The notes under the pieces were generated by a model, which saw only the letters and a list, made by a program, of their open reading frames with translations, was not told the DNA's origin and ran no database searches. A stretch of 64,000 nucleotides of DNA from Coraliomargaritaceae bacterium (GTDB lineage Bacteria; Verrucomicrobiota; Verrucomicrobiia; Opitutales; Coraliomargaritaceae), in assembly GCA_965656495.1 (NCBI GenBank), contig CBFHKU010000002.1, forward strand, positions 169,161-233,160. The letters run 5' to 3'. Position 1 is the first letter of the stretch, and each line of letters opens with the position of its first letter. Positions 1 to 64,000 of the stretch are shown in pieces. A program made the position numbers and the translations under genes.

Positions 1-835
1 TATGGCTCTCTCGATATTGAGAGGGAGACATGCCGTGCTTTTTTTTGAAAATCCGGTAGAAATGGCTCAGGTCTCCGAAACCGACCTCAAACGCGATATC
101 GGTCACATGGATCTGTGCATCCTTCAACAAAGCCTCCACCTTTTTCAGACGATACTCGGCAATCAGCTGAACCGGGGTCAAATCGATCAGGGCCTTGATT
201 TTGCGCTGCATGGAGCGCTGGCTCATGTTGAGCCCGGAAGCGAGTCCATCGATAGTGAACTCTGGATTTGTATGTTCCTCCCTTAGAATATTGCAAAGGC
301 GTTCCCAAAACTCGCGATCCGATTGGCTCTGCAGTTCAGAGACATCCAACATCGACGCCGCCGCACCTTCATCGTCCGGCTGCGTAAGCTGGCGCTGATA
401 ACTCGCGCGCAGGAGGCGACGCGTCCGCAGCAAGTTGCTGATACGCGCCCGTAGTAACTGCATGTTGAACGGTTTGGTGATATAATCATCAACGCCCGTC
501 TCAAAGCCAGCCATCTGGCTCTCAACCGCAGTCTTAGCCGTTAACATCACCACTGGGATATGTGCGGTTTCCTCCTTGGCCTTCAACTGCTGGCAGAGTT
601 CGATTCCGTCCATCACTGGCATCATGACATCAGTCACCACGAGATCGGGTATGGTCTCCAAGGCAATCGCCAAACCCTCCTTACCATTCCTCGCCTCTAC
701 AACCTGAAAATCTTCCTGAAGATCCGAGGAGATCAGGAGACGATAGTCCGCCTCATCTTCAACAACCAGAATGACTGGAAGCCCTTCGGCATTGTCCACC
801 GAACTATGGGTTTCATCGTCTAGTTTACTCAACAT
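1..835 (-). CDS. Response regulator, REC + AraC-type HTH (runs off the window start; missing from the ORF track)
   Basis: Manual translation from ATG at 835: MLSKLDDE...ILVVEDE...PDLVVTDVMMPVMDG...MLTAK...DDYITKPF...IAFEVGFGDLSHFYRIFKKKHGMSPSQYRE. REC acidic pocket, phosphoacceptor Asp, T and KP residues and the AraC C-terminal signature are present. Confidence 0.93.
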   Translation of the reverse strand, partial: MLSKLDDETHSSVDNAEGLPVILVVEDEADYRLLISSDLQEDFQVVEARNGKEGLAIALETIPDLVVTDVMMPVMDGIELCQQLKAKEETAHIPVVMLTAKTAVESQMAGFETGVDDYITKPFNMQLLRARISNLLRTRRLLRASYQRQLTQPDDEGAAASMLDVSELQSQSDREFWERLCNILREEHTNPEFTIDGLASGLNMSQRSMQRKIKALIDLTPVQLIAEYRLKKVEALLKDAQIHVTDIAFEVGFGDLSHFYRIFKKKHGMSPSQYRESH

Positions 836-3800
836 CTTCAGCTTGATTCGATATATAGGAACGTTCTATCGGCAATAATAATGTAAATCGGGTTCCAGGG
901 CTATTCGGGTTTAAATGAATCGGGCTTTCTGCATGGATTTCACCACCCCACAAATCCACCAATTCCTTAGTCAGATTTAGACCGATTCCCGAACCATTGA
1001 CAATCGATTTTTCCGGAATTCGGTAGAACCGTTCAAAAATCCGCGGCAGATACTCAGGGTCCACCCCAGAACCCGTATCTTCAACCACGAAAGAAAGCAT
1101 ACGCCCACGCTCCGCATCTTCTACCTGACTCAGTTTCACCACAACATTTCCACCCGCAGGCGTGTATTTAAGCGCGTTACCCACCAAATTCGTGACAATC
1201 TTCGTCAGTTTATCTGAATCATACCAACCCAAACAAGCGTTCTCGCATTCAAACTGGTAAGAAACACCATTCCTTTTGGCAAGGGGTTGCAGGAATTCGA
1301 TATTCTCTTGCACATGCTGAGCTACATTCCCCTCCACTAGCTCAATCTTTATTTGCTCCGCTTCGAGTTTACGGAAATCCAGAATCTGCGAGACCAATTT
1401 TTCGATCCGTCCGGCGTTGCGCATCGCCATGTCCAGCAATATTTCCTTACGCGCATCAGTCTCGTTTCTGAGCAGACGCTCTAACGGCTCTTTTATCAAG
1501 CCAACCGGCGTATTCAATTCGTGCGAAATATTGGCAAAGAAACTGGTTTTCATCTGGTCAATTTCCTCCAAATGTATGGCACGATCCCTCAAGCGCTTAC
1601 TGCGGAAATAGAATAACATCCAAATGAACGATACCGTTCCACCGCCAATCAAGAGCACCATTGCGATAAACCAGGTGCGTTGCCACACCGCCGGCTCCAC
1701 AACAAACCTACTCGTCGCCGGACTTGGGTCGATGTTGAAATCCCGGTCCCGAGCACGTACTTCCAAAGTATACTCCCCTCGCTTGAGGCCCACAAATGAA
1801 TAGTCATATTCACTTGAGAACAATGACCATTCTCCACCATTCAGCCGCCATGAATACTGTAACTGCTCCGACGGAGTATTGAGCCAAGCGTCTTTTCCTG
1901 CCCACGAAACATGGATATTTCCAGCAGAATCAATCCGGCCAAAATTGTGAGCCATGTAGGTATTGGGTGCCAGTTTGTCCGGCTCGTAACGAACCGTCCG
2001 GAATGGATCCTTACCACTCAAATTCACCATCATCCGCAGCGATGGCACATCCTTGTCGTTAAAATTAAACCATAGGGTGCCATCCCTCGATTCGCGCATA
2101 TTCCCGCCTCGGCTCGACATACCAAAGTCGTCCGAAAACACCGCTGCCGCCCAGCTCCTGCCATCAAAACGGCTGATCCCACCATCCGACGCAGCCAGTA
2201 GGGTTCCATCCTGCAATGGCAACAAATCCACCACCAACCTGCCTGCCAAACCTTCCTCGGCGGAAAAATGCTGCCAGCCATCCTGGCCTTTGCGATAAGC
2301 CCCGGACAAGCCATTAGCAGCCCATAAGTTTTGAGCGCCATCCACCACCAGATCATGGGTAAACATACCAGGTAGTTCCGAGACAATCTGGATGTCCCCA
2401 GTCTCGATATCAAACGAATGGATCGTTGGTGATCCGATCCACATGCGTCCGTCCTCCGTTTGCGCAAACCGGTGAATGAAGTAAGGAAACTTTGGCGGCG
2501 AATGTCGCTGCAAAAGTCGAACCGTACCGTTTTCCAGCACTTCATATTGAATGGCACCGCCGGCCTGCGGAACATTTAGTTCTTCGCCCATAGCTCCCAT
2601 CCAAACGCTTCCATCCTTTGCTTCAAATTCAGCTCCAGCCCATATGTTCCTCGCGAAATCAGGTAATTCATGTAAAGTCCACTTCGATCCATCGTAGACA
2701 CTGAAAGCTGCGTGTAGTTTATGATTCCCCACTGCCCAAATCAATCCATGCCCCGATACATGGAGTGAACGTGGAACCGAGATCAATCCATCCTTCAACC
2801 CATATTCGAGCCAGCGATTGGACACGGGCTCATATGACACTACTTTATTGCGCCTTGTTAGATACCATTGCGTGCCGTCATCCGTTTCACATTGAAAATG
2901 CAGGCCCTCGTAGGTCAGCCACTGATCCATGCCCACATCCAGCGTGTGCACATTCCCCCCACGCTCAAGCACCCACCACCGACCACTCGCAGCTTCAAAA
3001 ATTGACAGATAAATACTTGGAAGCCCAAGTTGAGTTGCAGAATAAATCGTATCGTCTGAACGGTGCAGCGCCTTGAGCGTACCTGCTCCCGCCGCCCAGA
3101 TCCCCCCGTCACTGGCCCTCATCACAAAATCAAACCCGCGCTCGGACTCATGTTTCATTTCCCAGGAACCCGTGGAGGGATCGAATTGGAGTGCCCCGTT
3201 CAGTCTTCTATCCACACACCAGATCTTCCCGGTTAAATCCGCGCAAATACGCAGATCGCGGGTAACCTTCTCCATATCCATTCGATACTCAATCCACCCC
3301 TGCTTCTTGGTCGCCCGGCCGTCTCTTACTGGAATGTGAATCAAATCAAGATGCTGCAAAGGCTCCGACCGAGCCACCCAAACATCACCACCCGGAGTAT
3401 GGCAAAAAGAAGTGAGATCTTGCGACTCAGTTGTACGAAGCACGGCCTTTTTCTCCGTCAAATCCTCACTGAACCACCAAAGGGCATCCGGCATTAAAAG
3501 CCAAATCGTATTATCCTCAGCCTGCACTAGCTGGCTGTTGAAAGTGGAATGCCCCACATCCCGATGAATAACCTCCCAGGCTCCATCCTTACGTAGCACC
3601 AAGCCATTCTCCACCACTGCAAGGACTCCGCCGTTCCGGAGACACAGCACGTTTTTTCCCCATGGAGTTCGGTTGGGGTCATGTTTGATTCTCGACAACA
3701 ATTCATCATCAAAAGGAATACGCTTGATCTGAAGTCCATCATAGCGCACCAAGCCGCCAATACAACCAAACCACATCGCGCCATCCTTTGCCTCATCCAT

Positions 3801-3959
3801 AGAAAGGATGTCCAACTCGCCGAGCTCTTCCATCTCCCTCCACCGCCAAGGCTCCAGCACTGGATCCGCTAGCTTTGGCTGGTATGGCTTCACCGCCTCG
3901 CAAAAGAAAGGCAGCAGAAACGTAAGCCACAACAAACTATATTTGATCCAAAGTAGCAT
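825..3959 (-). CDS. HTCS-type sensor histidine kinase (beta-propeller repeats, Y_Y_Y domain, TM, HisKA, HATPase_c)
   Basis: Signal peptide, DG-x-x-W propeller repeats, Y_Y_Y-like LQYSWRLNGGEW...GEYTLEVRA, TM after PAVWQRTWF, H-box SHELNTP, N-box NLVGNALKY, DTGSG, IFERFY, GSGIGL. Confidence 0.92.
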   Translation of the reverse strand: MLLWIKYSLLWLTFLLPFFCEAVKPYQPKLADPVLEPWRWREMEELGELDILSMDEAKDGAMWFGCIGGLVRYDGLQIKRIPFDDELLSRIKHDPNRTPWGKNVLCLRNGGVLAVVENGLVLRKDGAWEVIHRDVGHSTFNSQLVQAEDNTIWLLMPDALWWFSEDLTEKKAVLRTTESQDLTSFCHTPGGDVWVARSEPLQHLDLIHIPVRDGRATKKQGWIEYRMDMEKVTRDLRICADLTGKIWCVDRRLNGALQFDPSTGSWEMKHESERGFDFVMRASDGGIWAAGAGTLKALHRSDDTIYSATQLGLPSIYLSIFEAASGRWWVLERGGNVHTLDVGMDQWLTYEGLHFQCETDDGTQWYLTRRNKVVSYEPVSNRWLEYGLKDGLISVPRSLHVSGHGLIWAVGNHKLHAAFSVYDGSKWTLHELPDFARNIWAGAEFEAKDGSVWMGAMGEELNVPQAGGAIQYEVLENGTVRLLQRHSPPKFPYFIHRFAQTEDGRMWIGSPTIHSFDIETGDIQIVSELPGMFTHDLVVDGAQNLWAANGLSGAYRKGQDGWQHFSAEEGLAGRLVVDLLPLQDGTLLAASDGGISRFDGRSWAAAVFSDDFGMSSRGGNMRESRDGTLWFNFNDKDVPSLRMMVNLSGKDPFRTVRYEPDKLAPNTYMAHNFGRIDSAGNIHVSWAGKDAWLNTPSEQLQYSWRLNGGEWSLFSSEYDYSFVGLKRGEYTLEVRARDRDFNIDPSPATSRFVVEPAVWQRTWFIAMVLLIGGGTVSFIWMLFYFRSKRLRDRAIHLEEIDQMKTSFFANISHELNTPVGLIKEPLERLLRNETDARKEILLDMAMRNAGRIEKLVSQILDFRKLEAEQIKIELVEGNVAQHVQENIEFLQPLAKRNGVSYQFECENACLGWYDSDKLTKIVTNLVGNALKYTPAGGNVVVKLSQVEDAERGRMLSFVVEDTGSGVDPEYLPRIFERFYRIPEKSIVNGSGIGLNLTKELVDLWGGEIHAESPIHLNPNSPGTRFTLLLPIERSYISNQAEDVE

Positions 3960-4090
3960 ATTTTTTATGAGATAGCAGGATAGTTGCTGGACTTCCAGCT
4001 TCTATCTCACCGATTTCCCACCAAGCGACCCTGCCGTCTACCCGCTCATGCAATTTTCCGGCAGGAGGAGGCATCCTCTCTGCTAAAGCT

Positions 4091-5476
4091 TCATTCAGCG
4101 GACTTCTTCTTTTTCTTTTTATTCTTTTTCTTATCTTTGGAAGAAGGATCCACATCACCCTGCTTTGCCTTCCAATATTTGGAGCCACTGGCCGGCTCCC
4201 CCATCTGCGCAAACCATGCTTGGTAAAGCTTTTCCATTTCGTGGAACTTTTCCGGGTGAGAATCCTTTAGGTTATTTTGCTCACCAATGTCATTAGCGAG
4301 ATTATAAAGACCCACTTCTCCGCGATCAAAAAGGTATTTCCAATCGCCCTGCCGCACAGCCCACTTGCCGTCGCTTCCAGAGCACCAGTAGAGGGCATCA
4401 TGGATACGATCCGCCTTACCGGTCAGTGCAGGCATTATATTTTTGCCATCCAGTGGTTTCGAGCCCGGCAGCGCCGAAATACCGGCAAGCGCCATTGATG
4501 TCGGCAGAATATCCGTCGACCAAACAGGAACCGTGCATTTGGAGCCAGCTTGGACCTTACCGGGCCACGATACAATAAATGGCACGCGGGTGCCACCTTC
4601 ATAGATGTCCTGTTTCATACCGCGCAGCGGCGCATTGTTTGCCTTCACGGCATTCGCTCCGCCATTGTCACTGAGATAGAAAATAATCGTGTTATCATAA
4701 ACTCCTGCATCCTTGAGCGCTTGAACAATTTCACCAACGCCAAGGTCGAGGTGGTACAGCATCGCCAGCATCGTATCACGTGTTTCATCACCCGTATTAT
4801 AACGCTTCACATCCTCTTCCGGTGCTTGCACAGGCGTATGAACTGCGTTGTAAGCCACATAGGCAAAAAACGGCCCATCCTTTTCGCGTTTGATAAAATC
4901 GACCGCCTCCCGAGTGATGAGCGTGGTCATATAACCTTTTTCATTCCGGAGGATCTCTTTGTTCCGGAAGACCGGACCGCCGAATTTAAGACTCGAGTCG
5001 GGGCTATGATCCCAGTAGTCATGCGCGCCGCGCCCCATGAAGCCGTAAAAATAATCAAAGCCTCGGTTGTTTGGATGGTAGTCCATACTGACACCAAGGT
5101 GCCACTTGCCAAACGCACCGGAAGTGTAACCGGCCGGTTTCAGATGCATTGGCATCCAGATTTCATCCAGTGGCATCCCTGTGCCGCCCTGTCCGGCGGT
5201 GTAAATGCCAAACCTCTGCTGATAACGACCGGTCATCAAACCAGCACGGGTTGGCGAACAGACATAACCGGAGGCATATCCGTCGGTGCAGATCACGCCC
5301 GACTTCGCCAACTTATCGATATTCGGTGTACGGACTTCCGACGGGCTATGCGGGTTATAACTGACGTCGGCATAGCCTTGGTCGTCTGAAAGAATGACCA
5401 CAATATTGGGCCGGGAATTCGCCGCTGCGAATTTGGATAACACGAGGCAAAAGATAAGGGTATATAAAACTTTCAT
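4091..5476 (-). CDS. Arylsulfatase-like S1 sulfatase (Cys type), secreted, Lys-rich C-terminal tail
   Basis: PNIVVILSDDQG, CSPTR, GKWHLG, SDNG. Likely start MKVLYTL at 5476, just after the upstream stop codon. Confidence 0.93.
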   Translation of the reverse strand: MKVLYTLIFCLVLSKFAAANSRPNIVVILSDDQGYADVSYNPHSPSEVRTPNIDKLAKSGVICTDGYASGYVCSPTRAGLMTGRYQQRFGIYTAGQGGTGMPLDEIWMPMHLKPAGYTSGAFGKWHLGVSMDYHPNNRGFDYFYGFMGRGAHDYWDHSPDSSLKFGGPVFRNKEILRNEKGYMTTLITREAVDFIKREKDGPFFAYVAYNAVHTPVQAPEEDVKRYNTGDETRDTMLAMLYHLDLGVGEIVQALKDAGVYDNTIIFYLSDNGGANAVKANNAPLRGMKQDIYEGGTRVPFIVSWPGKVQAGSKCTVPVWSTDILPTSMALAGISALPGSKPLDGKNIMPALTGKADRIHDALYWCSGSDGKWAVRQGDWKYLFDRGEVGLYNLANDIGEQNNLKDSHPEKFHEMEKLYQAWFAQMGEPASGSKYWKAKQGDVDPSSKDKKKNKKKKKKSAE

Positions 5477-5480
5477 ACGC

Positions 5481-7145
5481 TTAAGGTTTTTTCTTCTTTT
5501 CAGAATTCTTTTTGTTCTTCGATGCATCATCGGGGAAGATTACTTTCTTGCCCTGAAATTGACATTTACGCGCAAGCTCCAACTGCGCATTCACATGACC
5601 GGGCGGATGCGCATTACCTCCTGGAACCAGCTCGCCATAAGGGCGGCCAATGGACTCCAGATCCAAAGTCAATAGCTGCTGCATCGCCTTCAATCGTGAT
5701 GCATACTCAGGGTCAAACGCAAGGTTGTTGAACTCCGTCGGATCCTTATCGATACGATAGAGGCCATCTTCATACCAGAAATTTGGATTCGCGGCACCAC
5801 GCACACCGATGCCAAGCCGCCCGAGTGGACTGAGCATCGCCATTGCACGCTCACTGGGGCTCTTTTGAATGCGCATCACTTTCTCTTCCGGATAGCGGAT
5901 CGAGATGTATTTGAACTCCTTCGTCCGGATGGCACGAGCATCTCCGAGTTCAATGTAAACGTGCTCGCGCCAGTTGGCGGGTGATTCACCGCTGAAGAGC
6001 GGCATCAGGCTTTGCCCATCCAGCTGATACTCCTCGGGTAAATCGACTCCCGCGAGCTCGTAGGCGGTCGCAGCAATATCAATGCTTTGAACCAGATCCG
6101 AGTTTTCTGAACCAGCTTTAATTCCGTTCGGCCAACGGGCGATAAAAGGCACACAGCTGCCATTCAAATCCCAAAGCGAACCCTTCATCATTGAGCCATG
6201 ATCTGCCGTAAAAAAGATGAGTGTGTTATCATCCAAACCGAGCTTCTTAAGCTTTTGTAGGATTGCACCGACGCCCGCATCCACCCACGAATAGCCAGCA
6301 TGTCCGTTTGTGGGATCGAGCCCCCGCTTTTTGAGCTCAGCCAGAATCGCCTTTCGGCTCAGCATGCCCTCCGGCTGTATCGGCGCCTCAAGCTGCCCTT
6401 CTCCGGAATACAAAGGCGTTTGCATCGAGCAATACCACTCAGCGTCCGGACCATGCACGAGTGTAGTGCAAAAATGAAGGTAGAATGGTTCATCTTTGCT
6501 GTCTTCAATAAACTCCAAGGCTGCATCAATCGTCCATTCGAGATTATGCTCGTGGTAAGGCTTTACCATGTTGCCCAAGTAAATGTTTTTGGCCCAATCA
6601 AAGCCGCGGTCGGTCAGCAGTTTGCGTGCAGCCAGCTCGTTCTTGCGAAAAATCTCTGTGGTCTCAGGCGATGGCTCTGCGTTCTTCGGCAAAAACTCCA
6701 TGTCGAACTCGGCGTAATCTTCCGGATGATTGAGACCTTCGATACCGCTGGCGTGAAACTTGCCCACGTATCCAGTGCGATAGCCCGCGGCCTTCATCAT
6801 CGCTCCAACGTTCAAATTATCGGGCTCAAGCCCAACATTGAAGACCGGATTCCCCTGCGTTCCCTCCGGGCAATCATGCAGGAAGGTCGCATGTGTTGAG
6901 CGGCTCGCATAGCGCCCGGTCAGGAAGCTGTAGCGTGACGGCGTGCAGACCGTGCTCGTCACAAATGCATTATGAAACAGCATCCCCTCTTCGACCATAC
7001 GGTCGAGATTCGGCGTCCAGGCGTCATGCCCATAGGCTCCAATCGAGTCCTTATCCTGGTCGTCAGTTAAGAACACAATAATGTTTGGCCTCTGAGCACC
7101 AAAAACACACACTGAAAGCCCTAGCCATACAAACACCCACTTCAT
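5481..7145 (-). CDS. S1 sulfatase (Cys type), secreted, Lys-rich C-terminal tail
   Basis: PNIIVFLTDDQ, CTPSR, GKFH, ADHG. Start placed at MKWVFVW (7145) in front of the signal peptide; an upstream ATG is possible. Confidence 0.9.
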   Translation of the reverse strand: MKWVFVWLGLSVCVFGAQRPNIIVFLTDDQDKDSIGAYGHDAWTPNLDRMVEEGMLFHNAFVTSTVCTPSRYSFLTGRYASRSTHATFLHDCPEGTQGNPVFNVGLEPDNLNVGAMMKAAGYRTGYVGKFHASGIEGLNHPEDYAEFDMEFLPKNAEPSPETTEIFRKNELAARKLLTDRGFDWAKNIYLGNMVKPYHEHNLEWTIDAALEFIEDSKDEPFYLHFCTTLVHGPDAEWYCSMQTPLYSGEGQLEAPIQPEGMLSRKAILAELKKRGLDPTNGHAGYSWVDAGVGAILQKLKKLGLDDNTLIFFTADHGSMMKGSLWDLNGSCVPFIARWPNGIKAGSENSDLVQSIDIAATAYELAGVDLPEEYQLDGQSLMPLFSGESPANWREHVYIELGDARAIRTKEFKYISIRYPEEKVMRIQKSPSERAMAMLSPLGRLGIGVRGAANPNFWYEDGLYRIDKDPTEFNNLAFDPEYASRLKAMQQLLTLDLESIGRPYGELVPGGNAHPPGHVNAQLELARKCQFQGKKVIFPDDASKNKKNSEKKKKP

Positions 7146-7334
7146 GCAACTAGCCATCGAAAAACCTCCTGAGATCTTGCACCTGTGTCTTAAATTCAAG
7201 CTTTGTTCGTGCTCTGAAGGTATATTCATATTTGATCAATGGAGTTTAGCTCAACACCACCCAGAAAAAGCTAGTGACTGAACCTTAACTTGTAGGCATG
7301 CAATATCTCATATTAAGCGACAAATGGCTTGGCT

Positions 7335-7367
7335 TTTTACGCCAATAAAAATGCGTTTTGCGCCAAT
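7335..7367 (-). promoter_or_regulatory. Direct repeat with 21-bp period, candidate AraC/HTCS activator site
   Basis: TTTTACGCCAAT (7335-7346) and TTTTGCGCCAAT (7356-7367), 11/12 identical, upstream of the sulfatase-sulfatase-sensor-regulator unit. Confidence 0.55.
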
Positions 7368-7382
7368 CCAATGCAAGGGCAA

Positions 7383-8348
7383 CTACTGGACTGGAGCGTG
7401 ATTAAAATTATCAGTTATGAGCACCACACAGTCTTCCGATGCGACAAACTCGTAGCTGCCGCTCGCTGGCAGTAACACATTGTCGCCAAGTCGCAGCTCA
7501 CAGCCGCCGCTTTCTTTCAGCGAACCGGATACTACGCTTAAAATTCTGGGCTGCCCGGATGGAAACTTCAGCGTTTTGCCCGGAGTCAGCGTGCGGCGAT
7601 ACAGATTAAAGACATCGCTCATCGCCAGCGTTTGATCCTCGCCCTCCGGCTTCAAGGTTTCTGGCTCGAAGTCTTCGAAGTCGGAGCTACGCATCGATTC
7701 TTCAATGTGCAATTCACGCGGTGCGCCATCGAGGCCCACACGCCCCCAGTCATACACACGATAAGTTGTGTCGGAGTTCTGCTGAATTTCGAGAATCAAA
7801 TTGCCACCACCGATCGCGTGGATGCGACCACTGGGAATGAAGATAGACTCCCCGGACTTCACCGAGATGCTGTGCACCAAGTCTTCCAGCTCGTTGGACT
7901 TCAGGCCTGCTTCAAAGTCGTCACGTGTAACGCCCTTCTTCAGGCCCGCCATGAGCGTTGCGTGTGGTGCAGCGTCGGCGATATACCAGTTCTCAGTCTT
8001 CGGTTGGCCATTCAGCTCCGGTGCAATGTCTGCCGGTGGATGCACCTGCAAACTGAGCTTTTCCTGGCAATCCAACCATTTAACCAGAATTGGAAACGGC
8101 CACTCCGCCTTCCAACCTGAACCCATAATTTGTTCGGGGTCAGATTCGATCAATTCTCGCAGTGAGCTCCCCTCCTCGGTCAGAGACTGAGCCTCCGGAC
8201 GATCCACTAAATCCCAGCTCTCGCCGATGACCTTACCTTCCGGCAAATCATCACGGCCGAGCTTCTCTTGAAAATCAGTACCGCCCCAAACGCGTTCCTG
8301 ATAAATGGGCTTAAACTTAATTGGTTGGATGGAAGTTTCGATAGTCAT
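7383..8348 (-). CDS. manA: Mannose-6-phosphate isomerase, class I (cupin)
   Basis: VWGG, IGESW, FPILVKWLD, LSLQVHP, PKTENWY, GRIHAIG, EIQQNSDTTYRVYDW. Confidence 0.93.
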   Translation of the reverse strand: MTIETSIQPIKFKPIYQERVWGGTDFQEKLGRDDLPEGKVIGESWDLVDRPEAQSLTEEGSSLRELIESDPEQIMGSGWKAEWPFPILVKWLDCQEKLSLQVHPPADIAPELNGQPKTENWYIADAAPHATLMAGLKKGVTRDDFEAGLKSNELEDLVHSISVKSGESIFIPSGRIHAIGGGNLILEIQQNSDTTYRVYDWGRVGLDGAPRELHIEESMRSSDFEDFEPETLKPEGEDQTLAMSDVFNLYRRTLTPGKTLKFPSGQPRILSVVSGSLKESGGCELRLGDNVLLPASGSYEFVASEDCVVLITDNFNHAPVQ

Positions 8349-8360
8349 CGGAATGAATGC

Positions 8361-9353
8361 TTAGAGTTTTTGAGAAAGTTCAGCCCAGAGTGCTTCGAAG
8401 TCTGGAGTGAAGCTATGACATAGCGGACGTGTACCGCTGTCGATGATATTGCCCTCCTCGAGACCATACGGTGCAAAACCAGCTAAACGCACGGAGCAGA
8501 TGCCTGCCGCGCTGTCTTCGATACCGATCACGTGATGGCGCTTCTCAAATGGAATACCGAGACCGACACGTGCGGTCTCTGCGTAAAGCCATGGGTGTGG
8601 CTTTGGCGAAAGCTCACCAAGTGTGCCAGCTGAACCCTTGCGCAGCGGATAGCCCGCCGTGATGATCGCATCGTAGAAGTCTTCCGGCTTGCCCATGTCG
8701 AGTGTGCGGAAGCCGTCGAGGATCTCAGGCCATGCCTTCTCGTAGAGACCGGAGGTGACGAGGCCGAGCTTCACGCCCTTATCCTTGAGAGCGTATAGAA
8801 AGTCCTTGATACCCGGCGATGGAGTGAATGCACCCGGACGTCCACGGCCCTGCATGATCTCATTCATCTCATGGTGCGTGTGCTTGAAATACCAGTCGCG
8901 CGCTTCCTCGACGCTCTTGTCCGGGCAGTATTTGTTCACGCAGTAGCTCAAGTGCTCGGACACACTGTGACCGGAAACAAATGGCAGGTCGGCGTTTTCG
9001 AGCTGGAACCTCGAATCACCCAGCAAGCTCGCGGTGGTCATCTCGATGATCCAGATCCAGAATTCTTCACTGCGGATCGTGGTGCCATCGAGGTCCATGA
9101 GCACCGCTTCGACTGGATTGTCCACGCGGATCGGGTCGACCGGATAGTAAGCCGGGTAACCCATCTCCGACTTGACCAGTGCCATGGTGTGATCAGCCCA
9201 ACCGATGAACTCGATCTTGCGATCGGTCGTGGTGACGATGTCGAGCACCCCGCCCTGCCCCGTCTTGAAACGGGCGTCAGCGGTTTGTTCGAGAGCGTGC
9301 AGACCTTCGTCGGCTGCGGAGAATTCAAGTGCAGCAAATGCTTGTTCTTGCAT
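8361..9353 (-). CDS. HAD-superfamily hydrolase (beta-PGM/CbbY-like) with ~80-aa N-terminal extension
   Basis: Motif I DLDGT, motif II VTSG, motif III PKPHP, motif IV IEDS. Start placed at MQEQAF (9353). Confidence 0.85.
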   Translation of the reverse strand: MQEQAFAALEFSAADEGLHALEQTADARFKTGQGGVLDIVTTTDRKIEFIGWADHTMALVKSEMGYPAYYPVDPIRVDNPVEAVLMDLDGTTIRSEEFWIWIIEMTTASLLGDSRFQLENADLPFVSGHSVSEHLSYCVNKYCPDKSVEEARDWYFKHTHHEMNEIMQGRGRPGAFTPSPGIKDFLYALKDKGVKLGLVTSGLYEKAWPEILDGFRTLDMGKPEDFYDAIITAGYPLRKGSAGTLGELSPKPHPWLYAETARVGLGIPFEKRHHVIGIEDSAAGICSVRLAGFAPYGLEEGNIIDSGTRPLCHSFTPDFEALWAELSQKL

Positions 9354-9372
9354 AATGATATGAAGTTGAGAG

Positions 9373-12201
9373 TTAAGCGAGTTCGAGCGCAACGCTAACA
9401 ATCTTCTTTGGAGCCAGCTCAAGTTGGAAACCGGCATCGTTCACTGCAAGTGCGTCGGAATCGTCTTCGTTTAGGTTCGTTAAGGTTGCGGATTTCAGTG
9501 CGAACTTGCAGTTCACAGGAGAGACGACGGTTTCGTCAGTCGGATTAAACACACGGAGCATGAGACGGTCACCACGAGCTTCGCCCGTCAGGCCGCTGAG
9601 TTGAACGCGGGCGTCCTCAATCTCAAGGAAACCTGCCGTACTTGGGAGCGTGCCCTTGCGCGCCTTCGTCTCAGCAGCGATGAGCGGAGCGCTCTTGCGG
9701 TCGGCTTCCGAGAAGACCTTGGCAAGACCTTCACCACGGGCACCCGGATAGATGCTGTAGCTTAGCTCGTGCTCGCCTGCGCTTTGAGCAAGCTCACTCG
9801 GCTTGTGCTCCAAGTCAAAGTCGCCAGCGGTGCAGAGGTTGTTCTCATACGCACGCATCAGTGTCAGCGCGTAGGTGCGTGCGTCATCTTCGAGCACTTC
9901 GTATTCCTTCAAGCCGCCACTGATGAGTGTGAAGTTGCGGGAATCGTTGGCGATACCACTGAAGCGGAGCATTGGATAGGTGAGATGCGGCACGTAGTTG
10001 TATGGGTTCGCATCGTCCTTCGGAATACGACGTGTCACCACATCGAACGGGCTTTCTGCGTAAGAGTCGTCACTTGCAACTGCAGTCGGGAACATCGCAC
10101 GCAGACGGTGGTTGGTGCACTGGTTGTCAAAGCGAACGGTCACATCGAGACTCTTGGAAGTCACGTCGAGGGTGTAAACCACCTCGATCTTGAAGTGCTG
10201 CATATTCTCCGCCTTGCGCTCGGTCAGACGCCAGTCGAAGCGGTCGGTCGAGCGCGGAGTGGTCTTCGGAATCTGCAGCTCAAACTCGACCACGATCGAT
10301 TGACGCACGGCACTGGACTCGGTCCATGTGCGAGTTGCCTTGGAGTCGAGCGAGTTGATCACGAGATCCTTGCCCGGCCCCATGTGTGTCCATGGGTGCC
10401 CCACCTCTCCATCGTCTTCGAAATAATTCAGGCCTGCGAATTGCTCGCCGCTTGCCTTGTCGAGCAGATCGACAGTGCCGTTCTCGTTGACGGATACAGT
10501 GAGGTGCTCGTTCTCCATCCTGAATTCGCTGACGTCGACGTCTTCAGCTTCAGCGGCGTTCTCGTCGATTGTCAGAACGAAGGTCTTGTAACCCAGTGCC
10601 GGCACATCGCTCACTACAAAGGTCAGCTTGAACTCGTCAGCGTAAGACATCAGAGCCAAGTCCGCATGATCACGGAAGACCTTGTTCTTGTGCTCGGTCT
10701 GCGCCATGTCGTGCGCGACTACGTTGCCCTGATCATCCGCCAACTTGAAGCCCCTCCAATCAACTTCTGCCAAACCTTCGCCCGGTGCAAACTCGTTGAC
10801 GAACTCACGCGGCACGTCGACGAATGCCTGCACCGTTTCGGTGCGTGCGGATGTGCTTGGATTGTAAACGGTGAGCACGACTGCCTTCCCAGAGAAGGAG
10901 CTGGTGTCGATTTGCCCTTGCAGCGAAAGTAACGACTCGCTCGTCACCATTTGCGCAACCGATTGCGCGTCCTTCATACGATAGATCGCGTCTTCTTCAA
11001 GGCGGTCGATTCCACAGCCTCCCACAGTATCATGCGGGTGACACTTCATGACCTGCTTCCACGCCACATCGATAAACGGCTGCGGGAAGGCCTTGCCGTG
11101 GATGTTCGCCAGCGCGGCAAACGGCTCCGCCATGCGAGTGAGTTGATTCTCCGTTTCAAACAGCATCACCTTCTGGCGGGAGCGCGCCGAGATGATGTCG
11201 TTGGCTATATAGGAGTAGCCTAGATCATTCATCTTCACGTGGCGCGGTTCGCTGTCGAGCGTCGGCAATGCATCAAGATCCGGGCACGCATCCTTGATCG
11301 CTTGCGCGTACTTCGGCATCGAGCTCAGAAAGAAGGTTTCATCATCACCAAGGTCTTGCTGGCAGAGGTCCAGCAACTCCTTCTCGCGCAAGTCCGGCGT
11401 GGAGGTATCCATTCCATGCATACAGGCGATGTGTTCAGTCGTGAAGTGTTCCTTCTCATCCTCAATCAGCTTGCGATAGGTCTCACGAGCCAACTCGCCG
11501 TTCATCTTGCGATCTTCCGGCAAGACATAGCCGTGGCTAAAGCGGTTCTCGGAGTTACAAAGCTTAAACGGTGCAGCGTCTTCAAACCAGTGCATGCGAC
11601 GAAATAGACGATGCGCCAGACCCTCGTAGAGCGCTTCGCGCCAGACCCCAAAGTAAAAATTGTAACGCGCACCGGTGCCGAAGCGCGAGCAGAGCACCTT
11701 ACTGCCATCCACACCCTTCCAAGCAAACTCGGCACCCGGCGCCTGTTCCTTGGTGATGCCACGATAGAAGAAGCAAACATCGATATCAAAACCACGGTAG
11801 ATCTGCGGGAACTGTGAGCACTGCCCCCAGCCAAATGGCGTGTAACCAACTTTCATCACATCGCCGAACTCCTCAACGAGGCGATGCCCATAAAGCATGT
11901 TCCGCAAAATCGATTCACCGGAGATGCAATTCATATCCAGCGCAGAATACCAAGGCCCCGCATTGATGCGCCCTTCCTTGATATATTTGCCAATAATCGC
12001 CTTGTTCTCAGGGCGGATTTCAAAGTAGTCCTCAAGCGGAACGGCTTGGGCATCCAACAGAAAACAATAGCCCGGAACCTTCTCCATGATCTCAACCAAA
12101 TCATCGAGGAAATCCACGGTCATCTTGCGCGTGTGCTGAAAGTCCAGCGTCCACTCGCGGTCCAAGTGCGTGTTGGGTATAAAATGAGATTTAGTAGCCA
12201 T
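9373..12201 (-). CDS. GH38 alpha-mannosidase-fold protein (MngB-like) lacking the canonical nucleophile
   Basis: THLDREW (Zn ligands), FLLDAQ, GPWY, SGESILRN, CHPHDTVGGC, MENEHL, NHRLR. The nucleophile motif reads GYTPFGWG instead of GYxPDxFG. Confidence 0.88.
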   Translation of the reverse strand: MATKSHFIPNTHLDREWTLDFQHTRKMTVDFLDDLVEIMEKVPGYCFLLDAQAVPLEDYFEIRPENKAIIGKYIKEGRINAGPWYSALDMNCISGESILRNMLYGHRLVEEFGDVMKVGYTPFGWGQCSQFPQIYRGFDIDVCFFYRGITKEQAPGAEFAWKGVDGSKVLCSRFGTGARYNFYFGVWREALYEGLAHRLFRRMHWFEDAAPFKLCNSENRFSHGYVLPEDRKMNGELARETYRKLIEDEKEHFTTEHIACMHGMDTSTPDLREKELLDLCQQDLGDDETFFLSSMPKYAQAIKDACPDLDALPTLDSEPRHVKMNDLGYSYIANDIISARSRQKVMLFETENQLTRMAEPFAALANIHGKAFPQPFIDVAWKQVMKCHPHDTVGGCGIDRLEEDAIYRMKDAQSVAQMVTSESLLSLQGQIDTSSFSGKAVVLTVYNPSTSARTETVQAFVDVPREFVNEFAPGEGLAEVDWRGFKLADDQGNVVAHDMAQTEHKNKVFRDHADLALMSYADEFKLTFVVSDVPALGYKTFVLTIDENAAEAEDVDVSEFRMENEHLTVSVNENGTVDLLDKASGEQFAGLNYFEDDGEVGHPWTHMGPGKDLVINSLDSKATRTWTESSAVRQSIVVEFELQIPKTTPRSTDRFDWRLTERKAENMQHFKIEVVYTLDVTSKSLDVTVRFDNQCTNHRLRAMFPTAVASDDSYAESPFDVVTRRIPKDDANPYNYVPHLTYPMLRFSGIANDSRNFTLISGGLKEYEVLEDDARTYALTLMRAYENNLCTAGDFDLEHKPSELAQSAGEHELSYSIYPGARGEGLAKVFSEADRKSAPLIAAETKARKGTLPSTAGFLEIEDARVQLSGLTGEARGDRLMLRVFNPTDETVVSPVNCKFALKSATLTNLNEDDSDALAVNDAGFQLELAPKKIVSVALELA

Positions 12202-12210
12202 AGTAAGTTA

Positions 12211-12234
12211 AAATGAGTAAACGTTTTTTCATTT
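12211..12234. promoter_or_regulatory. Candidate LacI operator upstream of the GH38-HAD-manA operon
   Basis: Imperfect palindrome AAATGA-GT-AAACGTTT-TT-TCATTT, CG-centred, about 10 bp upstream of the ATG. Confidence 0.65.
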
Positions 12235-12392
12235 ACTTCAAGGAATGTGCAAGACAATTATTACCTTTCCATTGCCACCTTACGGAGCAGTATACAAGAA
12301 ATCAAGCCGAGGCTTGATCCATAATGCATTATCATCCTTTCTCCCTTCGCCAGGAGAAGGCTCCAACCTGAACCATTGAAACTTCAATCAGC

Positions 12393-13370
12393 ATGTATTC
12401 TGCAAACAGATACGACCACCAGCCCTACAATCGAGTCGGCAACAGCGGTCTAAAACTTCCGGCAGTTTCTCTCGGAATGTGGCATAACTTTGGCCCCCAT
12501 GACTCAGAGTCGAACCAAATTGAATTGCTGCAAACAGCGTTTGATAAGGGCATTACACACTTTGATTTAGCCGACAATTACGGAGGGGGGCATGCAGAAA
12601 TCCATGTAGGCCGCATCCTTAGAAATCATTTCGCGCAGCATCGCGACGAGCTCATCATTTCCACCAAGGCAGGTCATCCCATGTGGGATGGCCCCTACGG
12701 CAACTGGGGCTCACGCAAGCACATGCTCGCCGGACTCGACCAAAGCCTACAGCGCCTAAAACTCGACTACGTCGACATCTACTACCACCATCGCCCCGAT
12801 CCGCAAACACCGATCGAGGAAACTGCCCAAGCACTGGCCGATACAGTGCGCCAAGGCAAGACACTCTACGTGGGCATCTCAAACTACCACGGCGAAGACG
12901 CGCGTCGTATGATTCAATGCATGCGAGAAACAGGCGTCCCTTGCCTGATCAATCAGCTACCCTTCAACATGCTTGATCGCAATGCCTCCGAATCCGGCGA
13001 ATTCGATGCTCTAATTAAAGACGGCGTTGGCGCCATCACATTCTCTCCTCTTGCCCAAGGTTTACTATCAAGCCGATACCTAAAAGGCATTCCTAAAAAT
13101 TCACGTGCCGCAACTGAAGGGACCTGCCTGAAGCGAGACCAAGTAAGCGAGTCCCTGCGCGGCAAGGTCCAAAAAATCAACGACATCGCACTATCCCGCG
13201 GCCAAACTCTCGCACAAATGGCGCTCTGCTGGAATCTCAGCTTCTCTCCAGTTGCATCAGTCCTCATCGGAGCCAGTCAAGCCTCTCAAATCATTGAAAA
13301 CGTCGAAGCGTTAAAAAAACCAAGTTTTTCAGTCGAAGAACTGAATCGAATCCAAGAGGTAATCAATTGA
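12393..13370 (+). CDS. Aldo/keto reductase, L-glyceraldehyde-3-phosphate reductase (Gpr/YghZ)-like
   Basis: SGLKLPAVSLGMWHNFG, FDLADNYG, ISTKAG, GPYGNWGSRK, DYVDIYYHHRPD, SPLAQGLL. Confidence 0.9.
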   Translation: MYSANRYDHQPYNRVGNSGLKLPAVSLGMWHNFGPHDSESNQIELLQTAFDKGITHFDLADNYGGGHAEIHVGRILRNHFAQHRDELIISTKAGHPMWDGPYGNWGSRKHMLAGLDQSLQRLKLDYVDIYYHHRPDPQTPIEETAQALADTVRQGKTLYVGISNYHGEDARRMIQCMRETGVPCLINQLPFNMLDRNASESGEFDALIKDGVGAITFSPLAQGLLSSRYLKGIPKNSRAATEGTCLKRDQVSESLRGKVQKINDIALSRGQTLAQMALCWNLSFSPVASVLIGASQASQIIENVEALKKPSFSVEELNRIQEVIN

Positions 13371-13450
13371 GAGAGTGCCTAGCTGGGTTTAATCCTTTAA
13401 GCCAATATTCTCGTGACAAGCATCGCTGTTTTACCACTATTTTACCACAA

Positions 13451-14476
13451 ATGCCAAAACGTATTACCTCCATCAAAGAAATCGCCAAGCTAGCAGGGTG
13501 CTCCATTGCAACAGTCTCCAACACCCTCAACAACAAGGGGCGAATCAGCAAGGAGGTCAGAGACAAGGTGCACCTTATTTGCCAAAAGCACGGCTATTCC
13601 CCGAACTCCGCCGGTCGCAACCTCCGCCGCCGGCAAAACGAAACAATTGGCCTCCTCTTCTACCCCAACTGTGGCGCGATCTTCCGCAACATCTTCTACG
13701 CAGAAGTCATGGAAGCTCTCGAAGCAGAAACCGCCGGTAAGGGGTATGATTTACTGCTCGCGGGCTTCGACAGCAGTGGTTCCAAAGATAGTATGCCGCG
13801 CTTTGTACAACAAGGAAAAGTCGATGGTATTGTCATGCTGGGCCGCTTTCCACGGGTGGATGTTAAACGCATCAACCGCTATGGCGTACCAATCCTCCAG
13901 CTGGATAACTTCCGCAGTCAAATCAAAGTCGATTATGTTACCTCCGACGGATTTAACGGCTGTAAGAAGATCGTCGACGAGCTTGTTAAACTGGGCCACC
14001 GCCGCTTTATCTTTATGGCTTACTCGCATGAGGACACCAATGCCGATCAACGCGAATCCGGCTTCCTTGCAGCAGTCGAAGCACACAAATTGCCGAAGAC
14101 ATCCAGTGCCAGTATTCGCGACTTTGAGGATTATCAAACCGCTTACAGTCGCCTCAAAAAACGTCTCCAGTCCAAGCACCCTCCGACCGCAGTGGTCGCC
14201 GTCAATGACACGCTCGCAATTGAGCTACAAGAATGCCTTCAGCAGGATGGCTACTCCATCCCCGACGACATCAGCATCGTAGGCTTTGACGATGACGACA
14301 TCTGCCTGAAAGCGACACCACAAATGTCCTCCGTGCGTGTGAATAAAAAGCTCCTGGGAAAAACCGGTGCTCAGATAATCATTGATCGAATCTGCAACCC
14401 ACAGAAAACTACCGAAAGCGTGCATCTACCCGTTGAGGTCGTTTTCCGCGAGTCAGTGGGCAAGCCCGCGCACTGA
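13451..14476 (+). CDS. LacI-family transcriptional regulator
   Basis: HTH SIKEIAKLAGCSIATVSNTLN, YSPNSAGRNL, sugar-binding domain with IPDDISIVGFDD. ATG at 13451. Confidence 0.93.
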   Translation: MPKRITSIKEIAKLAGCSIATVSNTLNNKGRISKEVRDKVHLICQKHGYSPNSAGRNLRRRQNETIGLLFYPNCGAIFRNIFYAEVMEALEAETAGKGYDLLLAGFDSSGSKDSMPRFVQQGKVDGIVMLGRFPRVDVKRINRYGVPILQLDNFRSQIKVDYVTSDGFNGCKKIVDELVKLGHRRFIFMAYSHEDTNADQRESGFLAAVEAHKLPKTSSASIRDFEDYQTAYSRLKKRLQSKHPPTAVVAVNDTLAIELQECLQQDGYSIPDDISIVGFDDDDICLKATPQMSSVRVNKKLLGKTGAQIIIDRICNPQKTTESVHLPVEVVFRESVGKPAH

Positions 14477-14556
14477 TATTTTCAGGCACTGCCAAACATC
14501 GCGATGACAACGGGACCAGTCGTGATTTTAAAGGTTGAAATTTAGCCTTGCATCAT

Positions 14557-14573
14557 AGATTAAACGTTTATCT
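14557..14573. promoter_or_regulatory. Candidate LacI operator upstream of the GH/GH71-99/SSS operon
   Basis: AGATTAAACGTTTATCT, with the perfect core TAAACGTTTA, 8 bp before ATG 14582. Confidence 0.7.
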
Positions 14574-14581
14574 GTTTTGAT

Positions 14582-15853
14582 ATGAAATCACACCCTTACT
14601 TCGAAGGACACGCACTCAAGGACGGGAAGCTCTGGGTGAACGGCGAGCACCGGTTCCTTAAAACCGGCAAACCACTGCGCGATTACGGCAATGCCGAACA
14701 AATTGAAGCGCTGATCGCAGATTTACCGATCATTGCCGACAAGGGCTACAACAACATCGCAATCAACTGCTACTGGCATCACTTCAATCCCTCGGGTGAC
14801 GGCGCGATTGAGATCTCCGTCGAACCACTCAAGAAGTTGATAGCGGCAATCCGGGAACATGGCATCTATGTCAGTCTCTCAGTCGAAACCTATGGAGTCG
14901 GCGGCGGTCAAATTCCAGAAGGCTTTTGGAACAACCACCCGAAGGCGCTTGCGGTCAACCATCACGGCGAGTTCTCCTCCGACACCGAATACGGCTACGG
15001 CACTAAGGTGCCTTCCCTGTTCTACGGAGCCTATCTAACTGCATCACGCGCTTACATGACAAACCTTGTCGCGGCGCTTGGAGCAGAAAACTTCCTCTAC
15101 TTTGAAACCACCGTTGAGCCTCAATTCATGGGGGCACAATGGCTGGATTATAGCGAAGCGGCTAAAAAAGCATACACCGAATGGCTTAAAAACAACGGCG
15201 ATGCGGACTCCCAACCCTTTCCCGAGACCTTCCCCGCCAGCGAAGCATTTCGCACCAGCAAGTCTTGGAATACCTTCCGTGCCCAAGCACTCGCGGGCTG
15301 GATCAATGGCGACGCTCAAGCACTGCGCAAAGGCTCGAGTCACCCAGAAATTTGGATCGCAAGCGACTATCTCGACGCCGAAGACTTTACACTGCAACAG
15401 CGCTGCGGCGACCCGCTCGAGCTTCTGCGCAACATGACTGAGACCGATATCATCCAAGTCAACTGGGCATGGTGTAATATCGACCGCAAGCCCAACCAGA
15501 AGGCCTACGACCGCGTCATGCAAGTCATGCAAGAGACCGGACGCGACTGGGTCGTGACTGAGCACATGACAATTAACGGCGCCGACTACTTTGAGAGCGA
15601 TATGGACGGCCTACTGCGTAATACCTTGGAGAATGGCACTCACTTCGGCTGGGAGTTTGTTGATATTTGTGCCGACACCGATAGTCCGGACACCAAGCCA
15701 AATGATATTCTACCGGGTGACTTCAAGCCACAACATTTCTCTGTCTATAATGCCGATTGGAGCCCAAAACCGCCGATGAAGGTCGTCGAAGAAAACTGGG
15801 CTCAATGGATGGATATGGCAGTTGCCAGTAACGCCCCTATAGTCGAAGCATAA
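14582..15853 (+). CDS. Uncharacterised glycoside hydrolase, clan GH-A-like TIM barrel (GH35/GH42-like N-terminus), no signal peptide
   Basis: GYNNIAINCYWHHFNP resembles the GH35/42 start. Candidate acid/base TVEPQF and candidate nucleophile VVTEH. Confidence 0.55.
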   Translation: MKSHPYFEGHALKDGKLWVNGEHRFLKTGKPLRDYGNAEQIEALIADLPIIADKGYNNIAINCYWHHFNPSGDGAIEISVEPLKKLIAAIREHGIYVSLSVETYGVGGGQIPEGFWNNHPKALAVNHHGEFSSDTEYGYGTKVPSLFYGAYLTASRAYMTNLVAALGAENFLYFETTVEPQFMGAQWLDYSEAAKKAYTEWLKNNGDADSQPFPETFPASEAFRTSKSWNTFRAQALAGWINGDAQALRKGSSHPEIWIASDYLDAEDFTLQQRCGDPLELLRNMTETDIIQVNWAWCNIDRKPNQKAYDRVMQVMQETGRDWVVTEHMTINGADYFESDMDGLLRNTLENGTHFGWEFVDICADTDSPDTKPNDILPGDFKPQHFSVYNADWSPKPPMKVVEENWAQWMDMAVASNAPIVEA

Positions 15854-15872
15854 TTTTATAAACCAACATCCC

Positions 15873-17189
15873 ATGAAACAAACCTTCCAAAGACTTACGG
15901 CAGGTGCGATCTATGCTCTACTCGGCAGCCTTGGCACAACTGGCTGCGCAACGAACGAGCAAACTAAAGCTCAACCCGTGCCGACTGCCAATGGCATCAC
16001 CGGTAAAGTGTTTGCCGGTTACCAAGGCTGGTATCGCACGCCGACCGATGGCTCAGGGCTTGGTTGGGAGCACTACGAAACTTATGACGAAGACTTCACT
16101 CCTGGTGAAGCTGGCATCGATTTTTGGCCGGACGAAAGCGAACTAACAGAAGCCGAAAAATATGTCACTGAATTCAAGCACGCGGACGGCAGCCCGGCAT
16201 ATGTATTCACCTCAGAAAATGCGACAACAGTTGACCGCCACTTTAAGTGGATGAAAAACTATGGTATCGATGGCGTCTTCCTACAGCGCTTCGCCCACGA
16301 TGTACTCGAGGGCGGGCACCACCAGTGGAGGCTACTGCAACCCTCCAACAATAAGATCGCTGCGTATGTGCAGCAGGGCGCTCAGGCACACGACCGTGCT
16401 TACTCAATCATGTATGACTTCTCCAGTATTCGCCATGGCGAGATGCACCTGATAATGGATGATTGGCGAGGCCTTTGCGATCGCCTTGGCCTGCTGGAAG
16501 ATCCGAACTATCTGCATGAAAATGGCAAACCACTGGTTGCGATCTGGGGTGTCGGTTTTTCAGACGGACGCAAATATACCTTGGATGAAGTCGCGACCTT
16601 TATCGACTTCCTCAAGAACGACCCGGAATACGGCGGCTGCAGCGTGATGCTTGGCGTGCCTACCTACTGGCGCGAACTAACCAGAGACGCGGTCAGCGAC
16701 CCAAAACTCCACGACCTAATCCGCAGCGCCGACGTCGTGCTACCCTGGACCGTGGGTCGTTTCGGTGGTTCGCAAGCGGCACTCAAGCGTGGTGCCGATT
16801 ACGTCGCACCCGACCAAGCATGGTGCGATGCCAATGGCGTAAAATACATGCCCCTCGCCTTCCCTGGCTTCAGTTGGGCCAATCGAAAAATCAAGCAAAA
16901 CCCGAATGTGAAGTTTAACCATATCCCACGTGAAGACGGCCTTTTTATGTGGTCGCAAGCAATCGCCGCCAAGCGTGCAGGCGCTGAAACCCTTTACCTC
17001 GCTATGTTCGATGAGATGGATGAAGGCACACAGATTTTCAAAGTCAGCAACAACCCACCGGTCGGTGAAACCCGGTTTCTGACTTATGAACCACACGCGC
17101 CTGATTATTACCTACGCCTAAGCGGTGCGATTGGCCGCCTGCTTCGTGACGAAATTCCAGCCACCAATACCCTGCCTAAACAATTTTAA
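15873..17189 (+). CDS. GH71/GH99-like glycoside hydrolase, lipoprotein
   Basis: Lipobox-like LGTTGC, GYQGWY, GIDGVFLQRF, MYD, PGFSWAN, YLAMFDEMDEGT, DYYLRL. Confidence 0.82.
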   Translation: MKQTFQRLTAGAIYALLGSLGTTGCATNEQTKAQPVPTANGITGKVFAGYQGWYRTPTDGSGLGWEHYETYDEDFTPGEAGIDFWPDESELTEAEKYVTEFKHADGSPAYVFTSENATTVDRHFKWMKNYGIDGVFLQRFAHDVLEGGHHQWRLLQPSNNKIAAYVQQGAQAHDRAYSIMYDFSSIRHGEMHLIMDDWRGLCDRLGLLEDPNYLHENGKPLVAIWGVGFSDGRKYTLDEVATFIDFLKNDPEYGGCSVMLGVPTYWRELTRDAVSDPKLHDLIRSADVVLPWTVGRFGGSQAALKRGADYVAPDQAWCDANGVKYMPLAFPGFSWANRKIKQNPNVKFNHIPREDGLFMWSQAIAAKRAGAETLYLAMFDEMDEGTQIFKVSNNPPVGETRFLTYEPHAPDYYLRLSGAIGRLLRDEIPATNTLPKQF

Positions 17190-17233
17190 CCCCAAAAGGC
17201 ACATAAGCAGTCTATTGCTTCGCCAACTACGCT

Positions 17234-19249
17234 ATGTCCGCACTCAGTTCAATCGACATCACAATTATCGTTGCCTACCTCTTCCTTACGATGGCGGTCG
17301 GTCTCTACATGACAAAACAGGCCTCCAAGAGCCTCGATCACTACTTCCTCGGAGGTCGCTCACTACCCTGGTATTTCCTTGGTATGGCTGGCATGGCTAT
17401 GTGGTTTGATTTGACGGGCACCATGATCATCACTGCCTTCCTATACATGCTCGGGCCCAAGGGTTTGTTCGTAGAGTTTCGTGGTGGCGCCGTTCTAATT
17501 CTAGCCTTCTTGATCTGTTACACAGGCAAATGGCACCGACGTTCGGGTTGTATGACCGGCGCGGAATGGATCGCTTACCGATTCGGCACAGGTGCCGAAG
17601 CAAAATGGATGCGTGTCTTTAAAGCGGCATCAACCTTCCTAATTACGATTGTGCTACTCGCCTATCTCGTCCGCGGAACCAGTCTTTTCGTCGGAATGTT
17701 CATCCCCTATTCGCCGATGGTCGTCACCGGCATCATCATGGGAGCCTGTGCCCTTTACACCATGATGGCGGGTTTTTACGGAGTTGTGCTAACCGACGTA
17801 GTGCAGGGCGCCATTGTTTTGATTTCCTGTATCATTGTCTCGGTCATGGCTTTCATGATGGTTCCTGACGTTGGCTTCATCGCGGATCTGGCTCAGCAAG
17901 TGACCGGTAACACCACCTGGACCGAGAGTATGCCCAAGTGGCAAACCGAGATGCCGCCAGGCTACGGCGATTATGAGTTCCTCATCTTTATCGCCTTCTT
18001 CTATCTATTACGCAACGTCCTCTACGGCCCGGGCACAGGTGACGAGAACCGCTATTTTGGCGCAAAAAGCGATCGTGACTGCGGTCTGCAGTCCATGCTC
18101 CAAGGCGTCACGGTGGCCTTCCGCTGGCCCATGATGATGGGCTTTGCGGTCATGGGCTTGTTCCTTGTCAGCAATCTATTCCCCGACATGAGCAAAACGG
18201 TGGATGCGGTCCAAGCGATCAAGCAATACCACCCCGAGATCGTTGAAACCAAGGGCATGTGGAACGAGTTGACCACCAGTATCGTCAACGCCCCCGAGAA
18301 GCAAGACCCAGCCCTTATCCAAAGCCTCGAAACATCCCTGGGCGAAGACTGGAGAAATCGTCTGGTTGTGATTGCCTTTGAAGGCGGGGTCAATCCGGAG
18401 CAAATCCTTCCTGCCGTCCTACTCAACAGCATTCCAACTGGTCTCAAGGGCTTGCTAATGGTCGCGATGCTCGCGGCTATGATGTCGACCCTTACAGGTG
18501 AAGTGAATAAGACATCCGCTCAATTCGTTAAGGATATCTACAAAGCTTCACTCCGCAAAACCGCCGGGAATAAGGAACTGATCGCAGCCGCTTACGTCTC
18601 CTCTGCTTTCATTGTGGTCGCATCCTTCGTGATCGGCATCTACGCCGAAAGTATCGACGAAATTTGGAAGTGGTTCCTCATGGGCCTCACTGCAGGCTCG
18701 ATCGGTCCTTACGTTCTGCGTCTCTACTGGTGGCGTTGTAATGCCTGGGGCCAAATTGGCGGCACCGTGATCGGTGGCGTCTCCGCAATCGTTCAGTATG
18801 CTATCTGGCCGGACCTGGACCAAGTGCCCCTGTTCATCATCATGACAAGCATCTCAGTGATCGGGACCGTAGGTCTATCCTACCTGACCCCAGCGACACC
18901 CATGCCGATCCTGTTGAATTTCTACAAAACGACCCGCCCATTCGGATGGTGGGGACCCCTGAAGAAACAAATGGATCCAGAAGAATATAAGCTCTGGGCC
19001 AAGGAACACCGCGTCGATATCATCTCAGTACCGTTTGTGATGCTCGCGCAGATTACAATCTTCCTCCTGCCGATGCAGTTGATCATTAAGGCTTACAGCT
19101 CCTTCTTCATCACACTCCCAATCTTCCTAGTGTCTGCCGCAGGCGTTTACTGGTTCTGGTGGCGTAACCTGCCAACCAAGGACAACCCAGGCACCGATCG
19201 AGCCGACCCAATGGCGGGCGTGCGCGAACTAGAGCAAGCGGAGACTTAG
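17234..19249 (+). CDS. Sodium:solute symporter family transporter
   Basis: Multiple TM helices, YFLGGRSLPW, GVVLTDVVQG, GLKGLLMVAMLAAMMST, LRLYWWRCNAWG. Confidence 0.92.
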   Translation: MSALSSIDITIIVAYLFLTMAVGLYMTKQASKSLDHYFLGGRSLPWYFLGMAGMAMWFDLTGTMIITAFLYMLGPKGLFVEFRGGAVLILAFLICYTGKWHRRSGCMTGAEWIAYRFGTGAEAKWMRVFKAASTFLITIVLLAYLVRGTSLFVGMFIPYSPMVVTGIIMGACALYTMMAGFYGVVLTDVVQGAIVLISCIIVSVMAFMMVPDVGFIADLAQQVTGNTTWTESMPKWQTEMPPGYGDYEFLIFIAFFYLLRNVLYGPGTGDENRYFGAKSDRDCGLQSMLQGVTVAFRWPMMMGFAVMGLFLVSNLFPDMSKTVDAVQAIKQYHPEIVETKGMWNELTTSIVNAPEKQDPALIQSLETSLGEDWRNRLVVIAFEGGVNPEQILPAVLLNSIPTGLKGLLMVAMLAAMMSTLTGEVNKTSAQFVKDIYKASLRKTAGNKELIAAAYVSSAFIVVASFVIGIYAESIDEIWKWFLMGLTAGSIGPYVLRLYWWRCNAWGQIGGTVIGGVSAIVQYAIWPDLDQVPLFIIMTSISVIGTVGLSYLTPATPMPILLNFYKTTRPFGWWGPLKKQMDPEEYKLWAKEHRVDIISVPFVMLAQITIFLLPMQLIIKAYSSFFITLPIFLVSAAGVYWFWWRNLPTKDNPGTDRADPMAGVRELEQAET

Positions 19250-19293
19250 ATCCGCCCAAAAAATCAAGGACTTACACCGCTGATGCGGTAACC

Positions 19294-19336
19294 AGCCCTC
19301 CCCCTTTGCTTGCCAAAGCGACCGGAGGGCTTTTTA
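19294..19336 (+). terminator. Rho-independent terminator
   Basis: AGCCCTCC...GGAGGGCT stem followed by a T-run, after the SSS stop codon. Confidence 0.65.
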
Positions 19337-19472
19337 CCTGTCCTACCAAGCTGTGAATTTTCCAGCTAAACTGACTTATCGGCAGGGTAGCATGTCCTCA
19401 TGCAGGCGAAAGACTTCCCAAGCATTCTACAAGTAAAAGTCGCAGCCTGTTATAATTGGCAGCCAGGCTCAA

Positions 19473-21044
19473 TTAATCAGTAAACTCACCAAAGGGACGC
19501 GCTTCGAATTGCTTCAACTCTTGAGCCAAAGCCTGCTGCGCACGCGCTGCAGCTTCTGGATTCATGCGGAAGACATTGTCGTGCTCCTCTGGGTCGCTTT
19601 TTAAGCGATAGAGCTGATTTGCCTCAAAATAATGCGGGTTCGCTTGCGAAGCATAGTGGCCTAAATGGCCATTCCGTGTGAGGTATGGCATGTCCATCGG
19701 CTCACCATCGAAGCCCCTAAACTTCTTACCCGCATCAATCTGGCGCTGAACCTTCTCTGGATAACGCACTGCGATGTATTTCCAGTCCTTCGTCTTAATA
19801 CCGCGCGAGTGCCCTATTTCTGTCATCAGCACGCTACGCACTGGTTCCTGACTGCCAAACAAAGCAGGCTTGAAGGAAACGCCGTCAATTTGGTAATCAG
19901 ACGGGATCTGAGCTCCAATTAAATCAAGTAGAGTCGGCGCAAAGTCCACATTTGCCACAATCTCGTCGTAGCGCGATCCCGGCTGAATCTTACCCTTCCA
20001 TAGCATCAGCATCGGCACACGCATACCATAATCGTGTAAAGTCGCTTTGCCATGACGGTAGGAACCGTGGTCAGGCACAAACACGATCAAGGTATCTTCG
20101 GACAGGCCAAGTGCCTCAACCTTGTCGATAATGGCACCCACTCCGTCATCCAACCACAAGGCGAAAGCCTTATTATCCTCATAACCGGCAGAACGATTGC
20201 GCGCGAGCACATCCTCACGCGAAGGCAAGACCTCGAAACCTTCTGCGACAAAGCCCTCACCTGTCATCCGTGGATCGGCTTCCAATGAGAACCTATTTGC
20301 CCATGGCGCAGGGCCATGATGCAGGGTCGTCGAGAAGTAGAGAAAGAAGGGCTCGTCCCGATAGGCATCCAGGAAGTCGAAGGCCTTCGCGACGGTCCAG
20401 TCGAGGTTATGCACGTTTAGCTCTTCATTGCGGAGCTCCTTCAAGTTTGCCGCGTAGAATCCATCAACAAAATCAAAACCAAAGGGCTTCATCGCCTCAC
20501 ACCATTTCTCGTGGTTGCGACGCATTTTACCGTTCACCTCCGGATCACGCGGGTCGGCATTTTTATCGTAAGTTTCAAAGCCATTCGATTTCCAATCGCC
20601 CTTGATCCACTCATGATGAATCAAGTGGCTCTTACCAACAAACCCAGTCTTGTAGCCATTCTTCTGCAAGACGCGTGGCAAGTTCCAGAGGTCTTCCTCC
20701 AACTCACCGATATTTTCCACCTGCGTTTGGTCGCCCAGCGGGTGCTCCTTCATGAAGATCGGTCCACGGCAATTACCCGCATAACGCCCAGTTAGAAAGC
20801 TGTATCGCGAGGGCGAACAGACTGTCGAAGTCACATTAAAATCAGTCAGGTAAAGTCCATCCGCTGCCATCCCATCAATACGGGGCGTGTGTACCTTGCC
20901 TCCCATAAAACCAAGCGAGTCCCAACTCTGATCGTCGGTGATGATAAGAATAACATTGGGCGTCTTAGTAGCCATCAATGACTGCGTCAAAAAGAACACA
21001 GACAGGATCGCTAGCAATCGAAGTGGTTTCTCAAAAAGTATCAT
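19473..21044 (-). CDS. S1 sulfatase (Cys type), secreted; paralogue of 5481..7145 and 25883..27550
   Basis: PNVILIITDDQ, CSPSRYSFLTGRYA, GKSH, PDHG. Confidence 0.92.
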   Translation of the reverse strand: MILFEKPLRLLAILSVFFLTQSLMATKTPNVILIITDDQSWDSLGFMGGKVHTPRIDGMAADGLYLTDFNVTSTVCSPSRYSFLTGRYAGNCRGPIFMKEHPLGDQTQVENIGELEEDLWNLPRVLQKNGYKTGFVGKSHLIHHEWIKGDWKSNGFETYDKNADPRDPEVNGKMRRNHEKWCEAMKPFGFDFVDGFYAANLKELRNEELNVHNLDWTVAKAFDFLDAYRDEPFFLYFSTTLHHGPAPWANRFSLEADPRMTGEGFVAEGFEVLPSREDVLARNRSAGYEDNKAFALWLDDGVGAIIDKVEALGLSEDTLIVFVPDHGSYRHGKATLHDYGMRVPMLMLWKGKIQPGSRYDEIVANVDFAPTLLDLIGAQIPSDYQIDGVSFKPALFGSQEPVRSVLMTEIGHSRGIKTKDWKYIAVRYPEKVQRQIDAGKKFRGFDGEPMDMPYLTRNGHLGHYASQANPHYFEANQLYRLKSDPEEHDNVFRMNPEAAARAQQALAQELKQFEARPFGEFTD

Positions 21045-21154
21045 GCTAAATTATCAGTGAAAGGTGTGAGCGGCTGGTATCATCTCGCGGCAGTAATGAA
21101 GATGTGATGACTACCCCAGAAACTGCGCGAACAAACCAGCTCACACAAAATAGT

Positions 21155-22657
21155 TTATTTCTCTTTGAGCTCCCAACGATATGTTTCCCCATCCACAACC
21201 AGCCTGAGCTGATTCACGGCCAAGCCGGGTTCAGCAAAGGTCTCAGGTGCCTCCGACGCAAGCTTCGCTATAATGGTATCAAACTCCGGGTTGCTCGCCA
21301 AGTTAGTCCACTCGTTCGGGTCTTTGCGCACATCGTAGAGTTCTTCAGTGCCATCCGCGTAGCGGATATAGCGCCAATCCTGATTCATGATGGCATACTC
21401 GTTCGGCTTCATACCCGACAAAAGAACGCTGCGGTCTTGAGCCGACGACGGCTGTTTTAAGACATCCACAACCGACACGCCGTCCAGCCCCGAATCATGC
21501 GGGATCGAACAGAGTTCAAGCAGGGTCGGATACATATCGATCAAGCTAGCCGACGCATCGACACTTTCACCATGCGCAATGCCCGGCCCCGCCCACATAA
21601 ATGGCACATTCGAAGTGCGCTCCCAAAGCGTGTGCTTGCCCCAATCAAATTTCTCACCGTGGTGATAGCCGTGGTCACTCCAGAGCACGAGGATGGTGTT
21701 CTGCGAATTTGGCCCTTCTGCCAGTGCGTCCAACACTCGACCAAGCATCGCATCGGCATAAGAAACACAAGCGAGATAGCCGAGGATTGCATCCTCGATC
21801 GCATCCAATTTCTCTAAACGACGATGGTGTGCGCTACGGCCCGTCTTGGCTTTCCTCACTTTATCAGGTAGGTCTTCGAGGTCGCTCTCGAGATAAGGCG
21901 GCAACTCAATCTTTTCGCGGTCATACAGATCAAAATACTTCTTCGGCGCGTAATTAGGAAAGTGCGGCGTGTAGAGACCAACCGCCAGAAAGAACGGTTG
22001 ATCATGCCTCTGCTTCAAAATCTCGCAGGCCCAATTCGTGCGCATCGTGTCGGCCATCTTTTCTTCGTTCTCATTCAGAACAGGCCCCCATTCGAGGAAG
22101 AACTGGTTGGCCGGTTTGCGGTCGTGATTAAAAATACTGGCAGGATACGGATCCGGAAGGATTGGGTCGTCCAAGGTCCAACTGTCCAATGCCCAGCCAT
22201 TCTGACGCTGCTCCTCGCTGCGCAGATAGAAGGCATCCCAACCACGTTGATCGATAAAGCCCTTCGGGTGATGAAAGAGCTTGCCCGCACCATAGGTCAG
22301 GTAGCCTGCCTTCTGAAAGGCAAGCTGCAGTGGCGTCACCTCGGGTAAATTATGATAATAGACCTGCCCCGTGTAACAACCGGTGGTGCTGGCATGGCGA
22401 CCCGTAAAGATCGCACTGCGCGACGGCGCACAATAAGAACCGGCGGTGTGCGCGTTCTGGAACGTCACGCCAAGTTTAGCGAGGCGATCCATGTTCGGCG
22501 TAATTGCCTGTGAGTAGCCCATCGGATTGATCCAGTCGTTCAAATCATCGAGCGCAAAAAAGATCACGTTCGGACGTTCTTTCGCTGCTTCCATACAGAG
22601 CGTCGCGAGCAAAGCGACGCCAGCCATAGACAGGCGTTTGGGAAGATGTCTTTTCAT
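21155..22657 (-). CDS. S1 sulfatase, iduronate-2/choline-sulfatase-like, secreted
   Basis: PNVIFFALDDLNDW, CAPSR, GKLFH, WSDHGYHHGEK. Confidence 0.92.
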   Translation of the reverse strand: MKRHLPKRLSMAGVALLATLCMEAAKERPNVIFFALDDLNDWINPMGYSQAITPNMDRLAKLGVTFQNAHTAGSYCAPSRSAIFTGRHASTTGCYTGQVYYHNLPEVTPLQLAFQKAGYLTYGAGKLFHHPKGFIDQRGWDAFYLRSEEQRQNGWALDSWTLDDPILPDPYPASIFNHDRKPANQFFLEWGPVLNENEEKMADTMRTNWACEILKQRHDQPFFLAVGLYTPHFPNYAPKKYFDLYDREKIELPPYLESDLEDLPDKVRKAKTGRSAHHRRLEKLDAIEDAILGYLACVSYADAMLGRVLDALAEGPNSQNTILVLWSDHGYHHGEKFDWGKHTLWERTSNVPFMWAGPGIAHGESVDASASLIDMYPTLLELCSIPHDSGLDGVSVVDVLKQPSSAQDRSVLLSGMKPNEYAIMNQDWRYIRYADGTEELYDVRKDPNEWTNLASNPEFDTIIAKLASEAPETFAEPGLAVNQLRLVVDGETYRWELKEK

Positions 22658-22682
22658 TGATTTGGGGGTTCGAATAAGGTCT

Positions 22683-24221
22683 TTAGCGGGTAATCAATGC
22701 CCATGCCTCACGATACAAGTCAGCGGCGTCTTTCCATTCAATGCTCCTGCCCTCAAAGTCACCCAGACTTTCGCCAAAAGCCGATAGCCACAGATCTTCT
22801 CGGAACAAGTGCAGTTGATCCGGCTGGATCGATCCATGACGCGCGACAAACTCCGGCATCATCATCAGGCCACGGCGGAACTGGTCTGAGCTTGCACGTG
22901 CTGCTTGTAGCCAATTGCAGCCATGCTCCAGTTCACTGGAACTCGGTGTACGCCCAAGCATTTCCTCGTAGGCCGTCGTGACAACAGCCATCACTTCAAT
23001 CTCGCCGTAGGCATAGTCACGATACCCCATCGAATTGCGCGGCAAGTGATTACAGCGCAACAAGTGCGATATATGGCGCTCCATTTTCTTAAATTCCGGC
23101 TGTATTTCACAATCGGTGACAACTTCCGGGTTCATGATAAAGGCCGTTGGATCGTCCGGTGGGAGTTGGGGATTCAAGCCCTCTCCGATTCCTGAATAGC
23201 GCGCGCTGCTTTTATTGCCGGTAATAGTGAACTCACTGATGCCACTCAGGATGATACCGTAAGCTGCGGCATCACCGCTTATTAAATTATTGGTTACTGA
23301 GCCGCCGACAAAGGTAAAGCCCTTCTTGCTCGGCACCCAAGGGACGGCTCCCACTGGAATTCCCATGTGGATTCGGCCACCCCGCGCATCAATCCAGTTG
23401 TCATTGATCACCACCCCGCGGTAATCGATCCGCGTTTCGTCATCCTCGAAAGCCCAGAACTTGAGCGGATCCACAAGGTTTATGCCCCCAAGCGATTCGC
23501 GTGCCACTGCAGCAATAACATTCCCTTCCGATACGCTCCCCGGCGCACCGAAAAACACCATCCCAACATCCGTCGGGTCGATGATAACATTATTACGAAC
23601 CGTAGTGCGCTGCGCCGCACAGGAAATGCCATCTCCCCATGACATGCCATTGATATGTGGGTTTTCGGTGCCTTCGCGACCGTTGCCACGCACATCCGCT
23701 CCAGCTCCGAAGAATATGTTATCCTCCACCAACACATCAGAACCGCCTTCGTGCACCTTCAGCGTCGACCAGGTGCGCGCCCCCACAAATACACAACGGC
23801 GCACCACCTGTCGTTCAGCCCCCTTCCCTCCAAAGAAAACCATTGGAGGCCCGCCAAATTCTTTCGACAGTGACGAGAGTCGGTAGCGGTTTCCGTCCAA
23901 AACGACCTGTTCAATGACAACACCGTCAAGATGGTTGCCATTGATCAACTGCCCCTGCTCCCGGTTCGCGATGCGCAAGGTGGCATAATCGGACAAGGAC
24001 TTTGGCTGATAAGTCGCAATGCGCTGCCCTTCCCATTTGAAGACGAGCGGCGCGTTCAACTCATAGACCTGCCCCGCTTCCAGCAGCAAGTCATCACCGG
24101 CATCCAGAACCGCCTGCAGATCGTTACCGACCGGTGTCGTTTGCCCGATCAAAAAGAGCGGCAACCACGCCATTGAAGCACCGAGCGCAACTGAAAGAGA
24201 TAAACGCATGGTAGAATTCAA
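22683..24221 (-). CDS. Secreted right-handed beta-helix protein with C-terminal DUF4214-like module
   Basis: Repeating V-x-x-N strands, WGDGISCA...NNVIIDPTDVGMVFFGAPGS. C-terminal AYEEMLGRTP...PEF. Start may be 24209. Confidence 0.7.
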   Translation of the reverse strand: MNSTMRLSLSVALGASMAWLPLFLIGQTTPVGNDLQAVLDAGDDLLLEAGQVYELNAPLVFKWEGQRIATYQPKSLSDYATLRIANREQGQLINGNHLDGVVIEQVVLDGNRYRLSSLSKEFGGPPMVFFGGKGAERQVVRRCVFVGARTWSTLKVHEGGSDVLVEDNIFFGAGADVRGNGREGTENPHINGMSWGDGISCAAQRTTVRNNVIIDPTDVGMVFFGAPGSVSEGNVIAAVARESLGGINLVDPLKFWAFEDDETRIDYRGVVINDNWIDARGGRIHMGIPVGAVPWVPSKKGFTFVGGSVTNNLISGDAAAYGIILSGISEFTITGNKSSARYSGIGEGLNPQLPPDDPTAFIMNPEVVTDCEIQPEFKKMERHISHLLRCNHLPRNSMGYRDYAYGEIEVMAVVTTAYEEMLGRTPSSSELEHGCNWLQAARASSDQFRRGLMMMPEFVARHGSIQPDQLHLFREDLWLSAFGESLGDFEGRSIEWKDAADLYREAWALITR

Positions 24222-24243
24222 TGGATAGGACAGAAGACCACAA

Positions 24244-24259
24244 GGTTAAACGTATTACC
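24244..24259. promoter_or_regulatory. Candidate LacI operator (beta-helix/sulfatase operon side)
   Basis: GGTTAAACGTATTACC. The 12-mer AAACGTATTACC is identical to 13457-13468 at the start of the LacI gene. Confidence 0.55.
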
Positions 24260-24358
24260 ATTATTGAATTTCGAAATGCGTCCAGTAAAATCAGCTACTC
24301 AAATCACTTAGGATTTATGCTTCGTAGCCTTAGCTTGAGCAATGCCAAAGAAAGAGAA

Positions 24359-24385
24359 TTGACACCCAATGATTAAACGTTTCCG
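24359..24385 (+). promoter_or_regulatory. -35 hexamer TTGACA followed by a candidate LacI operator
   Basis: TTGACA at 24359-24364. GATTAAACGTTT at 24371-24382 is identical to 14558-14569. Confidence 0.6.
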
Positions 24386-24420
24386 CTTATAAGGCAATTA
24401 GGACGCAATAAATAAACAAC

Positions 24421-25848
24421 ATGCAAAGCCACATTCGATCCTGCTTTGCCTGCGCTTTTACTGCGCTGGCTCTAGCCTCAACCTTGAGCGCTCACGCAAC
24501 GCCTCCCAAACCACTGAACGTGCTTATGATCATCATTGATGATCTACGCACCGAACTGGGATGCTATGGAGTGGATGCAGTCAGCTCCCCTCATATCGAC
24601 CGACTGGCCCGGAAAGGCATGCGCTTTGAAAACGCCTACGCGCAATATCCGGTTTGCAACCCCAGCCGCTCATCCTTCCTCTCTGGCCTGCGCCCGGACG
24701 AAGTTGGCATCATTTCCAATGAGGTGCCGCTCCGCCGCATACAACCCGACCTTGTTACGCTGCCGCAGTTATTCCGCGAGAACGGCTACTTCACCGCCGG
24801 CCTTGGCAAAATCTACCACCTCAGCGTAGATGAGAAACACGAAGATGGCAGGAAGGTTCTGTTCGAAGACCCACAATCATGGGACTACTTTTTCGACGCA
24901 CTGGGAAAGACAACCAAGCTCGGCCAACAGGGCGAAGGCCGCAACCTGACCAACGGAAAGATCCCTTGGGCCACCTGGCAAGCCACCGAAGGTGATGATC
25001 TCGACCAACCCGACGGCCAAATTGCAGCTGAAGCGGTTCGCATTCTTGAAGAAAACCACGACAAGCCCTTCTTCATTGGTTATGGCATCCATAAGCCACA
25101 CGACCCTTTCATCGCGCCAAAAAAGTATTTCGATCTCTACCCCGAAGGAAGCACCCAACTCGCAGTTGAGCCCGACGACCGTAGCACACCTGTCCGACTC
25201 GCGGTACCCAACAATACCGACTTCGCCGAATTCACTGATCAGGAACGCCGAGAATTCAAGCGCGCTTATCAGGCGGGCACCAGCTTTGCCGATGCGCAAG
25301 TAGGCAAGATCTTTGCAACAATGGACCGCCTTAATCTCTGGAACAACACCATCGTCGTGCTTTTTGGCGACCACGGCTATCACTTGGGTGAGCACGGCTG
25401 GTGGAACAAAGTGACGGTGTTCGAAGACGGCGCGCGCGCCCCGATGATCGTTTGGGTGCCTGAAGCTGCCGGCATGGGCAAGCCCACTCAATCGATCATG
25501 GAGTTCCTCGACCTCTACCCTACGCTGATTGACTACACCGGACTCAAAGCTCCGCACACCCTTTCCGGCAAAAGCCTCCGCCCCATCCTCGAAAATCCAG
25601 AGGCCGAAGTCAAAAAAGCCGGCTACACACAAGTCAACCGTGGCGATATCATTGGCCGCAGTGTTCGCACGGCCCGCTGGCGCTACACCGAATGGGGCGA
25701 GGACGGCAAGCATGGCGCCGAACTTTACGACCACAGCAAAGACTCCGGCGAATACTATAACCTCGCCAACAATCCGGAGTATGCGAGCATTCGCCAACAA
25801 ATGAAGCAAGACCTTGATAAAGGCTTCGGCCCCTACACCGGCAAATAA
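24421..25848 (+). CDS. S1 sulfatase, iduronate-2-sulfatase-like, secreted
   Basis: NVLMIIIDDLR, CNPSR, GKIYH, HKPHDPF, GDHGYHLGEHG. Confidence 0.93.
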   Translation: MQSHIRSCFACAFTALALASTLSAHATPPKPLNVLMIIIDDLRTELGCYGVDAVSSPHIDRLARKGMRFENAYAQYPVCNPSRSSFLSGLRPDEVGIISNEVPLRRIQPDLVTLPQLFRENGYFTAGLGKIYHLSVDEKHEDGRKVLFEDPQSWDYFFDALGKTTKLGQQGEGRNLTNGKIPWATWQATEGDDLDQPDGQIAAEAVRILEENHDKPFFIGYGIHKPHDPFIAPKKYFDLYPEGSTQLAVEPDDRSTPVRLAVPNNTDFAEFTDQERREFKRAYQAGTSFADAQVGKIFATMDRLNLWNNTIVVLFGDHGYHLGEHGWWNKVTVFEDGARAPMIVWVPEAAGMGKPTQSIMEFLDLYPTLIDYTGLKAPHTLSGKSLRPILENPEAEVKKAGYTQVNRGDIIGRSVRTARWRYTEWGEDGKHGAELYDHSKDSGEYYNLANNPEYASIRQQMKQDLDKGFGPYTGK

Positions 25849-25882
25849 CCAAGGTTTTATAACCTTCGACAGCCCCTTGTGC

Positions 25883-27550
25883 ATGCGCTTTAAAACTGCC
25901 TTGAGCCTTGTTTTAGCTGCCTTAAATATACACGCAGCAAAGCCCAACATAATCCTGTTCCTAATCGACGATCAGGACAAATCGAGCATCGGTGCTTACG
26001 GAGGCAATACCCTTACCCCCCATCTGGATCAGATGGCACGCGAGGGGATCCTCTTCCACCGCGCATATGCATCAAGCACCGTCTGCAATCCATCGCGCTA
26101 CAGCTTCCATACCGGTCGTTATGCCGGTAATTCCTACTACAAAGAATTCGTTTCGAGCTACCCAACCAGTCATCAGAGCCACATCGCATTCAACACCGCA
26201 CTAGAAGCAGATAATATGAACGTAGGGGCGGTGCTCGCGCAAAACGGCTATGCCACTGGCTTTACTGGAAAATTCCACATGGGTGGGTACGAAGGCTTCA
26301 GCAAGGACGCTACAGAAGGATTCGGACTCAGCCTCATACCGAAAGACGCAACCGCTAGCCCGGAAATATCCGAAGCCTTCCGTAAAAACGAGCAGATCGC
26401 TCGTGACTACGTCAAAAGCCGTGGCTTCACTTGGGCAAAAAACATCTACCTGGGGAATATGCAGCCCCCTTACCGCACGCAAAACCCCGAGTGGAATCTG
26501 GCTGCAGCCTATGAGTTCATCGAGGAAAATGCCCAAAAAGAAAAGCCCTTCTACTTGAGCTTCTGCCTCACACTCTTACATGATGGCGTTGGCACCTGGC
26601 CGAAGTCACTTGACCTCCCCCACCACACAGGCGCTGGCGAAGTTGAACCCGATCCGGCGGTGATTGCCAACCGCAACAAGCTCAAGCAAATCATTGCTCA
26701 GTCCGGCATCAAAAACAAAGCACAGTTAACCGGCGAAGTTTGGGTCGATGCCACACTAGGTGCCCTCATGTCAAAGCTGGAGGAACTGGGCATTGATGAA
26801 AACACCATCGTCGTTTTTGCACCCGACCATGGCATCAGCGGCAAGGGCTCTATCTACGACAAGGACGCGACCAACATCCCAATGATCATACGCTGGCCAG
26901 CCGGCATCCCCGCTGGATTGGAATCCAATGCACTGGTGCAGAACATAGACCTTGTGCCGACCTTCTTCGAACTCGCCGGCGCGAAGGTGCCGACAGAATA
27001 CAAGATGGATGGCATCAGCCTATCACCGCTCTTCACCAACGGCAAAGTTGCCGACTGGCGCGACACCCTCTACTTTGAGATTGGTTGCTCCCGAGGCATC
27101 ATGACCCAAGACTGGAAATACATCGCCAACCGCTACCCCACCGACCGCCTTAGTGAGATCCAAAGCAACAAACTTCCACAGCGCCTTCCGCAATTAATGG
27201 CGCCACTCAATCGCCTAGGAATCGGCACATTCGGTGCGGCACACCCCGGCTTCTTCGAGGAAGATCAACTTTACTCACTTAAAAACGACCCGGATGAAAT
27301 GAAGAACCTCGCCGACAACCCGGAACATCAGGCAGTGCTTGAGACCATGCAGCAAAAACTCACTACCGTCTTGGAATCAATCGGCAACGCCTACGGCGAA
27401 TTTCTCCCCGGCGCCAACACCACCACTCCCGGACAAATCGACGAACAAGTTGAACTCGCAAAGCAAATCCGCATCGAGCACAAGACCGTTTACCTCCCCG
27501 AGGGCCATGGCGGTACCATTTGGAAAGAAGGCAAGCTGCAAACCAAGTAG
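25883..27550 (+). CDS. S1 sulfatase (Cys type), secreted; close paralogue of 5481..7145
   Basis: PNIILFLIDDQDKSSIGAYG, CNPSR, GKFH, PDHG. Start MRFKTAL at 25883. Confidence 0.92.
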   Translation: MRFKTALSLVLAALNIHAAKPNIILFLIDDQDKSSIGAYGGNTLTPHLDQMAREGILFHRAYASSTVCNPSRYSFHTGRYAGNSYYKEFVSSYPTSHQSHIAFNTALEADNMNVGAVLAQNGYATGFTGKFHMGGYEGFSKDATEGFGLSLIPKDATASPEISEAFRKNEQIARDYVKSRGFTWAKNIYLGNMQPPYRTQNPEWNLAAAYEFIEENAQKEKPFYLSFCLTLLHDGVGTWPKSLDLPHHTGAGEVEPDPAVIANRNKLKQIIAQSGIKNKAQLTGEVWVDATLGALMSKLEELGIDENTIVVFAPDHGISGKGSIYDKDATNIPMIIRWPAGIPAGLESNALVQNIDLVPTFFELAGAKVPTEYKMDGISLSPLFTNGKVADWRDTLYFEIGCSRGIMTQDWKYIANRYPTDRLSEIQSNKLPQRLPQLMAPLNRLGIGTFGAAHPGFFEEDQLYSLKNDPDEMKNLADNPEHQAVLETMQQKLTTVLESIGNAYGEFLPGANTTTPGQIDEQVELAKQIRIEHKTVYLPEGHGGTIWKEGKLQTK

Positions 27551-27612
27551 ATCCAGAATTTTTCATTTGGAAATAGGATCTGAGACGCCCGTCTACAATA
27601 TTGCACCACCCC

Positions 27613-27719
27613 GCCCCTACTTGCGTGAAGGCTTTTTTGGTCGGGGTGACAGGATTGATTCACTTCGCCAAGGGCTTCGCCCCAATGCTACCCATTGCCC
27701 TTCTTCGCTTCGCTGCGTC
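27613..27719 (-). repeat. Distal part of a tRNA-Pro-linked repeat (tRNA 3' copy plus degenerate terminator)
   Basis: TGGTCGGGGTGACAGGATT at 27638-27656 is the last 19 nt of tRNA-Pro. GCCCTTCTTCGCTTCGCTGCGTC at 27697-27719 is repeated at 29178-29200. Confidence 0.8.
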
Positions 27720-27836
27720 TAATTCTACAAAATGATAAAACATCCCCACTGCCGGCAATGAGGATGGAAATACAAATTTAGAAAATAACGCCATAATCAC
27801 ATAATTTTTGATCTGAAAGGAAGCACATGTACGTGT

Positions 27837-27861
27837 AATTTTAAAGTTGAACTTTCAAATT
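27837..27861. promoter_or_regulatory. 25-bp palindrome upstream of the AAA+ ATPase (candidate operator)
   Basis: AATTTTAAAGTT-G-AACTTTCAAATT, 11/12 complementary, about 20 bp before the ATG. Confidence 0.5.
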
Positions 27862-27880
27862 GCATAACAATACTAGAGGC

Positions 27881-29050
27881 ATGATTCAAAGAACCGCAGC
27901 AAAGCTGATAACTCAACTAGCAAAAGAATTTCCAGCAGTAGCGATCACGGGCCCTAGGCAATCCGGAAAAACCACCCTGGTCCGTGAGTGCTTCAAAACA
28001 AAGCCTTACATCAACCTGGAAGATCTTGATCAGTATCAATTCGCGAAGGGAGATCCAAAGGGATTTTTAGGACAATTTAAGAACGGAGCCATATTAGATG
28101 AAGTGCAGCGTTGCCCGGACCTCTTCAATTACCTACAGCGCATCATCGATGAAGATCAACGTAACGGCCTCTACATCCTCACTGGTTCTTCTCAATTTCA
28201 ACTCAACAAACAGATATCGCAAAGTCTCGCGGGAAGGGTCGGAAACCTCTCACTGCTACCCTTCTCCATTGCCGAATTAAAAACGGGAAGAAAATTCAAC
28301 GAATCCATCGATCACAATCTATTCCATGGCTTTTATCCACGTATAATCGCCAAAGGCAGCACACCGCGACGGTGGCTCAACGCCTATATCGAGACCTACA
28401 TTGAAAAAGACATACGTCAATTAATGGAAATAAAAAACCGCGACCGCTTCCTGCGCTTTATTTCTCTATGCGCGGGCAATGTGGGTTCCCTACTCAACCT
28501 AAGTCGTATTGCAGCCGATTGCTCCATCACGGTGCCCACCGCAAAGTCATGGCTAAGCGTGCTGCAAGCCTCCTACATTTGCTTCACGCTCAAACCACAT
28601 TCCAGCAACTTCAGGAAACGAATCGTTAAGACGCCAAAGCTCTACTTCTACGACGTTGGACTTGCCTGCCGGCTCCTTGGAATTCAGGAGGAGAGCCAAA
28701 TAAAAACGCATCCTCTACGTGGCAGTTTATTCGAAAATATGGTCGTCACCGATCTGCTCAAAACAAGATTAAATCTGGGAATCGACCCTTCCATGTTTTT
28801 TTGGAGAGACAGTGCCGGACTTGAAATCGATCTAATTCTTGAGAATAACGACAAGCTACAACCAATAGAAATCAAGTCCGGCGAAACATTCACCGCGTCC
28901 TGGATGAATAATCTAAATAAGTGGCGCACCCTTGCCGCCAATAACAGCACTCAAGCAATGCTTTGCTATGGGGGTAACTGGACAGGACAGCGATCAGAAG
29001 CAAAAGTGTTACCATGGCACAAAGTCGTCCAAATAAATGAGTGCCCTTAG
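27881..29050 (+). CDS. AAA+ ATPase (AAA_14) with DUF4143 C-terminal domain
   Basis: Walker A GPRQSGKT, Walker B ILDEVQ, LTGSSQ, SLAGR, KTPKLYFYDVG, RGSLFEN, EIDL...IEIK. Confidence 0.92.
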   Translation: MIQRTAAKLITQLAKEFPAVAITGPRQSGKTTLVRECFKTKPYINLEDLDQYQFAKGDPKGFLGQFKNGAILDEVQRCPDLFNYLQRIIDEDQRNGLYILTGSSQFQLNKQISQSLAGRVGNLSLLPFSIAELKTGRKFNESIDHNLFHGFYPRIIAKGSTPRRWLNAYIETYIEKDIRQLMEIKNRDRFLRFISLCAGNVGSLLNLSRIAADCSITVPTAKSWLSVLQASYICFTLKPHSSNFRKRIVKTPKLYFYDVGLACRLLGIQEESQIKTHPLRGSLFENMVVTDLLKTRLNLGIDPSMFFWRDSAGLEIDLILENNDKLQPIEIKSGETFTASWMNNLNKWRTLAANNSTQAMLCYGGNWTGQRSEAKVLPWHKVVQINECP

Positions 29051-29145
29051 GCGTTTTGCTCTGGTGAAGCCATACAGGGGCGGATCACGTTGACGCCTGA
29101 ATTCTTCAGGGTTTTGCGAAACTCTTTCGTAAAAAGCGGATCATC
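29047..29145 (-). pseudogene. Fragment of an integrase-core (rve) IS transposase
   Basis: DDPLFTKEFRKTLKNSGVNVIRPCMASPEQNA resembles the D-R-D-x-x-F...G-V...SP-x-x-N segment of rve transposases. Truncated on both sides. Confidence 0.6.
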
Positions 29146-29177
29146 CTCACAAAACTGTATCGTGATCCAACTCAGTG

Positions 29178-29423
29178 GCCCTTCTTCGCTTCGCTCCGTC
29201 AAACCTGCTTCGCAGATTCTCATCTCTGGCACCCAACGACAAAAAAGCCCCCACTTTCGTGGAGGCTTTTTTGGTCGGGGTGACAGGATTGCTACGCCAT
29301 CTCGCTTCGCTCGTCGAACCTTTAGGTGCGGCTTTCGCCGCATCGCCGCTGCGCGGCTCCTTTCGAATCCTGTCACCCCGGACGGACGCAAAAAAACCTC
29401 CATGGGAGAATGGAGGTTTATTT
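29178..29423 (-). repeat. tRNA-linked repeat units downstream of tRNA-Pro (terminator, antisense T-arm/acceptor copy, GGTTCGAC/GAGCGAAGCGA motifs, tRNA 3' copy)
   Basis: Terminators at 29390-29423 and 29241-29271. Antisense tRNA copy TTCGAATCCTGTCACCCCG at 29362-29380. Sense 3' copy at 29272-29290. Confidence 0.8.
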
Positions 29424-29500
<77 letters not shown>

Positions 29501-29555
29501 TTCCAAAGCCGCGTACGTTCAAGGTTTTGCGCGCAAGTGTCAATCCTGATTCCAC

Positions 29556-30320
29556 TTAGGCGGGTATTAAATGTGCTTTCATCTCCCGCACGGCGGGTTC
29601 GATTCCAACAGTGAGGGCGCGGCTGATGATGGAATGCCCGATGTTGAGTTCGTGCAGGTGGGGTATGCTGAGAATTTCGGGGATGTTGGTGTAATTGATG
29701 CCGTGACCGGCATTGACGACGAGCCCGAGGGCATGGGCTTGTTCGGCGGCGCGGACTAATTCTGCGAGGGTTTCGGCACGGCCTTCGTGATAGTAGGCAT
29801 TGGCATAAGCTCCGGTGTGCAATTCAATCCATGGACTCTTCAAGGCTGCCGCCATCTCAATTTGCGCGGGGTGCGGGTCAATAAAAAGACTGGTTGCGAT
29901 CCCGGCTTCGCTCATGGCGGCGACCACTTCGCCGACGCGCTGGCTTTGTCCCACAATATCGAGGCCCCCCTCGGTGGTGATCTCTTCGCGGCTCTCGGGC
30001 ACGAGGCATACGGAGTCCGGCTTGAGCCGCAGGGCGTAATCAATCATTTCCTGCGTGCAGGCCATCTCCAGATTGAGACGGGTGCGGATGAGGGCGCGGG
30101 CGCGTTCGACGTCGGAGTCCTGCACGTGGCGGCGGTCCTCGCGCAAATGCATGGTGATGCCGTCGGCGCCCGCCTGTTCACAGAGGAGGGCAAAGGCGAC
30201 AGGATCGGGCTCGACTTCGTCACCGTGATCGAGCGGGTGCGCGCGGTAACGCGCCTGCCGCACGGTTGCGCAATGGTCGACGTTGACGCCGAGTAGGATT
30301 TTATCCTGCGTTGAACTCAT
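29556..30320 (-). CDS. pdxJ: Pyridoxine 5'-phosphate synthase
   Basis: LGVNVDHCATVRQAR, ITMHLREDRRH, NLEMA, TTEGGLD, ELHTG, NAGHG, ELNIGHSI. Confidence 0.96.
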   Translation of the reverse strand: MSSTQDKILLGVNVDHCATVRQARYRAHPLDHGDEVEPDPVAFALLCEQAGADGITMHLREDRRHVQDSDVERARALIRTRLNLEMACTQEMIDYALRLKPDSVCLVPESREEITTEGGLDIVGQSQRVGEVVAAMSEAGIATSLFIDPHPAQIEMAAALKSPWIELHTGAYANAYYHEGRAETLAELVRAAEQAHALGLVVNAGHGINYTNIPEILSIPHLHELNIGHSIISRALTVGIEPAVREMKAHLIPA

Positions 30321-30368
30321 TGTGACAAGCTAGCGGGCATCCCAAAGACATCAAGACCAAGGGGCCGT

Positions 30369-31904
30369 TTATTCAGCTGGAGCAGCACTGGGCGCCTGGC
30401 CGAGGGTGCCGTCGTCGGTGCGGAAGGGAGTCACGGGGAGGCCGTTGCGATCAAAGAGATTGAGAACGGGGTTCTCCGCCCAACCGTACCGCACCGCAAC
30501 CGGTTCCGCGATCTCAGGGCTTGAAACCACCACCTGATTTTTGCCCTCGATACGAGCCTTTCCCCAGCGAAAGACGCCATCGCTTCCGGCAATGGCGAAG
30601 CCTTTGACTTCAGCTACATCAAATGCGTAAAGACCGCCAGCGCTGACGTGATCGAAGGTGACTATTGCCTCGCCATTCTCGATGCGCATCCCGGAAAAGC
30701 GCGGGCTTTCCGAGGAAATGTTGTAGCCATAATCCTTGGCGAGGGCATGGCGTGCAAGGCGGTCGCCCACCGTGCGCTTGTTGCGGGGGTGGATATCGCG
30801 ACCTTCGCCAATATCAATAATGACGGCTTGTCCGGTATTGGGAAGCGCGAGGGTGTTGGTTTGGGCTTCGCGCAATTCCGCCCACGATGAGTTCTGCTGG
30901 GGTTCGGCTTGCTCCCCTCTGAAGTCTGCGAGTTGCACCCAGTAGAAGGGGAAGTCGCCTTGCTTCCAATGATCCCGCCAAGTGGAAATCATGAGCGGAA
31001 AGAGCTGGTTGTAGGCCGCGGCGCGACCGGCGTTGCTCTCGCCTTGATACCAAATCGCTCCGCGGATTCCGTAGCCGATGATGGGATGCAAGACTCCGTT
31101 ATATAAATTGGCGGGGCGATGCTGTCCGGTGCGGATATCATTGACCCTGGGAGCGCGACCTTTGCGTCCATTGGCTTTCCATTCCTCAAAAAGAGCGACC
31201 TTTTTGGCATGCACTGCGTCGGTGTAAGCTGCGATCTTGGCATCCCACTCAGCGAGATAAGCATCGGAGTGACCGTCCGCCTCAAGGACATCGCGGGGCA
31301 CCCAGGCCTCCGCGGCGGATCCGCCCCAGGCGTTATCAATCAGCCCAATTGTTACTCCAAGCGCCTGCTTCAAGCGTTGCCCAAAGTGGTAACCCACTGC
31401 CGAAAATTCCGCGGCTACCGCGGGGCTTGCGTGCTCCCATTGGCCCTTGAAATCATCCTGCGGAATCTGGGTGCCAACCTGTGGAACGGAAATCATGCGG
31501 ATCATAGGCTCATCCGCGAGCGGGATTTCCAAATCGCCACCATCGCTATTACTCAAAGTCCATTGCATATTGGACTGACCCGAGCAGACCCAAACCTCCC
31601 CGATCATAACGTCCTCAAAACGCAGTAGGTTGTCGGCCTGCACTTCCAACACGTGCGGACCACCGGCAGGCATGGCGCGGAGCTTGATTTCCCACCGACC
31701 CTCGGGACCGGCGTAAGTCGCGTGGCTTTGGCCATTGATTTTGACGATGATTCGCTCGCCGGGATTCGCCTTGCCCCAAACCGGATTGAGCTGCTCGCGT
31801 TGCAACACCATGTGGTCGCCAAATATATTAGGCATTTGGACCTCCGCAAAAAGCAGATTTGCCACGAAAAGAATAATGCAGGAATGAAGAATTGGGGATT
31901 TCAT
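30369..31904 (-). CDS. Sialate O-acetylesterase-family carbohydrate esterase, secreted
   Basis: FGDHMVLQR, GEVWVCSGQSNM, WGGS, IWYQGESN, DIHPRNK, AVRYGW. Confidence 0.9.
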   Translation of the reverse strand: MKSPILHSCIILFVANLLFAEVQMPNIFGDHMVLQREQLNPVWGKANPGERIIVKINGQSHATYAGPEGRWEIKLRAMPAGGPHVLEVQADNLLRFEDVMIGEVWVCSGQSNMQWTLSNSDGGDLEIPLADEPMIRMISVPQVGTQIPQDDFKGQWEHASPAVAAEFSAVGYHFGQRLKQALGVTIGLIDNAWGGSAAEAWVPRDVLEADGHSDAYLAEWDAKIAAYTDAVHAKKVALFEEWKANGRKGRAPRVNDIRTGQHRPANLYNGVLHPIIGYGIRGAIWYQGESNAGRAAAYNQLFPLMISTWRDHWKQGDFPFYWVQLADFRGEQAEPQQNSSWAELREAQTNTLALPNTGQAVIIDIGEGRDIHPRNKRTVGDRLARHALAKDYGYNISSESPRFSGMRIENGEAIVTFDHVSAGGLYAFDVAEVKGFAIAGSDGVFRWGKARIEGKNQVVVSSPEIAEPVAVRYGWAENPVLNLFDRNGLPVTPFRTDDGTLGQAPSAAPAE

Positions 31905-32067
31905 AATTTGTGGGGTGCTTTGGTTGATATTAGAATGAAACTCTTACCGTTAAGCGACGATGAATAAAGAAGAAACCGTCAAAGGCTCTGACGGTGGCTT
32001 TAGTGAAATCGCTAAAGTTGACGCCATTAATCGAACTGTATACAAATCTTCCATGAAACAATCCCCA

Positions 32068-32871
32068 ATGAATCGGCCTTTTCTGTATAGCGCATTGCTG
32101 ATGCTTTGCATGACATACCCAGCATTTGCGGTCGATATCCTCGTAAAAGCCTCCGCACGCGAGGACTATATTCGACCGGTCGACGAGGCGGGCAATGCCA
32201 AGAGCGAGACTTATACCTTTTTAAAGGGCAAATACTACCCCTATGAATACGAAGACCCGGAGGATGAGATTCAGTTTGAGGAAGTCGCCTACGCCCTCAA
32301 AAAGGAACTGACCGCCAAGAACTACGTGATGTCTGAGGATCCCATGAAAGCGGATTTCATCCTGGTGGTTCACTGGGGACAGACCAACTCAAACCCCGAT
32401 GTTGAATACTTTGACCTCGCGGTCGACGCCGAGGATCCCTTTGACCCAATGGCAGAACTGGATGCCTACGAAGCCGATAAACAAGCACGTGAAAATGCGA
32501 AAATTATCGGAGCCACCGCCATGTACGACATGCATGTTTATTCGCTTAAACGCCAGCAACTCGAAGAGGCCGCCCGCCATGACCGTTATTTCGTGAATGT
32601 GATGGCGCTCTCTATCGAAGAAATCCGTAATCGCACCGACATGGAAGTCATGCCTCGCCCGCTTTGGACGCTCCAACTGAGCCTGCCCACCGGGCGCGCT
32701 GAACCCACCGAAGCCTTTGGAACCCTCGCCAAAACCGCCGGACGTTATTCCGGTGAAAATCTCCTCAATGCCGACTTTATCCGCGAGAAGGAAAAACAGG
32801 GCATCGTGCGTATCGGCAAACTCGAATTTATCGAGACGATTGATACCGTCGACGAGAAGCCTGAAGAATAA
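32068..32871 (+). CDS. Hypothetical secreted protein
   Basis: Long ORF with a signal peptide starting MNRPFLYS (start uncertain: 31960, 32053 or 32068) and ADFILVVHWG motif. Function unknown. Confidence 0.7.
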   Translation: MNRPFLYSALLMLCMTYPAFAVDILVKASAREDYIRPVDEAGNAKSETYTFLKGKYYPYEYEDPEDEIQFEEVAYALKKELTAKNYVMSEDPMKADFILVVHWGQTNSNPDVEYFDLAVDAEDPFDPMAELDAYEADKQARENAKIIGATAMYDMHVYSLKRQQLEEAARHDRYFVNVMALSIEEIRNRTDMEVMPRPLWTLQLSLPTGRAEPTEAFGTLAKTAGRYSGENLLNADFIREKEKQGIVRIGKLEFIETIDTVDEKPEE

Positions 32872-32879
32872 AGACCGCC

Positions 32880-34601
32880 CTACTCTGCTAGACGCCAGTC
32901 GAGGAGGGTCACTTGGGGTGTCCGCGAGTTTCGCCAGTAGTTCCACCCGAAGCGCAAAGCCAAATCCACTGGCTCTCCGACCAGCGGCATTGAATCCATC
33001 TGCCATGCCACGCCGACGAGTCCCTTTCCTTCACCGGCTGGCGCCGGTAGTTCAAAACGATAATTGCCCCCGCCCCTGGCAAACGCCTGCGGTGCTTTCT
33101 CCAGCACAATACTGCGCAATCCAAATACCGGTTGACGGTTCTCCTGACCAAAAGGCTGCAGGCGATCCAAGGATTCCAGAAGGCTCGCATTCAAATCACC
33201 CGCTTCGAGCCAAGCCGAGAGCTCCAGTTCCGGTTCCGGCAGACCCTCCGGGCAGATCCCTGCCAGCGCCTCCATAAAACGCTCGCGGAAGGCCTCAATC
33301 GCCGACTCGGGCAGAGAAATCCCCGCCGCCATTGGATGGCCACCCCAATGCTCCAACAAATCATCGCATTGCTGAAAAACTTGCACCAGGTCAACGCCCG
33401 CCACGCTGCGACCCGAGCCTTTCGCCATACTACCCTCGCGACCCAAGACAACACAGGGCTTGTGAAAACGGCGACTCACCCGGCTCGCGACAATACCGAC
33501 TACCCCCGGATGCCAATCCTTGTCGTATAAAATAATTCCCGGCGCATCTGCATAATGAGCCTCCACATGCGCGGCAGCTTCCCCCGCAATTTTGCGTTCG
33601 ATTACCTGCCGTTCGCGATTGGTCGCTTCCAGTTCCTGCGCGATGCCACCGCATGCCTTCTCATCGGAACTCAAGAGCATCTCAATCGGTTTACTCGCAT
33701 CGGCAAGACGCCCGCTGGCGTTGATGCGAGGTGCCAGTTTAAAGGAAATATCGGTACTTTCCAGCGGTTGGTTGGTCGCCAGCCCGCTCACTTGACAAAG
33801 CGCCCGAATGCCAACCCGTCGGTTTGCGCGCAAATGCTGCAAACCATACCAGGCTAAAATACGATTCTCATCCTGTAGGGGTACCAAATCCGCGATCGTA
33901 CCCATCGCCACCAAATCGAGATAATCCCTTAAATGCAGGGACTCTACCCGTTCATCCTCTGCCTCACGCCGCCGCTTTAAAATTCCGTGCAAAAGTTTAA
34001 AGACGAGACCGGCGGTACACAGATTGCGCCAGGGCGCCCCGGCTTTGTCATGCACATGCGGATTCACGAGAATGCAATCTTCCGGCACCCCCTCCTTTGC
34101 CTGATGATGGTCCACAATGATTACATCCGCGCCCAGTTTGCGCAAATACGAGACCGCCTCGTGTGCATTCGTCCCGCAATCCAGCGCAATAAATAGGTCC
34201 GGCACCGAGCCGTCCAGCACCCGGTCAATCGCTTCGTGGCTCATGCCATAACCTTCCTCCAAGCGCAGGGGCACGGAAAAACGAGGCTCCATGCCCAGCG
34301 AGCGCAGAAGACTGACGAGTTGCACGGTGCTCGTTACCCCATCCACATCATAGTCTCCAAAAACAACCACCGATTCACCACCCTCCAGCGCCCGCTCAAT
34401 CCGATCCACCGCAGCCTCAAGATTCGTTAGCGCAAAGGGATCCTCAAGGCTTGAAAGTTGCGGCCGCAAGAAACGTTCCGCCGCAGCGACCGTCTCAATC
34501 CCGCGTTCCACCAACAATTCCGCAATCACCCGATTCAGCCCAAGCCCCTGCTCAAGTTCTTTGACCACCGTTGGGTCACATTCATTGGTAGTCCAGTTCA
34601 T
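32880..34601 (-). CDS. recJ: ssDNA-specific exonuclease RecJ
   Basis: GDYDVDG, DCG, DHH, GTIADLVPL, PRINASGR, GSGRS, GGHPMAAG, PFGQEN. Start placed at MNWTT. Confidence 0.95.
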   Translation of the reverse strand: MNWTTNECDPTVVKELEQGLGLNRVIAELLVERGIETVAAAERFLRPQLSSLEDPFALTNLEAAVDRIERALEGGESVVVFGDYDVDGVTSTVQLVSLLRSLGMEPRFSVPLRLEEGYGMSHEAIDRVLDGSVPDLFIALDCGTNAHEAVSYLRKLGADVIIVDHHQAKEGVPEDCILVNPHVHDKAGAPWRNLCTAGLVFKLLHGILKRRREAEDERVESLHLRDYLDLVAMGTIADLVPLQDENRILAWYGLQHLRANRRVGIRALCQVSGLATNQPLESTDISFKLAPRINASGRLADASKPIEMLLSSDEKACGGIAQELEATNRERQVIERKIAGEAAAHVEAHYADAPGIILYDKDWHPGVVGIVASRVSRRFHKPCVVLGREGSMAKGSGRSVAGVDLVQVFQQCDDLLEHWGGHPMAAGISLPESAIEAFRERFMEALAGICPEGLPEPELELSAWLEAGDLNASLLESLDRLQPFGQENRQPVFGLRSIVLEKAPQAFARGGGNYRFELPAPAGEGKGLVGVAWQMDSMPLVGEPVDLALRFGWNYWRNSRTPQVTLLDWRLAE

Positions 34602-34723
34602 GGTTTGGGATATCGCTCGCCTCAAGCGCAAAGTATCACAGTAGCCAAAATCTATGAATCGCCGCAAGACCAAACATCCAAATCACCGCCAGCGAACCGG
34701 CTACGTGCTGAAGTAACGCTAAA

Positions 34724-37264
34724 CTAGGACTCTTTGCTTTGCCATTCGTAGGTCTTGGGAGTCAACTCCCGCTCCTCTACATGTCGGCGATCGCCTTTGT
34801 GCCACCAGTAGAAAACCGGACTCGCGATAAAAATCGAAGAGAAGGTTCCCGTTAGAATACCAACGATAAAGACGAAGGCGAAATCATTGATGACCCCCGC
34901 TCCAAAAACATAGAGCGAGACCGCCGCCAACAAAGTGGTCACACTGGTCAGGATTGAGCGCGAGAAAACGCGGTTGATTGCGGTCACAATAATCGCCCGT
35001 AAATTCGTGCCGGGGTTCAATTCCAGTTCCTCCCGAATGCGGTCAAAGACCACAATGGTATCATTAATCGAATAACCCACAATCATCAGAATCGCCGCCA
35101 GCATGGGAGCGGTAAATTGACCACTGACGAATATGCCAAGGGCTCCAAATAAAACAAAAATCCCGACCGTCATGAGCACGTCGTGCACCGTCGCAACAAC
35201 CGCTCCGATGCCGTAACCCATCTCGAAACGCAGCGCCACGTAGAGCAAAATACCGCCCAGTGCCGCAATCACCGACCAAATCGCATTCCATTGAATGCTG
35301 CTCGAAACCGAGGCCCCGATTTGCGTGATCGCTTCTTCCTCAAGCCCCGCATCGGGGAAGGCATTTTGCAAACCTTCCAGCACAGCACGGCTTTGGTCAA
35401 AACGTGTCTGGATCTTCAGCACTTCTCGCTCTTCCCCGATTAAAGTCTGGTACACCGGATTGACTTCACCCAAGCCCAATTGCTCTGCAGCGGCGTCCAG
35501 TTCACCCCCTTCGATCTTCTCCTCAAAGGCAATCGTCATTTCGTCACCACCGGTAAAGTCGATACCCATGATATTGTCATGATGCATCACCACGCTCACA
35601 ATCCCTGCCAGCACCAGTGTCCAGGACGCCAAAAAGGCGGGACGGCGGTATTTCAAGAAGTCGATCTTCATTTCACCCAAAAGCTTCAAGCCGAGCACCT
35701 GCTTGACGCCGGCGCGGTGAATCAGGAAATCGATCAGGAAGCGCGTAACGACCAGAGCACAGAAAATTGAGGCGCAAATACCGATTGCGAGGGTATATCC
35801 GAAGCCCTTGACCGGCCCCGTGCCGAGCCAGATCAAAATCGTAGCGGTTATCAAGGTTGTTACGTTGGCGTCCACAATCGTGGAAGTCACTTTCTGGAAC
35901 GCTCCCGCCGCGGCATTTTTAATCGATTTGCCGAGCTTTAACTCCTCTCGCAAACGCTCAAAGATCAAAATATTGGCATCGACCCCCATACCCAGCGTCA
36001 GCACCAGCGCCGCCACACCCGGCAGGGTCAAGGTCGCCCCCAGACTCGAAAGCACACCCAGGACAATCACCACGTTTACCAGCGCTGAAAGCACTGCCAC
36101 AAATCCCCCGATGAAATAATAGAGGATCATGAACGCCACCACCAGGAGCGCACCCCATTTAACCGCATTCATGGAGCTGTCACGCGCACCCGCCGCCATT
36201 GATGGACCGACTTCATACATCTCATCGACCCGCAACTCCACTGCGAGCGGGTTATTCAAAACATTGGCGAGGTCAAAGGCTTCACGCTGCGAGAAACCAC
36301 CGGTGATTTGCGCATTCCGCGAGAGCACCGAATTCACGACCGGGGCAGAATACAACTTCCCGTCCAGCACGATCGCGAGGGGTTTGCCCACCATTTTCTC
36401 GGTCACTGCACGCAAAATCTTGGAACCCTCACCCGTCATGACAAGGTTCACCTCAAACGATCCGGTGGTGGATTGCGCCGCAAAGGCATCCTCCACTATT
36501 TCTCCGGTGGCCTCCGGTATGCGTTTCACAAAAATCCGGCGTTCCGTGATCTCGCCCGTCATGCGATCCTCCCGCTCTTCTGCCAGTACTTCATAACCCA
36601 CCGGGTAATCCTTTAATGCAGTGGTGTATGGATCCAGAGTTTCATGCACCGCGCGAAATTCCAAACGAGCGGGCTTCTTGATAACATCGATGATCTCGGG
36701 GTTCTGCTTGGTCGAGGCGCCCGGCATCTGGATTTCGATAGCATCCTTGCCGCGCGGACGAATTACCGGTTCCGCCACGCCGGAGCCATCCAAGCGGTCC
36801 GCCATAATTTCAATCGCATCTTCCAATTGCTCCGCCTGCTCGTAATTGCTCAGCTCGCTTTGCGCTGATTCGTCGATTTTCATCGTCACACCCACGCCGC
36901 CCTTTAGGTCCAGACCCAAACGCAACTGGCTCTGCGCGCTGCTCAATAAATGCTTCAGGAGTACATCGTTCCGTTTATTACGGTTCGCGATGTCGCGCAC
37001 TTCAATCTCCGGAAAAAATGCCGCGTAGTCGATTTCCTCATCAACCCCAAGTTCACGCAACGCCACAAACAAGGACTTCGATTCCCCCGATGCAACCCGC
37101 GACTCCGCCCGTGACATCAATCCATCAAAGGCGTCCAGCTCCGCAGTCGCTTGATCCCGGATGAAATCCTCAAAGGGCCGATCCTGCAAAGGGGTGATGC
37201 TGATAACACACCACCATAGGATGAGGGCAGTTAAACTGAATTTCCAAAGAATATTACCGGACAT
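34724..37264 (-). CDS. secDF: Fused protein translocase subunit SecDF
   Basis: LGLDLKGG, GMGVDANILIFERLREE, GIDFTGG, GYSINDTIVVFDRIRE. Confidence 0.95.
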   Translation of the reverse strand: MSGNILWKFSLTALILWWCVISITPLQDRPFEDFIRDQATAELDAFDGLMSRAESRVASGESKSLFVALRELGVDEEIDYAAFFPEIEVRDIANRNKRNDVLLKHLLSSAQSQLRLGLDLKGGVGVTMKIDESAQSELSNYEQAEQLEDAIEIMADRLDGSGVAEPVIRPRGKDAIEIQMPGASTKQNPEIIDVIKKPARLEFRAVHETLDPYTTALKDYPVGYEVLAEEREDRMTGEITERRIFVKRIPEATGEIVEDAFAAQSTTGSFEVNLVMTGEGSKILRAVTEKMVGKPLAIVLDGKLYSAPVVNSVLSRNAQITGGFSQREAFDLANVLNNPLAVELRVDEMYEVGPSMAAGARDSSMNAVKWGALLVVAFMILYYFIGGFVAVLSALVNVVIVLGVLSSLGATLTLPGVAALVLTLGMGVDANILIFERLREELKLGKSIKNAAAGAFQKVTSTIVDANVTTLITATILIWLGTGPVKGFGYTLAIGICASIFCALVVTRFLIDFLIHRAGVKQVLGLKLLGEMKIDFLKYRRPAFLASWTLVLAGIVSVVMHHDNIMGIDFTGGDEMTIAFEEKIEGGELDAAAEQLGLGEVNPVYQTLIGEEREVLKIQTRFDQSRAVLEGLQNAFPDAGLEEEAITQIGASVSSSIQWNAIWSVIAALGGILLYVALRFEMGYGIGAVVATVHDVLMTVGIFVLFGALGIFVSGQFTAPMLAAILMIVGYSINDTIVVFDRIREELELNPGTNLRAIIVTAINRVFSRSILTSVTTLLAAVSLYVFGAGVINDFAFVFIVGILTGTFSSIFIASPVFYWWHKGDRRHVEERELTPKTYEWQSKES

Positions 37265-37308
37265 GGTCGAGGCCTGCTTGAGGTTGTTAATGCTGCGTTA
37301 GAAAAATA

Positions 37309-37635
37309 CTACTCGGCGCTATCGCCGGAACTGACGCGACTGCCGACTGATTGCTTGGTGAGCTCGATCTTCACGTTATCCGCGATCCGCAGCACGAAGC
37401 TGTTCTCTTTAACATTGGTAATGGTACCGTGAATACCACCGCTCGTGATAATCGCGTCCCCGCTTTTAAGCTCGGTAATCATTTTATCGTGCGCCTTTTG
37501 GCGTTTGCGCTGTGGCGCGATGATCAGGAACCACATACCCGCAAAAAGCAGGATCAAGGGAAGAAACTGAGCAATACCGGCACCCGATGCAGCTTGTGCC
37601 AGCGGAAGGAAATTTGAAAAGGAATAATCTATCAT
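37309..37635 (-). CDS. yajC: Preprotein translocase subunit YajC
   Basis: TM followed by IAPQRKRQK and GDAIITSGGIHG. Lies upstream of secDF. Confidence 0.95.
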   Translation of the reverse strand: MIDYSFSNFLPLAQAASGAGIAQFLPLILLFAGMWFLIIAPQRKRQKAHDKMITELKSGDAIITSGGIHGTITNVKENSFVLRIADNVKIELTKQSVGSRVSSGDSAE

Positions 37636-37709
37636 TTGCTTAAGGGTTGAAAAGCGGAAGATGCAAGATCACTCCCCCGCAAATGGCAAGCCTTCAAACC
37701 ACTTGCATA

Positions 37710-38588
37710 TTAAAGGCTCATTCCCAGCGCCAGGAGGATTCCATAAAGCGCCACAACCCGACCCGCATTACCCAATGCCACCCCAAAAGCAGCGCGACCC
37801 GAGGTTCTGCGCAGACCCCTGCTCAAAATAAAACTCCAGCCGCAGGGCAGCAATGCCAGCAGGACACCCACCCCATAACCCCGCAACCACAGCCAAACCA
37901 CCACCGATGCCGCCAACGATGCCGAAAAATAAGCGAGCATCCGCCCAAAATCGCGTCCAAAGCGTACCAATAAAGTCCGTTTTCCCGCCGCCCGATCCGC
38001 CTCTAAGTCGCGGTAATTATTCACCACCAAGATATTATTGGTCAAAAAACCCGAACCCAGCCCCAGGAGAAGGGCATCCCACGAAACCCCTCCCGCCTGC
38101 ACATAGTAGGTGCAAAGCACCGCCACGATCCCAAAGAAGAAAACCACCGCGACATCGCCCCAACCGTGGTAGGCGAGCGGATAAGGCCCACCGGTGTAAC
38201 ACCAGGCGGCAGTCACACACACAAGCCCCACCACCAGCAACCACCAACCGCCATAGGCAATTAAAGCCAGACCCAGCAAAAACGCCGCTCCCAGTGTCAA
38301 CAACGCCGCCCGGCGCATCGCCTCCGGTGTTATCAGGCCCGCCCCCACCGCACGCTCCGGCCCCAGGCGCTCCGGCCCGTCCGTCCCGCGAATCCCATCG
38401 AGGTAATCATTCGCAAAATTCGACCCCACCTGCGCGAGGAGCGCGAATCCAAGGCATATCAAAGCCGCGCTTGGCAGCCAAAACCCGTCTGCCCCCGCCA
38501 ATGCCGTCCCCAGTAAAACCGGAGCCGCGCCCGCCGGCAGCGTTGCCGGGCGGATCGCTTGCAGCCAATGACCCATATTTCCCTTCAT
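37710..38588 (-). CDS. menA: 1,4-dihydroxy-2-naphthoate prenyltransferase
   Basis: IRPATL, NFANDYLD, YTGGPYPLAYHGWGD, NNYRD...GKRTL. Start 38576 or 38588. Confidence 0.9.
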   Translation of the reverse strand: MKGNMGHWLQAIRPATLPAGAAPVLLGTALAGADGFWLPSAALICLGFALLAQVGSNFANDYLDGIRGTDGPERLGPERAVGAGLITPEAMRRAALLTLGAAFLLGLALIAYGGWWLLVVGLVCVTAAWCYTGGPYPLAYHGWGDVAVVFFFGIVAVLCTYYVQAGGVSWDALLLGLGSGFLTNNILVVNNYRDLEADRAAGKRTLLVRFGRDFGRMLAYFSASLAASVVVWLWLRGYGVGVLLALLPCGWSFILSRGLRRTSGRAAFGVALGNAGRVVALYGILLALGMSL

Positions 38589-38650
38589 ACCGCAAATAGA
38601 AGCCGGCACGCGCCGTCCCGCAAACACTTTCACGATTTCACGGCCCGTCC

Positions 38651-39352
38651 TCAGTCCTGACTGAACTTCATCGAAAAAGTATGCGACTGCCCGGTCGGTG
38701 TAGGCCCGGCGTTGATCACGGAGCGCAAGGCGGCAAGCACCGAGGCGTCGAAGGCGGCGTTGCCCGATCCCGGTGAAAAACGTATCTGAGAAATATTCCC
38801 TGATGCCGAGACTTGGAAAATCGCCGTCAACTCCAGCGGGACGCCCCCCATGTTTGCCGGTTTTTTCCAGGCGGCATCGAGGCGCTGCCGCAGGCGGGCA
38901 TTGTAATTAGCCAAAGCGTTGATCTGTTGCGGACTCAGTTCACGGGAGGAAGTGCGCGCTTGCGGGGTCTCGGCATCCGGCACCTTCAAAGTCGGCACTG
39001 AAACCGGCGGGCGGACGGCGGGTTGAACGGGGCGCGGTTTTGGAAGCGGGTTCTGTTTTCGAAAATCGGAAATATTGATGATTTCGCGGGGCTTGGGCTT
39101 GGGCCTTGGCTGGGGCGCGGGCTTGACGGGCATCGGCTTCAAGTCAGGCAAATCAAGCTTTGGCGAATCCTGCACCGTGGGCCGATCCTGCACCACTTGC
39201 GATTCCGGCAGGCTGACCATCTCAAAGACATGCACCGATTTTTTTGGCCTGAAGAAATCCACCAACACAAAAAACACGAGCACCACCAAAGCCGCTGCGT
39301 GCAACACCAGCGAAGTCACAAAAGGCGAGTTTTTTGGAAGGCGAATGACCAT
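38651..39352 (-). CDS. TonB/TolA-family energy transducer
   Basis: TM with SLVLH, Pro-rich linker, C-terminal GSGNAAFDASV. Confidence 0.85.
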   Translation of the reverse strand: MVIRLPKNSPFVTSLVLHAAALVVLVFFVLVDFFRPKKSVHVFEMVSLPESQVVQDRPTVQDSPKLDLPDLKPMPVKPAPQPRPKPKPREIINISDFRKQNPLPKPRPVQPAVRPPVSVPTLKVPDAETPQARTSSRELSPQQINALANYNARLRQRLDAAWKKPANMGGVPLELTAIFQVSASGNISQIRFSPGSGNAAFDASVLAALRSVINAGPTPTGQSHTFSMKFSQD

Positions 39353-39353
39353 T

Positions 39354-39767
39354 CTAATCGACCTTGGTGTCGAGACTGATTTTTGAAAGTTTCCGTTGTT
39401 TGATCATGTCAATGACCGTGATGACCCGTTGATACGGCAAGCCTGCATCGGCACGAATACTCAAGACCGGCGGGTCAGACTGTTGCGCGAAGCTGTCCAA
39501 TAGATCCGCGAGTTGCGCGGGGCTGACCGACTGCTCACCCCAAAAATAACGACCCTGTTGGTCGATGCTCACGCTTTGAAAGTCCTCGCGCTCCACGGCC
39601 TGCGTGCTCGGCGATTCCACCGGCAGGTCGACTTCGATGGTCTGCTCCAGCAGCGGGGTTGTTATCATGAAGATAATAAGGAGCGCAAAAGCGAGGTCGA
39701 TGAGGGGCGTGACGTTAATCTCGGTTAAAGCCGAGAGGCGGTCTTTGCGATGGAATCGACGTGCCAT
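39354..39767 (-). CDS. ExbD/TolR family protein
   Basis: EINVTPLIDLAFALLIIFMITTP, IRAD. Confidence 0.92.
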   Translation of the reverse strand: MARRFHRKDRLSALTEINVTPLIDLAFALLIIFMITTPLLEQTIEVDLPVESPSTQAVEREDFQSVSIDQQGRYFWGEQSVSPAQLADLLDSFAQQSDPPVLSIRADAGLPYQRVITVIDMIKQRKLSKISLDTKVD

Positions 39768-39779
39768 GGGAAAGTGCTC

Positions 39780-40511
39780 CTAGGAATTGGCGGCGGCCTG
39801 CGCCTCCAACTCAATGCGGTCCGCGACCGTACTTGCAAAATTTTCCAGTTCCACCACCGCGATCTTGGTTTGCTGCAGGAGATAGTTGTAGCCGAAGACC
39901 GAAGGGATCGCGACCACCAGACCTGCAACCGTGGTTAAGAGCGCGCCTGAAACCCCTGGCGCGAGACTCTGCAGACTCGCCGAACCGGTTCCCGCCATTC
40001 CACCGAAGGCATCCATCACGCCCCAAACCGTGCCCAGCAACCCGAGGAACGGCGCCCCCGTCACAATCGATCCAAGCAGCACCATCTTCGTTTCATACCG
40101 CACCGTTTGTTCCGCCACACCGCGTTGCAGGGCGTTTTCAACATGCCCCATGCGCAAACTCACGCGGTGCGTGTCCGTGTCCGCAAGATCCCCACCGTAG
40201 CGGGCAAATGCCTCCAAGCCTTCGCGCACGAGGTTATAGAAAGGCCCCGCCCCCTTGCCGGGCAAGCTGGGGTCCAGCGCCAGCAAGTGCGCCTCCTTGC
40301 TCAATAAACGTTCATAGCGCAGGTTCTGCGCCCGCAAGCGCGACAAATCCAGATACTTCCCCAACATGACCGACCACGCAATCACGCTACACAGGGCTAA
40401 AATCAGGATAATAACTTTACCCGCAAAATTGGACTGCGCAAAGTAAGTGAAGACGTTGGCGTTCGCCGCCGCCTGAATGAAAAAAAGATCCGGTGTTATC
40501 AGGGCATTCAT
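39780..40511 (-). CDS. MotA/TolQ/ExbB proton channel protein
   Basis: APFLGLLGTVWG, APGVSGALLTTVAGLVVAIP. Start placed at MNALITP. Confidence 0.92.
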   Translation of the reverse strand: MNALITPDLFFIQAAANANVFTYFAQSNFAGKVIILILALCSVIAWSVMLGKYLDLSRLRAQNLRYERLLSKEAHLLALDPSLPGKGAGPFYNLVREGLEAFARYGGDLADTDTHRVSLRMGHVENALQRGVAEQTVRYETKMVLLGSIVTGAPFLGLLGTVWGVMDAFGGMAGTGSASLQSLAPGVSGALLTTVAGLVVAIPSVFGYNYLLQQTKIAVVELENFASTVADRIELEAQAAANS

Positions 40512-40651
40512 AAAACTAATACAAATAACGCCCATGTCAGCTGTCTTGACAAGCCATGAACACCCTCGCTTTAAAAATTCTGCTAACAATTACACTGTAA
40601 AAGAGTTTGCCACCTGCTTTCACTCACAATCTTCTATTCCTTAGCATTGAT

Positions 40652-41761
40652 ATGAATCATAAAAAACAAACGCTTGAAGAGCTTCAGCGCCTCTCACCCT
40701 CACTCGCCTCAAAGAAGGCCCTCGTTGGAATCGACGGATTTGTAGATAAGATCGTGCACCCCGTTGCCCAACGCAACGGCCCGGGCAAAGACTTCACCCG
40801 TATCGAAACCATCGCCGATTTCGGCGCGCGGATCAGTTCTGCAGCCGGTAAAAGCGCGAACCTCGAATTGGCCCCGGTGGTCGACAAGCTCGGCGGCAAC
40901 GGCCCCCTCATGGCAAACGCCCAGCGATGCCTCGGCGCGCAGGTCCGCTACATTGGCGCCCTCGGGAAAGATTCCGTGCATCCCCTCTTCACTGAATTTG
41001 CCGCTTTGACCGAGGCCATTACCCTCGCCGACCCCGGCGTCACCCATGCCGCTGAATTCAAGGACGGCAAAATCATGTTCGGTTCAACCGGAAGCCTCGA
41101 GACCATCACCTTCCCCTTCCTCCTCGAACATATCGGACTCGAACAACTCATCGAACTCTTCTCCGCACAGGACTCCATCAGCATGGTTAACTGGACCATG
41201 ATCCCCTACCTCTCCGAAGTCTTTGAGGGATTCCTCGAACAGGTCCTTCCCGCCGCAACGGCAAACCCTGACCGCCTCTTCTTCTTTGATCTCGCCGATC
41301 CCGAAAAACGTTCCCGCGAAGACCTCCTTCGCGTCCTCAAAATCTTCAGCCGCTTCGAGCAATTCGGAAAAGTCGTCCTTGGCCTCAATTATCGGGAGGC
41401 GGAACAAGTCGACGCCCTGCTCGGCTTTGAACCCCTCCCCAAATCGGAAGCAAACTTAAAGACGCAGGCGAGCCGCATCCGCGAGGCACTGGCACTCAAC
41501 ACCGTGGTGGTACACCCCGTTGAATGCGCGGTCTGCGCCAAGGCCGAAGGCGCTGCCTACGCCGAAGGCCCCTTCTGTGATAACCCTAAAATCACCACCG
41601 GGGCCGGTGATCACTTCAACGCCGGATTCCTTACCGCTTGCCTCATGGGACTCTCACCCGAGGCCGCACTGACCCTTGCGGTCGCCACCTCCGGTTTCTA
41701 TGTTCGCAACGCCCAGAGCCCCACGCTCGAGGATCTCAACTCCTTCATTCAATCCTGGTAA
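40652..41761 (+). CDS. PfkB/ribokinase-family carbohydrate kinase
   Basis: KLGGNG, LNYREAE, TTGAGDHFNAG. Confidence 0.85.
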   Translation: MNHKKQTLEELQRLSPSLASKKALVGIDGFVDKIVHPVAQRNGPGKDFTRIETIADFGARISSAAGKSANLELAPVVDKLGGNGPLMANAQRCLGAQVRYIGALGKDSVHPLFTEFAALTEAITLADPGVTHAAEFKDGKIMFGSTGSLETITFPFLLEHIGLEQLIELFSAQDSISMVNWTMIPYLSEVFEGFLEQVLPAATANPDRLFFFDLADPEKRSREDLLRVLKIFSRFEQFGKVVLGLNYREAEQVDALLGFEPLPKSEANLKTQASRIREALALNTVVVHPVECAVCAKAEGAAYAEGPFCDNPKITTGAGDHFNAGFLTACLMGLSPEAALTLAVATSGFYVRNAQSPTLEDLNSFIQSW

Positions 41762-41772
41762 ACCAAGAACAC

Positions 41773-42405
41773 ATGAGCGGGTATTTCATCAGTTTCGAAG
41801 GCGGTGAAGGTTGCGGAAAATCAACCCAGATTCGTCTTCTGGCTGCCGCACTTGAAGCTCAAGGGCACTCGGTTCTCATGACCCGCGAGCCCGGCGGCAC
41901 GCCCCTAGGTGAGCTGCTTCGCGATCTCCTCCAACACAATCCTGCAGGCGAGCAGATGGTTCCAGAAGCAGAACTTTTGCTCTTTGCTGCCAGCCGGGCC
42001 CAGCTCGCACGTGAAGTGATCCAACCCGCCCTCCAAGCTGGCAAAATCGTCCTCTGTGACCGCTACCTCGATTCCACCACCGTGTATCAAGGAGTGGCAC
42101 GTAAACTCGATGCTCAGGCAGTCGCTGCCATTAATAATTTTGCGGTGGGGTCCGTGCGCCCCGATCGCACCTTCCTACTCGACCTCGACCCAAAGACCGG
42201 GCTAGAACGGGTCCGCGCCCGTACCGAGGGAAAACTGGATCGCATGGAAGATCAGGCCAGTACCTTTTTTGAAGCGGTGCGTCAGGGTTTTCTAGCTCTT
42301 GCGGCAAAAGAACCCGAGCGCGTACAAGTAATTGATGCCAGCCTTTCTGTCGATGCGATGCAGTCGACAATTTTAACTGCAATAAAAGCTCTCCTTAATC
42401 ACTGA
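41773..42405 (+). CDS. tmk: Thymidylate kinase
   Basis: FEGGEGCGKSTQ, TREPGGT, LCDRY. Confidence 0.96.
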   Translation: MSGYFISFEGGEGCGKSTQIRLLAAALEAQGHSVLMTREPGGTPLGELLRDLLQHNPAGEQMVPEAELLLFAASRAQLAREVIQPALQAGKIVLCDRYLDSTTVYQGVARKLDAQAVAAINNFAVGSVRPDRTFLLDLDPKTGLERVRARTEGKLDRMEDQASTFFEAVRQGFLALAAKEPERVQVIDASLSVDAMQSTILTAIKALLNH

Positions 42406-42570
42406 TTCTTCCTCGAAGAAAATACAGAATTCAGTAGATACAATTTTCTTATACCCAAAAAATAATTTTTTGATATTTTAGTTGCTTAATTTATTTTTTA
42501 TTTGTTAAAACTTTGATTGTTAAATTTATTATGGCAACTTAAAACAAGTTTCTACATACAAAATTGCACT

Positions 42571-43182
42571 ATGAATCCTTTAATTAAATCGAGCCTGCGT
42601 TATTTAGTCGCCCTTTTATTGTATTTAAATTGCGCCTTTAGTCAGGCTCAAATAATCAATTTTAATTTTTTAAATCTAACCAATGCGTCGGCAAGCGATA
42701 CCATAACCGCTGACGATGGTTCGACCACCCTGACTGTTTCAACGACTGATGATTGGGGAAACATTAGACAAGTTGGTATTCGCGTAGACAGCGACGGATT
42801 ACGTGTTTACAGAAACTCTTTAAGCTTAACCTTTAGCTTCAGCAAAGATGTAATTTTTAAGTCTTTCTTTAATGATTACTCGTACCAAGCAGATAACCAT
42901 TCTATCACGTTTACACTTGGGAACGAATCTAAAAATCTAGAAATAAGAAACAATAATGGAAACACGGAAGAATTTCCCGCAGCGTTTAATAATTGGATCA
43001 TCCCAGCGAACACACCAGTTACGTTGAACTCGGTTGTGCATGCTAATGTTGCTAGTTCTCAATTTTGGAGCAGCTTGGCTGTGACAGTAGTTCCCGAACC
43101 CGCTACCTATGCATTCTTACTCGGATGCGCTGTACTAGGCATCAGTTTTATGATCCGGCGTCGTGCCAAAAATAAAGATTAA
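42571..43182 (+). CDS. PEP-CTERM surface protein in an AT-rich islet
   Basis: Signal peptide. C-terminal VPEPATYAFLLG, TM and RRRAK. Confidence 0.9.
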   Translation: MNPLIKSSLRYLVALLLYLNCAFSQAQIINFNFLNLTNASASDTITADDGSTTLTVSTTDDWGNIRQVGIRVDSDGLRVYRNSLSLTFSFSKDVIFKSFFNDYSYQADNHSITFTLGNESKNLEIRNNNGNTEEFPAAFNNWIIPANTPVTLNSVVHANVASSQFWSSLAVTVVPEPATYAFLLGCAVLGISFMIRRRAKNKD

Positions 43183-43338
43183 AGTGGCAATAGAGCCATT
43201 GCGGATCGAACTTAAGGATTCGTCACACAGGATTCTTTTCTTAAGTGAATAGGGCCTTAATTCAGGTAGCAAGGATTTGACCTTTAATTGTATTTGCCTT
43301 CAGGTAGTGAATACATTGGTCGCTTTGATCCATTTAAA

Positions 43339-44322
43339 ATGTCCCTAACTGCTACACTCCCGAAATCAGTCCGCGAATGCCGCGCCGTTCAGGTGCTCGA
43401 ACGTTCCATTCAACAGGAACGCCTTGGCCACGGCATCCTGCTGCACAGCAGTAAGCTCGCGGCGATTGAAGCGATCGCCCAAGCCATCGCCGCCGAACTC
43501 CTCAATACTGACAAAGACCCCTTCCTTCACCCCGATTGCTTTACCCTGCGCCCAAGTGGCAAAGCCCGTATGATTAAAATCGGCTCCGAGAGCGAGCGTA
43601 GCCAGGGCGAATGGCCGCAAAATTCCATGCGCCGCCTCGTCATCGATATCCAAAAATCCGCCAACCAGGGCGGTCGCAAAGTCGGGATTATTTTTGAGGC
43701 CGACCGCATGAACCGGCAATCCGCCAACGCTTTCCTGAAGACCCTCGAGGAACCGCCCGCTGACACGACCCTGTTTCTCCTCACCACCCGCCCCTACGAA
43801 CTGCTCGATACGATTCGCAGCCGCTGCCTCAACTTCCGGGTTCCCGACCTCGCCGGCGGTATTCAAAATCCTGACTGGCAGGACTGGACCCGCCAATACC
43901 GCGAGTGGCTCTCCCGCATCCTGCAAGGACCCAGTAAAAAATCCGTACCCCATCTGGTATTGGGCGCGTGTGGATTAAACCTGCGCTACCAACAAATCCT
44001 CCAAGAACTGACCAAAGAAGCGTGGACGCGACAAAAGGAACTCCTACCGGAAGACATCGGCCCCAGCGAGAAAGATGCCATTGAAACCGGTATCAGCCGT
44101 GGTTTTCGCAAACAACTCCTGGGTGAAATCGAGCGCCTTACCCTCGACTACACCCGCGAAATTGAAACGCTGAACCCCGGCCGTCTGCCCGCCAATGCCC
44201 TCCACCGCGTCGTCGCCACCCTCGAACACTGCGCCGGCTTGCTCGAAATCAATTTCAATCAGGTCGCTGCCCTTGAACTCTTCTTTCTCAGGTCCCTTCG
44301 TATCTGGTCCGGCGTCCGTTAA
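43339..44322 (+). CDS. holB: DNA polymerase III subunit delta'
   Basis: HPD, EADRMNRQSANAFLKTLEEPP, TIRSRC. Downstream of tmk. Confidence 0.88.
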   Translation: MSLTATLPKSVRECRAVQVLERSIQQERLGHGILLHSSKLAAIEAIAQAIAAELLNTDKDPFLHPDCFTLRPSGKARMIKIGSESERSQGEWPQNSMRRLVIDIQKSANQGGRKVGIIFEADRMNRQSANAFLKTLEEPPADTTLFLLTTRPYELLDTIRSRCLNFRVPDLAGGIQNPDWQDWTRQYREWLSRILQGPSKKSVPHLVLGACGLNLRYQQILQELTKEAWTRQKELLPEDIGPSEKDAIETGISRGFRKQLLGEIERLTLDYTREIETLNPGRLPANALHRVVATLEHCAGLLEINFNQVAALELFFLRSLRIWSGVR

Positions 44323-44350
44323 CCCCCACCTCAAAAAACTCAACAGTACC

Positions 44351-45001
44351 ATGTGTGGCCGATTCACCCTTCACATAAGCAAAAACAAACTCGTTGAAAC
44401 CCTCGCGAGCGATATGCCGGAGGGCTTCGAATACGAACCGGATTACAACATCTCACCCGGTCGGGAAGTCCTCACCCTGCGCGAGGAAATCCTCACCCCC
44501 ATGCATTGGGGTCTGCGTACCCCTCAAAATTTTCACGTAAACGCCCGCCTTGAGACCGCTGACAGCACCCCGCGTTTTCGAGAAAGCTGGGAAGAAAAAC
44601 GCTGCCTCATCCCCGCCAACGGTTTCTATGAATGGCTCAACGATGGAGTCCGCAAACAACCCCACTACATCGCACCCGCCGACGAATCCGTCCTTTATTT
44701 TGCCGGACTTTGGTTTCCCTCAAAAAATGACGCCTTTGCCGCACATTGCGTCATCCTCACCACCGAGGCTCAGGAATCGCTGCAGGCCATTCATCACCGA
44801 ATGCCCGTCTGCATCCCCGCCGCCGCACATCGCGATTGGCTTGACAACAAAACCAACAAGGCCGACGCGATTCAATTCACCAACGAAACCAGCTTGACCG
44901 CCCACGGCGTCAGCAGCCGCGTTAACGGTTCCCTGCACCACGACTCCAGCCTCATCCGCCCCACCACTCCGCAGGGCGATGACCAAATGCAATTCTTCTA
45001 A
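44351..45001 (+). CDS. SRAP/YedK (HMCES-like) abasic-site protection protein
   Basis: N-terminal MCGRF, YNISP, NARLET, RCLIPANGFYEW, HHRMP. Confidence 0.93.
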   Translation: MCGRFTLHISKNKLVETLASDMPEGFEYEPDYNISPGREVLTLREEILTPMHWGLRTPQNFHVNARLETADSTPRFRESWEEKRCLIPANGFYEWLNDGVRKQPHYIAPADESVLYFAGLWFPSKNDAFAAHCVILTTEAQESLQAIHHRMPVCIPAAAHRDWLDNKTNKADAIQFTNETSLTAHGVSSRVNGSLHHDSSLIRPTTPQGDDQMQFF

Positions 45002-45582
45002 ACCCTGCGATAAAGGCGCACCTCCTCGCGGCCTTTCGGACGACAGGAATACGTCCGCTCCGGTGTGTAGCTTTGGATCAACTCAAAGCCCCTTGCAAAA
45101 AGGGTATCGATTTCCGCTGCATCGATTGGATGCGGCGGGCCGGAACCATCATAATGGCTGACTTCCCGAAAGAAAACCGCCCAATAAAAACCTCCGGCCT
45201 TGAGCGCCTGTCGCACACTTTGCACGTAGGCCTCGCGTTGCGCGGGATCAATCGCACACAGGCAGGTATGTTCCACCACCCAGTCATAGGCATCCCGTTC
45301 TTCCGCATCCAGCCGTAGGAAATCTCCTTCCACCCATCGCACCGCACCCGCACCCGCGCTTTTGCGGGCCGTTGCCAAGGCACGCGGCGCAAGGTCCATC
45401 CCCGTCACCTCCGCCCCCGCTGCTGCCAAGGCCCGCGCATCGTGCCCCGTCCCGCATCCCGGTACTAATACCCGACCCGCGATTTTGTGACCTTCCAAAT
45501 ACTCCACCAAGGGCGGAGCCGCCGACCCCTTATCCCAAGGGGTGACGCCTTCCGCGTAAGCCTGTTCCCAATCCTTCGACAT
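44998..45582 (-). CDS. Thiopurine/thiol S-methyltransferase-like SAM methyltransferase
   Basis: TPWD, RVLVPGCGTGHD, EHTCLCAI, GPPH. Confidence 0.88.
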   Translation of the reverse strand: MSKDWEQAYAEGVTPWDKGSAAPPLVEYLEGHKIAGRVLVPGCGTGHDARALAAAGAEVTGMDLAPRALATARKSAGAGAVRWVEGDFLRLDAEERDAYDWVVEHTCLCAIDPAQREAYVQSVRQALKAGGFYWAVFFREVSHYDGSGPPHPIDAAEIDTLFARGFELIQSYTPERTYSCRPKGREEVRLYRRV

Positions 45583-45692
45583 CCCCCTCTAATTAAGTCA
45601 GCAAGTTGAAAAGGCAATCCCCGCAACGGCTTTTTAAGATCCGCTTGTCCTATGACCTCAAAACATTCATATTCGCCACTTTTATTCCAGCA

Positions 45693-46637
45693 ATGACCAC
45701 ACTCATCTTTACCGCCATCCTGCCGATCTTCCTGACGATTGCCCTCGGCTTCCTCGCCCGTCGGCTCGGCTGGATCGAAAAGTCTGCGGACTCCAGCCTG
45801 ATGGCGATCATGCTGAACCTCCTCTTTCCGGCGCTCTTCTTTTCCCTGATCCTCGAAAACCCCGCGCTCCGCCAAGCCGAAAACCTCTTCCTGCCACCCC
45901 TGCTGGGATTTTCCACCGTGGCGGTTGGGATGGGTCTCGCGCTCTGGATGGCCCGCCGTTTCCAATGGGGGAACTCCAGCGAGCGACGGACCTTCTCGCT
46001 TTCCACCGGCATGTATAACTATGGCTACCTGCCCATTCCCATTATGGCGGCCCTTTTTGGACGGGAAACCAGCGGGGTGCTCATTGTCTATAACCTCGGG
46101 GTTGAAATTGCGATGTGGGTCCTGGGGGTCGGTTTTATCCTTTCGGCACATGATTCCAAACCCCTCTGGCAACGGGTTATGAGCGGCCCCGTCATCGCGA
46201 TTCTCATCGCGGTCCCGGTGAACGCGCTGGGTTGGAGCGCCTACCTGCCGAAATTCTGCTTCGGCATCTTTGATATGCTGGGGGTCTGCGCCATTCCCAT
46301 CGCCTTGATCCTCATCGGCGTCACCTTTGCTGACCTCTTCAAGGGTCTCAACTTCCGTGAACACCGTGGCTTTCTCGTCGGCGGACTCACCCTTCGCATG
46401 CTCATCCTGCCGCTTGCCTTCATCGCGCTCGCCCTCCTTTTACCGGCCACCACCGAGCTACAACGCGTGCTCGTTGTTCAAGCCGCCATGCCCTGCGCGA
46501 TCTTCCCCATCGTGCTGGCACGGCATTACGGCGGCGCCCCCGTGATTGTCCTCAAGCTCGCACTCGTCACCACCTGCCTGAGCTTCGTAACAATCCCGCT
46601 CTGGATCGGCCTCGGCCTCAGTTGGATTGCGAACTAG
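45693..46637 (+). CDS. AEC (auxin efflux carrier/membrane transport) family transporter
   Basis: About 10 TM helices, NYGYLPIP, QAAMP. Confidence 0.88.
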   Translation: MTTLIFTAILPIFLTIALGFLARRLGWIEKSADSSLMAIMLNLLFPALFFSLILENPALRQAENLFLPPLLGFSTVAVGMGLALWMARRFQWGNSSERRTFSLSTGMYNYGYLPIPIMAALFGRETSGVLIVYNLGVEIAMWVLGVGFILSAHDSKPLWQRVMSGPVIAILIAVPVNALGWSAYLPKFCFGIFDMLGVCAIPIALILIGVTFADLFKGLNFREHRGFLVGGLTLRMLILPLAFIALALLLPATTELQRVLVVQAAMPCAIFPIVLARHYGGAPVIVLKLALVTTCLSFVTIPLWIGLGLSWIAN

Positions 46638-47029
46638 CGCGATTGTAAGCGAATCTTGTTCAAGCGGTTCTTCCGACAAAGATCCATCACCTCGGTCACA
46701 TGCTTGAGCGGGGCTTCCTCATCCGCCATCAAGAGCACCGGGATTTCCGGCGTGACTTCTCCCGCGACCCGCAGCGCCGCATCGAGCGCCTCCTTTTCAA
46801 GGCGCTGGTCATTCAAAAAGAACGCCCCCTCCGCGTCGACCGCCAAGATCACCTGTTCATCAATCTTGTTTTTGCCCGCCGTTTCAATCTCAGGCGCCGT
46901 TATATTGAGCGCCGTCACTTGGCGAAACTGCATCGTTACCAAAAAGAAAAAAAGCAAAACCGTCAGCACATCTACCAAGGGCACGATATTAATCGTGGGA
47001 CGTTGGCGACGGCGTTGGAGCAAACTCAT
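46634..47029 (-). CDS. ExbD/TolR family protein
   Basis: INIVPLVDVLTVLLFFF, LMAD. Confidence 0.9.
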   Translation of the reverse strand: MSLLQRRRQRPTINIVPLVDVLTVLLFFFLVTMQFRQVTALNITAPEIETAGKNKIDEQVILAVDAEGAFFLNDQRLEKEALDAALRVAGEVTPEIPVLLMADEEAPLKHVTEVMDLCRKNRLNKIRLQSR

Positions 47030-47047
47030 TGTATCGGGGGCCAAAAC

Positions 47048-47614
47048 TTAAGCGCGGGGCTTTTCATTAATCAGCGCCTGCACCGCCATACTGATACGAG
47101 CCGCAAGCGATTCAACCCGGCGCAGGAGATAAGCGTGCGCCACCAGTGCCGGAATCGCAATCGCCAGCCCTAGAATAGTGGTGTTCAACGCCAGCGCGAT
47201 CCCCCGAATAAAGGCCGCCGGTTCCGGCAAGCCGGTGTCCGCCGAGAAACCGCTGAAGACCTGCGTGAGACCCGTCACGGTGCCGAGCAAGCCAAGGAGC
47301 GGTGCCACCCCAATCACCACCTCCAACAAAAAGATTCCCCGCTCCATCCGACTCACCTCCAAACGCGCAAAGGCATTGAGCGCTTCCGCATCGGGACGGC
47401 GTTCCTTGTTAAAGGCAATGATGCGACCGGCAACCGATCCGGGATCCCCTTGCAGATTATCGATATCGTGCGCCAGGAAAGCCGCCACCAAATGACCCGG
47501 CATCACCCGGGAGTTGCGCAGCGCCAGCAGGCGCTCAATCGTGATCGCAACCGCTACAAAGGAACACAGCGCGAGGGGATAAAGAAAAATTCCGGCATTG
47601 GTTAGAAGATCCAT
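47048..47614 (-). CDS. MotA/TolQ/ExbB proton channel protein
   Basis: APLLGLLGTVTG, GIALALNTTILGLAIAIP. Confidence 0.9.
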   Translation of the reverse strand: MDLLTNAGIFLYPLALCSFVAVAITIERLLALRNSRVMPGHLVAAFLAHDIDNLQGDPGSVAGRIIAFNKERRPDAEALNAFARLEVSRMERGIFLLEVVIGVAPLLGLLGTVTGLTQVFSGFSADTGLPEPAAFIRGIALALNTTILGLAIAIPALVAHAYLLRRVESLAARISMAVQALINEKPRA

Positions 47615-47671
47615 AATTTTTAAAGGGACTGACCGCCTGCCGTATTGGAGTTCAAAACTGTGGAATTGTTC

Positions 47672-48277
47672 CTAGGTCCGCCCCATATAACTAAGGGCGC
47701 CTGCAACCGCATCGACTGCATCCGCCCCGCTGAGCAATTCGTCCAGCGGGTCGTAGTTCCCGCTCATTAAACTCTCCCGGGCATTCCCCTTGATTTCACA
47801 GGGGATGCATTGATCGCCGTAGCGAATTTCACCCGCATCGATATCAATCGTCACTTCCAGCGAAGGGTTCGCTTCGACCGCTGCCGCGAGCGCTTCACGC
47901 TCGGCGTCCCCGGCTGTCACACATACAATTCCGAGATTCGTTGAATTTCCAAAAAAGATTTCGGCATAACTCCCCGCGATGATGGCATTATAACCAGCGC
48001 GTTGGATCGCCTGCGGTGCGTGCTCCCGCGAACTGCCACAACCAAAGTTGTTGCCGCTCAAAATAATACCCGCCCCCGCAAAGCGCGGATCGTTCAGATT
48101 GTGGGCTTTCTCGACCCCCGCCTCATCCTTCCGTACATCGTGGAAGAGATACTCGCCGAGTCCATCAAAGGTGATGCACTTCATAAAACGCGCCGGGATG
48201 ATGCGGTCGGTATCGATATCATCTCCCGGTACGAAGACCGCACGAGAGCTAACACTGGTTATCGGTTCACTTGGCAT
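47672..48277 (-). CDS. leuD: 3-isopropylmalate dehydratase small subunit
   Basis: DIDTDRIIPARF, NFGCGSSREHAP, AEIFFGN. Confidence 0.96.
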   Translation of the reverse strand: MPSEPITSVSSRAVFVPGDDIDTDRIIPARFMKCITFDGLGEYLFHDVRKDEAGVEKAHNLNDPRFAGAGIILSGNNFGCGSSREHAPQAIQRAGYNAIIAGSYAEIFFGNSTNLGIVCVTAGDAEREALAAAVEANPSLEVTIDIDAGEIRYGDQCIPCEIKGNARESLMSGNYDPLDELLSGADAVDAVAGALSYMGRT

Positions 48278-48304
48278 AATAAATTTTCTCGGGATGAATG
48301 ATAC

Positions 48305-49723
48305 TTAGGCTACCTTTACCTCAAAGACCTCGCGGGCGTCCGTTACTTCGCCGCGCACCGCCGCCGCCGCCACCATGAGCGGACTCATCAGCATGGTGCG
48401 ACCGGTGGGCGAGCCCTGACGACCCTTGAAATTACGGTTCGAGGAACTGGCGCAGAGTTGATTGCCCACCAGTTTATCAGGATTCATCGCAAGGCACATC
48501 GAGCAACCCGCGCCGCGCCATTCAAAGCCCGCTTCCTTGAAAATTTTATCCAAGCCGAGTTGTTCCGCGATTTGCGCCACGACCTGCGAACCCGGTACCA
48601 CGATACCCTGCACGCCCTCCGCAACCTTGTGACCCTTGATGTGATTCGCCACTTCCTGCAAATCGCTCAGGCGTCCGTTGGTGCAGGAACCAATAAAGGC
48701 AACGTCGATGCGCTTCCCCTTCACCGGGCTTCCACCTTCAAATTCCATATACTCCAAGGCCTCGCGGATCGATTCGCGTTCGGAATCAGTCGCGCCACCC
48801 TCAATCGTAGGGATGCATTCCTCAATACCGACTCCCTGCCCCGGCGTGATGCCCCAGGTCACGGTTGGCTGAATCTCAGATGCATCAATATTCACGACAT
48901 CGTCATAGGAACAATCAGAATCGGATGCAAACGCGGTCCACTCCGCCACCGCCTGATCCCATGCCGCACCCTGCGGTGAGTATGGACGGCCCTCTAGGTA
49001 TTCAAAGGTGGTGGCATCGGGATTGACGTATCCGACCCGCGCCCCGCCTTCAATCGACATGTTGCAGACCGTCATGCGTTCTTCCATGCTCATTGCGTCA
49101 AAAGTTGAACCGCCGTATTCATAGGCAAATCCGGTGCCGCCCTGTGTCCCGAGCAAACGAATGATATGCAGAATCACATCCTTCGCAAAAACCCCCGGGC
49201 GCAAGGCACCGTCCACATTGATGCGGCGCACCTTGAGTTCGCCCAGTGCGATCGTTTGCGTCGCGAGGACATCGCGCACCTGACTGGTCCCGATACCAAA
49301 GGCAATCGCCCCAAAAGCACCGTGCGTCGCAGTATGCGAATCACCACAGGCGATCGTGGTGCCCGGTTGCGTGATCCCCTGCTCGGGGCCCACAATGTGC
49401 ACCACGCCCTGCTTGCCGGTATTCGTATCAAAAAAGGTGATGTCGTTCTCCGCACAATTTTTGCGCAGTTCCTCAATCATACCCTGCGCCAGAGGATCGC
49501 TGTAGGGCTCCAGCGCTTCATTGGTCGGCACGATGTGATCCACCGTCGCAAAGGTCCGTGCCGGGTAGCGGACTTTCAGGCCCCGGTCTCGCAGCATGCC
49601 AAATGCCTGCGGACTCGTGACTTCGTGAATCAGGTGTGTCCCGATGAGCAGCTGCGTTTGACCATTCGCCAAGGTGCGAACCGCGTGCGCTTCCCATACT
49701 TTCTGAAATAAACTTTTTCCCAT
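48305..49723 (-). CDS. leuC: 3-isopropylmalate dehydratase large subunit
   Basis: [41 protein letters not shown]. Confidence 0.97.
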
Positions 49724-49832
49724 GCTCGTTATATAATGACTGCTAATTCAATTCTCAAAAGAGTCTCAACAAAAGCAGGCTTCCCGATTCTGGCAACTTT
49801 AATTCCCGCTTTCCCGAACCTGCCCAATCTTG

Positions 49833-49862
49833 AAAAAGAAAGAGCCCGCACTCGGCGGGCTC
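49833..49862 (-). terminator. Rho-independent terminator after HU
   Basis: GAGCCCGC/GCGGGCTC stem, followed on the minus strand by TTTCTTTTT. Confidence 0.75.
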
Positions 49863-49893
49863 AGCACTTAAATGATTCGGCTCTTTCGCTAAA

Positions 49894-50169
49894 TTAGAGA
49901 ATCGCCTTCAAACCTGCACCAGCCTTGAACTTAACAGACTTGGAAGCTTTGATCTGAATCTTCTCACCGGTTTGTGGGTTCACACCTTGACGTGCGGCAC
50001 GTTTTGCAACGGAGAAGGTACCAAATCCAATGATTTGAACCGCTTTGTCTTTCTTAACGCCCTTCTTGATGCCTTCGAGAACGGCTTCGAGTGCGCGCTC
50101 AGCGGCTGCTTTGGAGGTATCAGCTCCAAGTGATTTTTGTACTTCGGCTACGAGATCTGCTTTATTCAT
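49894..50169 (-). CDS. hup: Histone-like DNA-binding protein HU
   Basis: MNKADLV, IGFGTF, RAARQGVNPQTGE. Confidence 0.96.
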   Translation of the reverse strand: MNKADLVAEVQKSLGADTSKAAAERALEAVLEGIKKGVKKDKAVQIIGFGTFSVAKRAARQGVNPQTGEKIQIKASKSVKFKAGAGLKAIL

Positions 50170-50276
50170 AAACGATATATAGTGTTGAGGTTATTAATTT
50201 GGCTTGTGCCACCGTTTAAAGTGAGCAGCAAAAATGCTCCGTCAACAGATAAATTGCGCTCTAACCCGCAATTTTT

Positions 50277-50525
50277 TCAGCTTTTTAAGCGATCTTTACG
50301 CTTGACCTTACTGTTTAAGCTTGGTGCGCGCCCGTCCCGCGCCTCAACCACCTGTTTTAAAAGGATTGCAGCCGCCTCTACTTTTGAAATCCCACGCGCT
50401 TCCCCAAGTTGCTCCGAGCGTTTTAATAACTGCCGCGCCATCACTTCCGCTTGCGCCGGGCTCGCCCCCATCGCCTCAAAAAAACGCGTCACCGCTCCAA
50501 GGTCCGTTGCATCCGTCTCGCTCAT
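50277..50525 (-). CDS. Small hypothetical protein (82 aa) translationally coupled to ygfZ
   Basis: MSETDATDLG... starts in an ATGA overlap with the ygfZ stop codon. Helical, AEVMARQLLKRSEQL. Confidence 0.65.
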   Translation of the reverse strand: MSETDATDLGAVTRFFEAMGASPAQAEVMARQLLKRSEQLGEARGISKVEAAAILLKQVVEARDGRAPSLNSKVKRKDRLKS

Positions 50526-51442
50526 CGCACCGGCCCCATTGCATCGCCCGCAGTCACCGGCGCCCCGTCGCAAAGCAAGCCCGACCCCATCCGATTCAAC
50601 TTCAAAATCGCCACCCCCGTCCATCCGGAATCCGTCGCATACGCGCTCCGCAATTCCCCCGCCGGGCGTTCCTCGCCCTCCCGCATCAAAGCCGCCGGTA
50701 ATTCCGGAACCGAGCCCTCGCCCGATACACGATACAAACCCCGCCGCGCCTGTCCGAGATTGTGCATCCGTAAAATCGACTCCTGCCCCAAAAAACAACC
50801 CTTCGTCGTGCAGACCGCCTCGCCCACCAATCCGGCCTCACCCGGCAGATCCGCCGCACCGAGTTCCCCGGGGATCGCCGGGTAGCCCGCCGCAATCCGT
50901 TCCAATTCAATCGACACTCCCTCCACCGCGTGCGCCCCCGCCGCCTGCAGTTTTACCACTGCCGCCTCCGCCGCCGCTACATCCTCAAAGCAGGCATCAA
51001 AATGCGCCCCGCGCGCGCGCCGCCCGGGATAACAAACCGCCCCTGCTCCTTCGATAAAACCACCCGCCTCCGGAACCGCGCCGAAAAGCTCCGACACCGC
51101 CCCCTCCGCGTCCTTCCCCTGCACCATCAAAAGCGTCGATCCTTCAAGCACCTCCATCTCCACCTCATCCGCGATAATGTGCCGCTCCAGCATCTCCCGC
51201 ATATCCTCCCCCCCGGTTCCCATACTCAGAATTTCAAAGGTCTCCGGGTCCCGGCACCACACCCAGCTGTCCGCTTGCACCTTCCCCTTCGCGTTCAGCC
51301 ATAAACCATACACGCAGAGACCCGCCTCCGGTGTCCGCAGATCCGCACTGAATTGACTGTTCAAAAAAGCGGCGGCATCTTCACCCCATATCCGCAAATG
51401 ACACGCAGGCCTCGCCTTATAAAAACTCACAAATTCAGTCAT
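50522..51442 (-). CDS. ygfZ: Folate-binding YgfZ/GcvT-like protein
   Basis: GEDAAAFLNSQ, LNAKGK, signature KGCFLGQE. Confidence 0.85.
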   Translation of the reverse strand: MTEFVSFYKARPACHLRIWGEDAAAFLNSQFSADLRTPEAGLCVYGLWLNAKGKVQADSWVWCRDPETFEILSMGTGGEDMREMLERHIIADEVEMEVLEGSTLLMVQGKDAEGAVSELFGAVPEAGGFIEGAGAVCYPGRRARGAHFDACFEDVAAAEAAVVKLQAAGAHAVEGVSIELERIAAGYPAIPGELGAADLPGEAGLVGEAVCTTKGCFLGQESILRMHNLGQARRGLYRVSGEGSVPELPAALMREGEERPAGELRSAYATDSGWTGVAILKLNRMGSGLLCDGAPVTAGDAMGPVR

Positions 51443-51545
51443 CACCAATAAAGTTCCCAATTCTCAGGACTTTTTCAACCCTTCTTCCAAACTCCTTCAA
51501 TTCAGACTTGTGACCACCCTCACCCTACTCTAATCATCCCCTCCT

Positions 51546-52598
<1,053 letters not shown>

Positions 52599-52846
52599 AA
52601 AGTAACCCACTGGCCAACCAATAGCATGGTGCCAGTGATGCCGTTTAAAAAGAAACGCATACCGGAGCTTCTCAGCTACGATACATTCATGCTTAGAGCG
52701 GTCGATGACATCGATGAGGACTAACGCTCCCAGATGGAGTGCGTGCACCGCATCAAAGTGAAGAACACTTCAATGTGGAAGCAGATCGGCAAACGAGCCG
52801 AGAGTGTTTCCTTACCCCTAAAGATTAAAGACCTGAGTTAATAGAA

Positions 52847-53989
52847 TCAGGGAGCTAATTTTGCAGGCTCTTCAAGTATTTCCAAAACAGCCTCAGCATG
52901 ATAGACGCGGTCGCGCTTCGAATGACCCACTTGCTTCATAATGCCCTTACCTTCCAAAACCTTTATCGCTTTGCTAGCTGTATTAAAGGATACGCCTAAC
53001 TCTTTTTCGAGACCTCGGGGCGTAATGTAAGGGTTGGCCGCCAGACTTTCTACGACATTGTAAGTCGCTTTTGGCGTGCTTCCGCTTACATCTGCCTTCC
53101 AACGTTCCAGTATAATGTTGATTCGCTCAGCACGACTTAACGCATCTTCGCACTGACGAATAACGCCGTTTAGAAAATAATCGAACCATCCAGACCAGTC
53201 ACCCTGAAAGCTCACCGCATTCAAGCGCTCATAGTAATTGCTCCGGCTGGCTTCGAAAAATGCGCTCAGATAAAGAAACGGACCGGGAAGCGCATTCCGT
53301 TCGCACAATAGCAAGGTGATGAGCAAACGACCAATTCGACCGTTGCCATCCAAAAACGGGTGAATTACTTCAAACTGGTAATGCATCAAAGCGGCTGTCA
53401 GCAGGAGGGGAAGTTCAGAGGTATGTATAAAATTTTCCCAGTCGCCTAAACATTTATTTAGGAAGTCAGGGGGCGGAGGAACGAAGGAGGCCTCGCGAAG
53501 CGTGCATCCGGGTGTTCCAATCCAATTTTGTGTCTTCCGGAGTTCGCCTGGAGTGGCATGCTCTCCGCGAACACCAGTCATCAGGATTTCATGCATCTCG
53601 CGAACTAACCTAAGTGAAAGTGGCAGTTCGGCTGATCGGCGCAGACCATGCTCCAAAGCAGTTACATAATTACCAACTTCCCGTAAATCGTCGGGACTCC
53701 GTTCAACATTCGCACCAGCTTCAACCGCCAACAAATCCCCAAGAGTGGCCTGCGTCCCCTCAATGCGGCTCGAATATACAGCCTCACGCTTGATGAAGGG
53801 TCTTATGAACAAATGGGGATTTGGGAGTCTTCGCGCTTCGCCTCCGAGTCGCCCAAGAATCTGATCGGCGGCGGACAACTTCGTGACTAATGCCGGGCTC
53901 CATTCAATTTCAGGTGGTAGGCGATGCGGATAGAACGCCTTATAGCCTTCTAGCGTTTTTCGCCAGATGCCTGCTGTACTATTATCCAT
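52847..53989 (-). CDS. Fic family protein (Fic/DOC N-terminal domain, Fic domain, C-terminal HTH)
   Basis: EAVYSSRIEGT (inhibitory-type motif), HPFLDGNGRIGR, C-terminal wHTH-like region. Confidence 0.93.
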   Translation of the reverse strand: MDNSTAGIWRKTLEGYKAFYPHRLPPEIEWSPALVTKLSAADQILGRLGGEARRLPNPHLFIRPFIKREAVYSSRIEGTQATLGDLLAVEAGANVERSPDDLREVGNYVTALEHGLRRSAELPLSLRLVREMHEILMTGVRGEHATPGELRKTQNWIGTPGCTLREASFVPPPPDFLNKCLGDWENFIHTSELPLLLTAALMHYQFEVIHPFLDGNGRIGRLLITLLLCERNALPGPFLYLSAFFEASRSNYYERLNAVSFQGDWSGWFDYFLNGVIRQCEDALSRAERINIILERWKADVSGSTPKATYNVVESLAANPYITPRGLEKELGVSFNTASKAIKVLEGKGIMKQVGHSKRDRVYHAEAVLEILEEPAKLAP

Positions 53990-53991
53990 AC

Positions 53992-54057
53992 TGAAATAAT
54001 AAGACCTCTTATTTCACAAAAGTCAATATTCGTGAAATAACATGAACCACTATTTCA
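53992..54057. promoter_or_regulatory. Tandem inverted-repeat operators TGAAATAA-N9-(T/C)TATTTCA flanking a -35 TTGACT
   Basis: Sites at 53992-54016 and 54033-54057. Minus-strand TTGACT at 54026-54021 and TATTAT at 54001-53996. Confidence 0.65.
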
Positions 54058-54171
54058 AATCGTGAGATTGCCCCCTGACATCCACATATCCTCCAATAGC
54101 GAAGCCGCTCTCGCCCCACTCTTTCAAGGCTAGTATAGCAAGGACCTTCCAAAAGAAGATATCAAAAGCCG

Positions 54172-55938
54172 TTAAGGATCTACTTCGATTTCGACCGCAA
54201 AAAAACGGGTGGTGTAATTTCCAGAATCTACTTGCGTCGAGTTACCGAGCAAGGAGCTGGTATGCACCGTAAAAGGCTGCAAGAGATCCTCTGTTGCCAT
54301 GAGGCGATAAGTGACCCCATACGCACCCGGCCACTCCAAATTGAACCGCTCTGCGTCAAACCTATCTATTTCGAGAAAGGGCAGCTGGAGATCTTCGGGG
54401 GCCGTTATCGCCGAAGTATTTCCAAGTACCGTCATACCATCAGCGGCGGGCTCAGCGCGTATTGCCTGTGATAGCTGATAGACGATCGAAGCGTACTCAG
54501 GTTTCTCTGACAAATTAACGGTTTCCTGTGGGTCGTTGACGTAATCGTATAGATCGGTAGCCACTCTATTGGCGCCATAGATCCATTCGATGTAGCGGAA
54601 ACGTTGAGTGCGGTAGGCGTAACCAAAACCGTTTTTCCTGAAGACGCTTAGAGCGCCGTAATTAACATTGGCTTGTGGGTTTTGGAAAATTGGAATGAGG
54701 CTGCGCCCACGGAGGGAACGACCGGTAAGCTCTGTTTCGCTGTTAGGCTGTTCAGGGATAGGAATTCCGGCGAGCTCGCAAAGTGTAGGATAAATATCTA
54801 GGGAGTTCACGGGGCTTTCCACCAAGGCACCTCCGGAGGGATTGGAGGGATCAAAAATAATCAATGGCGCGTGAGTAGCGTGCTCAAGGTTTGAATGCTT
54901 GCCCCAACGGTTGTGTTCCCCAAGGTAAAAACCATGGTCCCCCCAAATGATGACGATTGTGGTTTCGCTCATCATTTTATCGCTTTGAACTGGATCGGGG
55001 GTGACTTCGAGTTTGTCGATTAGTTGCCCCAGAAAAGTGTCTACCATAGAAATACAGGCGTAGTAACCGTGCATGAGTTCGCGACCCTCCGCAGCGGAGG
55101 GTACCCCAGTAGAATCAAAAGGTTCATAACCCAGCAATTCGTTGTTATTGTCCAGCATAGCGACAACATTCGCGCTAGCTCCTAAAGGATCTCCAGTGAA
55201 TGCAGGCAAAACCATATCATTCGAGTAATCGCCATCCCCATTAGTATCGTAGAGATCCCAGAAGCGCTTGGGTGCAATAAATCCGAGGTGCGGCTTTTTA
55301 AAACCAACTGCTAGAAAAAACGGCTGTGTTCCCGCGGCGATGGTATCGAGCAAAGCAATACCTTTAGTAAGGATATCATGGTCGACATAGGCCGAATCGG
55401 GTTGATCGGTGTAATCAACCGCAGGCTTCCCTGAGGGCGAAAACCCAGAACCGCCGCCGCTGTTGTATGGGATCGACCAAGATAAAGGGTCATCCACATT
55501 TCGCCCGTCGTTATTGAGGTTTCCACCAGAGTCGTAAGTTCCGACTGTGCGGTTATCATGAAATTTTCCAGCACAGGCAGTGGCGTAACCATTATTCTTA
55601 AAATGCTGCGGCAGGGTCACTACATCTGGAAGTATCGCCCGAATGGGCTGAAAGCCAATAACGCCCGTTTCTTCGGGCATGAGGCTCGTGGTCATCGAGG
55701 CACGGGAGGGCCCGCAAACTGCCCATTGGACATGGTGATTGAGAAACACAAATCCTTGATCCGCCAACGAATCAATTTCGGGACTCAGGGCAACTGGATC
55801 TCCATAACAACCCAGGCGCGGCACGAGATCATCAATCGCGATGAATAAAAAATTCGGTTTTTCAGAGGCGATAAGCGTTGCGCCAAGCAGAATACTCAGG
55901 CAAGCACTCCAAATGGGCTTACTGAATAAGTTACTCAT
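54172..55938 (-). CDS. Iduronate-2-sulfatase-like S1 sulfatase with extra C-terminal ~70-aa domain
   Basis: KPNFLFIAIDDL, CGPSR, GKFH, GFKKPHL, GDHGFYLGEH. Start MSNLFSK at 55938. Confidence 0.9.
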   Translation of the reverse strand: MSNLFSKPIWSACLSILLGATLIASEKPNFLFIAIDDLVPRLGCYGDPVALSPEIDSLADQGFVFLNHHVQWAVCGPSRASMTTSLMPEETGVIGFQPIRAILPDVVTLPQHFKNNGYATACAGKFHDNRTVGTYDSGGNLNNDGRNVDDPLSWSIPYNSGGGSGFSPSGKPAVDYTDQPDSAYVDHDILTKGIALLDTIAAGTQPFFLAVGFKKPHLGFIAPKRFWDLYDTNGDGDYSNDMVLPAFTGDPLGASANVVAMLDNNNELLGYEPFDSTGVPSAAEGRELMHGYYACISMVDTFLGQLIDKLEVTPDPVQSDKMMSETTIVIIWGDHGFYLGEHNRWGKHSNLEHATHAPLIIFDPSNPSGGALVESPVNSLDIYPTLCELAGIPIPEQPNSETELTGRSLRGRSLIPIFQNPQANVNYGALSVFRKNGFGYAYRTQRFRYIEWIYGANRVATDLYDYVNDPQETVNLSEKPEYASIVYQLSQAIRAEPAADGMTVLGNTSAITAPEDLQLPFLEIDRFDAERFNLEWPGAYGVTYRLMATEDLLQPFTVHTSSLLGNSTQVDSGNYTTRFFAVEIEVDP

Positions 55939-55975
55939 GGCAATGGCACGTTTAGAAGTTACCCAAATCGATGGA

Positions 55976-56716
55976 CTACTCGACTGACAAGGTAAAGTCA
56001 TCGACACAGACGATATCGCTGGTTTGCCAACTATTCTTTCCGTTGATGGTTTGCTGAGCAGTACGGAATCCGCTGATGGCTGCAGATTTCGGCAGCGTGC
56101 CGGTTTCCAGTGCGCAGTAGGCATCGCCAGCCCCCTCCTTTAAGAAAATTTTCAAGGCACCTGCAACTTCCGGGTTATCCATATCAAAGCGTAGACGCAC
56201 CTGTAGGGGCGCTTCTAATCCAACCGCAGGAATCGAGTGAATGTCTGAATAAAGTTTCGCATCGTGCGACTTATATTGTATCAGAATTTTGTCTTTATCG
56301 TAACGCAAACGAAGCCCCGCCAAGACGAGATCGTCCTTTGTATTTTGCCGTGTGCCTTTCAAATCGCGCACTTCAAAACCGACATTTGCAGTACCTGAAG
56401 CGGCTGCGGTTTTGGTGAAATCGACCTTGGTAAAAACCCAGCTGACCTCACAAATCCCCTTTTTTATTGATTCTCCGTTGAATTCAGTCAGCCGAAAGGT
56501 GTGTTCAGTACTGCCGTCATAGGAAAACTCCAACTCGTTATTCCTGATAACCGCAATTGCACTCGCACCGGAAAAAAATCCTGTACCTAAATTACTTTTT
56601 ACTTTGGTTAGGGGCGTTGCCTCGGGAGCGGTGAAATCCCATATTTCTTGTGTCGCTCCAAACAAAGCACACTGTGAGGAGATCATTGAAATTAATAATA
56701 CTTTGGATTTCATCAA
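55976..56716 (-). CDS. Hypothetical secreted beta-rich protein
   Basis: Signal peptide then EIWDF. Beta-strand pattern ending VDDFTL. Confidence 0.7.
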   Translation of the reverse strand: MMKSKVLLISMISSQCALFGATQEIWDFTAPEATPLTKVKSNLGTGFFSGASAIAVIRNNELEFSYDGSTEHTFRLTEFNGESIKKGICEVSWVFTKVDFTKTAAASGTANVGFEVRDLKGTRQNTKDDLVLAGLRLRYDKDKILIQYKSHDAKLYSDIHSIPAVGLEAPLQVRLRFDMDNPEVAGALKIFLKEGAGDAYCALETGTLPKSAAISGFRTAQQTINGKNSWQTSDIVCVDDFTLSVE

Positions 56717-56756
56717 TTTACGTTGGGTTGTTGGTTACTGTATACAAAATTGAACT

Positions 56757-59186
56757 TTATACCTGCGCCGGCATGACTGCCCCTATCGTGACTTCAACCG
56801 AAACCGTCTGGCCCGAAGGAAAAAATGGTATGCAGTTTCCATCAATGGGCATTCCATCCACTTTGAGTTGCAAAATACCTTTGGAAACTTTTTCGGGATT
56901 TTGAACCTGAATCCGGTAAGTGGCACCACGGAATTCACGAACCACCGAAAAATGGCTCCAGTCCCCGGGAATACAGGGATCAACAATCAGACCTTCATGA
57001 GAGGGCCGCACACCCAAAATATACTGCGTGGCGGCTTGGTAAGTCCACGAGGCCGTACCCGATAGCCAACTGTTGCGCCCCAGTCCAAATTGTGGGTGCT
57101 CGTCACCTAGAATATTTTGCGCATAGCAATAAGGTTCAATCTCATAGGTATCGATGCAGTCATTCTTGGCAGCCGGATTGATCTGATTATAATATTGGAA
57201 GGCACGATCGCCATTTCCAAGCAGCGTCTCCGCAATCATAATCCAGGGATTGGAGTGCAGGAAGATGCCGCCGTTTTCCTTGGCGCCGGGTGGATAGGTC
57301 GTCACCCCACCTTTTTCGGGATCAAAACGTGTGTAGCCGGGTCCGCTGAGCTTGATACCATTTTCGGTATTGAGATGCCGATTGACCGCATCCAAGGCAC
57401 TGCTGGCGCGTTCTTCGGTCGCGAAACCGGAAATTACGGGCCAGGACTGTCCATTCGTAAAAATCTTACCCTCCTCATTTTTCTTCGACCCGATTGCTTC
57501 CCCATTTTCTTCAAAATAACGCACATACCATTCACCGTCCCAAGCGTGTTCATTGACTCGTTCCCGCATCACTTCCCAATCTGCCTGATATGCATCGGCC
57601 TCTCCTTCGCGGCCAAGATGACGCAGTAAAGCGATCAGCTCACGCAGCGCCACGCCGTATAAATTGGCGTTAAAGAGGCTCTCCGCATCTCCCGGTAAAT
57701 TCACGGTGTCGTTCCAGTCGGCAAAACCGAGCAGCGGCAGGCCATGACGCCCGACATTCGCCTTGGTAAAGGCAAGCGCCCGAAGCAAGTGCTCAAGTAC
57801 CGGAGCGCATTCACGCGCCTCAAGGGGCAACTGCTTGTCATAGAAAGTAATTCCCTCGTCAAGAAATGCGTAATCACCCGTTTCCTTCAAGTAGGCGCAC
57901 ATCGCAAGTACCCCCCATAAATGATCATCGCAATATGTGTGTTTGTCACCCTCTTCGCGAGAATCGCCCTCATTTGCTTCCATGGTGAGCGGGAAAAATT
58001 GATGCATCGCAGAGCCATCGGGCTTCTGCACACTCATTAATTTCCGAAGCAAAGCCTTGGCCTCCTCAGGGGCGCTAGCACATACACCCATGATATCCTG
58101 AGTCGAGTCACGGAACCCAATGCCACGCGCGCCATAGCCCAATTGATACAGCGAAAGCCCACGCGACCAATTCAGGGTGGTTTGGCACTGTCGCGGATTA
58201 TGGACATTCACCATCGAGTCAAAGGCGGGGTCGGGAGTATCACACTGCATCTTCGAGAGATAATCATCCCAATAGGAACGCAACTCCGCAAAAGCGGCAT
58301 CAATCTGCGCTGGATCGCGGTAACGCTCAACCGTTTCCTTAATGCGGTTCGTTTTGTCCTGCCCCAAAAGAGTAATGATCCGAGAGGTCTGCCCCGGTTG
58401 CAGGGTTTCGCACCGGTGAAGCAAAGCTGCAATGACGTTGCCACGCCGTGCTTCGGTATTGGAGAGGTGTTCGTTCTGAAGCTCCTGAGGCGCTTTCCAT
58501 GTGCCGTAACCATTGCTGCCCAGAAAGCGTTCACGGTCACTCTGGTATGAATCAACCGTATGATTTGAAGTAAAGAAGTTGCGCTCTAGTTCATGCTTCA
58601 TGAATGCAGATTGCTTAAGTACAACAAGACCATCGGCCTCCTGCTCGGCGTCGACCTGCATGGTCTGGGGTACCCAGTCCGCATTCACAATTTGCTTGAG
58701 CGCATCAAAGTGGCTGAACTCAACCACTGGAATGATGTCGATATCCAATGTTTCCTCGCTCTTGTTCGTTACCCGGATATCGCGCACCACCGCCTTCGCG
58801 CCCGGCGGTACAAAAATCGTGACCTCCGTCTCAATACCCAAATAGACCGAGGTGATCCTTTGATAGGAAAGACCCACCCGACATTCGTACGAATCCAAGG
58901 CATCCAGAGTGGGAACAAAAAAAGGCGAAAAAACCTTAAAACTTCCGTCCGCTTGTCGCATCCTGATGTAGAGGGTCTCCCCTTTGAAATCCGAATCCGG
59001 CATCTGCGGAATATATTTAACGATCCGATTCAAGGCCGGATCCTGTGCGCAAATACAAGCACCGCCGGTGTGGTCAATCAGTCCACCAAAAGCGAGGGTA
59101 CCCACATAGTTGATCCATTTGGCAGGCGTGCGCGGGTCGGTAATCACGTATTCGCGATTTGCATCATCAAAATAGCCGTATTCCAT
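56757..59186 (-). CDS. GH94 glycoside phosphorylase (cellobiose/chitobiose phosphorylase-like)
   Basis: MEYGYFDDANREYVI, GIGFRDSTQD, GFADWND, KENGGIF, SWLSGTASW. Confidence 0.93.
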   Translation of the reverse strand: MEYGYFDDANREYVITDPRTPAKWINYVGTLAFGGLIDHTGGACICAQDPALNRIVKYIPQMPDSDFKGETLYIRMRQADGSFKVFSPFFVPTLDALDSYECRVGLSYQRITSVYLGIETEVTIFVPPGAKAVVRDIRVTNKSEETLDIDIIPVVEFSHFDALKQIVNADWVPQTMQVDAEQEADGLVVLKQSAFMKHELERNFFTSNHTVDSYQSDRERFLGSNGYGTWKAPQELQNEHLSNTEARRGNVIAALLHRCETLQPGQTSRIITLLGQDKTNRIKETVERYRDPAQIDAAFAELRSYWDDYLSKMQCDTPDPAFDSMVNVHNPRQCQTTLNWSRGLSLYQLGYGARGIGFRDSTQDIMGVCASAPEEAKALLRKLMSVQKPDGSAMHQFFPLTMEANEGDSREEGDKHTYCDDHLWGVLAMCAYLKETGDYAFLDEGITFYDKQLPLEARECAPVLEHLLRALAFTKANVGRHGLPLLGFADWNDTVNLPGDAESLFNANLYGVALRELIALLRHLGREGEADAYQADWEVMRERVNEHAWDGEWYVRYFEENGEAIGSKKNEEGKIFTNGQSWPVISGFATEERASSALDAVNRHLNTENGIKLSGPGYTRFDPEKGGVTTYPPGAKENGGIFLHSNPWIMIAETLLGNGDRAFQYYNQINPAAKNDCIDTYEIEPYCYAQNILGDEHPQFGLGRNSWLSGTASWTYQAATQYILGVRPSHEGLIVDPCIPGDWSHFSVVREFRGATYRIQVQNPEKVSKGILQLKVDGMPIDGNCIPFFPSGQTVSVEVTIGAVMPAQV

Positions 59187-59306
59187 TGATTGGTAATTAT
59201 TTATAAATTTTTAGTTTTGATATATACAATAATACTGAATTAATAAGTTTGGACAGCAAGGTAGTGCTTCATTCAAATTGGATTACTTTACAATGCAGGA
59301 GCGCAC

Positions 59307-62300
59307 TCAGGGAAGATTAAGAAGAATGCGCGCAAAGCCCTTTTCCCCCTCGGGCAAGTCTCGCTGAACCGCCTGACCTGCCGGCGAGGCAAGAATCTCT
59401 TGAGGGATTGTTTCCCAATCGACCAAATCAACCGAATACTGAAGGGTGTATAAAAGACCGGAAGTGTCGCGTACCGGAGTAAATTCGAGTACAGGGCTTG
59501 CTCCCTGATAGCCTATCTGAATAGGGCTTGTGGAATTTTTCTGAGTTGGGGACATGCCGAAGGCAAATTCTTCGAGATTAGAGAAGCCGTCATGGTCGGG
59601 ATCCTGACTTGCCTCCGTCGCAAGTATACCATCCCATTTATATGCGGAAACAAAGGCATCGTAGATAGTTCCTGCAGGCACCGATTCGGTTAGCTTAATA
59701 TGCTCAAGGGTAACGGTTGTCGCGGCAGTTGCCCAGAGCCCTCCCTTGGAAAAGATGAGCTGGCCAATGGCGCCACCCTCAAAAGTAAAACTTTCAATCA
59801 CCGCTCCATCTAAAAGATAATCTATGGTGTCATTATCAAAGTCTATTTCAACCGCCGCGGTTACCGGGTCGTTTTTTATAAGGGCAAAGGCCCGAGTGCG
59901 GTAGTTTCCCCCAAAGCCGCCATACTGGATCTTAGCCTCACCCGAGTCTACGCGCCAGCTCATGCTGGCGATACGCGAACCCGTGGCGTCATTCAGACGT
60001 ATCTGCCAGTCGTCGCCATTGCTTGCGGCATCCGCGCTCCAGGAGGCGAATGCCACTTCCAACCGGTGTTTACCCGTTGAGACAGGTTCCGCGTAAAAGT
60101 CGGAATCGGTTTTAGCATTCAGCGTTCCGGCATCGGGCAGTTTACGTGTATAGGTACCGCTCGCTCCGTTGAGCACAAATCTACCGCTGCCATCTGCAAC
60201 ATCATTTTTCGAAGCGGTATTAATATTCCAATCACTATTTAAGCTACCAGAATTAGACAATAAACGTAGGCCGTCACCCGGATCTTCACCCTCAAAATCC
60301 CACGCCTCGCGCTCAAGATCCGTTACTTCGGTTTGAGGCAGGTTAAAGGTCACGCTTGCAGAATCCGTTTGGGAGGCACCATCCTCAATGGTATAGGTCA
60401 TCGAGACAGTCCCCGCGAAACCTGGAGGAGCCTGATAGAGAATGTGGGACCCATCGATTGTGGCGGTGCCAGCGGTTGGCGGGGTGATGGCAGTGATTGT
60501 CAGGGCACCCTCACCTTCGTCGTTACCCAAAGGATTAAAACGACGCAATTCTCCTGGAACCGTAGTCACGGTATCGTCGACCGCATCGACCGCAAGTGGG
60601 GTACCGCTAGCGGAAAGTGTTATCAACTTATCTCCGGTATTACCAGCGGCCCAACCGCCGAGGTTTTCTGATTCGATCCGGTAGCGATACTGGCCACCTG
60701 GGATTAGGTTATAATCTCGGAAGGTTGTTGTTTCCACCGGCAAATAGGCATGCTCACGATATGCCGATTCACCCAAAGCATCCGCGCGACGATAGACCAC
60801 GGAATGGGTTGCATTAGTGGCGTTGACCGTCCAGTTCAGCTCGACGGTTTTCGGTGACAATTCCGCCAGAGAAAGCCCGCTCGGGTTGGCATTCGGTACC
60901 GCTGGCAAGGATGGGATCAAACCATTGCGAAGCAGCACTTCATTTTGCTCGGAGGTCCATGAATTCGACCCCGGTTTGGGCATTTTGGTGCCGTGCGAAA
61001 CCACTGCCTCATAAAGCGCCTCGAACATCTCGGCAGCAAGATCGGGGCGACTGTTAGCAAGGTTGTTGCGTTCGTATGGATCAGCAGCAAGATTATAAAG
61101 TTCCACCCGGCGCTGCACAATGAAGTAGAGTAATTTGTAGTCACCCCGTCGGTAGGCTCCAATCGCAGGATTTCCGGTACCCCGATTGGCATTAGTGAAG
61201 AAGTGATACAACTCCTCGCGTGCAGACAACTCCGGCTTCGCCGCTGTTAGCATGAAGCTGATTGAGTCTGTGCTGTTCATTGACTGCGCACCGCCTGCCA
61301 TATCAAGAAAAGTGGCAAACAAATCAGTATGATGAATAAAGGCATCGGTTCTCTCTCCCGAAGGAGTCAGTCCGGGATAGTAAACGATGAGCGGTACTTT
61401 TAAGCCGCCCTCATAGACCCAAGTTTTGCCCTGACGGAAAGGGTAGTTGGAAGTTGGATACGAATTATAGGCATTCGGTGATCCCGATTTGTAGGCGCCC
61501 TTGACGGGATCATAGGTCGGAGCGGAATTTACTGCGTCGATCGTATCATCCTCCAGCGTTTTATTGTCAGCGATTGGAGTGGTCGACTTCCCTCCATGAT
61601 CCGAGGAAACCACCAAAATGGTGGTCTCGGAAAGTTTCATACCGGGATAACGCGGGTCATCAGTCGCGGCAAGATAGGCACGTAACTCTGCAAGGCTATT
61701 ATCATAGCTCCGCATCATGGCGGCGTAGACCACATTGTCCTGCCAAACACGGGTTCGCACGCTATAGTCGGTGATAAGTCCGGAAGCGCCAGCGGGATGT
61801 GCCGCGAAATCTGCCGTCATAGAGGCTTTTTTTTCCTGGAAGTAGGTAATATCGGAAGCTTTTGCTTCTATGGGGGTATGCACCGCGTAGTGCGCAAGGG
61901 TCAGGCAAAAGGCTTTGTCACTGAAATTCGAGATAGCGTCATCAATAAAACCGATTGCCTTGTCGGTGAGGCGATCGGTCAGGTATTCACCGGGAACCGG
62001 GGCACTGCATCCGTAATTGGCATCGTCGAGATTTGGCAGCTCAAAGGTGTAGCTTCCGGAGGCATGCATGTTCTCGACTGAAAAATAGGAAGCAGGCGGG
62101 GCTCCTGCGTGCCCTGCCCCAATACTGACATCGTACCCCTGCATATCCGGACCGCGGGCAGGCTGGTCACCAAAAGTGTAGCCCGTGACCGGAACGATGG
62201 AGGGGGACTCGCCTAAGTGATATTTACCGATGAAGCAGGTGCGGTAACCGGCCGCCTTTAAGGCCTCTCCGTAGGTTTCGTTATCAAAGGGAATTGTCAC

Positions 62301-62963
62301 CCCCGCCCCGGCCTCGGATCCGGCAACCGTCACACCACCCGCCCACAGGCCACCGCCAATCGGGGCACCGTCATGATCCACATAGTAATCGTTGCTGGGG
62401 ACGACTTCGGGACGCCAATCGTATGTACCGGTTTGAATGGCACGTCGCGCCACCACACAGCGCGGCCCCGAGCAGTAGGCGTTTTTGGCCACCAATGACT
62501 CCGCAGCAAGTGAATCCAGAGCAGGGGTTTCATGAATCGTGGGACCATCAATCGCGGAATTACGCAAGGCCACAATGTCTTTGTAGCCCATATCATCTGC
62601 CAGAAAGAAAATGATATTCATTTGCTTGGTGGTGCTGGCACTGCCCAGAAGAACCGCTGCGGAGGTATCATCCGTATTTACAGCGCTAACGCGATAGGTG
62701 TAGCTCGTCTCACTGCTCAAGCCACGATCATAATAATAATTGGCATTTGCCTCGGTGGTCGCAATGAGATCCCAGCTTGCACCATTGAAACGCTCAATTT
62801 CAAAGCCTGTTTCATCGTTTGAATTATCAATCCAGTAAAGGGCGATGGTAGCGGGACCTGCAGGCAAAGCCGCGCCTGCCCCGGGTGCGGTGATGGCTGA
62901 GGCATGGCCCAAGACCAACGTCAGGGTAAGGAAAATCTGAAAACTGAAAAAGCACGCACGCAT
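59307..62963 (-). CDS. Large modular secreted sulfatase (FN3, sulfatase, FN3, Ig/cadherin-like, beta-sandwich, DxDxDG, C-terminal domain)
   Basis: WIDNSNDETGFEIER (FN3), NIIFFLADDMG, PRCVVAR, GKYHLG, AHYAVHTP, SDHGG, GKTWVYEGG, AVDD...LGND...YTIEDG, DPDHDGFSNLEEFAFG. Start placed at MRACFFS. Confidence 0.88.
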   Translation of the reverse strand: MRACFFSFQIFLTLTLVLGHASAITAPGAGAALPAGPATIALYWIDNSNDETGFEIERFNGASWDLIATTEANANYYYDRGLSSETSYTYRVSAVNTDDTSAAVLLGSASTTKQMNIIFFLADDMGYKDIVALRNSAIDGPTIHETPALDSLAAESLVAKNAYCSGPRCVVARRAIQTGTYDWRPEVVPSNDYYVDHDGAPIGGGLWAGGVTVAGSEAGAGVTIPFDNETYGEALKAAGYRTCFIGKYHLGESPSIVPVTGYTFGDQPARGPDMQGYDVSIGAGHAGAPPASYFSVENMHASGSYTFELPNLDDANYGCSAPVPGEYLTDRLTDKAIGFIDDAISNFSDKAFCLTLAHYAVHTPIEAKASDITYFQEKKASMTADFAAHPAGASGLITDYSVRTRVWQDNVVYAAMMRSYDNSLAELRAYLAATDDPRYPGMKLSETTILVVSSDHGGKSTTPIADNKTLEDDTIDAVNSAPTYDPVKGAYKSGSPNAYNSYPTSNYPFRQGKTWVYEGGLKVPLIVYYPGLTPSGERTDAFIHHTDLFATFLDMAGGAQSMNSTDSISFMLTAAKPELSAREELYHFFTNANRGTGNPAIGAYRRGDYKLLYFIVQRRVELYNLAADPYERNNLANSRPDLAAEMFEALYEAVVSHGTKMPKPGSNSWTSEQNEVLLRNGLIPSLPAVPNANPSGLSLAELSPKTVELNWTVNATNATHSVVYRRADALGESAYREHAYLPVETTTFRDYNLIPGGQYRYRIESENLGGWAAGNTGDKLITLSASGTPLAVDAVDDTVTTVPGELRRFNPLGNDEGEGALTITAITPPTAGTATIDGSHILYQAPPGFAGTVSMTYTIEDGASQTDSASVTFNLPQTEVTDLEREAWDFEGEDPGDGLRLLSNSGSLNSDWNINTASKNDVADGSGRFVLNGASGTYTRKLPDAGTLNAKTDSDFYAEPVSTGKHRLEVAFASWSADAASNGDDWQIRLNDATGSRIASMSWRVDSGEAKIQYGGFGGNYRTRAFALIKNDPVTAAVEIDFDNDTIDYLLDGAVIESFTFEGGAIGQLIFSKGGLWATAATTVTLEHIKLTESVPAGTIYDAFVSAYKWDGILATEASQDPDHDGFSNLEEFAFGMSPTQKNSTSPIQIGYQGASPVLEFTPVRDTSGLLYTLQYSVDLVDWETIPQEILASPAGQAVQRDLPEGEKGFARILLNLP

Positions 62964-63237
62964 CGATAGACAATGTATATTACTTTCTCTTATCTCTTGC
63001 GCGCCGCGAATCCTTTGCACAATGAAGGAGTTTGTGATAAAAATGAGCAAACGCACCGCAACCCGCATCTCAGGCATCCGAAAACAACCCAAGAGCAAGA
63101 ACTAACAGCGAGGATTCTAGAGAAGCAAAACCTCCAGAACTACCAACGGCGAACTACCGCCAAGACAACGAGGCGGAGTATATTCTTCATGAGGTCTTTG
63201 GTTTTGATCGATGTAAAAATATAAATTGATGAAAGTG

Positions 63238-64000
63238 CTAAAATTTTCTTAAGCGAAACACTGTTATCACCAAAATAAAGGAGCCAAAACATAACGCAAA
63301 GCCTGCCGGTTCCGGTATTGCCATGAAGCCAAGCGAATCGAGCTCAACCACGTTCCCCGCTTCCCCGGAAAAATCTTTAACCACCAAAGTTTCGGTATAT
63401 TCCGTAACGCCTCCAAAATCCAAAGTGGATGTCTCAACAGTCGTACCGTTCACAATGTAGTTGACCTTACCGCCGAGTAAAAACTCCACCGCAAAGATTT
63501 GCGCGGTATTTTCGGTTAAGCTTACCGCATAATTTCGGAAGAATTTATTATCATCGCTCAGATTGGTAGAAAAACGGATCCGGGCAGTCGTCGCCGAATC
63601 TTTTTCCAGAATCACTTGAGCAAAGGTTTTAGAACTAGCGTCTGCCCCCTCGTTCAACTTAAATGAAATTTTATTATTAACCGCCACATTGGTGAGATCC
63701 CAGCTTGCAAAGTTGACCTCAAAACGGAATGCGCTACCGAGGGTATTCAATCCAATCGAGCTAGCGGGAGTTGCTTTTCGGGTGTATCCTTCATTCCCCG
63801 TAAATCCCAGTTTCTCTGAATTAACAACATCGCCTTGAGTCGTGGTATTATAATTCCATCCACTGCCGATGGAACCGCTATTATTTACGTCTTGAAGGCC
63901 GTCACCATTGGTCGCACCCTTAAAAGACCAATAATCCAGGAGAGAAGACTGGGCATGCAGGGTGAGTGCGCTCAGGCACAGAGCAGAGGCAATGAGGCGG
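63238..64000 (-). CDS. PEP-CTERM protein (start lies just outside the window)
   Basis: The frame stays open to the window edge with signal-peptide text RLIASALCLSALTLHAQ. C-terminal IPEPAGFALCFG, TM and RLRK. Confidence 0.88.
   Translation of the reverse strand, partial: RLIASALCLSALTLHAQSSLLDYWSFKGATNGDGLQDVNNSGSIGSGWNYNTTTQGDVVNSEKLGFTGNEGYTRKATPASSIGLNTLGSAFRFEVNFASWDLTNVAVNNKISFKLNEGADASSKTFAQVILEKDSATTARIRFSTNLSDDNKFFRNYAVSLTENTAQIFAVEFLLGGKVNYIVNGTTVETSTLDFGGVTEYTETLVVKDFSGEAGNVVELDSLGFMAIPEPAGFALCFGSFILVITVFRLRKF

Follow-up and report, generated by a model that had tools for sequence, protein, structure and literature searches.

The GH38 proteins SpGH38, E. faecalis GH38 and E. coli MngB are the described systems closest to the locus reported here. 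In SpGH38 the nucleophile is Asp125, and in GH38 the O2 and O3 of mannose are bound by zinc (PMC2815779). The zinc ligands of SpGH38 are H13, D15, D125 and H351, thus the nucleophile doubles as a metal ligand. GH65 phosphorylases are paired with a beta-phosphoglucomutase of the HAD type. The passages of PMC8537180 that deal with GH65 describe a single displacement by phosphate, which yields a beta-1-phosphate. Phosphorolysis of mannosides is represented by GH130/GT108, beta-propeller enzymes converting beta-mannosides to alpha-Man-1-P, and the passages on GH130 in PMC8950772 tell phosphorylases from hydrolases by their having just a proton donor plus residues that bind phosphate. The natural user of beta-manno 1-phosphates is the ADP-beta-manno-heptose pathway (GmhA, HldE/HldC, GmhB, GT9), which is biosynthetic and makes its 1-phosphate by a kinase and a phosphatase; according to the part of PMC10948575 concerned with them, HldE-type domains take beta-Man-1-P and refuse alpha-Man-1-P.

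The locus lies in a window (the whole stretch of DNA analysed, 64,000 nucleotides). Its core is a run of GH38, HAD and manA genes on the minus strand, which is as tight as the preliminary description had claimed: the HAD gene starts with an ATG at 9353, 19 nt past the GH38 stop, and manA begins 12 nt past the HAD stop. The features referred to below are the following.

7383..8348, minus strand: manA, mannose-6-phosphate isomerase (TIGR00218, 119.6 bits, cut-off 116.2)
8361..9353, minus strand: HAD gene, 330 aa with an N-terminal extension of ~80 aa (Pfam HAD_2/Hydrolase), candidate beta-phosphomannomutase
9373..12201, minus strand: GH38-like gene, 942 aa (Pfam GH38 N-terminal, middle and C-terminal domains), candidate inverting alpha-mannoside phosphorylase
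11407..11409, minus strand: Asp265, retained general acid, equivalent to SpGH38 Asp232 by alignment
11497..11649 (limits approximate), minus strand: clade-specific insertion of ~45 aa holding a conserved basic residue, Lys213
11665..11667, minus strand: Arg179, predicted phosphate ligand, in place of SpGH38 Tyr192, the H-bond partner of the nucleophile
11833..11835, minus strand: Phe123, where SpGH38 has Asp125, the nucleophile and a Zn ligand
12393..14476, plus strand: aldo-keto reductase and LacI regulator, pointing away from the operon
14582..15853, plus strand: GH42-like (clan GH-A) protein (Atlas feature match GH42, 28% of cluster members)
15873..17189, plus strand: GH99-like protein, candidate endo-alpha-mannanase (PF16317, 32.8 bits, cut-off 33)
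17234..19249, plus strand: sodium:solute symporter (PF00474), candidate oligosaccharide importer

Both its three domains and its overall fold place the GH38-fold protein in GH38: the model (pLDDT 94.9) matches SpGH38 (2wyi) with a Z of 44.4 and an rmsd of 2.3 A over 858 residues. Pfam gave GH38 domains only, with no GH65 or GH130 domain or fold, and the Atlas search returned GH38 labels only. Identity to MngB is 24% over 919 columns, and the mannosylglycerate hydrolase model based on MngB (NCBIfam PRK09819) scored 413 bits, far from its cut-off of 1138. With SpGH38, E. faecalis GH38 and MngB the protein shares the five-domain fold, His12, Asp14 and His390, Trp17, Arg147, Asp265 and Asp391. It differs from this group in lacking the nucleophile Asp and its Tyr partner, and in having the ~45-aa insertion and Trp604 in place of Tyr574, which contacts O4 in SpGH38 (W in 67 of 90 Asp-less proteins).

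The loss of the nucleophile is readily seen in the alignment proposed earlier, that with MngB and other GH38 enzymes. Codon 11835-11833 is TTT, and the GYTPFGWG in which this Phe123 is embedded pairs gap-free with GYFPDTFG in both SpGH38 and E. faecalis GH38 and with GYLPDSFG in MngB, thus Phe stands in place of the catalytic Asp. The zinc ligands had been described as kept; the THLDREW and CHPHD motifs are indeed present (His12, Asp14, His390), but the fourth ligand has gone with the Asp, leaving three of four. The acid/base motif MHGMD was correctly identified, and its Asp265 is found in 121 of 121 close-homologue rows and in 88 of the 90 Asp-less representatives. Of the residues of a retaining GH38 alpha-mannosidase, the protein has the zinc-binding His/Asp/His and the acid Asp, and has neither the nucleophile nor its Tyr partner; as far as can be judged from alignment, it displays the hallmark of an inverting phosphorylase, one acid and no nucleophile or base carboxylate.

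A decayed singleton or an assembly error was rejected, because Phe occupies the nucleophile position in all 118 covered close homologues, clade-wide, and is seen in independent assemblies. In these, contigs of three DNA runs from three studies, the Phe123 codon was free of variants; a fourth run, of RNA, gave four short contigs, with the codon outside them and nothing that bears on co-transcription. Nor did the alignments bear out a relocated nucleophile, an alternative named in the preliminary description, as they show no replacement carboxylate. Acidic residues were gained in the Asp-less clade at positions 216, 351, 378 and 462 only. The columns of 216 and 351 are acidic in 71% and 84% of the Asp-less proteins, which speaks for relocation, but residue 216 is Asn in the protein studied here, and 351 is Glu in 18 of the 52 Asp-bearing proteins. 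Relocation, decay and assembly error together form the faintest of the possibilities we considered.

In a set of 142 distant representatives the Asp was missing in 90 and present in 52, the Asp-less proteins having F, T, C, S, A or N at this position. In a rooted tree for which 28 Asp-less rows were sampled, 27 of them group on a single branch inside the Asp-bearing ones (SH-aLRT 91), with P0212 outside the clade; the unrooted FastTree likewise has a single change, at a support of only 23. Judged from these sequences, the loss of the Asp is clade-wide and derived. The idea of a P-F-x-W-G clade accompanied by HAD and manA was partly right: the clade is deep and the HAD co-occurs with it, but the motif is wider and manA is a local companion.

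The clade has acquired other conserved residues, basic and hydroxyl-bearing ones among them. Position 179 is R or K in 88 of 90 Asp-less and in none of 52 Asp-bearing proteins, 49 of the latter having Tyr. The reading of Arg179 as a Tyr replacement carries the caveat that the register differs between alignments: the MngB Tyr aligned to Tyr180 in a four-sequence alignment, and phmmer placed the canonical WYSNG at residues 220-224; in the large alignment no Tyr is conserved at residues 178-180 of the Asp-less proteins. Position 213 is basic in 93% of the Asp-less and 2% of the Asp-bearing proteins, position 147 stays basic (R in 68, K in 16, H in 4 of 90), 121 is T, S or N in 80 of 90, and 124 is S or G in 85 of 90. 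The conserved gains at 121, 124, 179 and 213 may belong to a basic or polar phosphate pocket facing C1, as an inverting phosphorylase would need. The span between R147 and D265 is 113-126 in all 90 Asp-less proteins, against a median of 74.5 in the Asp-bearing ones. His12, Asp14, His390 and Asp391 are retained throughout the clade.

The absence of the nucleophile and of one zinc ligand might suggest a non-catalytic mannoside-binding or scaffold protein. We find this very improbable, since the active-site residues that remain, Asp265 included, are near-invariant among proteins of ~30% identity, the protein is the only GH38 of its genome, and 129 of the 130 members examined have no signal-peptide-like extension.

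The partner protein carries the motifs reported previously (DLDGT, VTSG, KPHP, IEDS), and its DxDGT, T/S, K and ED motifs and its fold make it a member of the HAD superfamily. The protein family to which it belongs has at least 120 members, with identities of 66-72% or more. Within the taxonomic family, an Asp-less GH38 is encoded by 17 genomes, all of which carry the HAD (15 of them within a 1.5-kb flank), and none of the three whose sole GH38 match bears the Asp. In Verrucomicrobiota the HAD occurs in 18 of 401 genomes, all 18 of which also have an Asp-less GH38, and among the best 30 GH38 matches of the phylum, 20 genomes were Asp-less, 18 of them with the HAD, and 10 were Asp-bearing, none of them with it; these counts span related genomes, hence they are not independent samples. 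Seen from the HAD, 42 of 80 loci (6 clusters at 50% identity) hold an Asp-less GH38 and one holds solely an Asp-bearing GH38. The SpGH38/MngB group, in contrast, is linked to PTS genes. No GH38-HAD fusion was found in a search among longer proteins, which is weak evidence: 2834 candidates gave two matches, of which one carries an acetylesterase domain and the other is a likely artefact.

Beyond the close subclade the HAD is sparse: it was present in 32 and not found in 45 of the 77 genomes behind 80 GH38 loci, and lay inside only 7 of these loci. Some Asp-less GH38 genes adjoin sugar kinase genes (PfkB in 5 of 80 loci, Khk in L010, ROK in L029), a pattern expected of hydrolases, which counts against a phosphorylase. 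The earlier claim that the locus lacks a sugar kinase holds for the 16 window proteins scanned, but a Khk/PfkB gene lies at 40607-41761 of the window and a ROK kinase elsewhere in the genome. Such findings would suit a hydrolase without a protein nucleophile, working through a 1,2-anhydro (epoxide) intermediate formed via Zn-activated O2, through 2-acetamido participation, or by direct attack of Zn-bound water (inverting, GH92-like), the HAD being a sugar-phosphate phosphatase or an unrelated helper. The zinc of GH38 contacts O2 and O3 of mannose, O2 is trans to an alpha leaving group, and an epoxide intermediate is reported for GH99, going by the title of a work cited in PMC11025385. A hydrolase would, however, leave unexplained the strict basic gains at 179 and 213 and the near one-to-one link with the HAD in Verrucomicrobiota, and the alignment contains no conserved second carboxylate to act as general base. 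We consider it rather unlikely.

That the HAD is a beta-phosphomannomutase, as first proposed, agrees with its tracking of the Asp-less GH38s, but sequence and fold are compatible with mutase and phosphatase alike, which leaves gene context to bear on the choice. The fold resembles MtlD phosphatase, CbbY and beta-PGM without discriminating between them, the top structural matches being phosphatases. Profile matches to beta-PGM structures were weak (E 3e-4 to 0.7), and no curated beta-phosphoglucomutase model was listed at E up to 0.001; unlike the GH65-partner beta-PGM, the HAD carries an N-terminal extension, and it reaches none of the beta-PGM cut-offs. In G031, the one exception in the taxonomic family, with the HAD only, the gene lies between an HldC-like beta-1-phosphate adenylyltransferase gene, which scores below the cut-off, and GT9, on the strand opposite to its neighbours; gmhA and a heptose kinase were not found in this genome (90% complete).

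Sister subclades of the Asp-less GH38s adjoin gmhA, hldE, Kdo, aldolase, L-fucose isomerase and ribulokinase genes. The heptose and Kdo genes suggest that LPS-core heptosides are substrates of these other subclades; the heptose-linked subclade has a HAD next to it that shows hardly any similarity to that of the operon (E 0.02). In the genome studied gmhA and hldE gave no match. The manA gene, a class I enzyme by TIGR00218, stands behind the HAD in G000, G007 and G009 only, as an extra copy in the latter two. With 0 of 80 GH38 loci and 0 of 80 HAD loci containing manA, the gene had to be dropped as a general partner of the clade, its linkage being confined to these three close genomes. The dedicated manA copies and the lack of gmhA and hldE point to mannose as the sugar here. 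They speak against a phosphorylase for another sugar, such as manno-heptose or a mannose bearing sulfate or another substituent, as might be read from the genes beside the sister subclades, the sulfatase-rich locus and Trp604. A variant, with the HAD as a beta-1-phosphate phosphatase, would fit the predominance of phosphatases among its fold matches, but would waste the freshly made phosphate bond. We hold these options to be unlikely, slightly more so than the hydrolase.

The locus contains many sulfatases. The GH99-like protein matched GH99 structures weakly (E 7e-4), and its gene was found in 16 of 80 HAD loci, that of the symporter in 18. The GH42-like protein had no Pfam match; its gene is a recurrent neighbour of the close subclade, present in 7 of 80 loci, while the aldo-keto reductase gene recurs in very close relatives only. 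Scanning for promoters and terminators gave signals at chance level only, and the plasmid search gave no match spanning 80% of the query. A similar marine context is the Polaribacter locus for diatom sulfated alpha-1,3-mannan (GH195, GH92, sulfatases), likewise with a GH99-related endo-enzyme; there the final hydrolysis is by GH92, and GH38 or a phosphorylase is not mentioned in the portion of PMC13063451 describing it.

On balance we favour a Zn-dependent inverting alpha-mannoside phosphorylase, which would give beta-Man-1-P, with the HAD as beta-phosphomannomutase. What was first proposed is strengthened by the depth of the clade, the lack of a relocated carboxylate, the new Arg and the HAD co-occurrence, from which we infer phosphorolysis. 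A marine alpha-mannan, probably sulfated, would be broken down by the GH99-like and GH42-like enzymes and the sulfatases, and its oligomers would enter through the symporter. In the cytoplasm, the phosphorylase, built on the GH38 scaffold, would hold the terminal mannose by zinc via O2 and O3, as in GH38, and Asp265 would protonate the leaving group. Inorganic phosphate would fill the vacated Asp site, held by the open zinc site, Arg147, Arg179 and nearby hydroxyls or amides, and would attack C1 from the beta face in a single displacement to give beta-D-mannose-1-phosphate; the bulky Phe123 may itself occupy this proposed pocket. The HAD would then shift the phosphate to C6, and ManA would yield fructose-6-phosphate. 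The logic would be that of GH65 with beta-phosphoglucomutase, although the GH65 fold is unrelated, its sugar is gluco and it has no zinc. A proton donor with residues that bind phosphate is proposed as in GH130/GT108, with the opposite stereochemistry.

A wider reading, possible and offered tentatively, is that the Asp-less clade is a large, so far unrecognised family of Zn-dependent inverting alpha-manno phosphorylases, some acting on alpha-mannans and others on LPS inner-core heptosides, feeding beta-heptose-1-phosphate to Gmh/Hld. The HAD would be a beta-phosphomannomutase, which in some marine Verrucomicrobiota might also run forwards to NDP-beta-mannose for GT9 without the heptose pathway. 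The genes of that pathway neighbour both the sister subclades and the lone HAD of G031.

The open-licence literature searched yielded no matching description of a GH38 phosphorylase, an Asp-less GH38, a beta-phosphomannomutase, beta-Man-1-P or heptosidases. The relevant parts of a 2022 review place glycoside phosphorylases in 11 CAZy families without mention of GH38, and the mannoside phosphorylases in its table all yield alpha-Man-1-P. Our results suggest that a nucleophile-free branch of GH38 is widespread in bacteria, with a previously undescribed phosphorolysis of alpha-mannose. If this is true, an alpha-mannoside phosphorylase would supply the stereochemistry that has been missing and provide a reversible catalyst for alpha-mannoside synthesis, and a retaining hydrolase family would have changed its mechanism, a phosphate pocket taking over from the nucleophile. 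Beta-Man-1-P would become a catabolic metabolite, many genes annotated as "alpha-mannosidase" or "mannosylglycerate hydrolase" would need re-annotation, and the sister subclades would hint at a route for recycling LPS-core heptose.

The three genes lie at close spacing on the minus strand:

Genes of the operon
12201-9373, minus strand, GH38-fold protein, 942 aa
9353-8361, minus strand, HAD enzyme, 330 aa
8348-7383, minus strand, manA

By sequence and fold the first protein is a member of GH38 (confident model, pLDDT 94.9; Z 44.4 and rmsd 2.3 Å against SpGH38), and by the test that defines a retaining GH38 mannosidase it is not one. The preliminary description had claimed that Phe replaces the nucleophile Asp, and this is confirmed by the codon of Phe123 (11835-11833, TTT) and by gap-free alignment of the surrounding GYTPFGWG with GYFPDTFG of SpGH38 and the E. 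faecalis GH38 and with GYLPDSFG of E. coli MngB. In contigs of three DNA runs, one from each of three studies, the codon was unchanged; the runs containing the stretch are marine or aquatic, and among named relatives a Coraliomargarita MAG is nearest (97%). According to PMC2815779, Asp125 of SpGH38 is the nucleophile and, with His13, Asp15 and His351, one of four Zn ligands; Asp125 is hydrogen-bonded by Tyr192 and flanked by Arg149, with Asp232 serving as acid/base. PMC13204073 served only for residue roles in the Drosophila enzyme. The Zn ligands had been described as kept, which holds for three of the four but not for the fourth, because the lost Asp is itself a ligand.

When the query is aligned with its 120 best homologues, Phe stands at position 123 and Arg at position 179 in 118 of the 118 covering rows, and Asp265, His390 and Asp391 are each present in 121/121. 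Decay of a single gene is ruled out by the invariant Phe. The wider set, a biased top slice (the best 150 of 8295 matches among 50%-identity representatives), gave 142 rows, i.e. the query and representatives longer than 800 aa, nine shorter matches being left out. The Asp is absent in 90 rows (F47, T21, C7, S6, A4, N3, R1, G1) and present in 52. An unrooted tree built without the trait columns has one change of the Asp/Asp-less label, weakly supported. In the rooted tree (54 rows: 28 of the 90 Asp-less, 20 of the 52 Asp-bearing, MngB and five outgroups), 27 of the 28 Asp-less rows fall in one branch inside the Asp-bearing ones (SH-aLRT 91). The substitution is thus a clade trait, and because the branch nests among Asp-bearing rows, the loss is derived and old. 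Named hosts belong to Verrucomicrobiota, Planctomycetota, Hydrogenedentota, Sumerlaeota, Calditrichota, Bacteroidota, Armatimonadota and Chloroflexia. One locus encodes an 1848-aa ORF (L018:5280-10823), in which about 900 residues without a Pfam family precede an Asp-less GH38.

Arg or Lys occupies position 179 in 88/90 Asp-less rows, whereas Asp-bearing rows have Tyr there in 49/52 and a basic residue in 0/52. Position 213, within a clade insertion of about 45 aa, is basic in 93% of Asp-less versus 2% of Asp-bearing rows. A basic residue or His is retained at 147 (88/90 Asp-less rows), position 121 is T/S/N in 80/90 and position 124 S/G in 85/90. Acids were gained only at 216, 351, 378 and 462, and 216 is Asn in our protein. 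Arg179 likely stands at the place of the nucleophile's partner Tyr; this register is supported by an Asn two positions further on and by intermediate Asp-bearing proteins, which have Y-S-N-F-F-Y there, and is no more than likely because two smaller alignments contradict it. By analogy with the SpGH38 description, these residues would form a phosphate pocket. GH130 phosphorylases are told from hydrolases by having a single acid together with phosphate-binding residues (PMC8950772), and our protein would be the mirror of GH130. The bulky Phe123 speaks against a phosphorylase. A signal-peptide-like extension was absent from 129 of 130 members examined.

The proposed partnership with the HAD is supported by co-occurrence close to home. 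GH38 matches occur in 21/101 family genomes (17 Asp-less, 3 Asp-bearing, 1 without coverage at the site); the HAD is present in 17/17 of the Asp-less, inside the 1.5-kb flank in 15, and in 0/4 of the others. Across the phylum the HAD occurs in 18/401 genomes, 18/18 of them with an Asp-less GH38; among the best 30 of 76 GH38-matching genomes, the other 46 being unclassified, it accompanies 18/20 Asp-less versus 0/10 Asp-bearing. Eighty metagenomic HAD loci contained an Asp-less GH38 in 42 cases (23 clusters at 90%, 6 at 50%), solely an Asp-bearing one in 1, an uncovered site in 4 and no GH38 N-domain in 33; 29 lacked any GH38 match, only 6 of these having 3 kb on each side. The link loosens in distant subclades (HAD in 7/80 GH38 loci and 32/77 of their genomes; 12/13 in the closest subclade), and two other HAD groups adjoin other GH38 subclades in 8 loci. 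All these counts come from related genomes rather than independent samples and are given without statistics. A NUDIX hydrolase gene, absent from the window, adjoins GH38/HAD/manA genes in relatives (L005, L006, L190, L192, L193), and URO-D/MtaA-like proteins recur near Asp-less GH38s and near the HAD (L039, L042, L045, L047, L048, L070; L086, L097, L121, L140, L143).

Sequence and fold of the HAD fit a mutase and a phosphatase alike: MtlD phosphatase, CbbY and beta-PGM homologues head the structural matches with similar scores, and profile matches to beta-PGM are weak. Gene context is more informative. In G031 (90% complete), the one family genome that carries the HAD without a GH38 match, the HAD lies on the opposite strand, flanked by an HldC-like adenylyltransferase (151.6 bits, cut-off 181.5) and a GT9. 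No gmhA or heptose-kinase match was found in G031, and gmhA is absent from 4/4 genomes of its genus. The HAD also adjoins an HldC-like gene in four metagenomic loci of two lineages, three with GT9. These sets (L186:1010-4623, which is G031:C51, and L082, L084, L094, L109) lie in surface-glycan clusters, the genus being gmhA-less, and possibly represent an NDP-beta-mannose route. HldE nucleotidyltransferase domains take beta-Man-1-P, not alpha-Man-1-P (PMC10948575). A HAD interconverting Man-6-P and beta-Man-1-P would explain both contexts.

Other Asp-less subclades have GmhA or GSU2086-family genes alongside in 9/80 loci and HldE in L053, with DHDPS-type aldolase, L-fucose isomerase, ribulokinase and a BNR sialidase-like gene among the neighbours. 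The Kdo aldolase route leads to D-arabinose, and the GSU2086 family has a link to heptose; the set possibly serves catabolism of Kdo and manno-heptose of the LPS core. Inverting phosphorolysis of alpha-heptosides would yield beta-heptose-1-phosphate, the natural HldE substrate. Such loci (L021-L025, L030, L032, L053, L055, L062, L063, L078) often carry Asp-less GH38s as tandem pairs from two subclades, alongside gmhA, hldE, GSU2086-family, aldolase, fucose isomerase, ribulokinase or sialidase-like genes; one gene, L062:11607-12860, fuses SIS and cytidylyltransferase-like parts.

The main rival is a nucleophile-free hydrolase using an epoxide route, the mechanism reported for GH99. It is favoured by kinases adjoining some Asp-less GH38s (PfkB in 5/80 loci, Khk in L010, ROK in L029), but these are not decisive, because the mannose left from phosphorolysis of a dimer needs a kinase too. 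PfkB or Khk genes lie immediately downstream of the Asp-less GH38 in L018-L020, L033, L034 and L010 (3050-4240). The window's genome could use free mannose, since it has one ROK, three PfkB-type and two alpha-phosphomutase matches elsewhere. A Khk/PfkB family kinase at 40607-41761, 28 kb from the operon, is 30% identical to that of L010.

ManA, the other proposed partner, is found in 94/101 family genomes; it directly follows the HAD in G000, G007 and G009, in the last two as an additional copy beside another manA elsewhere, but the arrangement is limited to these three. No gmhA or hldE match was found in the window's genome. Between 4091 and 27550 the operon is flanked by no fewer than six sulfatases and by a beta-helix protein (22683-24221). 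Further right (27642-29500), tRNA-Pro(TGG) lies at 29424-29500, and a 15-base segment from its end recurs three times more (4 matches versus 0.21 expected). GH38 or HAD was found in 0/6 same-genus genomes, and copies in another genus are 92-97% identical; the glycan cluster left of the tRNA may be an island.

A 2022 review nowhere mentions GH38, and we found no description of such a GH38-type phosphorylase in the open-access literature searched. Its mode of action is most likely that of a GH65 phosphorylase (PMC8537180), here on manno sugars. The GH38/HAD pair repeatedly has a GH99-like gene, a symporter and sulfatases as neighbours; diatom sulfated alpha-1,3-mannan, degraded by a GH99-related endo-mannanase and sulfatases (PMC13063451), would be a parallel for the glycan, as a lead only. 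We consider it probable that the protein is a phosphorylase of some manno sugar, and lean, with less assurance, towards the full pathway, in which beta-Man-1-P would pass through the HAD as mutase to ManA.
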